DNA of 56,642 nucleotides, filler included, from Sphacelaria rigidula (Eukaryota): assembly GCA_964200075.2 (NCBI GenBank). It is 4 parts of 4 records of this genome, joined end to end, with 100 filler letters (N's around TTAATTAATTAA, not from the genome) between each part and the next. Parts side by side here need not be neighbours in the genome. Positions count along the whole stretch, not along the records: positions 1 to 14,091 come from CAXNAA020002464.1; 3 more parts are not named here. The stretch is one strand, 5' to 3'. The notes under the pieces were generated by a model, which had not been told where the DNA came from, did not search any database, and saw nothing but the letters and a program-made list of their open reading frames with translations. Below are positions 1-56,642 of this stretch, one piece after another (the stretch's first letter is position 1; every line of letters starts with the position of its first letter). Made by a program: the position numbers and the translations under genes.

Positions 1-283
1 GAGGTCAATGGTCTTGTGACTATGGCATGCATGATCATGAGTACACCCCCCCCTCCCCGCTCACCCTCTCCCGATCGTAGCATGGCATCAAGCTGTCCCA
101 GACTTCGAAGTACACACGTCTACACAAGTGCGAACAAATACGTGATCGAGCTCGTAACAGAGATACTATGAGCCATTTTCGTCAAACGCAGGCGCAGCCC
201 TTAACAGAAGTATAGAGGGTTTTGGAAAGGCATATCATTCTTTTTGTCAGCGTAACTCTTTGGTCAATCTGCGTGTTAACCTC

Positions 284-512
284 GTGTTGTGTTGTGTGTT
301 GTCGTCCCATTTATTCTGGACGCCAGTTTACACCTTTCGATATACGTGGGCGCACCAGCCGCGGTGGGGTCACACAGGAGGAAGGTCAATACAGGAGCTT
401 TACATTTTTTATTTTGTTTCTAGTACCCCACCTTCCCTCTGCGGTACTTGACGTTATTTTTATCGCGAGAGGGGTTCAGAAATCCCTTTCCCTCGTCGAT
501 CGTTAAGCCGAA
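284..512 (-). mobile_element. Truncated second copy of the SINE body
   Basis: Reverse complement of ~8835-9060 (GTCGTCCCAT.TATTCTGGACGCC, CACACAGGAGGAAGGTCAA). Confidence 0.75.
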
Positions 513-679
513 TGTTTCGTGATCTTGACATTCCCGAACATACTTGATACTCCTCAGCGGTTTGACTTTCGCATATGTATGTGGTTTGTGTGTCGGGAAA
601 AGAGTGTTGTAAAAGGTTTTCCCCATGAAACACGGGATTTGGTAAATTGTGGATGTTTTTTTTTTTAGGACGAATCTTG

Positions 680-1020
680 GGAACGTTCAAAAGCATCAAA
701 ATATTCTCGAGAACAATTGCAAATGAACCATCTGGCCGCGATGTATGGCCTCGCTAATCCGCAAAAAAACATCTACCTGCAATTTGTAGAATCTCGTGTT
801 GACAGGGTGTTCCGACAAATATTGGCTCTACTATTTCTTTTCGTACGGGGATGAACAGAGGTTGAAATTGTTCGGTATGCGTATTAAACACAGACAGGAT
901 TTTTTCATGAATTTTAGATGAATTTTGTATTGAGGATGAGCGAAGCCATAGATCACGGCCAGAGAGTGCACTCGGAATTTTATCCCGACTTTTTTTCGAT
1001 TATTTGGCAGGTTCCCCAGG
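680..1020. repeat. Diverged fold-back/MITE
   Basis: 731-775 pairs with 915-963 (TCTGGCCG.GAT.TATGGC.TCGCT.ATCC). Confidence 0.6.
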
Positions 1021-1136
1021 CCCATCCTGAACAAGCTTCCATCCGCGATTTTGTAAAATCACGTGTTGTGAGATGCAAGCGCCGACAAAGCGTTCGGCGA
1101 CGAGAAAGACGCGTTTCCGAATCTCTTCGACAATAC

Positions 1137-2700
1137 AGGCTGGTTCACGCTTTCGACCCAAAATTCACTCAACCGCAAATGGTCACGCCCATTCTTGGAG
1201 TTGGACTCTGCAAATATGCACACATATACCATGGGTTTCGGACTTTCAAAGGAATGAGGTTGTTCGGCTTTATTTTCGCCGTTCATCGGAGTCTCAGGGT
1301 TCTGGGGAGTAATATGCCGCTCTTGGGTCCCCGAAATCCGGGGAAACTATGAAGAATAAGTATTCCCATCCTCGAAAAAAGGTTTCGAAATGGCTCACAG
1401 TAGAGGATATGTGTGCAAATCATCAGCCTAACCCCAAGAATTGGCGTGGATATTTGGGCTTTCATGTGACAAAGTGGGCTTGACGACTACACAAACCCCG
1501 CTACATCGTTGTGATTTCGAAACGACGTCTTTGGGTACGTTTGGTGTTAGAGCGACCCCAGTGCATCAGATTTTGAGAGTTACGCGACGACATTCCATGC
1601 AGATGTTCCTTGGACTACGCCGGGACGTGTTTTGATGCATATGTGTATTATGTATACGCGTATGTGTGTGTATACATATATATATATATATTCTCTTTTT
1701 AGACGTTCTGTACCGGCTTCCGGGAGACCCCCGCGGAAGCCGGTGCAAAGGGCGGATAAATCATGTTCCTCCTTCGGAACATAAAAAATAATACGTATCA
1801 AACTGCCAAGTATGGGGGCGATCGGAACCTACCTATGATAGATGCAGAGAACGCAGTCGAGACATTTTACGGGTCTTCAGTGCGTGTCATCAATGAATGG
1901 AAAGCCGACGACGCCAAAATAACCCCACATCACCGAATTTCAGCTGTCTGAGGTATAATGAGATCCTATGGAATCCATTCTCAAATTTGCGTTTTCTCCC
2001 GTTAGCACTCATGCTACGATAGGAGGGGGGGGGGGGGGGGGTTGGGGGGGGCGTTGATTCCGCGAAAAAATGGGCTCCTAGCTGCTTCAGGCGACCTAAC
2101 ACACTCGCGGTGCGCTTGTATTTGGGTAAAGGTGGTGTCAAGCTGTGTGAAGCAGTATGAATGAGCACTATTTATCGGAAGCAAGCACGTTCGAACAACC
2201 GTTACTGCTTTCAATGACGATTTCGAGTGGAATTTCGTGGAAGAAAACGGCCCCAATTACCCCCCCCCCCCCCGCCCCGCACGACCCCGGCCCCCCGCCC
2301 ACCCACTCGCGGCCGGGCGCTCTACATCTGCGCCTCTGCCGCGTTAAGTGCANNNNNNNNNCCCCCCCCCCCCCCGCCCTATCGTAGCATGACCCGTACG
2401 TTCCCGAGTTGGTGAAGGTTACTACAATGTGAAGCATGTGGGGATTAGGTCGAAATCGCGTTGGGAATTCATATTTTTGAACTTCGGAAACAATGGCAGG
2501 GCCGCTGGTTGATCGAGGTACCTTTTTCTTCCCCCTTTCATCCTTAGCGCCACCACTATGATTTAAAACGAAAACCCGGCTACGTCACCCTGTTCAGTTG
2601 CATGGTGGTCGGGGTGATGTCATGCGCGAGACCATTGGGTACGTATCGCGGAAAGCATTGCCGACTAATGAATTTTGGGCCGAAAGCGTGAACCAGCCTG
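1137..2700. mobile_element. Probable non-autonomous TIR element (CAGGCTGGTTCACGCTTTCG ends) with nested fold-back at ~1175-1455 and poly-G insert at 2010-2392
   Basis: ~30-bp inverted ends at 1137-1167 and 2669-2700; left end follows TA; the same end motif followed by TA occurs at ~54472-54488. Confidence 0.5.
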
Positions 2701-2754
2701 TTGTTGTGGTGCCGTAGTAACAACGTATTTGTTATTTTTGCGTGTACACGGAGT

Positions 2755-2964
2755 GTAATGCGTGAGAGGACCGCGTGCTTAGAGGACCGCACCGTAGTTC
2801 AAAACACCTCAGGATCGACGTTTTCCAAAACCAATCGGGCCAGTCCCTGCAGGTACCACGCTCCTGACCATAAACCCAACACTAACCCTAACTCTAACCC
2901 TAACCATAGGGATGTTCAAATTCCGATGCGGTCCTCTAAGCACGCGGTCCTCTCACGCATTACA
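2755..2964 (+). mobile_element. MITE with ~38-bp TIRs (TGTAATGCGTGAGAGGACCGCGTGCTTAGAGGACCGCA), 5-bp TSD and internal TAACCC repeats
   Basis: TIRs at both ends, flanked by CGGAG/CGGAG. Confidence 0.9.
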
Positions 2965-3448
2965 CGGAGGTGACTGAATTCTGGGTTCCTGGTTCGAGCG
3001 AGCGGGATGCAACGGGTATATTATTGGTTTAGTGGTACTCTGCATTGTTGCTTGACGGTGTATTTGACAGGTATGGTATTGGAAGGTGTGTGGTGCGTGT
3101 TCATTTCACAGGCCAAATAAATACGGTACTTTGTGGCCAAAAGCAGATATAGCGGTGCAATCTAAGTAATGGGACCAATCGTCCGATCACGCCTCCGCGC
3201 GAAACTTCAAAATTATTTGATGGAAAACTGCCATTTTACCCGTTACATTCGTGTGCGCCTATCTATCCACAATACATGAGACACACACCCACACACCCAC
3301 ACACCCACTTGCGCATACGCTTCACAGGCACAGCTTTGACTCGTCTTTCCTCTAGACAAGGATCAAAGCTATACATACCTCCAGTGCGCAAATAGACGTT
3401 ACTATACTCCTGCAATAACCGCACTCGATCAGTGTGACACTAACCAGG

Positions 3449-3878
3449 ATGAAGATCTCTACTCTTTTTCTGCGTGGTACTCTGCTGTTGTTTGCGGCCG
3501 CCGTCACTACGCTAGGCGCGTCTGTGTCTGTAGAGGACCTAGCAGAAATGCTTGAAGATCAGCTCGCGGAAAAGATCGACAAAAAACAGGGGCCTGCCCC
3601 TCAGCCTCCGGGTATTGTATTCGAGCAATCCGGCGGCGAAGATGCCATCACCGACAGAGGAACGCTCTCGCCGTTTCCAGCCCTCATGGCTCGTAGAGTA
3701 GTAGACACCCCTCCCATGACCGAATCTGGTGCAAGTGGCGATGGAAGGCACGTTGACGGCAAGGAGACGGCTGGACCCTTCAACGACAAGATGTCAGGCG
3801 CCGATTCCGCCGGGCTCGAGCTCGCTATCGCCGCCGCTGAGGGAGGACCTCTGCAAGAGGTCTCACAGAGCACTGAAG
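3449..3878 (+). CDS. Exon 1 of an uncharacterised signal-peptide protein (acidic, low complexity)
   Basis: ATG at 3449 gives MKISTLFLRGTLLLFAAAVTTLGA, a signal-peptide-like N-terminus; ends at donor GAAG|gtacgg (phase 1). The ORF-track extension to 4006 is probably intron read-through. Confidence 0.7.
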
Positions 3879-4630
3879 GTACGGCTCATGACGCTGCCTG
3901 CACGCGTATTATACGACTGTGTGCTACAGCGCAGCACAGTGGATATTTTGCGTTGAATGGGGGCGGTCGATTAGACGTTATATACAAATGTTGCTTGCCA
4001 AAGTGATGTGATATAGTATACGTCATGCGCGTTATTTCCTGTATCATCTATAAATTCGGAGCGTTGGCAGCATCGATCTGGTGAGTGCACACAACAAGAG
4101 CGGATATCGCTGTTCCACTGTTGAGGACTCGGCTCCATAGGGTACTAACCAGACACAGCAGTGTGATGGGTGGGATCTGGTCGCCCTTGAGAAGGCTCTT
4201 TCTCCTGCCGGCGTGGAACGGCGTGCCCACTTTGACCATTTCCACGAGAAGTGGTCCCAGCACCATTTTTACAACCCGCGTTATGGGCGGCGTCCAACAA
4301 ATGGATCTTCTTGGATGTTGGATCATTTGGCCGCCGCGACTGGCTGTACACTACTACAACCCAGTACTCACCACCCGTGTGTTTTGCTGCGGATTATGAT
4401 GAGAGCTCTGACCCCGATGTTGTCGAGAGGGAAGCCTCTCTGAATATCCCAATTGCATCACTACATTGCGGCGAGACGCTTATACAAGACTGTAATGCTT
4501 GGCTGAGTAGCAACGGCAATCCTCGAAAGTCGACATCGTATATTTCTCATTACTGATGGCGGCGGGCGCGGCAGAGGCGCCTGAGATCTTGTCCTTGCTC
4601 CCGCCTGGCATCAAGTTACTACTCTACTTG

Positions 4631-4871
4631 GCATTGCCGCCCTTTCTCATGAGCTGCATATCTGGATTCTTCTCGGCTGCACGCGTGTTCTGGGCGTCAA
4701 CGTGCATTTTAGCGGCGCTTGCTTCCACACACTCCACGAAAGAGACGAAATCGGCGTCCTTCCGTGGCCGAAGTGGACGCGAGCGCCGGTAGAATGCACG
4801 TTGACGCCCAGAACATGGCTGGAGCCGAAGAGATTAAGTCAAGATATGCTGTCCATGAGAGAAGGCGATGC
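4631..4871. repeat. Intronic fold-back hairpin H1 (candidate pre-miRNA/hpRNA)
   Basis: 4686-4708 is the exact reverse complement of 4793-4815 (23 bp); imperfect pairing extends to about 100 nt per arm. Confidence 0.85.
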
Positions 4872-4929
4872 TTCGAAGCAAGGGAGTGGCGGTAGGTCGC
4901 GGCATAGGATGCTGTCCATTTTGCTAGTA

Positions 4930-5256
4930 CTAGAAAATGTGTGCAGCAATAATATATGGTGGTGCTCATGAGGCGTTCCTGCAGTTCTGTGAAACCTCTT
5001 GAAGAGGTCCTCCCTCGACGGCGGCGAGCTCTAGTCCAGCGGAATCGGCGCCTGACATCTTGTCCTTGAAGGGCCCAGCCGTTTTCTGACTGCCAAGTCA
5101 GCAGGCGGCCGAACCCTTCAGCGACAAGATATCAAGCGCCGATTCCGCCGGACGAGAGCTCGCCGCCGTCGAGGGAGGACCTCTTCAAGAGGTCTCACAG
5201 GACACTGCAGGAACGGGTCATGAGCACCACCATATGTTGCTGCACGCATATTCTAG
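4930..5256. repeat. Intronic fold-back hairpin H2 made of an inverted copy of the exon 1 3' end
   Basis: 39-bp perfect stem 4994-5032/5155-5193, apex CTGACT-GCCA-AGTCAG; arms homologous to 3770-3910. Confidence 0.9.
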
Positions 5257-5491
5257 GATCGCGTACTATAGCGCAGCACAGCAAATAGTTGCGTTCACTG
5301 GGTACGGTCGATTGGAAGTTGTGTGTTGCTTACCAAAGTGTTGTAAAATACTGTCACGTGGTTACATGGATGTTATTTCCTCTGTCAACTGTAACTCGGA
5401 GCGTTGGCAGCACCGATCGGGAGAGTGTTGCACAAAAGGAGCGGATGCCACCGTTCCACTGTCAAGGGTCCTGCACGATCGATAGGGAGCC

Positions 5492-5701
5492 TGAAATGCG
5501 TGAGAGGACCGCGTGCTTAGAGGACTGCATCGGAATTTGAACATCCCTATGGTTAGGGTTAGGGTCAGGGTTAGTGTTAGGGTATGGTCAGGGGCGTGGT
5601 ACCTGCAAGGACTGACCCGATTGGTTTTTACAAACGTCGATCCTGCGGTGTTTTGAACTACGGTGCGGTCCTCTAAGCACGCGATCCTCTCACGCATTAC
5701 A
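5492..5701 (-). mobile_element. Second copy of the TAACCC-bearing MITE
   Basis: TSD GAGCC/GAGCC; the paralogous unit at ~7148 has an empty site with a single GAGCC. Confidence 0.9.
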
Positions 5702-6633
5702 GAGCCAACCAGACACAGCAGTGTGATCAGTGGGGTCTGATCGCCCTTGAAAATGTTCCTTCTCCTGCCGGTGTGGATCGGCAAGCGCAATTTGTCCACC
5801 TTTACGATAAGTGGTCCCCACACCATTTTTCCAACCCGCGTCATGGGCAGCATCCAACGAATGGATCTTCTTGGATCTTAGATCTTTTGGCGGCCGCGGC
5901 TGACTATATAGTATTGATACTACAATCCAGTACTTACTACTGCTTGCATGTTTAGCTGCAGATCATGATAACAAGAGCTTAGACCTCGATTTTGTCGAGG
6001 GGGAAGACTCTCTGTGCTCCAGCTACATCACTCATCAGCACATTGCGACGAGAAGTTTAAACAATACCGTAACGGTTGGCTGAGTAGCAACAGCAGTCCC
6101 CGAAAGTCGACGTCAAATATATTGTATTTGTTTTCGTCGACACCGTTTCTTCCCACACCTCAGAAAGTTCAGAGTTTTCGGGACTCTGCGCTGAGACTTC
6201 TCCGAGAATGAACCCGCTTGATATTTATCCGAAGCTTCATTTTGGGAGCAGCCGAAGAAATCTGACTGCAAGGCAGCTATTCGGAGAGCTGCGCCGTGAA
6301 TACGCCGTAACGCTCGGGAGCATTTGACAATCACCAGGTACTTTGCCAACCCCGACAATTCCCGGATCTCCGAAAAAACAGTGTCGATAATAATAACCGG
6401 CCTTGATAACAGATATAGCAGCGGGAGCTAGTCCGGCGGTATCGGCGCCTGAGATCCTGTCCTTGCCGTTGCCCAGGTGTCACTTCCGTGGCCGAAGTGG
6501 ACCCAAGCGCCCCTAGAATGCACGTTGACAACCAGAACACGGCTAAAGCCGACAGTCAAGATATGCAGTCCACAAGAGAGGACGATGATACGAAGCAGAG
6601 GAGTGATATGGTGGCAGGTGGAGGCATATACTA

Positions 6634-6926
6634 CTGTAGCACACAGCACATGAAAAGTATGTGTGTGCAGCAACGTGGTGCTATGAGCCGCACCTCGCGT
6701 GTTTGTCTGCGACGTCTCTTGAAGAGGTCTTACCCCAGCGGCGGCGATGCTAGTTCCGCGGTATCGGTGCATGAGATACGAAAGATCTCAGGCGCCGATA
6801 CCGCGGAGCTAGCACCGCCGCCGTTGGGCTAAGACCTCTTCAAGAGGTGCCACACAACACTCGAGGTGCGGCTCATGAGTACCATATTGCCGCACGCACA
6901 TATCCTAGTAGTCCCGTGTGCTGCAG
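6634..6926. repeat. Intronic fold-back hairpin H3, paralogue of H2
   Basis: Arms pair around apex TGAGAT-ACGAAAG-ATCTCA (6772-6790); homologous to 3790-3930. Confidence 0.88.
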
Positions 6927-7364
6927 CACAGCCAAGTCGATATCCTGTGTTGACTACGTACGTATGTACTGTATGGTCGACTAGATTTTTGCGTTACTTG
7001 TCAAAGCGATATAAATCACCGCACTTGCTTCCACGGCCGTTTTTCCCTCTGTCGACTATAATTCGGAGCATTGGCAGCACCAATCTGGTGAGTATCGCCA
7101 AAAAAAGCTCATGTCGCCGCTCCACCGTCAACAGCTCGGTTTCATTAGGAGCCAACTAAACACGGCAGTTTGATGGGTAAGATCTGGTTGCCCTTGAACA
7201 CGCTTATTCTCTCGCCGGTGTGGATCGGCACGCGCACGTTGTCTATCCTTACAAGTGGTTCCAGCACCACATCAACCACCCGCGTCGTGTACGGTATCCA
7301 ACAAACGGGTTTGGATCTTGGATCTTTCGGTCGCCGACTGCCTACACAGTACTTCTGTACATGT

Positions 7365-7580
7365 TGTAATGCGTGAGAGGACCGCGTGCTTAGAGGACCG
7401 CATCGGAATTTGAACACATCCCCATGGTTAGGGTAGGGTTAGGGTTAGTGTTGGGGTTACGGTCAGGGGCGTGGTACCTGCAGGGACTGGCCCGATTGGT
7501 TTTGAAAAACATCGATCCTGCGGTGTTTTGAACTACGGCGCGGTCCTCTATAATATAGCACGCGGTCCTCTCACGCATTA
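7365..7580 (-). mobile_element. Third copy of the TAACCC-bearing MITE
   Basis: Same TIRs, flanks CATGT/CATGA. Confidence 0.88.
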
Positions 7581-8073
7581 CACATGAACCACGGGTGAGC
7601 ATCTATCCGGTCTGTCTACAGTAGCATTGTACGCATGAGTGTACAACAGTACGGGAACTTCACCCCGTTGAGTGTGGGCGATGTGCTTTTTCAGCAGTGC
7701 CTGTCGGTCACATGTACGACCAAGTACCACGAGGGCGCCGGGAATGTAGATCACGGTGTCGGGTCTGCGGAGTATACTTTGTCTGATGGAAAGATCACTG
7801 CTCCACACGTATGCCCATATTTTCTGTCACGAGCTTATATGTGCGTACACACTACTTGAACATACTCCATACTGTCATTCACGACGGCATACCACTGTAC
7901 TGTATGCTGTCGCCTGCTGCGTCGCATTGTACACGGCATGATAAAGGTGACCGCGTCCTGTCCGGACGCTGGACCCGCCCCGAATCTAATGCGACTACGC
8001 GTACAGTATTTGACCTTCCACACACTCACTGTACGTCTGTCGCTCCCTTCGCCTTGCTCGTGTGCGCGAACAG

Positions 8074-8171
8074 CCCCCGCCGACGACCGGAGGCGCGACG
8101 TGCCACAACAAGATGGTGAGTTTTGGACCAACGATGATGGAGATGAGGAGTCGGGCGTGGGCCACGATGAG
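8074..8171 (+). CDS. Probable exon 2 (APADDRRRDVPQQDGEFWTNDDGDEESGVGHDE)
   Basis: aacag| acceptor, phase 1 matches exon 1, GAG|gtgagc donor; an alternative donor lies at 8115. Confidence 0.6.
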
Positions 8172-8709
8172 GTGAGCACATCATCCGGAAGTATGGATGA
8201 CTTGAGATAGAAGACGGTTGCAGAGTTGAAATTAGAGTCAAGTCATGCATGGTCATCTTACTGGAACGTTTGAGGGTTTGCTCGGGACCATATATATGGA
8301 GTGATCGAATAAGCCGGTGATTGTCGTATATCTGACGTGTTTTTCACGTCCCGTTTTTTTGCATACAGAAAAGGCACGCTTGTTTCATCCGGCACAATCT
8401 AGACTGGTACGTAAGTTGGATCGAAATATACGAGGGTGGCGTATGAACCCATCTACGATTTTTTTCATGTACGGCAATGAAATTGTGACACATGATACTC
8501 AGGGTAGTACGTATTCTGCCGTCGATCTTACCTCCCGGTTGCGTACTCCGCCTTGTATAGGGATAGCGAACGTTGTCAACCACACCTCTGGTTTGCGGTT
8601 GTCAACCAGAGAGATCGAGTAGTAGTAGTAGTAGTCTATGATTCTAGCGGCCGCTGTAACCACGTACGTGAAGTTTACATGTTTTTCTGTACCGTATATT
8701 TGGCCGGTC

Positions 8710-9057
8710 GCCCCGGTGGCTCAGTTGGAAACGTCGAAACCTTCTGAAGGGTGGGTCGTGGATTCAATTCTCGGAGCGATCCGGGATTTTTTCTCACACC
8801 ACGCCCAAAAGTGGAGAGCAACTATGTCGTGGGTACACAAAATTCAACCCAACGGTCGACGAGGGAAAGGAAGTACTGAACCCCTTTCGCGATAAAAGAG
8901 AGGAAGCACTGCAGAAGGAAGGTGAGGTACTAAAAACGAACAAAAAATAAGAAAAAATCCCGTGTTGACCTTCCTCCTGTGTGACCTCGGCTGGTGCGCC
9001 CACATATACCGAAAGGTGTAGACCGGCGTCCAGAATATATGGGACGACAACACACAC

Positions 9058-9114
<57 letters not shown>
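8710..9114 (+). mobile_element. tRNA-derived SINE with (CA)n tail
   Basis: Head GCCCCGGTGGCTCAGTTGG (A box) and GGATTCAATTC (degenerate B box), body shared with 284-510, ends in a long CA repeat. Confidence 0.75.
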
Positions 9115-9116
<2 letters not shown>

Positions 9117-9654
9117 ATGATTCGCACGGAAACTCTTGCAGGTCGTGTGCGCTCGGTTGGGCCCCGAAGACTCGCCGTTGCTTCCCGGGAATTACCTGAG
9201 CTGTGATACCCCGATACCTCCATTCGTAGCGGGCCCTCGCCGCGAGGGGATATATTTGTCTTTATCCGAATGCGGAACGAAAATTCGCATCACAAACGGG
9301 CATGAGCCAAACGCATCGGGGGAGACTCTGTGGGAGGTAAGTGAGTTTGTCGAGAACTCTGTCTCTGTCTGTCTCTGTCTGTCTCTTTCTCCGTCTGGCT
9401 CAACCGAGGTAACAACGGCATACCGCTCTCCTCCTTATTTGCTAGAGATCTTCTTCTATGCGTCTGTACAACTGTTTTTCAAGCAAGCTCAGACACGGTC
9501 CATATTTTTGTCTTCCACGTCAGCTTTAGGAACCCGAATATTCACCTCACGCATAGGTGGTATTTACATTGCAATGTTGTCATCTGCGTTACATCACATA
9601 CCCCGCACTCCGCCGCCATCTGTCGCCCTCTATCGTTGAACGTTTCCGTTTCAG

Positions 9655-9816
9655 GTCGACGGCCTCGAGGAGGCCATGAAGAAGAAGAAAACATTCTTTC
9701 GCTGGTTCAACGAGGCGGGAAACACAGACAAAACGCGGGTCCCTCGGGGGGATGAGGTACAGCAGAAAGGACACAAGACAGCAGAGAAGCTCTCGGAATA
9801 TTGGCAGGATACGATG
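9655..9816 (+). CDS. Probable exon 3 (VDGLEEAMKKKKTFFRWF...YWQDTM)
   Basis: ccgtttcag| acceptor, 162 nt open in phase 0, ATG|gtgagt donor. Confidence 0.6.
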
Positions 9817-9992
9817 GTGAGTGTTGTGTTGAACGTTTGATGCTTCAAACGCGGAGACACGAGAAGCTTGCAATCGCAATTTTCCCGCAGGTTGTGGTAC
9901 TTGTAGTACTCTAGGGATGGCAGCGTGGGTTGTCATTTACTCTGTTTCAAGGGAGTGCTGGTTCCAGTGCTCACACAAACGTTTCCACCCCC

Positions 9993-10377
9993 GTCGTCTA
10001 CGGTACCTGTCACGTGACATATAGTGCTCAAGATTCTCACCTCAGAGTTGAGAACCTCCCTGGACTCGTCATCGGGCGTGTCGTCCTCCTGGTCGTTAGG
10101 CTCGTCGTTACGCACGGTAGGTGGGTTTTCGTCTCCACTATCGGCTGGTGAATCGGTTTTGAGTTTTTCGCCGTTGCCGAAACCTCCGGCTTCAACTTCT
10201 CGTTGTCAATCTCTTCCTAGAATTTCTTCAAGCAGCCGGTACCCTTTTTCCTGCTAGTCTCTTCTTCGCTCTCCACCTGAGATAAACAACGGCAGAGGAC
10301 GGCGGTGGGGGGGGGGGGGGGGAGGATAACAAATTTGTTGAAAAACCCCCCCCCCCCCCCCACCCACNNNNNNNNNN

Positions 10378-10417
<40 letters not shown>

Positions 10418-10763
10418 GTACTCATTTGTTGAGTACGCCCCCCCCCCCCCCACCCCGCCCCCGTATATCTCAGGTGGAGAGGGCAGAAGGGGCTAGCAGG
10501 AAAATGGGTACCCGCTGGTACAAAAAATCTTGGAATACATTGACAACGACAAGTCGAAGCCAGAGGTGTCGGCAACGACAACGAATCAAAACTGTTTCGC
10601 AGGTAGACGGTGTAGACGAAAACTCAGCCGAACGAGCGTGACGACGTAGGAGCCTAGCGACCAGGAAAACGACGCGTCGGATGACAGGCCGAGGGAGGTT
10701 CTTCACTCTGAGGTGAGAGTCTTGATCACCACTATATGTCACGTGGCACGTACCGTTGACGAC
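9993..10763. repeat. Inverted duplication of a ~300-nt degenerate exon-like unit around a poly-G/poly-C spacer
   Basis: 9993-10292 is a diverged reverse complement of 10461-10763; both copies keep ctcag|GTGGAG and CTGAG|gtgaga splice-like ends but contain stops. Confidence 0.85.
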
Positions 10764-13700
10764 AGAGCATAGGACAATTGGGTGAACGGTTGTACAAGTT
10801 GGACTATTTTTCGCGATAGAGATGGTGGTACGTTCCCGTGAGATGTGCTCATCTGAGTTACACAACACTAGGGGGATCAAGAGCACTTACACTCCAAGCG
10901 TTTGCGGCGTTGACGCTTCTCCTCTCGTTGGAAACTCGGGCATCAGCGGGTGGAGAAACCCGATGCCCACGGGGCACCATCCGCTTCTGCAGCAGTCGTC
11001 GTCACTGTTTGTGCAAGCTCTTGATCGCCGTTACTGTGTGTTTCAAATATCCCCGCATCCTATCTTTTGTTCTACCGTGAAAGCATACGCGACTTCGACG
11101 GCATTTGCTTGCAGTTCAGCTCGCAATTCCAGATATATTATGTACCCCACCAAAAACATGTTCTCATTGTATGTAGCAACACCAAAATAAACCATTTTTG
11201 CGCATCTCAAAACGTCTCGAAGCACACTGTACGATGCTACTATAACCCATGGGGGCACCACGGTCAGCGTTGCTGTAAGTCCCTCCTCACTCCCTGCCCG
11301 TTCCGGCGCGCGGCTTTCGCATTTTTCATCTCGCCCCAAATCAGCTCTTCATAGAAAAGGGCCGGATGACTCTAGCGCGCCGGAGGGCCCCCAGGGAAAA
11401 GAGCAAGGGCTTTCTCGGCTGGAAGAAAAAGGGCGCCGTTCTCTTCCAGTCTCCGAAACCGAAGGGACACTGGAAGTGCTTCTTCTCCATGTTCAGCAAA
11501 GCCGGGCGAGATATTCGAAATTCTGAGCTGGTGATTTCATCGAAGGGAAGGGTGGCGGTGCAGACAGTCGAGGGGGGAGTGCTTTGGGAGCCGTCTCTCA
11601 GTAGGTCGGATGCGGAGGTTCATGGGGTAGGCGGGGAGGGATTTGACGACCATGGCGTAGCAGGATAGTGCTCTATTGTCGAGTATTCAGTACAATTGTT
11701 TCGGTCGTACGTTGACCTTTTGTAACTGCCCTCGTATTTGTCATTTTGATGTAGGAGGTAAGCGATATTCTGTGGAGGATGGTTGTTGGGGGGTATGTTT
11801 TTTGTTTGTCACTGTTGATCTTGTCAAGTGGTGCTCGACTCTAGTCGGACGCCATTATCTGGGTTTGGTGTTCATTTACAACCATGGAATCACCATCGAT
11901 TGGCCTTCGCTCCTTTGTACTTTGAAAAATGGTCGATTCGTGATCGATTCATTGTCATCTTGGAGTTTGAGAGAGGCATCGTTGAACTAGTTGGGAAAGC
12001 GTCGGCGCCGCCGTTTTCGTATCGTGTTGTGTCGTGTTGTGTCGTGTCGTGTCGTGACTTGAGCTCCATCCAGTCGTCGGCACGACAGCGTTTGGTTCAT
12101 CACCTTTCGTGTGGTAGAGCTGAATATCCCTCACACATCGATATACAGCACAACACACACACATACACAAAGAGTTTCTACTTCAATACCGCATGTACTG
12201 TAGCGTCATCCTTATATCCTTATTCTCACGTTCCTTTAGCCTCACCGCGATCGCAACGCCCCACATTGACGCCAAGGCTTGAGCCCGTCATCGTGTGCTG
12301 CAACAAGTACCAGCAATGGCGTGCCGTTGTGTCGATCGGAAAGGACGGTATTACAGTTGTTGTACTGTCGCGGTACTAACGCAAGGGTTCAATAACATAT
12401 GGGCCGGCGTGGAAGGGTTAGTGTTCTATTGTCTCCACATCTCCGTGAAATACCGATTAATCATGACTCCCAAGGAAATAGTCGGATTGTTAACATCCAT
12501 TTTCTGCCAACCACTCGACGTCAAATCAGGTATGCTAGTAGCATCCTGTGCAAGCAGGATCCAGTTGTTTCCCTGAGCGAAACAGTTTGCCGATACTAAT
12601 ATTGTGCGAGTAAGAGAACCAGGTAGGGCCGTATCACAGATTCAGACAGCTAGGAGTAGTAGTTTGTAGACCCCTAAATTCAGTCAGTCTAAACATTATG
12701 GGCATGGCATAATATACGCACCACTTGGGAGATCTTCGTGTTTTCCGAGGAACGCAACTTATCAGGACCCACCGTCGATTTGACTCTTTGGTCATTGGTA
12801 AAAACAAGTGATGGTTGACTCGATCGGTGTTTCACCGCATAGTTACTACTATAACCCGTTATCCATTCGACTGTTGCCACTAGAGAAAGTTATCCGTGGT
12901 AAGCACTGTACATACTTCCTGTGTCGCGTAAGTTAGGTGAACCATTGGGTGCAGATCATATCTCCTCAACACAGGTGCTGATGATGCTATGGTTGGGTTC
13001 GTGCGAAGGACGTGGCGCAGACGATGAAAACAAACTAAAACAAGAAGAGATGGAAGTTTAGAGCTATTCCTATACCCAAAACAAGTTCAATTCAAATCCA
13101 ATTTTTGCGCAATTTTTTTTCAGTTTTTCGGGGGGAATTTTGGAACAAACGAAGTATATAAGGGCATACCCGCCGGGGGAGGGCCTGGTAGAGAGCAGGG
13201 ACGTCAGAAAGGCTGTCAGAGTACGACAAGGAGGCCTTCAGAACAGGTTGGAACAAACTAGAATCGGATCAAGCCCCAGTGACGACGAGTACGGCTTGCT
13301 GTTTTTTGTGTTTGTTTTTTCCAACGTTTTCTAGCCCCCGTCATCGGGGCGGAATACGCCATTTTCGGGTCGACTCAAAAGGCTTCGGTCGCTCGGCCGC
13401 ATGGTGAAAATGAACGTGGGTAAAGCAAAAAATGAGATTCGACTGAAAAAACGCCGAAGGATAATGAAAAAGAGAATTTAGGAAATAATCGGTCACGGTC
13501 ACGGTCAAGGGCCTGCACAAACATCGTTTACCTAACTTGTGGGACAGAGGGAGCAGAAACACCAGCTGAAAGCTCTAGAAGGAGGGGCGTTGAACAAAGA
13601 AGCAGTACAACCAGAGCAAGCTGAATGGGAAGATGAGAGCAACAACTGGAGTTCAAAGGAAGAGCGAAAGGAAGGCAAAAGACGAGGAAGGGAAGCCGGT

Positions 13701-14091
13701 CTCGACAACACCCTTCAGACCGGCCCACTTGCATGCAAAGGGAGATCGTGAAAAAAATCGAATACGACAAAATGAATCACAACAGAGTATCCAAGAGAAC
13801 CTGTGCTATGCCGTTTCCAATACTGTTGTTTGAACTGAAGACAGGGTAAATGGCAAGAAAGAGAGCATAAGAAAGGGAGCAAACTGAGCAAAACAACGAA
13901 AAACAGAATAAGATACAACGGAAAAGAAAAAATAAAGAATATGAAAAGGAAGGGGATGAAGAGGGACAAGAAGAACCATTTGTAGTGAGCCTGCAAAGGG
14001 TTCCTTCCTGAAAGCGATTGTACTGCAATAGGCGATCGCTTCTGCCCCAAACGCCCCCCCCCCCTCCACGGATGGTTAGACGCCCATGAGG

Positions 14092-14191
14092 NNNNNNNNN
14101 NNNNNNNNNNNNNNNNNNNNNNNNNNNNNNNNNNNTTAATTAATTAANNNNNNNNNNNNNNNNNNNNNNNNNNNNNNNNNNNNNNNNNNNN
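14092..14191. other. Artificial scaffold linker (44 N + TTAATTAATTAA + 44 N)
   Basis: Identical 100-nt spacer with stops in all six frames, present three times. Confidence 0.97.
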
Positions 14192-15225
14192 ACACGACCA
14201 TTTTGTTCTTGCGCATAATCTGGCATAGCGCCTTGCATCTGGGGGGTGTATAGCGCGGTTTGAGGTAGTACTTCTCCCTCTTACGGTGGAAAATGACCGT
14301 CGGCTGGGAGGTTATCTCCCACGATGGGGCCGTTGACAATCTTGATGCCATCTTGCAGCACTACTCGTGCCTGTGCGGCGCAGTTCCCTACCGTAATTCC
14401 ACCTCATTTTGTGAAACGAAACGTCATCAGACACGCTATCATGCAACGACACGAGACGTTCCCGGTACTCCATGCAGTGCAATCACATCATCGCCAACAC
14501 ATCACCAATCGACCAGCGGCGGTGCCGTGCATTGGTCTGCAGTTCACAGCGATATGCTCAAGTCGAGCTGATTTGGTAAACTTGACAAGTTATGGTTGGA
14601 GATGTTAATGCTGCACATACTGCTGGCCCAGCTCGTACGTGAAATTGGAATTATCGAGGGGTCTACACGTCACACGTCACACGTTCACGTTACGTTCATC
14701 ACGTGAAAGAAAAAAAAACGTTCATGTTACGTTACGTATGTTATGTCAAAACAATTCTAACTTCACGTCAACGTTTCATTTGGATATATATAACGTTACG
14801 TTCATCACGTGAAAAAAAACGTTACGTTTCGTTATATGTAACGTGATGTGAAACGTTTGAATGTCACGTGTCACGTCTAATATATCGTTACGTTGACACC
14901 TTTGACGTTTGAATGTAACGTTTCATTCTGTGCATGTCACGGCTCATTTACCAGTATTAAAGGCGTTGTAACGTGTCGTGTCATGCGTGATGTTACCGTG
15001 TACGTGACGCTGACGGTGACCCGTCAGCTACTTCTCATGTTTGAAAAAAGCTTAAAAAAAATCGCGTTTTGTTTATAGAGCATTCTCTGATAACATTTTC
15101 TGATATCCCAAATGTATCAGAAAACCAGGATTTTCTTATAGCTTTGAGCTATCGAGACTTTTATTGAAAATGCGTTTGAAACCCTGCCGCACGCCAACAC
15201 ACCCTCTAGCCCACGACAGCAACCA

Positions 15226-15817
15226 TGATGGCCTGGCTGCCATAACCACTGCTGTCGCTGGTGCTCGCGGGCAGTAAGCGTGCTGCTTCATTGTCCTTCG
15301 CTCGCCAGTATCATGGTGGTCCTTTACCCCATGAGAACAGCACAGGGCAGGGTCGATGACAAGTGCTGTACAAACACTCTGTATGTAGTTTGCACACAGT
15401 ATTTTAGCTCGCAGTTCAGGTCTGTGCATGGAGCGTGTTGCGAACAGCACTCGCTACGCAGTACAGATTGCCCACGCACCCAAGACTTGTAGAGACAGGA
15501 CCGCACTGACTGTACACATGGGACCACAGTATGAGCAGTGCTGCTGCTGTAGTGTCTACAGGGCTTGGGTGATTGGGCAATCTGTACTGTATTCGAGTGT
15601 TGTTTGCAGCACGCTGCATGCACAGACCTGAACTGAGCTACAATACTGTGCAAACTACATACAGAGTGTTCGTACAGCACTCGTCATAGACCCTACCCTG
15701 TGCTATTCTTATGGGGGTAAGGGCCACCGTGCTACTGGCGAGCGAAGGACAGTAAGTCAACACGCTGACTGCCCGCGAGCACTAGCGACAGCAGTAGTGA
15801 TGCCAGCCAAGCCATCA
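15226..15817. repeat. ~590-nt fold-back hairpin inside the hAT-like element
   Basis: Arms of about 280 nt pair throughout, e.g. ACACTCTGTATGTAGTTTGCACA with TGTGCAAACTACATACAGAGTGT. Confidence 0.92.
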
Positions 15818-16509
15818 CTACAGCCAATGCATACAATACAGTACTGTTGTGTGTACTTGTCCGTGCTGTCCTTTCAGTCAAGTACTACGAGCTGGGCCAG
15901 CTTTTAAGCGGCGAAAAGGTGCTCACACCACAGCTTTCCCAGTTTCCCAAGTGAACCAGATGTAAGCATATCCCTGTGAACTGCAGACCCACCTGATGAC
16001 GAAGGACTCTTTTTCGATGCCCACGTGCGTTGATGCGCGTAGGATCACATCATTCACGTCTTCTTTAAAATTACAACCACGTCAAGACGGAATTTCATCA
16101 AATGCGGAGGGATTCATTCACATGGTGCGCCAGTACAAATCCCGTCCTTAGCAATTTTGTGTACCATGAGAACCCCCCCCTCCCCCCGCACCCCCAACGA
16201 GGAACTTACTCGGTGTCATTGAACCCAGTTCAGGCACGAGTACTTTTGTTCTCAGTCTAAGATGAAGTGACTTGTTTTGTATGGAAATTAGTGTGGTGTC
16301 CTACTTTACATACGATTTTGTATACCGTGATGAATACCCCCGCCCCGTGTTGCAATGGTCAAACGACTAAGGCAAGCAACGAATGATTACGCCCCCCCCC
16401 CCGTCGGGCGGCCCAAAGTGATGAAAACGGAGTGGGGGTCCCAGATTTGGATTTGTGCGCCCCGGGATGATGCAAAAAAACACCATGACGGAAACAAACA
16501 AGAAAAGTT

Positions 16510-16570
16510 ATAGGGATTCGAACTCGTGACGTCAGTGATTGGAGTCGGCTTCATCACTGGGGTGCAGCAA
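16510..16570 (-). repeat. tRNA-like (SINE head) fragment
   Basis: Minus strand contains GAGTTCGAATCCC B box; no complete cloverleaf. Confidence 0.35.
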
Positions 16571-19500
16571 CGTCACGGAAAACGTTGCACGCACGGCCCA
16601 ATTCGACGACTCTTGAGCTGAGATTTCGGGAAGTGCTTCTGCACCCAAGGGAATGATACTTTACAACAGCAGCTGCAGATTATCCTTTCTTTCATGGACT
16701 CATGACATTATCTTGTTTTTGCTGAAATTTTGAATGCCCATAACTCCTTCATTTGAACTTTTTTTATTTGCTGCTGACCTGATCTTCTGCATTGCGATCA
16801 TGAAAACCTGCTGTCAAAAGTTTGGCGTCCAACTCCTTATATCACGCCGTGCGTCGCCTGAGCGAGAAAACTACCCATGCTTGGCTAGCCCACCTCGTAC
16901 CCTGCAGTAAAAAAGCACAACCTTCACTTCTATAGCCAGTTGGTACAGCAAGGCGGTGTTTGTACTGATCGTCTTGCGTCACGTAGCCCACCATGTATTG
17001 CTCAGCCGATGTATCACAGTAGTACAGACAGTCAGCACGGACCGTACACCACGACACGACAGCAGAGTGCTGCGTCTGTCTCTCGCGCCCCAAAAATTGA
17101 AATTATGCCTGCACACCTCATATAAAATGATGAACAGTGCGTTTTCAATTTTGACAGAGCGCCAATCCCGTAAGAAGCTACCTTGAAAACTCATGTGGGA
17201 AATCGCGCTATTGAAAAACGGCATTTCTGACAACGTGTTTTTCATACATAAGAAGGAGCCTTGAATGTGGTCGAGATGATTATGATCTAATGATGCAGTG
17301 CTGCAACGATTAGTTGGAATGTGAGATGTGATGACGAGAGCGCGAAATCGCTGAAATAGTGCCATACCTATACCATGGTCATTCAAACTCACTCGTGTTT
17401 ATTGACGCACAATCATCTGGGATTTGACACTTCATTGCAAACTTGGAAGTTTTACCACTTCATGTGACGTGTTCATGACGTTTCATGTAACGTGTAACGT
17501 AAGATGCAACGTGTAATGCATGCGTAACGTGTAATAGACGTTACACGTTACATGGAACGTTTCATATTACGTTATTTGAACGTTTGGGCAATTTAACGTT
17601 CACGTTACGTTACGTTTGTCAACTTGAAAAATTCGAACGTTACGTTAACGTTATATTCATCACGTAAAACAAAATAACGTTCACGTTACGTTTCGGCCAA
17701 AACGTCACGTGAACGTAACGTTAAACGCTGTGGCACGCGTAACGTGTAGACCCCTGGAATCATTATATGTGATGTACACCGCGGGCCGTCGATCAAGCGT
17801 AAAAAGAGTACATACTAAAAACGTCCTGGAAAAAACACGTTAGAGATGTACCTATAGGTTACATCTAATACACGATTGCACCTTTTTGAACTCGCGAAAA
17901 GGTAGAAACTCCCAAATGCGAGCTTTGGTCACTGCGAAAACGTCACTTCGAGTTCGGCGCACTAATCTGTCCCGTTAGCATACTTGAACTTAAAGTGCTG
18001 CGTCGTTTTGATGGGCTGCACCATCAACAGTGGGACAAAGACAACCATATCTTGCCTTGCCCGAGAAGGAGACCCTTGCAATCATCATTTTTCCATCAAC
18101 AATTCCAAGTGGGTTGAATGCCCTCTCTCGTCGGCAAATGTTGCACCTACCGGCCCAACCGTATATTTCACGCCCAATACACATACGGAACTCATACACA
18201 TCCAATCCCCAAGGCACTCACCCACGCACAACGTATTGTGCCGGCAATATATGATCCTCTCGGGCGTGAAACATTTTGCGCGTTCATAATACATCACGCT
18301 TGTCCAGCATGTGATGTTTTACCCCATCGATGTGTGTTGGTGGACCTACCGAAGGAACGTGCTGTGCGCGTAACCTACCTCCAAGTCATACGTGGCCGGC
18401 TATATGTACGACCGACACAAATTACGTTCCAAAATTGGTCTACACGTTGTTCGCTCAAGACGTACCGACTTGCCTTTGCGCCAGGATATCGGTTAGTCAA
18501 AATATATTGTTTACCGCAAATGGGTTTCTGTAGAGTACATCATATCAAGCCAGGCACGAGTTCGGAACAAATCTCAGGGTTATCTTTAACTACCCGCGAG
18601 ACTGGACGAATATCCTGTTTCATTGACGGGATATCTCGTCAGGATGTGAAGGGATGTCTACTTTTTTCATCTCTCTATCGCACTAGCCAGGTTATTCAGA
18701 CCCGCGGTCGAAAGGTAACGTGCCGAGGTAACCCCGCAAAGAGGCATTGTTTATCCTCCGGTGGGAAGTATTTCACTGCAGTAGCGAGCTGCAGGCTGGA
18801 ATGCTTGCCCCCCGAAAAAAGCACACCATCAACACGTGAGCTCGGACGGGTAAATTCTAAGCAGCAGTCTTCCCTCTTCAAGAAATACACGACCAACAGC
18901 AAAGCTCGGAACAGAAAACCTCTGAGCAGCGCCGAACCAGTAACCAACAATGTAATTACCGGGAGAAAGTAGTAAGGTACATATCGACGAGAACATGAGT
19001 AGAGATCGATAGGGGCAGCTGCTATCAGGGACAGACTGAAGACATAAAATAGAAGGGAAGAAAGAAGGGGATAACCAGTGGTCGAGACGAGATCTCGACG
19101 ACTCACGAAGTGCAAAGCCGGAGCAACAACGAGCAGTATGGAGCACAAGATGCAAACAAGACGGGAAAAAAGTCAAAGGAAGACATCTTTGAGTCCAAAA
19201 ACGCAAACCGATCAAAAGTGCCTATTTTGACGATTCGCTAACGTTCTGCCCCTGGGTAGAAGGCCGGACGGGTTATTCGATCTGGGAATGATATGTTCCA
19301 CCACCTGACAGGATTCCAGGACACATCGAAGAGTCTCCGTGCGTGTACTTTGAAGCTGGGCGCGAGAAATGAAAATGGTGCTTTCGTACAAACCTTCCCG
19401 AGTCATGAAAATGCATGCAAGATCAACACGATTGATCGGTGTGTAGCACAGTTCACGTCTTTTTTCCTTGACTAGAGTCAAACTGCACACACCAAAATTC

Positions 19501-20552
19501 GTCAAGGAGTGCTGATATGCTCTCCGATTGTAGAGCGAATCATTCCAAGGTCGCATGACTCGCCTGTCTATCTCTTCACTTCAAACATTCTGCCAAAGGG
19601 TCAAAACACGCGCTCTTCATCGCTTCCACACCTGACCCCAATATAGGTGGTACGTAAGAAGTAACAATATGAAACGGGAACCGAAACACTACCCGAGAGA
19701 TCCAGAAATGACATCTAGCGAGGCAGCGAGGATAACGGGGAATCAACTCGAAAACAAGAAAAACAACAAGTACAACGTGCCGCCTCGGGATGGAACAAGA
19801 ATGTTTTCCTTTCCTCCGGAAAACGACGAGACATGACAAAAATATTGGAATTATGTCGGGACGGGACGCCCCCTCCCTGAAAGAAGACAGGACAAGACAA
19901 CCCATCCCGCACCGTCATTTTTCCACGACATTTTTCTCTTGTGAAAAGCTGTGGATTTGGCAAATAAACTGCATGGGAGGAGAAAGTTGATTCCTCAGGC
20001 ATCGCTCCCTGACAATATACCAACCCCACCACCAGACGAAGGTCTGAGGTGGAGAACGATTGCATATGGATTGGTATCCGGTGAATGACACCACCCTTGC
20101 AAAGAACTGTACATGAGAGCAACCACACATGCCTTTTCGTCGGCTACCCTCCCCTGTGCGTGGTGTGGCATCCGCGGAAAAGTCATACTGGCGGAGACGA
20201 TTCCCTCATGCTATTCGCCTGTTTGAACCAGGTCTGCTGATGTGGTGCCGGTTGCCAATTTCTTTTTCCACCACAGGTTTTAAAAGCGTCCGTATTTTCT
20301 TCAAAAATAACGGATATCGCGGGATTTCGGTCTGTAAGCCACTGTACACACTTCGCTTCAAAATCTTCAGAGCAAGCTGTCGCAGCACGGGGCAAGTATG
20401 ACTGAGGGTGAAAATGATTGGAAAGCACGACATATGTGATGGGCAAAGTATACTCGAAGCGCTTTAGCGAAATGAGGTTGTGTGGGACGAGGAGGGGTCA
20501 AGTGTGTAGCTGCTTCGGTTTCCCTCACCACCACCCTCCGCGGACCACCCAC

Positions 20553-20617
20553 TGCTCCGTCTCGAAAGGGGTGCGTGGTCAATGGTCGCACGACTAAGGC
20601 AAGCAACAAATGAGTAC
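20553..20617 (+). mobile_element. 65-bp TIR-less repeat inserted with a 13-bp direct repeat
   Basis: Flanked by GCGGACCACCCAC at 20540-20552 and 20618-20630; related copies at ~1-45, 16353-16392, 39302-39375(-), 42401-42462(-), 50291-50361, 55878-55943 and 56588-56638(-). Confidence 0.75.
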
Positions 20618-23600
20618 GCGGACCACCCACGTCGTATTGCGACAGACTGCCAAATACTTTGTCGCCGGATGAAGTCTAGGAATTGCTTCAGAGTGATATT
20701 TTCGATTTGCTCCAATCTGGCCATTTTTTTCTCTCCTGTGGGTTTTCTTTCCTGTGACAATGTCGCGTTCGTTGATATTCTTCTCAGAGATATGAGAGGC
20801 TTCCGTGGTAGACTACTACAGATATCATATAGGACCTTGTAGAAGACAGGCTTCGAGCGACATTTCGGCAGTGAAACTGTTTCAGGCACTGATTGGCTAT
20901 TCCTGGAACTCTGGAGTTCTGGATCGCTGCTGACTAACGAGGCCAATGCAATGAAAAGTTACATGAAACTCATCCCACGGCCAAGAGCTTTCATTTGAGC
21001 CGCCCCTCTCCTTGCTTGGCGAGGTATTTCTTGAGAAACCCCAGTCGACGAATGGATCCGGACTTTCCATCCTTTCGGCTCCGACTCCCAATCATTTGCC
21101 AGACCCTCAATCACATGCTAGACTTTCAATTGAATGCTAGACTTTCAATCTGGCGAATACCCCTTTACCACCCTCCTTCTGCACCGTTCCCCACCTCGCG
21201 AAGGCAATGCATGCAACCATAGGGTTATCAGCATTCAACTGGAAACATCTAGCTGGATTATATGCGCCTCGTTGACGGATCACCTTGGTTCGATCACGTG
21301 CCGAGAAAACTGGCTGTTGATCACACTTGACTTGGTTTTGGTACGAAGTGTGCCTACGCAGCTGCATTCTAGGTACCGCTGTGCTCCCATCAAATGCAGA
21401 AATCTTTTCCTGTGCTGTGGGAGCTCCTGAAACAAGAAAGATGTGCACCTAGCGTCCAGACAATGGGCAAGCCATTCCAAAACTCTTGAGCGGGAATACA
21501 TACAGACATTCCGCGAATGAAACAAAGTGACACAAGTTCGATAACCTTGCAAACACCAGGGGGTCGAAGCGTCATCGACTTTGGGCAAAGTACACGGCCC
21601 GCGCTCAACACGGACTGTAACGTGTTATACTGGCTTTCCGACATCACAAAAGGGGCACAACGCCCATACATGGGGATTGATTTGTGCAGTAAAATAGAAG
21701 CTTCAGCGACTCAGAGGCCCTCCAGTAAGGAAACAGGGGGATCTAGCCCCAATGAAATACGAACTTGGAAGTGGATCGTGTAGTGATAAATGCTTGTGAT
21801 CGGCTCGCAGACTTGAGTCACATCTGTGGTGTACGCACGACAGACAGTACATATATGTATATACAGTAGTCGCGCCGGGACGGACAGAGCAGCAGCAGAG
21901 AAGCGAAGCAGCAGGAGCACAAGCAGAAGGCGAGTGGTACATTGCGGCCACAGGGGGTCAATGCGATGCTCGCTCATCGGTATATTCCCATCGTGGTACG
22001 GTTGGTTGTGTGTTCCTGTGGCCTCGAGCCGCAGCCGCGACCGCCATGTTGCCGGGTGCCATCAGTATTCAGGCGGTGTAGTATACCCGGCCTGTGCTGT
22101 AGGTTGCTCCTTTCAGCCAAGCATGGGGTTTGGCCCGGCCGGTCGAGCGGTGGTATAGAGGCGCTGGTTGTGCGTCTTTACCCAGCCATGCTCGGCTTCT
22201 CGCAAATGATGGGTCTGGGCAGCACCTCGCTTGTGTCACGGGGGATGAAACAGCCAACACACCATGATCTCTACACTTCACCTACAAACAGCACTACTGC
22301 CTGCCGACTGACACTATTTTCCCCCAAAACGAACACAACGACAACGCAGCAGCTCAAGCAATCCCAGCAGAGACGAAATCGTCTCCATAAGGCTTCAACA
22401 CACTACAGAACAGTCTTAGCTTTAGCACATGATGGAGAGCATGAGCGTGTTTGTACTGCAGTACAGTAAAGCAGGACATGCCCCATGCTTGAATTCTTCA
22501 CGTGATTTTCAAGGGGTCCTCAACTCTGGCCCCTTTGCGCAAACATTTCCGACAAAATTATCCTCATGTATGAATCCTGACCTAGAAAAGGGCTGGTTAT
22601 CAGATTTTATACTCCGATCAGTACGGAAATTGCATGATATCTGCCTCAAGCAAAACATGAAGCAAAATTATGCACCGGTGTAGCATGAGTCTGAGAGAGC
22701 TTGGCTTGGCCAGCACGAGCCATGTGCGGCGAAACTTCCGCGGTTATGTCGATTCTAGTGAACGCCTCAGCCGCATTTCACTGTGCTCAGACACGCGGTT
22801 AAGATTCATCAATACCTGTACTCACACAGCATCAAGTGAACCCACTCAACTTGATATGCATAGCTTAGACACATACTCGCCAGTCCAGCAAGCTTTCATG
22901 TCGTGTACCGCTGACGCGAATGACAGGACTAGGAGGCATGTCCATGCTACTCCACGTTGAAGTCTCGCCTGCTCGATTCTGGCTTAAATCGAGACAAAAA
23001 AACAACGTCCGACGGAAACGTTGGTGAAGACGCCGATCCCGAAATGCCCTTTGCAACCTCAACCCTTTTTTTATAGGAAAATGGCCGTTGAAACTTTCCC
23101 ATTTCCAGTTCGGGGTATCAAGGCGTGTCATCAATAAAAGGCAACCCGGATATCAAATCTGTGAAGATGATATATTGCACGCACACATATCCTACGTAAA
23201 GTCAACCAGCCTATTACGAGCCAGTACGGTTCAGCAGGAGGTACCAAGAGGACCGTCCAGGAACCCTCCACGGCTCATATTGCAAGCTCCATAGTTGGGG
23301 CCTAGAGCTGGGATTTAGAGCGAGAAGGATCAGATAGAGCCGTGCACAAGCGGGTGGCCTCTGAATGAAGAATACTCCCCATGACAATGCAGCGCCCCAC
23401 TCGGGTACGTCGTCTGCTCAGCCCATCAAGATTTCTCGTGACAAATACCTTGCTCCGCTATGAAACGGTGCGCCGCGAGAAAGCGCACCAACGCGGCCAC
23501 ATCAAACATCTCACAAGCGCACAGAACCTATGCTATCGAATTAGTGGGGGTACACATAACTGTTGCCAAAGTTGGGTCAAGTCAGGCTCTGCAAACGCCA

Positions 23601-24729
23601 AGTGAAGTTCCCGTAGTTGAACCGACGGGTTTTGACCAATTCATTTTTATTGTGACAAATTGAGGGCTAATGTTGCCCTGATCTTTTCCCGGCTGTTTCA
23701 GTATATTCAAGACCTCATCAACCACGGCCGAAGCTCATTAAGGCATGGCGGCGCGTGCACTGCGCCAAGTTGATAGGGGGTTCTAGTGGGCGCAACCCCC
23801 ACACTGCCTTGAACAAGCTTGCGAACGGTCGAGGCGCCTGCCCCACATGACTACCGCAAGGCAGTCTAGCCGAGCCTCCGGGCAATCGGCACACGAAGCC
23901 ATTCGCGGGGTAAGTGTTGGGTTGGGTTTCCTCCTTCCGTAAAGACATGATCGGGTGTCGAAAAAGTACTGCATGGCATGTACGACTGTGTAGAAACATC
24001 TCCAATACATTGATGATGTCTCACGTGAAGATTTGGTCCACTTTTCACCAGAAATGGGAAAGTAGCCGTTCCTTGGGGTGGTGTCCACCGTTCTGTCGTG
24101 TCTCAAACGGACGGTGGTGCTCCTGCCTGTACTAGGGATACATAGCAAGGGTGTCCATATCTTGATGATACATGCCATGCGTTCAGAAGCATCATGCAGT
24201 CCGCCCGCAAACGGCCAACACGTCAAGCAATACCCCTCCCGGGTAATGGTGTTTGGGGAGGTGGTACAGGTGGGTCCAAGATCATCATCCCCAAAATGTT
24301 TATCTGCAAACTTCACGCCATGTTAGGAAGATCCTGAAAAATGGCACAGATGTGCCATGTGCAACTACAACTTTTTTCGTGGTAGACTTTTGTTTTACTT
24401 CCTGATGTTTCACCGGTTTCCGGGGGTCTCAGCAAGGACCCCGTGGTACCCCCGAAACCGGTAGGAAATCGAACAATCAAGAAAAGCTGGTCCATCAAAA
24501 GTCGTTAAATCCCCCACCGTAAAAGTGTGAAAACGTTCATCGTCCAAATCCCGAGGACGTGGTGAAGTTTTGCGCTTTTGCCGACACGTGAGCTTCGAAC
24601 ATGCCAACTCCCAACTACTTAATTTTAGTTCCAAAACGTCGTTGTCGGGTATGTTCGACGCAATTGCGACGAAAACTGTGCGAGGTTTTCGAGTTTCGCT
24701 ACCAGACTTCGTACACATGGTTCTCGGAC

Positions 24730-25766
24730 TATCCCGGGGCGCGACACCTTTTCGGTTAAAACAAAAGTGGCTATTGGGGGTTCGAACAGTTTGAGCAACA
24801 GGTGGTTGATGCCATGGATGTTCTAGAGGTGATCGAACACGACAAGCAAATAGTGTTTGAGGTGGACCACTTTGCGGGACACGCGAAAAAGCGTGAGGAT
24901 GGATTGCATACATCCCATATGAACGTCAAATACGGGGGTAAGCAGAATATACTACGGGATACAATAATGACGGGGGGGGGTTCGGTACGGCGCAGGCGAC
25001 CATGCATGAATCGACAAAAGTGGAGCACAAAGAACAGCCCAGGAGCCACACCTACGGCGAAGAAGCTCGCCGTAGGTCAAACACAACGCATGACGTTTCA
25101 GCCGGGTGACCCCCCACCTTTCTAAGATGTGGATGCCCCCACCGTAGACTCGAAAATGGTACGAGAGAAAACATCGAAAAAGAACAGCGTTTTCGTTTCA
25201 GAAGGCGGGAGAACGGAGGAGTGGATAAAAGAGGGCTACGTTGGCAAAGGGAAGGGTATGAGGCAGGTATTATGGGAGCGCGGATTGTGGGTGGACAAGA
25301 TGGGGACGGGAGAGAAGGTGGCGCCGAAGAAGAACGTGGCAACCGTCCTGGGAAAGTTACCGGATTTTGGGACGAGAGAACGGCACTGCAGCACACCGTA
25401 GACAGCCGTGGCCACATTCTGGTGCTATCGTCAAAGTGCCACCCAGAGGTTGCAGGGGTTAGGGTCGAATTTTCATGGGGGATATCGAAGCAGCACTTTC
25501 GGCGGGGGATTAACGATGAGGTGCCAAAAAACCACATGCTAATATCGCCAAGTCCCTGTGCCGCATCGCAATTTTGACGCTGGGCCGAGTGCGACGCTTT
25601 GCGCGACCCACTCGAGACTACTGCCGGGCATACCGTGAGATGGCGAAAATCAAACGCAGGTGGCGACGTACTCGAGGGGAAGACCGGGATCGAGGCGATG
25701 CACAAGAGGCACAAGGCACACCGCAACATCCTAGACATTGAGCCCGGGTTCATCAACACGCAGTGA
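24730..25766 (+). pseudogene. Decayed, 5'-truncated Tc1/IS630-superfamily (DDE) transposase
   Basis: Motifs G*NKSGYW, FEVDHFAGH, KGMRQVLWERGLW, PDF, RGHILVLSSKCHPEVAGVRVEFSWG, RVRRFAR..RDYCRAY and KAHRNILD spread over frameshifts and stops. Confidence 0.82.
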
Positions 25767-26011
25767 CGAGCTGGATTGTTGCAATCAGCTACGTAATGCA
25801 AGATAATCAGATTGTGTTGTATGTGGTTGTGTTTGTGTGTGTTTGATGCTGCTGTTGTTGTCGTTATTAATGTTTTTGTTTTTGTTGCTGTCGCCGCTTC
25901 CTCTTCTTTTTTCCTTTCTGTGGCTGTTGCTTCTGTCTTCTTTTGTTTCTCTCCTTTTTTCATTCTTCTGTCCATTTTTGTTGCTGCTCCTGACCACGGG
26001 CTGGACTGTTG

Positions 26012-26837
26012 CAAGGGTAGGTCGAGTAGAGTATGTACTTTTGAGTACTCGAGTGAAATACTCGAGTATATACTCTACTCGACCTTTGAGTAGGTCGAGT
26101 ACGGCCTCAAATACTCTACTCAAATTTTGAGTACGTAGAGCATGATCTCAAATACTCTACTCAATTTTTGAGTACATCGAGTACGGCCTCAAATACTTTA
26201 CTCAAATATTGAGTAATCACTCTCAGTAATACTTGAGTATAGCGCACCCCTTGGGTATGTTGAGTACCCCTGACCGTCGGCGACTTCGTGACGTCACTTT
26301 ACAGACTATGTTGAGTGCATGGGCAAACGATGGCCATACAAAAATAAAAATAAAAGCGTGCAGGTGAATGAACCTACCTGCCCCAGCGCCCCCTCTCACC
26401 GGCCCCCGCCCACGGCAGTTCATACTCGATGCCTCGCAACGCCTTTGATATTACTTTCAGTAAAGAGCGCTACTCACCATTATGGAGTAATCGAATAGAC
26501 GAGTAGTCGAGTAGGTATTATCAAAATAAGCGACTCCACTGGCCACATATGTGACTCCTCGATGGGAGAGTCAGCGGTGGAAACAGTGCAAGACGGGAAA
26601 ACATCGCAACAGTCACCAGAGGAATAAAGACGTTGAAGTTATAGGTTTCGGTACATCGGACCCGGCCTCCGATACTCCACTCAAGTTTTGAGTACGTTGA
26701 GTACGGCCTCAAAAACTCTACTCAAATTTTGAGTACGTTGAGTATGATCTCAAATACTCTACTCAGACTTCGAGTACTAAAAGTATGACTCTTAAAAAAT
26801 ACGGAGTATTGAGTATACTCTACTCGACCTACCCTTG
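26012..26837. mobile_element. hAT-like non-autonomous element with GAGTA/TACTC subterminal repeats
   Basis: TIR CAAGGGTAGGTCGAGTAGAGTAT, 8-bp TSD GACTGTTG/GATTGTTG. Confidence 0.88.
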
Positions 26838-26864
26838 GATTGTTGCTATCAGCTGATGTGAGAT

Positions 26865-26865
<1 letters not shown>

Positions 26866-26909
<44 letters not shown>
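26866..26909. repeat. (AATC)n microsatellite
   Basis: About 11 tandem AATC units. Confidence 0.95.
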
Positions 26910-27275
26910 GTCAGTGACGACGCGAGTTTGCAGTGGCGGAGGAGACGAGGCGGAGGTGCGCCGTGAGGACGGGAGTCGAGGAGGGGAAGAAGGGAAGTCT
27001 CTGACTGATGGCGGCCTGTGCCATATTTACTCCTACGTTCTTAGTAAGAGCATTCGTATTCTTATTCAATGTTAGATAAATATGATACTGAGTGAAGGGC
27101 TATGCTCATTACGCACCCGTACATGATTGCAAGTGAGCGAGTGTTCATGTGTATAGGCCTGTACTCTTTTGTTGGATTCAGGGGCGGATTTTAGTGGGTG
27201 TTACAGGTCCTCATACAGTGTAATAGTCGTTGCCTACCACATCCGGTACGACTGGACGTGCGGGACTCATTTTTT

Positions 27276-27444
27276 CAGGGGTCTACACGTTACACGTTCA
27301 CGTTATGTTCCATACGTGAAAACAATTTGACGTTCACGTTACGTTCATAACGTAAAAAAAAGTCACGTTCACGTTACGTTTCGGCGAAAACGTCACGTGG
27401 ACGTAGCGTGTAACGCTGTGGCACGTGTAACGTGTAGACTCCTG
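27276..27444. mobile_element. 169-bp MITE derivative of the same CAGGGGTCTACACG family
   Basis: Same TIRs and ACGT-rich interior; flanks ATTTTTT/ATTTTGT. Confidence 0.85.
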
Positions 27445-28279
27445 ATTTTGTTTCCAATACGTCCTACTTCTGTGACAATATTCCGCGGCATCACCACTTG
27501 CCGTCCCGAGCTTTCCGCCAGGTTCGGGATCGAGAGATGTTGAACGAAGAACCGTTTAATCTGCTCTTGGAAGCCGTTGGAGGCATTTAAGATTGCGGCT
27601 CTGGCATAAATCATTATATTAATTTTCCCAAGGAGGCGTTGTTCCGGCGGTGAAACGTCGCTATGATTCTGAGTGTACGTCGTGCCGTCGTCGCTGGCCT
27701 TCATCTCTCGTGTGCTGGAAAGAGGCCTGCAAAATACTTCCCGAATCTCAACCCTCCCGGTTCGAATGACTCATTCTCAGATCAATTTTAAGAGCAGCAC
27801 TTCAAACTTTTGTATGGGGAAAGTCTACAGCATAACCACAAGAACATGTGGGACAAAGCGGCTAGTTTTCTTCCATTCGTAAAAGGTAACACTCAAGATC
27901 CAGTGGAGTGAACACAAAAACATGAAGATGTGGGGTTCATATTGTAGTTGTTTCATTACTTTAAGGCAACAATCACGAGCTATTTTCAAGTGAAACGTGC
28001 GCAGTCATGCCAAGAAAAAAAATCTCGGCCGAAAAAGCGTTTTTTTGTGCTCTCTTTATGCCCCGTGCACTTTTAGAGTCCACCTGGGAAATAGAGGGTA
28101 GCAGGGGCCTGTAACCTGCAGATTCTCCCCAACGGACACTGCCCAGGCTTGTACGAGCTTGGCCAGTACAAACTAACTTCAACTTTCTGAGCTCTGTTTT
28201 CTTAATCGTGTTTGAAACTTAGCAAGGGTCGGACAAATAATGATTCGTCTGGAAATTACTTGGTTTTAGTATGATGAGT

Positions 28280-28379
28280 NNNNNNNNNNNNNNNNNNNNN
28301 NNNNNNNNNNNNNNNNNNNNNNNTTAATTAATTAANNNNNNNNNNNNNNNNNNNNNNNNNNNNNNNNNNNNNNNNNNNN
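28280..28379. other. Artificial scaffold linker
   Basis: Same N44-TTAATTAATTAA-N44 spacer. Confidence 0.97.
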
Positions 28380-29800
28380 ATGAAAGTCATTTGTCATGAA
28401 TTTAAGTCAGGGAAAGCACGGCTTTTAAGTTGAACCTCATTTGTTTTTTCAACCCCATTTTCGAAAATCGGCTATGAAATGCGTTTCAACATTCCTGGTG
28501 GCTTCTTGGGCGGCCTAGCCTGTATATAATATTCAGACTTACGCAAAAAAGAAAAAAAACAGAACAGAATCCGACATATTTTTCGCCCCAATATGCGCGC
28601 ACACACCGTGCAACCCCAGATTCAGCAAGATGGGGTCGTTGTTTGTAGTCTGCATGGCATGTCGAAGTTTCAGCACGTAAAAGCACGAACAGCGCTTGCA
28701 CGGTCGTGTCTCCTGAAGTGAGCACCTCTACAGGCGATACCAAGATAGGTACCGCGTAGAATGACATCATCCAGAGTGTGCACAATACGGATCGATGTGT
28801 TCGTTTGCTGGGGCAGGAGCCACCCAGCAGGAAATGAGCGTACCTGCGTGTCAACATATGCATCCACTGACGTCTCACGCGGTCTGGGCCGAAGGGACTG
28901 CGTTTTGAGGGCGTATCGATGGCATTACCCAAAATCCGTATTGCTTCGTGATACTAGCGTACAATGTAAAACGTGCCGCCGCTCCGGGAATATGCTGTCT
29001 GTGTTGTGGTCTACCTCTGTGCCAAGTTTCAGGCTGGTTACGACAGACGCGGCGGAGAAATCCACAAGCAAAATAACTCTTGATTTGTACTGAAAATACA
29101 GTACTAAACCCTGTTAAACCGTCGAAAGATACATGATGAGGTGCGTATGATTTGTGTATGCGGGAATCTTGGCAGTTCACTTGCTTCTTTTTGTTTTGGC
29201 GCAAGACTGTTTAACTCGGTGATATCGAGAAAAAACCCAGAACACCTGGGCGAATTGTGGGTGAGGCGCAATCGCCGAAGTATTCACCTGCAAACTCTTC
29301 TCCATTGCACTGTACGTTGACATCGCTAGAAGGACACTACCATAATCACCTTGCCGGCTGCCCGACTGCACCAAGCACACTCGACGTCGACCGCATCCCC
29401 TAAGCTTGATGCAAACCGTTGTAACGGATCATTCATGAATGCATCCCCTGAAGGAGGTAAACGGAATTTGCACCATTGCTAGTGCAGCAGGCACTGGCCG
29501 ACGATAAAAGTCAGCGCAGCCGTAACGCTTGGTACAGTCTAGGAAAGGTACGGGACAACATTATGGCGCGCCTGTCGATTCGCAGCACGGCACGCATAGT
29601 GACGTATCACAGACAGCTCTAGTATGAGCAGTCGCAGTATGTGCATGAGCAGCCATGCGCCTGGGTGAAGGGGAACACAGGTTACTGCACTACCTATAAC
29701 CGCCAGCAAGATTTGGTGAGGCAAGGGACGTGAGCGGTACGGTACCTAGTATGGTCACTGTGCAGAACCTTGTCTCACGTTACCCCGCACACATATGCTC

Positions 29801-29912
29801 CACGGGTGGCCACTGGGGTGCCTGCAACCTCAAATTTGGACGTCACAGACATCGCACAAGGTCTGTATACCGTCCAAATTTGAGGTTACAGGCACCCCAG
29901 TGGCCACCCGTG
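29801..29912. repeat. 112-nt near-perfect hairpin (pre-miRNA-like or tiny CAC...GTG MITE)
   Basis: 42-bp stem with one mismatch, continued by an ACAGAC/GTCTGT inner stem. Confidence 0.9.
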
Positions 29913-31322
29913 TCGCTACTTCGCATACTACTATAATACTGTGACAAAATATCGCACCCCGGGTGAACCTTGTCAACGTCGGGTTTCTCAGAGCCTTCAT
30001 TGATCGCGCGGCCGGCCGTTGTGCCTTTGATATATTCGCTTGGCATGTATCAATGAACTAGATCTTTCAGGATTACAGGGTATCAATTTAGGAGAAAATC
30101 AAAGTTGAAAATCGAGCGTGCGGGGGTGCCATCCACCGAGACCGGAACTAAGTCCCATGTTACACAACCCACAAACAACAGTTGGGGCAGCGAAAAACAG
30201 TGCGGCGTAATACGCAGCCGAATAGGGCGCACCATTGTTTTTTGTGGTTCTGCACTGCACTACTCTGTGCAGTGTAGGGCACCCCGGATAGCAGCTGCTG
30301 CCGTTTTGTGCAGTTGTAGGTTTGATGTTTGTGTTAGGGGGGAGTTAAGTAACGCCTTAAAGTTGCACCTTGAATAAAGGAACGGGCGCTCGTAAGGTGT
30401 TCTCATACTCTCCCAGCAATCCACAGGCTCACTCCTCAGAGGAATTTGTGGTAAGAGAGTAATCTTCGCGTGTTCACTTCAGTACCTCATTCTCTGCCGT
30501 TGCCGCCGTAAAAATACGACTCACAACCCTTCACCCCGATACTGGAACGCTGGCTCCTCAACTTTTCACTTTACTGACTGTAATCTATGTTGTTCAAAAA
30601 CAGTGTATATTCTCACCCCGAGTGGTGGTATGGAAGTGAGCAGATGGCAGCGGCAACTGCTGTGTGTCCAGGTGCCTATTGGAGCAGGAAATCGCCGAAA
30701 TATTCACCTGTAAGCTCTGCTCCGGTGCACTGTAAGTTGGCATCGCTAGAAGGACACTACCATTACCACCTTGACGGCTGCCAGACTCTTACAGAGTCTC
30801 AGGACGTAGGATCCGCTAGCATTGCTACTGTCTGTCCAGGGGTGTTGCCTCCTTGTCAGATACGTTTTGGAGCATGATACTAGACGAAGATCACCCCTCC
30901 TTGTACATGGGCATATACCATTTCGCACGATTCCGAGCCTACTGTTTTCTTGTCCTCGTAACAAAAATGCGTCCTCATTTTTCAGGACTTCCTGTTCTTG
31001 TCCCTCTGTGCTCTTTCATCACGGAAAAACAATACCTGCGAAGATATCGACCTAGAGGAAGGAGTTGGGTTCCACTTTCACCGGCGAGCATATCACTGGC
31101 CGTAACGTGCAGGTAGTGATAAACCGGAAACGGACAGGTATGCATCTGACCCGTTGTTGCACTGGCAACAACTGTTAAAGCAGTCGCCTCATGTTGAGAA
31201 TTTATACTGCACATGGACGCGACACCTTTGTATCTTCAGCGAAGAGCGCCCTATTGATCATCGGAAGCGTGAGCAATACACCACAGCCGCGGTATTTCTA
31301 CTCTTAAAAATACCTCGGTTAG

Positions 31323-31438
31323 CCCTTCTGGAACACTGAGGATTTTTACTTTTGTGAATCGGCATCATTTCAAGTCATTTTCAAGTCAAAATGATGCCAA
31401 TTCAAGAAACCAAAAATTGTCAGTGGGTTCCAAAAGGG
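31323..31438. mobile_element. piggyBac-like MITE
   Basis: CCCTT.TGGAAC...GTTCCAAAAGGG ends, palindromic interior, flanks TTAG/TTAA. Confidence 0.6.
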
Positions 31439-31928
31439 TTAAACCACCTACGCGACATGAGTTAATTTAACAAGTGCGAATCAACACCCCAGCCTATGTA
31501 CAGCATCGAACAGTACAGTGCACCATCCTGCATGTATTGCCATGCTTATGAACTTGCCTTTCAAAACATTTTCGACAAGTTCTTCTCGAATATTGGCGCA
31601 TCGATGGCAACGGGTTGAGAGTTACATCAGACCCTCAACCGGAATACACTTGAAAACTATACAGCATGGCAAGGAGCTCACGACCGTCCCAACAGTGACC
31701 GCCTGCTATTCAAATCTGGCGTTCGACGGACTAGATGCAAAGAAAGATGCCTAGCAAATGAGTCTCCCGCCACCCAATGCGCCCTCAGTAGTAAAAATGA
31801 CTTCAACACCACAGCAGTAGCCCAATACTGTCTGCTTCAAATTTGGCATCACGCCTGAACTATCCGCTCGTATCCGTTACTGCTGAATTCGCTGGACTTT
31901 CATACCTACATTGACGCTCAACTCATAC

Positions 31929-32711
31929 CTACCGGCGCACTTCCGATTTCATTCGTTTCCCAACACTACTCTTGTGTCTGCCTTCCCCGTCTCTCTCCTG
32001 TCCCTTACGTTTCAAATCGTCGGTGGCGTTTCCCTTTGCAGCCTGTGCCGTGTTGGCCTGAGCTTCAGAACTAGCATCCGTTGAGGCCGCCCCCACCTGT
32101 TGATTTCTCTTATTCTCCGTTCCCTTGCCCTCACTTGTCGCCGCTTTCCCTGGCATTTCCACAGGAGGTTGACCGTCCGGTGCATGAGCGACCGATGCGG
32201 CAGCGAGCTCCTTGCTATCTGCAGCTGCATCATCATCACCCCTAGGCAGCTTGGGAGACGCCGGTGACTGCTTTACAACTACCGAAGGGTTTGGGACTCC
32301 CGCTGCATTCGCTTCCTGCGGCAGCTCATGGCCCAGCTCATGGTCCGTTTTGCTTTCAGCCTCGGTCTTCATCCTCGAGCGAATGCGTGTGCTTATCTCC
32401 GATCCCGCCAAAACATAAGTCGCGCGAACCGCCTTCTGGTGAGCGGGCGACGTGTCTCCTGCAGGCTCTGGACCAACGACTGTTGCCTCACCTCCTTCTG
32501 TTTCCTCTTCCACATTTTCCTGTTGCTTTTGAGGACCAGATACTGGGCTTGCTACGGGACAGGTAGAAGCCGACTGCTCTGGGTTGGAGCTCACAACCCC
32601 TGCGGGAGAACCCGGCGACTTCTGTCGAACGTCTGGGCCAGATTGCTCCCGTTGATCTCTCGATCCCTCTTGCCCTCCAGCAGCGACCAACGATGTGTTT
32701 CTGGTATTCAT
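31929..32711 (-). CDS. Low-complexity hydrophilic ORF, probably a large or terminal exon of an unknown gene
   Basis: 260 uninterrupted codons with A/S/E/K/Q/P-rich composition and basic C-terminal clusters. Confidence 0.5.
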   Translation of the reverse strand: MNTRNTSLVAAGGQEGSRDQREQSGPDVRQKSPGSPAGVVSSNPEQSASTCPVASPVSGPQKQQENVEEETEGGEATVVGPEPAGDTSPAHQKAVRATYVLAGSEISTRIRSRMKTEAESKTDHELGHELPQEANAAGVPNPSVVVKQSPASPKLPRGDDDAAADSKELAAASVAHAPDGQPPVEMPGKAATSEGKGTENKRNQQVGAASTDASSEAQANTAQAAKGNATDDLKRKGQERDGEGRHKSSVGKRMKSEVRR

Positions 32712-33329
32712 CTCCGGTGCGAACGCTGGGTTCTGCAGCGACGGTTTTCAGGAGCGAATATTAGACTCTCAGCTGGGGTACAAGATCAATGACTTCGAAC
32801 CGATTGAGTTCATGACATGCGATCGATATCCACCATGATCCTCAGCGGCACAATCAATCATGCAACACTCGACATCACATCACTACGCCGTTCGACTTGC
32901 ACATGTTAACCGTGACTTGCCAAACGTGGATTCGATGTAGTCTTGATGCTAGAGGTTAGAACATATCAGCAGAAAACGGGCACGAGCGATGATGGTGCAG
33001 TCACTGAGTAACACATGCAGTGCCAAAGTCGACGTCAGCACTATTCCCTCGGGGTAGTCGTAAGAACTGACATCTCAGCATTTGTTTCACGCAAACTCCG
33101 CTACAAACGGATGAGAGCAATGATGCCGAGACGGACATACAACAAGATCATCTCCGTCTTGAACATGCGGCGCATATACGGTAGTGCAAAACCATAATAG
33201 GTGAGAGGTAACCGCATCATGTAGGTACCGTTCCGGAATACAAAACGCAGGTGAGAGTGGAGATGCATCTTCCAATTTTCGAATGATAAAAAGATGCAAT
33301 TCTTCCCATCTAAGGTCGCCCTGCCCACA

Positions 33330-33723
33330 TTGACCAATGTCATCAGCGCATGCAGCGCGAACGTAGTTTACGAAGGAATCCCATGTGTTTAAAAAGGATA
33401 ATTGGCAGCCAAATCACGAGCAGCAGGTGGCTGCCGCTCGGCTGTTGTTGTACTGTTTGAGAATGACATCAGCATTGCAGAGGCGAATGCAGTCTACGAA
33501 GGATTTGTGGTCAAGAAGGAGAACCGGAAGCCAGATCACGAGAGGCAAGTGGCTGCCGACTGGCTGCTGGTGTACTGTACCAGCAACCACTGGTACAGTG
33601 TGCATCAACAACCTGACGGCAGCAACCTGCTCCTCGTTATCTAGGCTTCCAATCCTACTTCTCAAACACGGGGAATCCTTCATAGACTGCAATCGCGTTG
33701 CATGCGCTGATGACATTGGTCAA
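33330..33723. repeat. ~125-nt unit present twice in direct and once in inverted orientation
   Basis: Units ~33330-33455, ~33461-33585 and inverted ~33592-33723; apex CTGTACCAG-CAACCA-CTGGTACAG. Confidence 0.85.
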
Positions 33724-36700
33724 ACTTCACTTCCTCGATTTCTGTCCATAATCTGTAGCACAATCGAAATGTTGAGATTTTCTTCACCTTGACATTACGA
33801 GTTTGGGCAGACACTCCAACACATCGAAAAACGTTCGGGCGGCTCCTGCTGATTTCAAGACAGCACTACGGAAATTAGCAAGGGTACATGGCCACACCGA
33901 ACAGTTGCAAGCGTCCTGTTATAGAGTGGAGTGATGTACTATGTGCGCAAATCGCGTTCGCCCGTGGTGAAGGTCTGCGTGCTGTTTGCTGCTGCAATTG
34001 ATCTCGAAAGCGTCAATATCCAGAATCCACCACCATCCAGTTTGGTCGGCTGAAGTACCATGTAACGATCTCTGGGCACAGGAAGAGAAAGCCGACTCGG
34101 GTCTATCCTATGGTCTTTAGCACAGGGAAGGTCGCACCGTTCGAAGGGGAAAGCCTGCACAGGAGGTCGATATTAAGAAAAGTGTGTGCGCTACTGAGGT
34201 CACGTCGGGTCTTAACGTTGCTACACGGAGGCTGCATGCTCACAAACAAGCAGAGCGCCACTAGTAGCACATCACCTGGAACGAAGCCTGGCACACACCT
34301 GCACGGCGTACTGTAGACCACGTCGAGGACTTTTCAACGTCTTTCGATTCGAGATGAAAGCGAAAAGCTGGAACAAATGCGTATCTGTGCCATCTTGAGT
34401 AATTGAGGTCCACTACTGTGAGCGGTAAAGTCGAGGCCGTGCCACCGCTTCTCTTGACACGTGTAGTCAATCGAGGAAAGGACACAACCCTGTCGCTTCG
34501 ACCTCGACAATTTCCACGCCAAATGGCAACGCAACAGAGAGGTACACAAGACTCAACATATGATCTGCATATTTGATTGCCGAGAGGCTTCACCTTGTCG
34601 CCATGCTTGTCGATCGGGAGTTATGATATGCCCAGACACAATCCAATATGACGATGCGCGAAAAAATCACGGCGGCAACAGCCAAGGGGCTGAAACCGAT
34701 CTTCAGGAATAATGCCTTCCCTGGACATGTCATTTGAGCGGATTATAAATACTTGGGTAGGCCTTTAAATCTTTGTTGGGCAGCCAAGGCCTAGAGCTTT
34801 CGATCGCACGCATACAAACAGGATCCACCGTAGATAGCGCCATGATGACTTGATGAGAGTCTTTGCAAAGGGCAGTGTATGGGACAAACCACTCCGTAAC
34901 TCAAAAACGACGCGTACCACGCGAAACTTATGAGCGACTTTTCACTCCTATCTTGAATTTTGCGATAATGACATGTCTCAACGCCTGCGTCCATGACGGC
35001 GGAAACACAAAATCACACTTGTGAAACGGACTTCCCCAAAAAACAATTATTCATTCGTTTCTCTATCGCCGGCACACTCTCAGCCTCCCCCTTTCTCGGG
35101 GTGAGTCCACGATCTCAAGGGATCAGCTCATCTCTCCCTCGGTGCAAGCCTGGACATTTGGTGTTTCGGGTCGGATCGGCACTCCCGTACCTCGTCGACT
35201 CTCGTCAAACAAATACAGTCAAATACTTCCATGCTTCTCGTATTCTCACGTTCTCAACGATGCAAAACAAACACCTTTGGGAGGGGAAAAAGGTTCAACA
35301 GATCTATCGAGAATCGAACGCGCACTTTCCCGACCTCATGGTTTCATTTATTCCACTGGATCATCAGGGCACGACAGCAATGTTGCATGCTGCAAAACCG
35401 TTCTTGCTCTACATAAGTGCACCAAATTGGAGATACACGAGTTGATGCTGCTGTTGAGACACACCAGTTGATGCTGCTGTTGCCAGTGCTGTGCAGTATC
35501 AAGACTATCGTTTCTCAGAAGATGTTGAGTCACTGAGAGTCTCCAAGTAAAGTGGGGAAAGCGAGCGTATGCCGCGTCATACAACATAGTGTACAATGGC
35601 AAGAGATACAAGTAGTCACCGTTTGTCAAACAAGCGTTGATACGTTTTTCTGCAACCAGGAACCACGCGTGGTCATGCCGAATTCATCGCGACAGGTGCC
35701 ATAGCAGAGTGTTTTTTTTCGTTGCCCTAAGCTGAACACATGCTCAGGTAGCCGTGCGATGCGCGTGCAAGTCTGGTTCCGCATCTGTACATGAAACGCG
35801 TATATTTGCTTGAGAAACCGGCTCTTCTCGACGGGGAGTTTCAAGGCGGCGAAAACGTTTGAACTGCTCATCTGAAGCACCTGGTAAGGGAAGAGCTATC
35901 CCAAATCAACTCGGTACCTGAGGAAACTCTCGTGTCGTTTGCCCATCCAGCTCCATGAACCATAATACCCAGGGAAAAGAAAAACGTAAAACGAGGTTTT
36001 CACCCATCAACCAATATCAGTCATCACCATATTGGCGGAGTCGGCAACGACATGGCAAACAATGGTGGAATCCACAGTAGCGCAAATGAAATCACCGTGA
36101 ATACCGAGTGCGACTAATCTTCCATCTAACGTGTCTTTTCAAGGACAGACCCTGCGTTAGAGTGAGTATGTTGTGCTGTGGGGAGGAAAGGCTGTTTGTA
36201 GTGGGATACACGGGTTCAAAATGCAGTAGGACAGCCGTTTAGTGAGTGATGTACTTGTTCAATCAGTGCGCGGCTTGTGGGAGTCTTCTGTACACGGGCA
36301 GAACGACAGATATTGAAAACATGACTGGTTCAGTAGACATGCACAATAATCTTGATGTAACTAACCTTCATGCTTTTTCTACATATGACCAGCTCGTGAC
36401 CGGGGCATGTCCCCCAAGCCTTGCTTACTCGTGGGACGTGCCGACCTAAAATTATTGCCTATAACCTGCGGTCTACGCTACACTAGTAGGCGGAATATCT
36501 CAACAACAACGCCTCGCTCGCAAACATCACGCCACAGGACAATTTTTGCACTTCTCAAAAATCGCCGTTGACGGTCGCTGAAATACAACAGACATTACTT
36601 ACCTTGTAATGACGGGGACACAAACTAGACGCAATATGCATTTGCACTGTGATGGCGGGTGTCAGTTATGCTGAAATATCGTTCCGGAGGGCAAGCTCAA

Positions 36701-36875
36701 CGCGCAAATCCTAGTAAGTCACATGTCGGTCAACGTCACGTTCAGAACTGTAAAATACAGTATATGTTTTGATACAAAAGCGCCCCCACCGTGAATAGCA
36801 ACCCCATACGAGTGTCTCGTGAGAAAACACCGCATGCTGCCGGCGGAACAATGTAAATGGGCAGCCGGTGCGTAC

Positions 36876-39378
36876 CTGATCTGCTAAAGCGAAGCCCACT
36901 TCTCCGTTGATGAGTTGTAGGCGTTTGATCCTCCTTGCACCCGTCGGCTTGACGGAATCATTCAGCGCGGCCCGAAAAGATCGCCTCAATTGGTCCACGG
37001 AAATGAGCGGTGAACGAGGAGAAGCGGGGGCAGGCTTGTCTTGACCTGGAACGCGTCGAGTGAGGCACTCGAAACCATTCGTGTTGTCTTCTGTTTTGAA
37101 GAGCTTTAAGACGCTCTCCAGCGGCAACTTTTGTTCGGGGCAGATTGGAAAAGTCAAAACGGCGGGAAAACGATGTTTTGTTGGCTGACAAGATTCATGA
37201 TTCACTGCCATGTACGGCCAGGTGATCCATTGTTGGGTGTGAAACACCAGCGATCTTGATTACGGAAATGACCGTCAGTTGCGATACCCCAGGCCAGGCG
37301 AAGGACACGCATAGCAGCCACGGTCTCTGACCTTCGAGAGTACTGCGTGGGCATTATATTCTGAGGCACGCTGCAGCCAAAGTTCACATAATTCAGCATG
37401 TCCTTCGAAAGCCTAAGAGGCGCCTAGGTGCGAAAGAAAATGCCCGCATGTGCTTCAACATGTCCCGCAGTGAGCTTGAAGGGGTGATTTACTCTCCAAG
37501 ACGTACTGTGCAAGGAAGAGAAAATGACTTTTTACCGCAGAGTACGAACCCAACTCGAAACGGACCCCACGGTATTGGCTTCCCCTGCGCCACATGAACA
37601 CGTATATCGACGATCGAATCGACGCCCCGGCTAAAGAGCAATTAGAGGTGATACCTGTGGACTACGCGGAATGAACACGATTGGAACTTGCGGCGAAATC
37701 ACCACCCCTGTCTCGTCGTATCTGTTGGTCCTCTTGCCATGGCTTTGAAACCGTGTGGTCGCACTTGTGGTATATTGGCGTCCATGAAGTGGAAAGAACG
37801 GGTGTTCTTACGGCCTACAGTCATCACAGCGGTAGTGTAGCAACTAGAGCACCCCACGTCCCCACTCAAACGTGAGCACGTGCATTTGTAGGATCTGTAC
37901 AGTCTCTGGCACGGTTTGGCAACTTAGGCAGGTAGGCCTCTTCGTGAAAACCGGTCTCTCGACTATATCGAGGTATGCCTTAAAATGTGGTCCTAGCTGT
38001 TACATGTCTGGCATGGCGACGAGGAAACATCGAATTGCTTTCATCGACGGCACTGCACGCGAAAAAAGACCGTCGCCTCAGGCAATTCTGATTAATCCCG
38101 CGTGTAGCAGTCTTACACCAGGAAAGCTGACTTACCACGAATTTGCAGACGTTTCTTTGCGTAGATCTTCGGATGCCAACAGTCTCACGCAGGCCCACAA
38201 TGAGCGCTGCGGAGTCCTCTCCAGTCTCTTGCGCCAGCGAAGCGAAAAAGGACTCGGCTGCCTCGCGAGGCTTCCGCGCAGCGTCTGACGTCGTTCGAAG
38301 CAGTATCACCTTTGCGAGAATGGGTTCGACAGCAGCCCGCCTCTCACGATTGTCGGCACGCGATTGCCGCAATCTTTCCGCTCTTTCCCCTGTACGACGC
38401 CCCCTGCGGCTATTTGGAAGCCTGACTGACTCCTCTAGAGGTGAGACGTTGCCTATAGATTCCTCACTCTCCGAAGTTTCCCCGTCATCTACAGATTCCA
38501 CTTCTTTCGCCGGCGTGCCGTTCTTGGTAGAAGCGTAGGTCTCCGTCGATGAACCATTCGCCTCAGACCTGCTGGCCTCCTCGACCGTGCCCAAATTCTC
38601 TGGTAGACTCTCTTGCCTCGATGCGCCCACCATGAAGGCAGGATTCTGATAGGCGTGGTATCGCGTTGCAGGGTCAAACAAGGAAATCGCTCCGCATGAA
38701 CTATTTTATGTAGAAACAAATGACGTGAATGCGCTCGAAAAAAACAAAATACCTGTCACACATGACTGTTGTTGTCGTTGTTGTCGTTGTTGTTGTCTTC
38801 ACATTAACAATCGTTCCGATATCTGCGCAGTACTCTGTAGTGGGTATCTGATCGGACGCCTTCCGTCATCACAGGCTAACTACCCCAAGCTAGGGTGTAA
38901 GAAAATTTAAAAACAAATCTGCCAGGAAAGGGTCAGGGCTGAGGTTAGGGTTAGGATTAGGGTTATGCACTCACAAATATCCCTCAACTACCCACGCAAA
39001 AAAAAATGTAGACTCACTGTGGTACGCAAGCGGAACGCGACCCGCGACCCGTGCTTGACAAACAGCAGGGACCTGTCATTGTCGAATCGTTGTGATTTCC
39101 TGGCCAGGGTCCCGAAACAGCCTTGAAATGAAATCGCGTCTTGGCCCCCCTTTTCCTTGTGCCTCCCGTTCAAGTAGCGCGAAATGCAATCAAAACCAAT
39201 TGGGTTGTCCTCGGTTTTGCAGAGCTTTGCCAGGGCTGGGCGCGGCATCTAGGACAAGGAGAAGTACAGTGAGGCGTTTGGGTGGGTGGGTTGGGGTGGG
39301 ATGTACTCATGATCACGGATACTATAGTCACAAGACCATTGATCTCGCATCCCTTCAAAGCCGGGACGGAGCACGCCG

Positions 39379-39414
<36 letters not shown>

Positions 39415-39550
39415 GTGGTTGGGGAAGGGGAGGGGAGAGAGAAAGGGGGGGCGGACAAGGGGGGGAANNNNNNNNNNGGGGGGGGGGGGGGGTAGTCGGT
39501 AAGCCTGCCGAGGGGCTGCTGGCGCCCGACGAGCTCGCCGAGGGCGGGGG

Positions 39551-39603
<53 letters not shown>

Positions 39604-41438
39604 GGGCAGCATGTTGGCTGCGTAAACTGAAGGTAGACAGAGAATGCGGCCGATCAAGAGGTGATAAAGGTGACATACAACAGTCTCTGGTCCAACCTTG
39701 TCAAAATCCACAACCTTCACATTGAAACAAACGACAATACAAGAAAGCAGCGTCGATTACGTATGCGTCAGTGAACCTTCATATTTCCACGTTGTATCTG
39801 ACTCTCTCTCACCGTCTATGACGACAACAAAAAACACGTCCATTCACTCACCACCTGTCAAACATGACCAGTGAACCCACGGCCCACTAGCACGGTCAAC
39901 AACTCAGTCTCATTTCACTCACCACCAGTCGGTGGGGCTCGGTAGGGTTGCTTGAAGATTCGTCTTCCACTACAATTTGAGCACCGTCTAGTACCATCTC
40001 GGGATCCTCTCCAGCCGCCCGCGCGATGTCAGTGAAAAAGCGCACGGCCTTGAGCCGTGGCGCTAGCGCCGCTTGCGACGTGGTCCGCAGCATGATCGCG
40101 TTCACGACCAAGTTTTCCGCAGCCTGCCACTGGAACAGACTGTGACTCAACACACCCTCTCCCTGTTCAGGGACGTCATCTAGAGTTTCGTCAGTGTCTG
40201 CACAAGCGTCTCCATTCACATTGCCGTTGTTAGGAGGTTGACCTTTCAGCTGTGTCGTCGCCTGCAATGTCGATACATTACCCGCTGCCGTAGAAGGTGG
40301 CACGACCCGTTTCTTCTTGGGCTGTACTACCACGACCCGTTTCTTCGTCGGCAGATGCACTGTGACCCGTCTCTCTTCAGATTGTTTTGCAACTTGTCTG
40401 TTTGCAGGTAATTGCGTCCCAGCGGACCAGCGTGGTTCGCCCGTTGCTACCGCCTGCGGTCCCACGAAAAGCTGATGGGTGGGGAAGATGACCTGCGGCG
40501 CTGCGGGCCTGGTGGGCTCAAGTGGCGCTGCCTGCACCGGAGTCGACTGAGCCGGCGGTACGGCCTGCGCTGGTCCGGACACTGGCGCCAGCTGCCCAGG
40601 TGATGAGGCCACCGCCGTTGGCATTGGCAAAGCACCCTGCAGAATAGGAGGCGGTCCTTGATGTTGCACCTGCACCGTCGGTAAAAACTCCGCTTCCTCC
40701 GAGGCCGAGGCAGGCTGGCTACTGGAGGATTGCCGGTGCCCGATGAACGCCACGTCCGGGCAGGAAATTGCTGCCGTTGTCCAAAATGAGCCTTGCTGCG
40801 GTGTTGTTTGAGGTGGCGCGCTGGGGGCTGCAACAGGCGTGCTCTGTGCCGGCGTGCCCTGTTCAGGCGTGCTTTGTACAGGCGTACCTTGTGCCGGTGT
40901 ACGCTGCGTGGGTGTACCCTGCACGGGGGACGCGGTAGAAGCTCCCGGAGGGTCGTGCTGTCGCTCACTAAAAACAGCGAAAAACGTGGGACCCTGAGCA
41001 AGGGGAACAAGAGGAGCGACGGGAGGGTCAAGATAAGGTGCAAGAGTCTATCATCGTGTGTCGTTTTGAAAACCTTGGAAGAGGTTCAGACTTTTCGCGC
41101 GCACCGGCTTCGAGAAGATAGCACGTCATCATTTCGGAAAGAGAACATGCCGACTTCGTGGCATGCAGGATAGCAACAACCTACGTTAGAAAAGAAGGGC
41201 GATACATTTCCATCCGCACCCTATCATTCATTCAGCTACTCGTCACTTACTACCCCTTGACCTTGACCTTCACGTTTGATGTCGCAATCGTAACGATAGC
41301 CCCATTCGGAGCATCTCACCTTACACTAACATGTCCTCACCTTTTGGCTTTCACCGCCGCTAGCGCACTCGAAGACGTCGTTCATGACTTCATCGGGATC
41401 CACCTCGCACTTTGCGCCATCGACCTCCATTTGCAGTT
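36876..41438 (-). CDS. Spliced uncharacterised protein with QxTP repeats and a twice-repeated globular domain (partial model)
   Basis: Exons 41341-41438, 39923-40993, 39018-39248, 38136-38645 and 36876-37127 have GT-AG ends and join in phase 0; motifs LRTTSxAAxxPR..FF..A...GED and KLxKTEDNxxGFxC each occur twice. Confidence 0.7.
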
Positions 41439-42462
41439 CTGACACCACACACCAATCAGGACCACATGCGTAATGGCATTGCAGAGACAGCACAACCGCG
41501 CGTGGAAAAAGAGTGTATGGACGATAATCTTCCGGCATGGTTGGCGTTGGCGTTGTGTAAGGTCCAAAGCTTGGTGAAACAGCAGCACAGCGACATCTGG
41601 GTAAACATCGCTGAATTCCTCGTGACACCCGAATCGAAACGCACACACATTCGGGGTGACCGGATGAGCGTAACGCACCACAACCATCTATACAAATGTT
41701 CTCCAAGAATAGCATCTTGACATTGCGTAACATGGTCGTCGTCACATCAAACTCATACAGCGGCAGCAGCTATGACGTAGACGAAGACGACGACGACGAC
41801 GGCGACAACTCGCAAAGGTCCGACCCCCACCTGGTGGCAACACCTCCCGGTGTCCTAATAACCGTCTTCGTTTGTTCTCTCGCTGCTGCAGGGTGCTTCT
41901 CGAGAAAATCCCACCGTGGGAGAACGCAAGATTCCCACGTGAGCAGTGATGTCCACGCAGAGGGTACAGCGGCAACAGCAAATCGGAACTACGTAAGTGG
42001 GGCATTTCAATCACTTCACCTTCACTATGATTTCAGTGAAAAGTGATAGGCTCACATTGAAACAGATATTCGACAAACAAGCATCACTGCTGAGCCTGGA
42101 GTAGGTGCACTTCATGCAGCACCGGAAGTTTTTGCCCCACTCAGGCGGACACCGATACTACCACGAGCAGCACCGTGGTATAACGGCGTAATAGACCGGT
42201 AGCCTGCGACGGCTATACACGTGCTCGCACGGCTTGCTTCGCTTGGGCCTCAGCTGACGCCAAATGCGATGAGCTACCAACTCTTCACTACAATGGATGA
42301 TCATGTGACATGAAGGGACTGGGACATAAGTACCGTTTCGGTACAAGCATTGCGGCTGACAGTCACGTGGAACACTTTCTCGGCGGGGGGACGCGGGGAG
42401 GCGTACTCATTTGTTGCTTGCCTTAGTCGTTCGACCATTGACCACGCGTTCCTTTCGAGACG

Positions 42463-42562
42463 NNNNNNNNNNNNNNNNNNNNNNNNNNNNNNNNNNNNNN
42501 NNNNNNTTAATTAATTAANNNNNNNNNNNNNNNNNNNNNNNNNNNNNNNNNNNNNNNNNNNN
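42463..42562. other. Artificial scaffold linker
   Basis: Same N44-TTAATTAATTAA-N44 spacer. Confidence 0.97.
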
Positions 42563-43473
42563 ACGAAGATTTTAATCCTCCGGGTTCTCATCCTCAATCA
42601 AAAGCACCATCCTCAACATAGATGATTGGCTGTTCCTACGGAAGTGAGGCACCAAACTGCTACTTTCATACGCAGGGAGGAAAGAGCGCATGGAGGGAGA
42701 GGGAGATGGCGAAAGAGAGAACAGACAACAAGGAGACTACATAAGTGGTGGAGCTCAAACGAAGTAAAATGGAAATGAGCCCGAAAAACGAAGACAAGAA
42801 TTTAACCCTACAGGTGAGGCATACGAGACGAGTAGTAGTCAATCTAAGTCCAGCTGAGGGGGGGGGGTAGCAGTCCAATGGTTGAAATCACTTCTTTTAT
42901 GTGGCCCCTTCTGGCGCGGTAAACGTTTCGGAGCTCCCCACGAGAGGAAGCAACACCCATTCCTCTTTTATCAAACATGAATATTTGAGCGAGAAAAGCT
43001 TACTCATTTTCTTGTTCTCCATATTTCATAATATTCTTCTTATGCTCAACGATGCCCTTTGCCCTTCCGCGTGAAGCAGGTTTGCGACTCAGCCACGTAT
43101 TTGGAGACTGCACGATTTGGGCAGGCACTCGCTCTCACCTGCCAGGTCTGCTGAAGGGCGAGACACAGGCACTTACACAGAACATGCTTCTTTCTTATTA
43201 GACCGAAAGAAAATAATAAAAGTTGATAAACGGAGAAAAACAAGAAGGAGGAAGGATACGAGATAATGCAACAGGAGGGGGAGAGTAGAAACTAGGGAAA
43301 GCGGCGTATACTTTGTATACTGGTGGTGTACAACAGTGTGTGTGTTGTAAGTAGCAGTAGTATCATACAGACAGTGACACCCTTCCTTATCATTGTTGTC
43401 AAAAGGTCATCATCCATTTGCGAATTGATCTTGATGGGATCGATCACCCGGAAATTCCCCACACACAAGCAAG

Positions 43474-43654
43474 GCCATGTCTTATCAAATTGTTTTCGAC
43501 TCGAAAACGTACGGTGGAATCGCATTTTCTCGTGCCTGATACGTCTACGGCATCCATATGTAATCCATATGTGAACAGCGTGGACGAATCAGAAACGAGC
43601 GAATTCGATTCCATCGTACGTTTTCGAGTCGAAAACAATTTGATAAGACACGGC
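43474..43654. mobile_element. 181-bp palindromic MITE/hairpin
   Basis: Outer 49 nt of the arms match with 2 mismatches (GCC.TGTCTTATCAAATTGTTTTCGACTCGAAAACGTACG); pairing continues to about 80 nt. Confidence 0.85.
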
Positions 43655-45350
43655 ATACGTCGCGGATTAGGTTGACACATGATGCCCTCAAATGGCAACA
43701 TGGCGGAGAAGTACTGTACAACACCAACACTGTACTGTTGGAGGAAGCACTTATCATCGACTGACGTAAACTTATACTGAGAATTAGCGATGCTGCTGGT
43801 GCAGCGGCGTGCTCTCGCGCATATACCAAGTTTTGGTGTGTGTGTTGTCCATTTCGCACGGCGCTCCCGCTGTTGTACCGACTGTTGGTCCTGTACCAAG
43901 GTGTTCTGCTTGTCCTGTGTCAACGATAACAATGCCTGTTGCGTGAGAGTATGCTGCATCTTTTTCTCTCAGCGCGAACTCGAGAAAGGAAGTGGGCAAC
44001 GCCACCGTGGTGAAACCTGATCTGCCTGCAAGTCAACCTGTACCCCTTACATGCATGTTTACTGTATGGTGACTGCCTGTAGCGCATCAGATCCACTATC
44101 GTATCACCCTAGGCGGGCGGCAGGTGCCGTGGATTGATTAGACTGCCTATCCAAGGCCTCACACATTAAGCAGCGTGTAGGGGATGTAGCGCCCCAGGGA
44201 GAAAAGAGTAGCTCGAAGGGATGGCAGAATTGACGGTGTATCGTAAAGGCAATGCCGCTCAAACAAGCGCCAATCCTTGCTGCATGTATTCGTGTGTGTC
44301 AAATTGCCTCGACCACCGAGGACCGAGCATTCACATTCTACTACTCTACTACTGTTGTTGTGCTGTTGTAGTTGCGACATGCACGGTATCCATGGATAAT
44401 CGGTATATCTGTGCATGTAGGCTGCACCGTTTCTTTGTATGAAGTAAAGACTACGCACGCACCGCGGAGATTTGAAAATGTAAATGATGGTGACGGTACA
44501 AGAAACACCACACAAACACGTCCTCTGACAGCGCGCCGATCAACTGTAAGTGATGGAGTCATACTCATGTATCCACGGCACTTAGAACGATCTATACTGC
44601 ACTACAGAAAATGCACCGTCAGCTGTACTGAACCAAAACGTACTGATGCCATGAGTACAGCGTGTAGACGGTACAGACTGCACCTTGCCAGGTTGCGCCT
44701 GTTGTATTGATTGGGAATTTTTAGTCAAAGTACAAGTGCAATTTTTGGGGGTAACAAAATCACATAAGATGCCCAGTACCAATGTACCGCGCAGATATCG
44801 GAACGGCTTTTAATGTGAAGACAACAACAACAACAACAACAACAACAAAATAGGATGCATCATTTCCAACCTAAGGAATCATCACCGTCACCTTGGGGCA
44901 TGCAAAGCGCCCCGACTTGAAGATTCTCACCTGGAGATGGAGGTAAAGCACAGTCTGGAGCAGTTATTCTCTCTCGACAGGCTGAAGACTTCGCCCCAGA
45001 TGCTTCCTTATCTTGATCCACATGTGTTGATGGTGGATATCATATATAGTTGTTTTTCGTTCCTATATGCGTATGTTATACAGACCCGCGACCACAGGGA
45101 AGGCTTGATGAGCCTCCGTTCCCATCTCACCAATTAAGTTATGGAGGCAAAAGAAATAGCGTTCATCACCGACTGGCTCTTTTGAAGGAGAAAGTGTACC
45201 CCAACTAGATGAAAGGGTATAGAAACATCATGCCATGCATTTCACACCATGGTTGCTGGGGGAGCCGCGCTTCGCCATTATTATTTCATCATTTACTTGA
45301 TTATCTAGATCTATACTACGTACTTCGTCTTATTTACAAAATCATTATTA

Positions 45351-45507
45351 TTTCCCCCTAAATCTACCGGCGCTAGCACTTTCACGTAAAACAGTAGTCA
45401 GCGTCAGAAGTTTTCAGAATTCGTAGTTGTTCTATTTTTTGAGCTTTCTGGAGTACCGTTCTTCACTTTTACTTGAACGTGCTAGCGCCGATAGATTTAG
45501 GGAGAAA
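45351..45507. mobile_element. ~157-bp MITE
   Basis: ~40-bp imperfect TIRs CCCTAAATCTA.CGGCGCTAGCAC.TTCA.GTAAAA. Confidence 0.75.
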
Positions 45508-46931
45508 GCGTAGGCCGCGCTCACACGGCAGTCCTTAAGTTGGTATTTTTGAGGCGATACGGACTTGATACCCCGTTTATCAGGAGGGTGTTATTGACCG
45601 TTTTTGGTCCAATGTAAGCAGTTTTCCCGCTCTTCCGCGACGAAACGGTAAATATTCAGATTAATGAATACGTATGAACTTCTTCACAATAACGATCGAG
45701 ATCGTGTTTCCCTCCTGTATGTACTGCACAGAGCTCAGTCTAGCATTTTCTGCTGATGGCCTACTTTCGGGTTTTTTTCGCACAACATTTTTCATGAGCA
45801 CTCGAAAGTGCTAGCATCGATACTTTTGGCAGAATAAGCAAACCGTACTCAAAGCACAATCGGCGAAGTTGGTGTCGTGGGGGCGATACCGGGTAAAGAC
45901 CCCGTTTATCAGGAGGGTGTTATTGAACGTAAATGGTCCAAGAAACATAGTTTTCCTGCTTCAGCGCAGTGAATAGGTGGAATTTCGGAAAAACAATCCT
46001 TTTTGAGTCTTCATTTATATTATGCAGATCGAGTCGGTCCACCGAAAATACCGAAAAGATAGAGCCTGGGGTCGTGTTTTTGCAGGACCCCCGAAGATCG
46101 GTCAAGCCCGTAACTCACTCATTGTTGCTCGCAGGTGATTTTTCTTTTAATATTTGTCAAGAGGTATAAAATATTTCCAGATGCCCATTTTTTGGCATCC
46201 AACAGTCACTGTGATGAGTGGTGGCAAGCAAAACAAATTCGGACAATATTTCATACCCTGGACGATAGAATACACGGTCGAAAAATGTACTGCGTACAAT
46301 ATGGAATATATTGTCTATTATTCCCTTGTCCATGGTATGCAATATTTGAGAAACTAAGAAATTACGGATTCTGCATACTTCTGACGCTGACTACTGTCGA
46401 GCTGTAACCAACCTCGAAACCTTTTGTAGTCTAAACTAAACTGTAGCAGTAGTCTGGCACGAAAAACCTTCTACGGACCCTTCGGCATCCGTGTCGATGT
46501 GCATTCAACGTGTTTCCCAGTTCCATCAAGACTGACAATTGTGAGCACACGTCAAACAAGCGATGTGATGCTCTGACCCCAAAGCCTACTCGAAGACTTG
46601 ATTCGTAACCTGTCGCTTGAGCTACCGATCACTTGCTTTTTTTAACAGATTTGGCTGCCATCAAGTGATGTGTTTCAGGTACCAAGCGCCGATGGAAATT
46701 TGAATGAGGGGTGGGTGGCGGAGGGTACTCATATGCTGCATGCACCTGCTGAGAATTAAAACACGTCCCCAACAGAGCATTGTCGGTTATCAAATCTCTC
46801 CTACATTGCGACAGGCGGGCCAAAAGCCTCTACGTTTCCTCGTCTACACCAAACCTCGCCTCCTCAGGCCAGCCAACATATATCACTCGGGAAAAATGGA
46901 CGGCACTGGAATGATTGAAGATTGATCTGAC

Positions 46932-47006
46932 CTTCGCATCTCCAACGCACAGGCGTCTGCCATCTTGAGACCATGCCATGCGAGTCAGCGCACAACGATC
47001 CACAAC
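46932..47006 (-). CDS. DYNC1I: Dynein intermediate chain exon ([25 protein letters not shown])
   Basis: tcag| and |gtcaga, phase 0. Confidence 0.88.
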
Positions 47007-50000
47007 CTGATGGGCAACACGTGGAGCGCGGGTGCGATGGTTGTATCGAGAGCGAGAGGGTGTGAGCGATGCCAAAGCTGAAAAGTCAACATGCGCACCC
47101 AAACACTTTGAACTGCAACGGGAAAAACGAACGAATGTTGGAAACGTTAACCTCGAATTGTATGATTCGTGCATCGTTGCAACCTGAAGCTAGCTGGCCG
47201 GTATTTGGGGGAGCATCCATTCAAAAATTGCCGCACATTTTGAAGTTGCCCTCTGTCCGCCAGCAAATGGACTACCCTGCGAGTCACGCCCTACAACATC
47301 CCGCATGCACCGTTGGTAGCCTGCTTTGTTTCGCCCTCCGTACCTAAAGTAATTCGATAGGAAGCTACCATTTCTTTGCCGTGGTCGGTGCTATACCTTA
47401 GACTAGCGTTTTCTTGTTTGCCTGTCCCTCTCTTACTATCCATTTCTTTCTCCTCTTTATATTCCCCTGTAGCTTCCTGTTTACTCTTTTTTTCCCCTTC
47501 TTCACCAGATTTCTCCTTCGAGGTTACCTTGGAGGGCGCTTCCGTTCATTCTCCATGGTTACGTCCATGATACGACCACGGCTGGTTTGACGGCGGATAA
47601 CTCCACGTGCGACGATCAATCTATCTATCAAATAACCAAATCAAACTGCAAGATTGCGCGTGTTGCCTCGCATCTGGCCACTCAGCTCAGGCCTCGCAGA
47701 CAAACGACCGTCATGAGTCTGGTACCTGTCCAACACGATATACATACCAAGACCCAAAGACAGCACTAGTCTCAAAAACGTCAACGGCTGACGCAATAGT
47801 GCCACATACAAACCCTTCACATGTCATCAAATATCCACGATATTGCCACGTCGTGCTAGAGCCATGGCACCTTAAAACCAGCATGGTAATGCTGGCATAA
47901 AAGAAACGGCATTACCTCGAGAATTCCAAACCATCTTCATAGCGTTGCTACTGGCGAGAGACAGCAGTCTCTCGAATCCTATCAAAGTATATGCCAGTGT
48001 CACTATCAATAGGCACCAACCTTGACAGGTGGCGACATGGGCTCTTCCATGCTGTGGTTGAGATTCCACAGACCCAGCTCCCCGCTGTTATTGGCCGTTA
48101 CAAACAACGCTGGGTGCTTTGGAGACCTGCACAAAACAAAATAAAGAAAAGTGAACGCGGAGTTTGCGTAATTATACGAAGATACGTTAAGCTTGGCACC
48201 AGTGGCAGTCACCAGCTGAGGATGAACTGAAAGTTATCAGTACCCAGACATAGTGTGAAGTAAGTCGTCGCGTCAACAACTCCTTGCAGTATACAAGTAG
48301 CTGCGTCCATACAGTTGCAACATACGGTCAGCTAACAGACTAAAGATATATATATCGAAACGAACACAAGTCATTGCCCGTACAAGTGGGCAGAGTTTTG
48401 ATCGTGCCTTTCGAATGCAAGGCACAATGCACCCCCTGAAAATATACCTGCGAAACCTCACAAGGGATTCGCTCGAAGAAATGGACAAAAAAGAACGGTC
48501 TTCAATCGCGACCCGCAGCGTCTTGCCTGAAACATACCCCGAACACACACGGAGAGCCGGTTTGTCTGAGCAGTGAAGGCGCACTCGGGGCACGTACTTT
48601 GTTAAAGAAAATCTTTATTCTCCTTCGACAGTAATCCTTCATGTTTCCCTTCCCCGTCCAGCTTCCCTCTCACCATTTGGCGTCACAAACGTAGTCGTAC
48701 GTGCCGTGCGTGAAGCTCTGTATCGGTGATTTTCCCCTAGCAACGTGCCACAGGCGAGTGGTCCAATCCACCGAAGCGGACAGAAGCAATCCTCTCAGAG
48801 ACTTGCTAGGACTAGCGAACGAAACACAGCAAAGGGTAAAACAGGTCCTAATCAGCATCATGTACAGTGAAAAAAGAGCAATTGTTGGAATATGCTGTTC
48901 GGACAGCTTTTGGTTCAGGGGACGAGTCGAACGGAGGACAGACAAACAGCACAGTTGATATGATACCCTTAGGGGTGTTCGACGACTGTCGAATGGCTCG
49001 CGGCAACTAACCTAGCGACCTAGCTGCCCAGAACAAGGCAAAACATGCGTGAACACCGATTTTTCCAGAATGCTGGAAATAGCGTACAACGATCGGCAAA
49101 AAAATGGTGTAAAAGACAAACAACAACGTATTCGTGAGATTGAGAGTAGAGCGCTGACTTAAAGTGGCTTTGGCAATTCGGTGTAAACTAGCCAATTTTT
49201 CTTTCCGTGTGTGTGTTTTCTTTGCCTCCATCACTAGCGTGTGCTTACAGCTACACGTCGATATTTTACTCCGGGATATCAAGGGCCTCAGTGGCAAGCT
49301 ACTACAGAGAGCATATCGGGCCTCGTGGAGGGGCCTTTCGGAACTGAAACGATTAATTTGCTAGTTGACCGCTTTTCACTCTCAGTCGTATCCCCTACTC
49401 TCAATCTCACGAAAACATTGTTGAACGACTCAATGCACATACACACAGCCTTGACACCAGGTGTTGAGCAACTCGACAGTACCGCCGACGGAAACACAAC
49501 AGGCAGGAAACGTGCGAGGAACCAAGTACAGAGCAGCATGGAACAGCTTTCGTCGAAACTCGCTCAGGATATTGAGAACATTTCTCGCGCGTACGGCGTT
49601 TGGCGGTCAGCAAGATATCATTCGCGCGCGAGGAAACGCCACGACAGCGAACACATGAAGCCGTGAGAAGCTCTTCACGCGCATTTGGGCGAGGAACTGC
49701 CTCGTTTGCACGTTAGTACTCTTTTTCACGCGAGGTCGAGGCCAGACAACCGTGGTCTGATATTCTTGGCGGCTGCGGCATGTAACTGGCAACCAGAGCA
49801 ACTGAGAGAGGCTCTACATAACAACTCCAGAAGTTACCAAGATCCTTGCAAGTGCGCCAATTTCTGTCCAGAAAATGGGATGTTCCTGCTGCCGTTCCCT
49901 ACCAGGGCAGACATATTCAACAGTACTGGACGGTCTGTTTCGACGCCCAAGGGTCGGACGGATCATCGCTGGTTCGAATCATCAAATCTACGATTTCTGG

Positions 50001-50622
50001 GGCCTGATTTTTGGCCGCGGATCAAATAGGTCCATAGACAAAATTTGCACTACTCCACGTGCCTTGGGTGCGATGCTAAACACAGAGCCCAAGGATCGAT
50101 TCATACGGAGCGAATCATGATGTACACTAGAAGCAAGTGATTTTCAGAAGAATCTCTGTTCTTCCCATCCTTGAAGGAGCAAATGGATACAAGTTACAAC
50201 CAAGGCTGCAATGTCCACGTGAACGCCAAAATGGAGGCAAGAATATGCGGAATTCTACAAAAGCACCAACAAGCCTTGCCCCCCCCCCTCTGCTCCGTCT
50301 CGCAAGGGATGCGTGGTCAATGGTCAAACGACTAAGACTAAGGGAAGCAACAAATGAGGACCCCCCCCTTCCCACCCCCTGTTCCGTTCCGCTACTACGG
50401 TGCGGTACCTTGGGTTAGCATCCACCGATGTCACCAGTCCATGGTGTCCCAGATACCCCTGGCCGTTGCACGTGGGACGTGGAAAAACAAAGGCGGGAGT
50501 ATTCACGTAAGTCACGGTATTGATCAGCTACGGTCTGATGAAATATGCACCGAAATAACGAGGAGAAACAGCACTTATGGGAGTGTGCACCGTGAGATAC
50601 AAAGAAGAGCATGCAAAGACCA

Positions 50623-50653
<31 letters not shown>

Positions 50654-53600
50654 ACACATCCGCGGGTCGGACAGGTCATGAGATGCCGAATAATAACTGA
50701 TCGAAGACAGCTTTCAACTCCGTTGCCCCAAAACACAAAATACATGACACCAGGGTCCAAGAAGCCAAAGCGCTGCCTTCTCGCTACTCCGCGTGCTCGG
50801 TGGTCAGCGCAGTAGGGAGAAAATATGGAAAAAGGGGCCAAATGAGCTAGCTCATGATCCGGAACAGTGATTGATTTGATCGATTGTCGCACTTGAACTG
50901 ATCCCCCAGGGATCCAGCCGTGGTTACCCCAGACAAAGCAAAACCGAAGCACTCGGTGAAGAATAAACAAGAACCAGAGAATGTAGAACAGAACAACGTA
51001 TGACAGTAGACTCCGAGGGAAAAAAAAATATGACCGGCCTCTGCCACATGGCTGCAGAAAAGTTCTTGGAGAAAGATTGCGGCTCATTTACTACGATCGC
51101 ACCATTTGGTGTATATTCTCTCTCATCTATGGACATACACAACGAAGCGAGGCACGACACTGCTCTGGCATACACCGGGAGGAAAGAACACACAATTACA
51201 GAGAGTAAGACGGAGGAAAGGGAGAACGGAGAGGGAGACTACATTAAAGTACACTAAGAAGGAGTAGTACTCATTGTAGGTAGCTCAGAGTTGTCCGACG
51301 TGTACGTATTTCGGGTACTAAGAGTCGTCGAAAATACACACAGCGTACAGGAGAACTATCAGGTTGATTTTTCACGAACTACTGTTGTAGCCGTGAAGAT
51401 GGCGTCCAGGCATCGTAAACGTTGGATCATTTCCAAGTGTGAGGGTGCCGTGTCGATCCGAGGATGCGAACAAAAAGGCAATGAGGCGGTCCACCAACAC
51501 GGGTGTACGATTCGTTTTGACGAATTGGGAAGCCATAAAAACAACAACAACAAAAACTACAGCCGCAAAATGAAACATTCGGTTGTTCCGGGCTCCGGGT
51601 GCTCGAGGATCAAACCTGCAGCTACACGGAACACGGGGAAGACGCGAACAGGCAACGCAGTTGGATATCATGATATCATGTCGTGCTTCAGAGAAAAAAA
51701 CGCAAAACAGAAAGTGATCAACGCGCGTGCTCTGTCGCAATCAAGAGGTCAACAAAACAAAATGGGGCACCAGTTATCCGCCCTTCATAAAAACAGAATT
51801 GCCGCTTCATCTCCACGTGCTGTGTGTCCGCTAGTGCAGGGCATACTGTACCATATCGAGGCACGTGAGCAAGCACCAGTCCCAAGAACCTACCTCGACT
51901 ACGCCAGAGTTGCGGAAATGCAGTGGCGTTTTGTAGATACCACCGCTCTCGGAGCCTACGACCTGCACACCACGTGAACAGCAAAACAGAGCACGGTTCA
52001 ATGTGGCAGTGACGCAGAATCATATTTTCATGTCAAATATAACATTTGGCGTCGAAGCTTGTAGAAGACCTGTTCAGACAACAGTCATCGATGTTGCTTC
52101 TACTGAAGTACCTATTGCCACACCATACGGAATATCGTTGCGTTTACTTGAAGCTAGGTACGCCCTCACCAGGTCCTTTTGCTCTTCCCCTTGAGCTAGG
52201 GCCATGCTGCTGACAGTTATTGGCTTGCCGCCGTAGCTAGCAGGTCCCCGAGGCACGCGTCGCGGCAAAAATACAAAAATACAAATCCGCAGAAAATGCG
52301 CGTAGTTGAAGCTTTTAGAAAAGGAACAACCCAAGAAGCAGGAGGATGAAGCACCCATGGCCCCGGGAATGTCGTCAAGGGTATATATAAAATGAACGGC
52401 GCCTGTGCCACCGCCGTGAGCAGAACGTACATGGCTGCGCCCAGCGCTAGACCACTTGTATATACGCGTGTGTGTAACCACCGACTGATTATGCTTGGGG
52501 AGTTTACGTGGCTTGAAGCATATCATATCGTGCACCTCCTGAAAAATATGTCAAGTTGTCAGCTCTGCACACCCGTTCCGATATGAACAACAACCTATTA
52601 GTCGTGATTGCTCTCGCACACAAACGCATTCACCATTCATCAACACATCGTGCGAGCACCAGGAGGGCAACACAAGCTTGTTGGCCACCTCTCGTCACAT
52701 CGAGCTGCGACATACCACAGAAACGTGACAAGACATTTGGGTGCCTGAGCTCATATCACACGGGCTGCAACAGCAAAAGAACAAGAGGTTCATCAGGCAT
52801 TATGATACATTCAAAAGATGGAGAGAAAAAACGGCGAGATCAGAGCGGGATGCGTGCACCTACCTGAGGTGCATCTCCTGCAGCGGCTGGCTGAGTTGAC
52901 TAGGGTTCCACCTTGACACCCGGCCGTCTGTCGATGCCGTCAGGAGTGAAGGGGCGTTCTCGGTCCCTGAAATGCATGGGTAGGACAAGCCGCTGGATAA
53001 GCAGAAGCATATGGCCACAAGAGCGAGCAAACCATCCTCAGTGAACCAAGTCTTCGTTATCGATCAACGCCACCAGAATCGAACCAAACAGCATTGGCAA
53101 ACAAACTAGCACCACCAAGCCAAGTAATGATAAGAAACAGGACATCGGCAAAACACGTAACCAGCAGCAAAAATCAAATACGACCCCCACGATGGTTGTA
53201 GTGATGCACGTTTTCGGACAAGAAAACCCGACTGGATATATGATGAGGGAATGTCGACAGAAAGTGCCATCAAGACGTTGCACCGGATAAAACCACCACC
53301 GACCGACCTCCAATATGCAGATTGTAGACGGGGTAGGTGTGGCCCGTTGCAGAAAGCGGCGTGCGTTGCACCGGTAATGACTTGGCTCGGGTATCCCACA
53401 CCACCACCTGTTACACACGAGAGAAAAGCAGAGCTGAGAAGTGCTTGGAAACTGCTGGGATTATTGCATCAACAGAGCCGTGCAATCGCGTCTCCAAGTG
53501 TCACGTCTCGATGGACAACATGACGGTCGTGGTAGATGGAATACTTCACTCTACTTTTCAAGAGAATGTAATGCTCAAGGCTCTGTTGCCTTCGGCTGAC

Positions 53601-55566
53601 AACACGAACGTTATCTACTTTTTCCCATGTGCAACGGCAGTGACGGCAGGATAGACCACACATGACAAAAGGCGCCTCCTGAAAAAATCCGTCCTTCTAC
53701 GGCATTTTTGCGTCAGAGGTCTTCGGTACTTTCCCGGGCGGTCTGCTGGCCACTTTGACTTTGTATGCTTAAACGATCCAGAGCGCCCATTCCGGAGCGG
53801 TGTGTGAGGCACCACTCAGAGATATCTTTTCTTTTTGCAAACCTTGAAAATATGAAAAACCAACATGACAAGGGAAAGTCATCAAGGATTCGTCACAGAC
53901 AAGGAAATGATCACTGACACCTGGCGGCAGTGCTCTTGCCTGTCCCGAGTAGGTACCCCCGATGATCACGTGGGTGTCGAACGGGTGAAATCTTGCAGTG
54001 AGCACTGGACTCTGAGAAGACAGTTGGTACTCGGGTCGGTGCTGCATTGCCATAGACCTGTCATCCCGACATGAAACGCACAGGCCGCAGAAAAACCGTG
54101 GTGCGTCGGGTGTTATGGTGGTAGGTGGGCACCGCGACCCCGTTATGTATTGATGGCATGTTCACTGAACGGTGGTATCCAAGAGTAAAATATCCTATAA
54201 CCACGCCGGACGGTCCAAACGGTGCTCGTACATGTTGGAAACATTTGAAAAAACATTCACATTATTCGTCCTGGGTACATGGGGGTTGCGTTACATACGG
54301 TAGTAGCTCCACAAAGCGCATACGTTTCACAGCGGACGGTGCGCCTACAAAGCTTCCAAGAATAGCAAGAATCATTACTCGTTCGAATAATAAAGTCTAG
54401 GATTCCTCACGCCTCATGGCTCGAAAAATAGAAAATAGTGATTTCTGTGGATGGGTGTTTTTAGGTTGATGAGCGTGAACCAGCCTGTATCCTCAACGAC
54501 AGTGTCACTGGCGATGAATGCTGTTATGCCGTTGGAAAGCAATGACGGAGAATTCAGTCATCATGGATGTGACACACCTTCCGTCGCCGTAGCGCTCGAG
54601 TTGTGGAGAAGTCGTCTTTTGCAACAACAGAAAAATTACCTCCACCCCCGCAATTACAACATTCTCTGTTTTACACGAACACCAGGCGGTTGGTGTCGGC
54701 GTGGAGTGCAGCAGGGGCGAAGTTTCAACACCCCACGGTACTCGAACACTTCGACGCTACATGAAGATTTCTTGTCAAGACTTCGGTGCTCGTGACACCA
54801 CAAATTGGGTCGTTGATTAATTGATCGCTTGATGACTGCCGTGCACTCACTGACTCGTTACGTTGGAAATGTCTCATCGATACCTGTACATGCTATGCCG
54901 CAAAGAGAGCATGAAAATCAAAAACATTAACCATGCCTCTGTCTTACTTTACTGTTATTTCTCCTTAACAAAAAAACTTCCAACACAGCATGGATGGTCG
55001 GGTAGGGTGTCGTGTGCCGTATCTGCCTCCGCAACACCATCATCCTGTACCTTATCATGTTCGTCACATTCGTCTTAACGGTTATATCGTTCCCGCTTAC
55101 CTCTATCGTTTCTGTTACACCGCAAACCCAGATCCACCACGTTTCGCTGATGTTTGCTTTCGTTGATGAATCTAGAAGTATCGTTTTTCCGCGCCTCGCG
55201 CGAGTTCGACGTTTCCTTTGAATACCACCCCCTCAAGCCATCACTGCCTTACTTCATTTACTATTATTTCCCCCATCTCCTCCATCCCCATTTCATGATA
55301 TCCGTCACGTACCTGCTCACATCCTCTCTTCCCTTTCCCCGCACTTTTTTTTCACCGCCAATGGAACGGTGTACATACACTACGAACTACGGTAGAACTG
55401 CGTGCACGTACCACATGAGCACCAGTCCATCGGCATCGGTGTGCAGGGAAGAGGATGAGGTGGCATCCAGTGAATGTCCTCGTGCGCTGTAGCTTGCCAG
55501 CACCAGTTCCGGCCGATGAGGAGACCATTGTAAGTTCGTCAGAGCGCGCTCCTGACACCATCGGTC
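46932..55566 (-). CDS. DYNC1I: Cytoplasmic dynein 1 intermediate chain (WD40), partial; 10 exons, N-terminal and last exon(s) not located
   Basis: Exons 55412-55566, 53940-54057, 53308-53407, 52864-52966, 52170-52236, 51894-51962, 50409-50458, 48674-48811, 48021-48126 and 46932-47006 splice in matching phases. The product has DIC-type motifs [106 protein letters not shown] and [12 protein letters not shown]. Confidence 0.93.
48021..48126 (-). CDS. DYNC1I: Dynein intermediate chain exon ([23 protein letters not shown]...)
   Basis: gcag| and |gttggt, phase 2 to 0. Confidence 0.9.
48674..48811 (-). CDS. DYNC1I: Dynein intermediate chain exon ([21 protein letters not shown]...DAKW)
   Basis: ctag| and |gtgaga, phase 2 to 2. 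Confidence 0.92.
50409..50458 (-). CDS. DYNC1I: Dynein intermediate chain exon ([16 protein letters not shown])
   Basis: ccag| and |gtaccg, phase 0 to 2. Confidence 0.85.
51894..51962 (-). CDS. DYNC1I: Dynein intermediate chain exon ([23 protein letters not shown])
   Basis: gcag| and |gtaggt, phase 0 to 0. Confidence 0.88.
52170..52236 (-). CDS. DYNC1I: Dynein intermediate chain exon ([22 protein letters not shown])
   Basis: ctag| and |gtgagg, phase 2 to 0. Confidence 0.85.
52864..52966 (-). CDS. DYNC1I: Dynein intermediate chain exon ([20 protein letters not shown]...)
   Basis: ttcag| and |gtaggt, phase 1 to 2. Confidence 0.9.
53308..53407 (-). CDS. DYNC1I: Dynein intermediate chain exon ([19 protein letters not shown]...)
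   Basis: cag|GTG...GAG|gtcggt; not in the ORF track in this frame. Confidence 0.9.
53940..54057 (-). CDS. DYNC1I: Dynein intermediate chain exon ([10 protein letters not shown]...GGTYSGQ), GC donor
   Basis: cag| acceptor; ends CAG|gcaaga; phase 2 to 0. Confidence 0.88.
55412..55566 (-). CDS. DYNC1I: Dynein intermediate chain exon ([16 protein letters not shown]...DGLVLMW)
   Basis: cag| acceptor, |gtacgt donor, phase 0 to 2. Confidence 0.9.
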
Positions 55567-56642
55567 CTGGATTATGACAGAAATATCAATTATCACACAC
55601 GTATGAATCGTCAAAAAAAAAGTACTGTTCAACGTTAGCACCAACCACGGCAGTGGTCTACATTTACAGCCATCAGCCCCACAGGTCTCCAACTGCACCT
55701 CGTCAAAGGCATGAGTTCACTTTCAGTGAACTGTAGCAGAAGGGTATCGACATATTCTCATCAAGTGAAAACTGCGCAGTATTGCGCTCAGCATTCTTCC
55801 TTATTTTATAACCCCCCGTATGAAAAAAAGGTAGTGAACGCCCAAAATATGGAGGTGTCTATTAGGAGTAGGAACGGTGCTCCGTCTCGAAAGGGATGCG
55901 TGGTCAACGGTCAAATGAAGCAGGCGAGCAACAAGTGAGTACGCCCTGCCTGCCGTCCCGCCCTCCAAAAGATGGTCAGCGGAGTGTACACAAGAATAAC
56001 GTAGCACTTCACTCAACAAATGAGGCCATGACGAATACGAGCTGGGGCAGCCTACAGCAATTTTTGGTGCTAGACCAGGTTTACAGGGGTCGTTTTTTGG
56101 TGTCGGAGGCCGGAATTTGACTCAAGATTATATCATACGCAAAAACGTACTGACGTGAGGACCCAGAAGAAAACATGAGAAAAACTGCAAGTTAGGGGCA
56201 GTTGAATATTCGAAAAAAGAGAAAACGTCATGACTACAATAAACAAATATATACTTGAATCCCCACTATTCTGAAAAAAAGGGAAACTATCAAAACTTAA
56301 CAAGAGTATATTATTACCTTGGCCTACTTCAATGCGTTTTTTCGTATTGAAGTGTGTAACATACGTGTAAAAATTCAGCTAGAACTCCTCACATTGGGCC
56401 GTGCGTTCCATTTTTGTACCTCAACGCGTGATTGCGATCGCGGGTACTGTTGACCCAGTAACTCACTAGGATTTACTAATGAGCCAGAAAAGGGCGCCGT
56501 TTTTTGCTGAATCAGCTTTGAACGGATCATTCGAAGGAGTTTGGAGCTGGAATTATAATACCAGATCTATCACACGCGGGCGGGAGTGTACTCACGATCA
56601 TGCATGCCATGGTCATAAGAACATTGACCTCGCATCCCTACA

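Follow-up and report, generated by a model that had tools for sequence, protein, structure and literature searches.

Exon-derived fold-backs form a nested palindromic array in a putative intron of an orphan gene of Sphacelaria rigidula

The locus lies in a window of 56,642 nucleotides (the whole stretch of Sphacelaria rigidula DNA analysed, assembly GCA_964200075.2), and its features are collected in Table 1. It begins with the putative first exon of an orphan gene, whose N-terminus resembles a signal peptide when judged by eye. Across the predicted 3878/8074 splice the frame stays open for 46 more codons, and the putative second exon falls inside an open reading frame at 7938-8210. A homologue search with the predicted exon-1 product, in which 2 of 606 near-length candidates and 0 of 6919 longer ones passed, gave two relatives only: P0001 (99%) and P0002 (68% identity, with all indels in frame). 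The similarity of these homologues to exon 1 fades past ...STEG, i.e., at the donor position. The fold-backs described below most likely sit within intron 1 of what would be an orphan secreted-protein gene.

An exhaustive HMMER search returned P0001's cluster and one further match, P0003 (E = 1.4e-05, 811 aa). We rejected P0003 as a relative because this cysteine-rich repeat protein matches at residues 86-118 only, a similarity best read as compositional. Neither this search nor those of the near-length and longer candidates found a paralogue of the host gene able to serve as a target. Pfam gave 0 families for three proteins and none for exon 1 or putative exon 2, the best score in the Atlas search was 0.76 (under Atlas's own lead threshold), and no names are attached to the protein clusters that hold the gene's relatives. 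A metagenome scan based on the exon-1 alignment yielded 596 matching pattern stretches, of which 0 were confirmed. The run X8, only guessed to be RNA, matched 8 of 30 bins; each of these is a repeat and exon 1 is not among them, so that the run is uninformative on expression.

The original prediction placed three long fold-backs, H1, H2 and H3, in this intron, and all three fold far beyond their shuffled counterparts. The minimum free energy (MFE) is -157.3 kcal/mol for H1 (z -14.78, 0/200 shuffles as good), -272.5 kcal/mol for H2 (z -27.08, 0/100) and -217.3 kcal/mol for H3 (z -22.09, 0/200). In its MFE structure H1 has a 97-bp stem with a 7-nt loop, and its arms are 77.6% complementary. The stem of H2 is 146 bp with a 4-nt loop and arms 87.0% complementary, while that of H3 is 126 bp, also with a 4-nt loop, its arms being 80.6% complementary overall and 90% over a 62-nt core. 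As ungapped runs the hairpin arms extend over 62-108 nt. There are seven other long fold-back loci in the window.

Table 1. Features of the locus, with positions counted along the window.
Feature	Position	Strand	Description
Putative exon 1, orphan gene	3449..3878	+	ATG start; 143 codons plus 1 base; ends in G, followed by GTACGG
Source segment of all copies	3711..3891	+	a = 3711-3780; b = 3781-3891 (exon tail + 13 nt past donor)
Putative intron 1	3879..8073	+	GT donor, pyrimidine tract, AG at 8072-8073; predicted
Short antisense copy of 3781-3826, fragment 1	4550..4597	-	repeat alignment
H1	4631..4871	+	segment a of exon 1 copied twice, inverted (4601-4746) and direct (4759-4833); extra segment x
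H2	4930..5256	+	5' arm 4930-5093 antisense to exon-1 tail and donor flank; 3' arm 5094-5256 sense
Unit 2, direct copy of b + intron head c	5094..6120	+	= 3762-4543, 74-78% identical; MITE-interrupted
MITE-like insertion	5491..5702	.	47-nt terminal inverted repeats, degenerate TTAGGG-like core; very high word depth
Insertion relative to unit 1 (4543/4550)	6121..6417	.	without unit-1 counterpart; partly repeated elsewhere in genome
Short antisense copy of 3781-3826, fragment 2	6418..6465	-	repeat alignment
Second H1 3' arm copy (a plus x)	6479..6625	+	5' arm absent
H3	6634..6926	+	5' arm (6634-6781) runs antisense to exon-1 tail and donor flank; 3' arm (6782-6926) is their sense copy
Unit 3, direct copy of b + c	6782..7353	+	67% identity with unit 1, 69-73% with unit 2
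Second intronic MITE copy	7365..7582	.	repeat alignment, word depth
Putative exon 2	8074..8210	+	continues the frame of exon 1; acidic tail of 46 residues; stop 8208-8210; predicted

H2 and H3 had been described as inverted duplications of the exon-1 tail and donor region, and the alignments bear this out. The antisense copy in H2 matches 3767-3891 to 5082-4966 in reverse orientation (84.0% over 125 nt, E = 7.6e-33), and that in H3 matches 3827-3889 to 6748-6683 (77.3%, E = 3e-06). The claim that two of the three fold-backs derive from exon 1 was right for this pair and too narrow as a count, since H1 derives from it too: in a colinear alignment its arms are one inverted and one direct copy of 3711-3780, at 69-71%. 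Direct copies were also found of 3762-4121 (at 5100-5462, E = 1.3e-61) and of 3783-4355 (at 6778-7353, E = 2e-46). The two short antisense fragments in Table 1 are additional to the three hairpins originally predicted, and fragment 1 joins the 5' arm of H1 as a single inverted a-x-b copy, where segment x is 4834-4910.

Read from these alignments, H1-H3 did not arise independently but are parts of a single nested-palindrome unit repeated in tandem. The unit is 1.3-1.7 kb long and occurs 2.5-fold in tandem, with two MITE insertions added later. A colinear copy, 4759-5058 = 6483-6777 (70%, E = 2e-33), spans the upstream flank and continues into the 5' arm, and therefore the palindrome was already in the unit at the time of duplication. 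The second H1 module has lost its 5' arm, with 17 nt in place of unit 1's 161 nt.

Genome-wide copy number was judged from word depth. The two intronic MITEs reach a depth of 1e5-1e6, a third copy lies upstream of the gene at 2754-2964, and the MITE at 5491-5702 has no counterpart at the corresponding site in unit 1. The insertion at 6121-6417 has a depth of 520-1462 versus about 60, with joints at 6391/6394. H1-H3 were themselves considered as MITEs and rejected, their bins standing at single-copy depth (52-68 in the run X1) and not at the multi-copy depth that, together with terminal inverted repeats and a target-site duplication, defines such elements.

Transposable elements could enter the history of the locus in another way, if a Pack-type element that captures gene fragments had brought the exon-1 pieces into the intron and amplified them locally. 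Nested inverted gene fragments resemble the captured fragments in plant Pack-MULEs, and the three MITE copies and the repeat fragment at 6121-6417 are signs of transposable-element activity at this very site. We nevertheless consider such a capture very unlikely: by depth in three runs the unit is single-copy outside the MITEs and 6152-6545, the repeat alignments show units bounded neither by terminal inverted repeats nor by a target-site duplication, and the copies keep contiguous intron in its native order, as in local segmental duplication.

Palindromes are error-prone in assembly, and the inversions might in principle be chimeric joins. Word depth in unique bins is 52-68 in X1, 9-21 in X3 and 11-34 in X4, and the same arrangement occurs at single-copy depth in contigs of these three runs, which come from two studies. 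Contigs of X1 and X3 span H1 and H3 whole, and in each of the two runs 3 of 3 apexes are covered with 0 differences; the apex of H2 is bridged by a 182-nt contig in X1, X3 and X4. No single contig among those listed covers all of H2, and the listed pieces of X4 bridge only the H2 apex (1 of 3). However, X4, from the second study, contains both arms of every hairpin. It differs from the window by scattered SNPs and therefore represents another individual, and we regard it as the independent witness because X1 may be the sample behind the window's assembly. Given the concordant contigs at single-copy depth, the arrangement is not a misassembly, and we rate the artefact as extremely improbable. 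In the explanation that we prefer (below), the locus is taken as a real, single-copy, lineage-specific structural rearrangement.

The four arms of H2 and H3 allow the history of the stems to be compared with that of the units. Among 16 quartet-informative sites, 14 pair the arms of one hairpin, and the other groupings are supported by 1 and 1. Gene conversion and selection for pairing account for this result equally.

Indirect sequence tests gave no sign of selection on RNA pairing. The 75 arm mismatches comprise 20 G:T (wobble on the + strand), 20 A:C (wobble on the - strand) and 35 transversions (binomial p = 1), and the MFE structures contain 24 G:U pairs on + and 18 on -. Between the two strains, polymorphism in H2 is no lower than in the flanks: X4 differs from the window at 3/172 and 7/356 positions in the H2 contigs, compared with 8/1325 and 1/591 in the flanks. 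Copies of b are 72-77% identical between units, versus 69-78% for the flanking intron copies, and are thus no better conserved. Neutrality is here argued from sequence alone and from small counts (75 mismatches and 16 informative sites), and the persistence of an 87% complementary, 146-bp stem, with paralogous units at about 70-78%, could reflect constraint rather than conversion.

The explanation that we favour, with a probability of roughly 60%, is a neutral nested palindromic duplication that may incidentally yield siRNAs, as opposed to a selected feedback device. In a first step the 3' part of exon 1, along with the head of intron 1, would have been copied in both inverted and direct orientation to build a nested palindrome: (a-x-b)' then a-x-[b']-b-c. 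The 1.3-1.7 kb unit would next have been duplicated in tandem to give 2.5 copies, with MITE insertion afterwards. The stems would be DNA palindromes whose arms were kept more alike than the paralogous units, most simply by arm-to-arm gene conversion, and apart from this the copies would have decayed neutrally. Presumed transcription of the host would then produce a + strand pre-mRNA with three dsRNA stems of 97-146 bp. These would be expected substrates for a single Dicer/AGO system like the one known from Ectocarpus, which would turn them into heterogeneous 21-nt siRNAs, of the hairpin-RNA type and not miRNA. Only the siRNAs from the H2 5' arm and from the two short antisense fragments would match exon 1 closely enough to direct cleavage of host mRNA. 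In our view such siRNAs would be an incidental by-product and raw material.

Targeting capacity was scanned by comparing the 21-mers of 3879-8073 with exon 1 in antisense and counting mismatches. The H2 5' arm contains 47 antisense 21-mers with at most two mismatches to exon 1 (6 perfect, 15 with one mismatch and 26 with two). In the 5' arm of H3 every 21-mer differs from exon 1 at 3 or more positions, and in that of H1 at 4 or more. By this count, predicted antisense targeting capacity is kept, among the hairpins, in H2 only.

The original prediction took the hairpins for a candidate self-targeting small-RNA locus or proto-miRNA cluster. In a functional cluster of this kind the dsRNA would be diced, products of the antisense arms would load into AGO and repress the host mRNA as a built-in negative feedback, and selection would keep the pairing. 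The 47 antisense 21-mers of H2 argue for such a cluster, as do the 14:1:1 co-variation of the arms and the presence of the structure in a second individual. We still hold it to be unlikely: the G:U bias is absent (20 vs 20), polymorphism in H2 is not depleted, one H1-type module is short of an arm, and H1 and H3 have drifted past useful complementarity to exon 1. In addition, loops of 4-7 nt lie under the 8-nt brown-algal minimum, and the stems are 'extended hairpins' of the kind that such screens reject. Small-RNA output from such a stem is plausible because, in the portions of PMC12867755 drawn on here, introns are over-represented as the source of RISC-bound small RNAs in Ectocarpus, and inverted-repeat regions gave 295 putative miRNA calls. 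It is distinctly unlikely that the locus is also the first brown-algal small-RNA locus to come from inverted duplication of a protein-coding exon, lying in its parent's intron and running a self-limiting loop (21-nt products of the H2 5' arm against mRNA 3762-3871) at the transition from hpRNA to miRNA.

The intronic antisense copies could also act as a splicing switch, if they paired with the end of exon 1 and its 5' splice site and so masked the donor. The donor is indeed covered by an antisense copy (3767-3891 vs 4966-5082, 84%), and the predicted duplex has an energy of -218 kcal/mol. The adjacent arm is, however, the better partner (H2R x H2L, -273 kcal/mol). In a global fold of 3449-5300, H2 is self-paired at 292 of 292 paired bases, 186 of 196 in H1 are internal, and the exon tail folds locally. 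Splice-site masking is thus thermodynamically disfavoured in this fold, and we rejected it as highly improbable.

Brown-algal miRNA criteria were taken from the relevant portions of PMC4513859 and PMC5381526. The stems of 97 (H1), 146 (H2) and 126 bp (H3) agree with one of these, trivially so for any long hairpin, and the loops of 7, 4 and 4 nt respectively conflict with another, 'loop >=8 nt, no extended hairpin'. The same criteria call for reads of both miRNA and miRNA*, 2-nt 3' overhangs and a single 5' end shared by at least 66% of reads. Judged by the brown-algal criteria, a stem of 97-146 bp closed by a 4-7 nt loop is a better fit to an siRNA-type hairpin RNA than to a miRNA. Arms homologous to a gene far beyond 21 nt, as expected of a proto-MIRNA born by inverted duplication, are found here (125 nt, 84%, E = 7.6e-33).

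Young plant MIRNA genes are reportedly born by inverted duplication of the target gene, as Allen and colleagues are said to have found in 2004; MIR161 and MIR163 are plant examples of this origin. The algal hairpins resemble them in that the arms are gene-homologous well past 21 nt, one antisense and one sense, and that the stem is long and near-perfect, so that heterogeneous siRNAs would be expected. They differ in that the copies lie inside the parent's own intron, on the same strand and tandemly repeated, and it is only a capacity that is seen here. Drosophila hpRNA loci, like other inverted repeats that serve as endogenous sources of siRNA, are long inverted target-gene duplications, sometimes tandem, that are diced to siRNAs. 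H1-H3 share with the Drosophila loci the long inverted duplication of a gene, here a candidate target, and the tandem repetition, but those loci have demonstrated siRNAs and targets, whereas H1-H3 are known as genomic sequence only. Human Y-chromosome palindromes are palindromic segmental duplications with arm-to-arm gene conversion, and here too an arm resembles its partner in the palindrome more closely than it does the paralogous copies (14:1:1) and RNA-level constraint leaves no sign. The scale is different, however: hundreds of bases compared with kilobases to megabases, and spacers of only 4-16 nt.

Brown-algal miRNAs evolved independently. That they often come from long intronic hairpins, as originally stated, agrees with the portions of two surveys used here, in which genes contain 75% of the miRNA loci, introns account for 93-97% of these genic loci and foldback means are 170-183 nt (PMC4513859, PMC5381526). 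Compared with those loci as characterized there (Tarver et al. 2015, PMC4513859; Cock et al. 2017, PMC5381526), H1-H3 are similarly intronic, on the host strand and long in their foldback (means 170 and 183 nt in the surveys), but their stems are longer and nearly perfect and their loops are 4-7 nt against the 8-nt criterion. They are clustered, whereas Ectocarpus miRNA loci rarely cluster, and they are exon-derived, unlike the surveyed loci without coding-gene similarity. In the same portions, the surveys of Ectocarpus (PMC4513859) and Saccharina (PMC5381526) describe not one locus that stems from a protein-coding gene, and they conclude an anonymous hairpin origin.

The locus shows that raw material for the plant-type route arises in brown-algal genomes: a long, exon-derived, same-strand fold-back in a putative intron, containing 21-mers perfectly antisense to its parent. 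If it is processed to small RNAs, it would offer a datable, stepwise hairpin birth (H2 being young and matching its target, H3 and H1 older and off it) together with a natural cis feedback, and if an exon-born small-RNA locus is true, it would be a counter-example to the anonymous-hairpin origin published for brown-algal miRNA loci. If it is silent or merely noisy, which is more likely, it is a nested palindromic duplication, intricate but of an ordinary kind.

The minus strand of H3 also matches the Rfam model RF03175 MIR3454, presumably an Ectocarpus family, a placement backed solely by the names next to it, esi-MIR3455b, miR3458 and miR3466. The match scores 82.5 bits and runs end to end over the 147-position model, in two mirrored blocks with about 15/21 bases identical each and, by eye, ~63/147 positions identical in all. 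We rejected H3 as a member, since 82.5 bits fall short of the family's gathering score (142) and long hairpins yield such matches anyway. The model does not match H1 or H2, even though H2 is homologous to H3 and better paired. MIR3454 is missing from the matches listed by the whole-window Rfam search, and literature under that name contained nothing on algae that we could find. Other hairpins in the window reach comparable bits per position against unrelated families, e.g., 52.8 bits over 90 positions for mir-8489.

All three fold-backs that the original prediction placed in the putative first intron fold far below shuffled sequence, with minimum free energies (MFE) of -157.3 kcal/mol for H1 (shuffles -80.3 +/- 5.2; z -14.8; 0/200 as good), -272.5 kcal/mol for H2 (z -27.1; 0/100) and -217.3 kcal/mol for H3 (z -22.1; 0/200). 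H2 and H3 were also proposed to be inverted duplications of the exon-1 tail and donor region, and this was borne out. Each consists of an antisense and then, 4-7 nt on, a sense copy of the exon-1 tail plus bases past the GT at 3879, and the self-comparison of the window yields opposite-strand matches of 3767-3891 to 5082-4966 (H2; 84.0% over 125 nt, E 7.6e-33) and of 3827-3889 to 6748-6683 (H3; 77.3%, E 3e-06). The claim that two of the three are antisense to exon 1 thus holds for H2 and H3 but not as to number: self-comparison and alignment give H1 an exon-1 origin too (69-71% identity, colinear with fragment 1, a short antisense copy).

The host reading frame opens with an ATG at 3449 and extends for 143 codons and one further base up to the donor at 3878, and its product begins with what, by eye, resembles a signal peptide. 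Among 5.8 billion proteins it has only two relatives: P0001, an allele (99%), and P0002 from a related species, a probable orthologue (68% identical, the sole indels being 1 and 2 residues long). Directly after …STEG the similarity to them fades, which supports both coding and an exon end there. No longer relative was found (0/6919 candidates), nor a Pfam family, a credible remote relative, a named protein among the relatives or a paralogue able to serve as a trans target. Joining 3878 to 8074, where a pyrimidine tract and AG precede, would leave the frame open for 46 further codons, so that frame and splice signals make an intron at 3879-8073 plausible.

To compare the locus with public data, contigs of four runs were set against window 3000-8900 and word depth was computed per bin. 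Unique bins have flat, single-copy depth in the DNA runs (X1 52-68, X3 9-21, X4 11-34). Single contigs of X1 and X3 cross H1 (3000-5023 and 4321-5023) and H3 (6366-7385 and 6453-7385) with 0 differences, and the H2 apex lies within a 182-nt contig (5003-5184). None of the listed contigs spans the whole of H2; de Bruijn assembly of an inverted repeat is expected to lack a full-span contig. X1 is possibly the window's source sample, which makes X4, from a second study, the independent witness. It has scattered SNPs relative to the window and contains both arms of all three hairpins, with only the H2 apex bridged among its listed pieces. That the inversions are an assembly artefact is therefore extremely improbable.

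The structure is real: the exon-1/intron-1 junction has been duplicated both in tandem and as nested palindromes, in an intricate arrangement. Its anatomy, taken from the self-comparison and two alignments, indicates that H1-H3 are not three separate events: one composite unit is repeated about 2.5 times, beginning on the + strand with a, b and c. The junction is a'/a in H1 and b'/b in H2 and H3.

Features of the locus in window order (a, b, c, segments of the exon-1/intron-1 junction; x, extra segment; prime, inverted copy; segments read along +), with + strand 21-mers of 3879-8073 antisense to exon 1
Feature	Position	21-mers at 0/1/2/3/4 mismatches
MITE-like element (~210 nt), copy 1	2754-2964	
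a	3711-3780	
b (exon tail + donor flank)	3781-3891	
c (intron head)	3892-4543	
b-part' x' a'	4550-4746	
Fragment 1	4550-4597	0/0/2/3/7
H1	4631-4871	0/0/0/0/3 (5' arm)
a x, first copy	4759-4910	
b' of H2	4930-5093	
H2	4930-5256	6/15/26/21/5 (5' arm)
b c, second	5094-6120	
MITE-like element, copy 2	5491-5702	
Insertion	6121-6417	
b-part', second (fragment 2)	6418-6465	0/0/8/10/2
a x, second copy	6479-6625	
b' of H3	6634-6781	
H3	6634-6926	0/0/0/6/8 (5' arm)
b c, third	6782-7353	
MITE-like element, copy 3	7365-7582	

Segment x (~75 nt) has no counterpart in the exon or in the P0002 orthologue. Because the match of 4759-5058 to 6483-6777 (70%, E 2e-33) spans the upstream flank and enters the antisense arm, the palindrome is older than the tandem duplication. 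The alignment places a 6-7-nt gap within the coding portion of all four hairpin arms of H2 and H3 and, following CTCATGA, 8-13 nt that are missing from the present exon/intron junction, and the P0002 read-through (…STEGMAHGHRHV…) is closer to the translated H2 copy (…GTGHEHHH…) than to the present junction; the parent junction was therefore altered after copying. The sense copy of H2 (5090-5200) keeps the exon frame for ~35 codons (…AEPFSDKISSADSAGRELAAVEGGPLQEVSQDTAG…) with the donor GT changed to GA, and that of H3 retains the GT with a broken frame. Judged from sequence, both are pseudo-exons, not alternative exons. Splice masking by copies that reach past the donor is, in our estimate, highly improbable.

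Could the hairpins nevertheless act on their host? The distribution of antisense 21-mers puts H2 alone, among the hairpins, on target at present; exon-1 sites at <=3 mismatches span 3762-3871. A small-RNA role is thus possible for H2, and none of the indirect tests lends it support. A run guessed to be RNA matches only repeats at the locus and has no bearing on expression. A selected RNA stem is expected to carry a G:U excess on its own strand. The arm alignments hold 346 Watson-Crick columns and 75 mismatches, namely 20 G:T (wobble in a + RNA), 20 A:C (wobble in a - RNA) and 35 transversions, and neither these nor the MFE structures (24 G:U on +, 18 on -) display such an excess. The second H1 module has suffered a loss: 17 nt stand there in place of the 161 nt of the first that include the 5' arm. 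Nor is H2 depleted of polymorphism: the H2 contigs of X4 depart from the window at 3/172 and 7/356 positions, the flanking ones at 8/1325 and 1/591.

The arms do co-vary. The four H2 and H3 arms align in 123 columns free of gaps, 16 of them quartet-informative; 14 of the 16 group the arms of one hairpin (the other two groupings have 1 and 1), and the exon agrees with H2 at 11 of these 14. The palindrome is older than the tandem copy, so the arms have undergone homogenisation. Gene conversion between adjacent inverted repeats accounts for this without RNA selection; selection for pairing is a possible alternative. We favour a neutral structural product, perhaps incidentally diced (probability about 0.6), and consider a selected self-targeting hpRNA or proto-miRNA locus unlikely.

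Transposable-element capture is very unlikely. The second and third copies of the MITE-like element were inserted later than the unit duplication. The element has 47-nt terminal inverted repeats, a core built of TTAGGG-like (telomere-type) repeats in degenerate form and, read by eye, 5-bp direct duplications at its flanks (CGGAG; GAGCC). Its summed word depth of 1e5-1e6, against ~60 in unique DNA, marks a very abundant family. Moderately to highly repeated sequence also occupies the insertion and 8516-8900; contigs in all three DNA runs connect 6391/6394 with 8703, which suggests that the two are parts of one dispersed element, a fragment of which was inserted into unit 2.

The minus strand of H3 matches Rfam RF03175 (MIR3454) over its full length (82.5 bits, E about 1e-17). 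We take MIR345x-346x numbers to be Ectocarpus families. Names of this Ectocarpus type (esi-MIR3455b, miR3458, miR3466) occur in passages of PMC4513859. Homology to MIR3454 was rejected: the score lies below the gathering score of 142, ~63/147 positions are identical by eye, H2, homologous and better paired, has no such match, a whole-window Rfam search does not list it, and other window hairpins score similarly, in bits per position, against unrelated families (for mir-8489, 52.8 bits across 90 positions; a G/C-run hairpin with mir-629, mir-BART16 and others). A match of H2 to archaeal SRP RNA (E 2e-10) is an evident artefact.

According to passages on brown algae (Tarver et al. 2015 PMC4513859; Cock et al. 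2017 PMC5381526), 75% of miRNA loci are genic, of which 93-97% are intronic and 90-94% on the host strand. In the same passages the mean foldback is 170-183 nt long, clustering is rare and so are families, no pre-miRNA has BLAST similarity to protein-coding genes, and candidates were rejected for a loop <8 nt or an extended hairpin. The locus shares place (a putative intron) and strand with these miRNAs, whereas its architecture is that of hpRNA/siRNA sources. Passages of PMC12867755 describe one AGO only, whose load consists mainly of 21-nt RNAs, a RISC enriched for intronic RNAs, and 295 new putative miRNAs from inverted repeats. Origin by inverted duplication of a coding exon goes unreported for brown algae in these passages. 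The rest of the window holds seven other long fold-backs (15226-15817, 10172-10577, 43474-43654, 29801-29912, 45351-45507, 33330-33723 and 31334-31425; arms 37-171 nt, 76-98% complementary), several with sub-threshold matches to unrelated miRNA families, in accord with the 'many hairpin regions' mentioned for brown-algal genomes in PMC4513859.

Linkers of 100 bases (44 N, TTAATTAATTAA, 44 N) at 14092-14191, 28280-28379 and 42463-42562 separate four segments of ~14.1 kb, so the genomic context of the hairpin locus is 1-14091 only and the other segments are possibly non-adjacent. N runs of 9-10 bases at 2353-2361, 10368-10377 and 39468-39477 interrupt long homopolymers of G or C and presumably mark unresolvable sequence. 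On the minus strand of 46830-54161, open frames with WD-repeat-like stretches are, by eye, reminiscent of a dynein intermediate chain.

Follow-up and report, generated by a model that had tools for sequence, protein, structure and literature searches.

Two gene-derived hairpins in a tandem block of Sphacelaria rigidula group by palindrome, suggesting past arm-to-arm copying without signs of maintained pairing

The window, the whole 56.6-kb stretch of Sphacelaria rigidula DNA that was analysed, comprises four contigs of ~14.08–14.09 kb each, joined through N-TTAATTAATTAA-N linkers, and the hairpin locus described here lies in the first of them. The DNA looks eukaryotic and is poor in open reading frames, with 11 stop-to-stop frames of at least 180 amino acids. 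No Pfam family reached the cut-off among the 80 window ORFs scanned in all, and Rfam returned no match in the window. Eight local palindromes with arm identities of 73–86% were found in the 56.6 kb (Table 1). With eight in 56 kb at all stages of decay, inverted duplication is apparently a frequent mutational outcome in this genome, and their abundance is as expected from a general process of birth and decay. In the draft assembly, one of the palindromes outside the locus contains N gaps (10368–10377).

All hairpin arms at the locus derive from the 3' end and flank of a single ORF with a signal-peptide-like start, which the earlier reading of the sequence had called exon 1. Its frame stays open as far as 4003, and a candidate splice donor GT is present at 3879–3880. 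The ORF belongs to no Pfam family. Relatives came from public read assemblies, with the first 147 codons compared: P0001, a variant from the same species, is 99% identical to the parent protein, P0002 shows 68% identity over 147 amino acids without a frameshift, and P0003 shows 56–64% identity in the C-terminal part. Given P0002, with its undisturbed frame, and P0003, the ORF is probably a genuine orphan gene that encodes a small, predicted secreted protein. A scan of metagenome contigs with protein alignment produced 596 pattern matches and no relatives, and protein searches returned neither longer relatives nor, with residues 98–147 as the query, shorter ones. In a search of representative sequences, the only matches were P0001, P0003 and the unrelated, low-complexity P0004, while the best score for the parent protein in a protein atlas was 0.76, under the usable level. 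A TACTAAC-CAG motif at 4143–4152 resembles the end of an intron; no nearby AG joins the ORF to a downstream frame in phase, so we claim no second exon.

From position 3762 the locus is organized as a tandem block of three units, unit 1 at 3762–5095, unit 2 at 5096–6781 and unit 3 at 6782–7353, with the source segment R1 forming the beginning of unit 1. Each unit opens with a sense copy of ~130 nt of the ORF 3' end plus ~70 nt of 3' flank, and units 1 and 2 close with an antisense copy of the same ORF-end stretch. A hairpin therefore stands at each unit junction: H2 between units 1 and 2, and H3 between units 2 and 3. The sequence-only reading had placed the two hairpins at equivalent positions of a larger duplicated block, and four direct blastn matches bear this out (3762–4121 with 5100–5462, 4147–4543 with 5707–6120, 3783–4355 with 6778–7353, and 4759–5058 with 6483–6777). 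Unit 1 also contains H1, a hairpin built from this gene segment that is older and further decayed, with 115 Watson-Crick pairs, 48 mismatches and 60 gap columns; in unit 2 its right arm alone survives (6479–6621). Two antisense remnants of the segment are also present, one in each of the first two units, and the unit 2 remnant has GATACC and CTAGC in common with the H3 arms and CAAGGAC in common with the left arm of H2. A MITE-like element and a mid-copy repeat are further gains of unit 2 after the unit duplication, the former with a summed contig depth of ~1.5 million compared with ~60 in unique flanks. We considered repeat-induced point mutation as the source of the divergence and rejected it: unit GC is ~0.52, the transition to transversion ratio is ~1–1.8, and transitions are not dominant.

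Table 1. Features of the hairpin locus and local palindromes of the window (window coordinates; a dot marks features given without a strand)
Feature	Position	Strand	Evidence or remark
Parent ORF ('exon 1')	3449..3889	+	signal-peptide-like start; ORF list
R1, source of all hairpin arms (ORF stretch and 3' flank)	3757..3950	+	five-way alignment (exon 1, four arms); blastn
Antisense R-segment remnant, unit 1	4550..4597	-	matches 3781-3826; repeats I19/D8, alignment
H1, older hairpin from this gene segment, further decayed, inside unit 1	4601..4867	.	self-match 4638-4867, 73%
Left flank of H2L	4759..4904	+	homologous to the H3L left flank, 6483-6629
H2 left arm (H2L), antisense copy	4930..5091	-	weaker homology outward to ~4905
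H2 loop	5092..5095	.	
H2 right arm (H2R), sense copy, start of unit 2	5096..5256	+	
MITE-like element inserted in unit 2, very high-copy	5491..5702	.	further copies 2754-2964, 7365-7582
Mid-copy repeat, unit 2 only	6060..6458	.	depth 200-2200 vs ~50-68 in neighbouring bins; no unit 1 counterpart
Antisense R-segment remnant, unit 2	6418..6465	-	repeats D8, D10, I16; alignment
H3 left arm (H3L), antisense copy	6630..6777	-	
H3 loop (approximate)	6778..6784	.	
H3 right arm (H3R), sense copy, start of unit 3	6785..6935	+	
Local palindromes of the window (eight)	H1, H2, H3, 9993-10763, 15226-15817, 29801-29912, 33330-33723, 43474-43654		

The H2 arms form 141 Watson-Crick pairs with 19 mismatches and 7 gap columns, and those of H3 form 118 pairs with 29 mismatches and 11 gap columns. 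The predicted fold of H2 has an energy of -285.6 kcal/mol (z -25.5) and that of H3 an energy of -220.4 kcal/mol (z -19.5), and in neither case did any of 100 shuffled sequences fold as well. As modeled, both are long inverted repeats that can fold into an extended stem, as an hpRNA locus would. H3 turns round ~29 nt deeper into the gene segment than H2, at ~3789 rather than ~3760 in gene coordinates. H2R has lost the donor-like GT (GGAACGG), and translation of H3R shows a frameshift and a stop codon relative to the ORF.

Read contigs that carry the locus were recovered from at least five public runs in two studies, of which four runs were compared. None of the runs listed for 3400–7360 is recorded as RNA, and three presumed RNA runs contained almost none of its words. 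Contigs of run X1 span 5003–5184, across the H2 loop, and 6366–7360, including the whole of H3, with no differences from the window. Since X1 is possibly the source data of the window assembly, run X4 from the second study serves as the independent witness; it covers 5008–5179 across the H2 loop and contains both H3 arms, with 6747–6793 unbridged. Contig depth over H2 and H3 equals that of unique flanks (~50–63 in X1), which makes both hairpins single-copy, and no other copy of either was found in the 56.6-kb window, whereas a MITE or fold-back element would be expected to have multiple dispersed copies. H2 and H3 are thus real hairpins.

The arms of each hairpin had been reported to match each other more closely than those of the paralogous hairpin, and this holds. 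In the well-aligned core of the four arms, 14 of the 16 informative sites group the arms by hairpin, one by side and one crosswise (binomial p 1.2e-5 against an expectation of 1/3). Core identity is 0.913 between H2L and H2R and 0.810 between H3L and H3R, compared with 0.744–0.758 between hairpins; identity to exon 1 in the same core is 0.82–0.83 for the H2 arms and 0.69–0.72 for the H3 arms. Over whole arms, partners are identical at 0.85 (H2) and 0.79 (H3). A tree with left arms grouped with left arms had been named as the outcome that would speak against this observation. The AU test rejects that topology (p 0.026) together with the cross grouping (p 0.005), and in the maximum-likelihood tree the H3 arms form one clade with support of 98/97, but the H2 arms are sisters with respect to exon 1 only weakly (63/53). 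The three-way split between exon 1, H2L and H2R is close to a star (22, 16 and 18 private-type sites), and just two H2-specific sites could be polarized. In the RNAalifold consensus of H2 and H3, 11 of the 83 pairs differ at both positions and still pair.

Some of the short motifs put forward as hairpin markers fare less well than the grouping itself. GTCGAGGGAGGACCTCTTCAAG occurs in both H2 arms (5168 on the plus strand, 4998 as reverse complement), and GATACCGCGG (6797; 6756 as reverse complement) and TAAGACCTCTTCAAG (6830; 6718 as reverse complement) in both H3 arms. GATTCCGC is likewise present in both H2 arms (5141; 5039 as reverse complement) but also in exon 1 (3803), so it does not mark H2. 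GCTAGCA is the one quoted motif that is not where it was said to be: it is found in the right arm of H3 and not in the left; the 6-mer CTAGCA is common to both (6809; 6748 as reverse complement). TATCGC, at 3826 in exon 1, is absent from both H2 arms as claimed, but it is absent from the H3 arms as well, where the gap at the site is 7 nt. P0002 and P0003 also lack the two residues that match it, which makes it an insertion private to exon 1. CTTCAAG, finally, is common to all four arms. Three of the four H2 markers are therefore uninformative, being either ancestral or altered in exon 1 alone.

How partner arms came to resemble each other can be assessed from the flanks. The left flanks of the two hairpins, 4759–4904 and 6483–6629, are 83.5% identical (K2P 0.19), and 4759–5058 aligns with 6483–6777 as a single continuous direct match in blastn. 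H2L and H3L lie directly after these homologous flanks, which makes them positional homologues that would have been identical when units 1 and 2 separated; each now resembles its own right arm. Positional homology combined with grouping by hairpin implies that, following the block duplication, the partner sequence would have replaced at least one left arm. The distance between H2L and H3L (74.5% identity, K2P 0.31) is above that of the left flanks and near that of the right arms (0.28) and of the unit 3 flanks (0.30–0.40). Taken alone, the larger distance of the left arms compared with their flank falls short of significance (35/137 versus 23/139 mismatches, p 0.08), so that the argument for overwriting rests on the tree and on colinearity. 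Overwriting would be needed if the left arms, which are only ~75% alike and have outer ends that can be located no more closely than ~20 nt, are indeed positional homologues.

The distribution of mismatches suggests that copying worked in tracts and not over whole arms. With partitions of the arms picked post hoc, H2 has 8 mismatches in the 30 positions beside the loop, 5 in the 75 of the middle and 6 in the 57 of the outer part (Fisher p 0.009, inner versus middle), and H3 has 18/51 in the outer part versus 11/100 in the inner part (p 0.0008). In addition to this uneven density, one site beside the H2 loop sorts by orientation: all three antisense copies (H2L, 4550–4597 and 6418–6465) carry G, and all three sense copies carry C. 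This site points to H2L as a member of an older antisense lineage that was partly converted, and argues against a fresh fold-back. Copying of this kind fits either gene conversion or template switching during replication.

The sequence-only reading had further proposed that pairing was maintained, by compensatory change or by arm-to-arm conversion, and that this argued for selection or an active homogenizing mechanism rather than neutral decay. Arm copying survives from this proposal; selection on pairing or continuing homogenization is not supported by the comparisons that follow. The arms have K2P distances of 0.17 (H2) and 0.25 (H3), much like those between the unconstrained flanks of units 1 and 2 (0.19–0.26), and at whole-arm identities of 0.85 and 0.79 the arms do not stand far above their flanks, as they would under ongoing conversion. 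On the plus strand, G:U and A:C mismatches number 6:7 in H2, 8:7 in H3 and 13:9 in H1. Pooled over H2 and H3 the ratio is 14:14, so neither strand shows a wobble bias. G:U being as frequent as A:C, the tolerance of wobble pairs expected of a selected RNA stem is not seen for transcription from either strand.

In H2, X4 and the window differ by at least four SNPs (5105, 5125, 5194 and 5217) and by an indel of 3 nt at 4948; at each of these listed differences the partner position is unchanged. Comparison with exon 1 and the opposite arm polarizes the four SNPs: the window's lineage acquired pair-weakening changes at 5105 and 5217, X4 broke a pair at 5125, and 5194 falls on a pair that was already mismatched. 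Among the H2 SNPs listed, three weaken a pair, one affects a mismatched pair, and none is compensated or restores pairing; up to three further X4 differences in 3400–7360 could also lie in H2.

The best-paired parts of both hairpins are the exon-derived parts of the arms (4987–5061 in H2, 6681–6780 in H3), which selection for a double strand that matches the mRNA would likewise predict. Over 26 nt H2L matches the ORF exactly, and among its 169 21-mers six are perfect matches. When up to two mismatches are allowed, the numbers of 21-mers that match the ORF are 47/169 for H2L, 0/131 for H3L, 0/141 for H3R, 2/191 for H1L and 0/134 for H1R. A putative siRNA-hairpin role for H2 and H3 is possible but unsupported.

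The history that we favor, with modest confidence, is that the block was duplicated, that one or more events then copied an arm onto the opposite arm, in tracts, by conversion or template switching, and that the hairpins have since decayed without compensation. The mechanism, direction and timing of copying would run as follows. An old partial tandem copy would first have given rise to unit 3, and an inverted copy alongside it to the ancestor of H3. The H2 junction may then have arisen when the block, right arm through left arm, was duplicated, after which a conversion or template-switch tract would have brought H2L into line with H2R in its middle and outer parts, with a similar event possibly in H3. 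The center of H3 may have lost ~60 nt, or may have had a different turn-round point from birth, and both hairpins would have decayed through ordinary, uncompensated mutation. Copying would probably have proceeded by intrachromosomal gene conversion or by a template switch during replication inside the quasi-palindrome.

Alternatively, H2 and H3 could each have been born, at different times, by a separate fold-back duplication of the neighboring right arm, the likeness of partners then reflecting youth, with neither conversion nor maintenance. The turn-round points ~29 nt apart (~3760 and ~3789), the unequal arm ages (K2P 0.17 and 0.25), the frequency of inverted duplications (eight in 56 kb) and the near-star relationship of exon 1, H2L and H2R (22, 16 and 18 sites) agree with such births. 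However, the left arms follow homologous flanks (83.5%) in one continuous alignment and have outer ends within ~20 nt of one another, and the loop-proximal part of H2 has diverged in the manner of paralogues (8/30) while sharing a state with two older antisense remnants that a fresh copy of H2R would lack. We consider independent births rather unlikely. That the hairpins are an assembly artefact or a multi-copy fold-back transposon is extremely improbable: the draft assembly does have N gaps in another palindrome (10368–10377), and MITEs are nearby, but contigs of two studies bridge the H2 loop and those of one study the whole of H3, depth in X1 equals that of unique flanks (~50–63), the window holds no further copy, and arms that are 9–19% diverged are unlike the product of a chimeric read.

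A functional hpRNA locus would explain the pairing differently, with a transcript of the array folding into long stems whose siRNAs act against the parent gene or its paralogues, and with selection keeping the pairing and conversion as its means. We regard this as distinctly unlikely. The predicted stems are long and stable, the arms come from the transcribed strand of the neighboring gene and lie just downstream on the same strand, and the exon-derived stretch is best paired in both hairpins; H2L in particular offers an antisense match of 26 nt to the ORF and six perfect 21-mers of 169, and in Drosophila hpRNA loci are described as born from their target genes (PMC10317233). Set against these points, G:U and A:C mismatches are balanced at 14:14 with no bias on either strand, the arms have diverged as much as neutral paralogous flanks, the listed H2 polymorphisms between strains are all uncompensated, and the loop-proximal, exon-derived part of H2 is badly paired (8/30 mismatches). 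In addition, H3 has no 21-mer within two mismatches of the ORF in either arm (0/131 left, 0/141 right), and H1 almost none. A more elaborate version is highly unlikely in our judgement: a self-renewing hpRNA cluster in which copies of the exon 1 3' end, inverted and born in the order H1, H3 and H2, would be refreshed by arm copying, their siRNAs would tune the gene or paralogues of the P0002/P0003 kind, and older hairpins would retire on losing complementarity. If true, it would represent a birth-and-death hpRNA system in a little-studied eukaryote.

Duplication followed by arm copying and decay has close parallels in known systems, and we regard it as a known, ordinary mechanism at a new locus. 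An earlier quasi-palindrome model is reportedly due to Ripley. Template switching is described as able to form stems and to introduce 'compensatory' changes at several bases by a single event (Monttinen and Loytynoja 2022, PMC8794818). The likeness to the present locus includes reverse-complement copying of arms, compensatory-looking changes at multiple sites without RNA selection, short arms (tens to ~150 nt) and a tiny loop. The tracts that would have been copied here, ~75–100 nt, are long for that class, and the hairpins here are duplicates of a gene fragment and not RNA genes. Arm-to-arm conversion is the accepted cause of palindrome-wise grouping in large palindromes (10.1101/800185, PMC8600007, PMC8981503). 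Those of sex chromosomes share intrachromosomal conversion with our locus, as well as arms that are closer within than between paralogous palindromes. Their arms exceed 10 kb, are >99% identical and are continuously converted, whereas here the arms are ~150–165 nt long and 79–91% identical, the loops are 4–7 nt, and no recent conversion is visible.

Plant MIRNA genes are said to be born through inverted duplication of the target gene, a model attributed to Allen et al. 2004. Young MIRNA loci and hpRNA (endo-siRNA) loci resemble ours as inverted partial copies of a gene near that gene with a long stem. Two of the three hairpins here, H1 and H3, are past near-perfect complementarity to the gene, and in contrast to those systems pairing here bears no mark of selection. 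Should small RNAs be found, these would be hairpin-RNA genes born from their target in a lineage without a described case. Under the favored history, the locus would offer a clean natural case in which compensatory-looking stem changes come from templated copying of DNA and not from RNA selection, which is a caution for structure calls based on covariation. The locus carries its own controls in its paralogous flanks, its older decayed hairpin and a second strain.

The ORF, whose open frame begins with a signal-peptide-like stretch, contains a two-codon insertion, TATCGC, that is missing from all four arms of H2 and H3, the two hairpins formed by copies of the ORF end, and has no counterpart in the related proteins P0002 and P0003. 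Among the tandem units, only unit 2 contains the mid-copy repeat, over which read-contig depth reaches 200-2200 versus ~50-68 in the adjoining bins, and read contigs show many variant joints for it.

Summed contig depth in X1, a public sequencing run that may be the window's own assembly data, is ~1.5 million over the MITE-like element versus ~60 in unique flanks, suggesting that the element is present in tens of thousands of copies. The element is ~210 nt long, with terminal inverted repeats of 47 nt and a degenerate TTAGGG-like core, and its termini (GTAATG...CATTACAG) resemble splice sites in sequence.

Positions of the features described, along the whole stretch
Feature	Position	Strand	Details
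Insertion TATCGC	3826-3831		6 nt, 2 codons; private to the window's ORF copy
MITE-like element copies	2754-2964, 5491-5702, 7365-7582
Mid-copy repeat	6060-6458		from read-contig depth; confined to tandem unit 2
Large palindrome	9993-10763		771 nt; arm identity 74%
Local palindrome	15226-15817
Local palindrome	29801-29912
Local palindrome	33330-33723
Local palindrome	43474-43654
Long open frame	37980-38705	-
Long open frame	39896-41047	-
Linkers between contigs	14092-14191, 28280-28379, 42463-42562		each 44 N, TTAATTAATTAA, 44 N

At its outer end, each arm of the large palindrome has an acidic ORF piece and then GTGAG, which makes the palindrome look like an exon-intron junction duplicated in inverted, head-to-head orientation. 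The palindrome is centred on poly-G/poly-C, where the assembly has a gap (10368-10377), and the open frame is kept in the left arm only. The four local palindromes listed have arm identities of 79-86%, each occurring once in the window.

The four joined contigs are near-equal in length (~14.08-14.09 kb), and, as the linkers joining them show, the window is not a single continuous piece of chromosome. Pfam returned no family for either long open frame; a conserved C-terminal stretch common to both (…LRTTS…FF…GED…) suggests that they are paralogous orphan genes.
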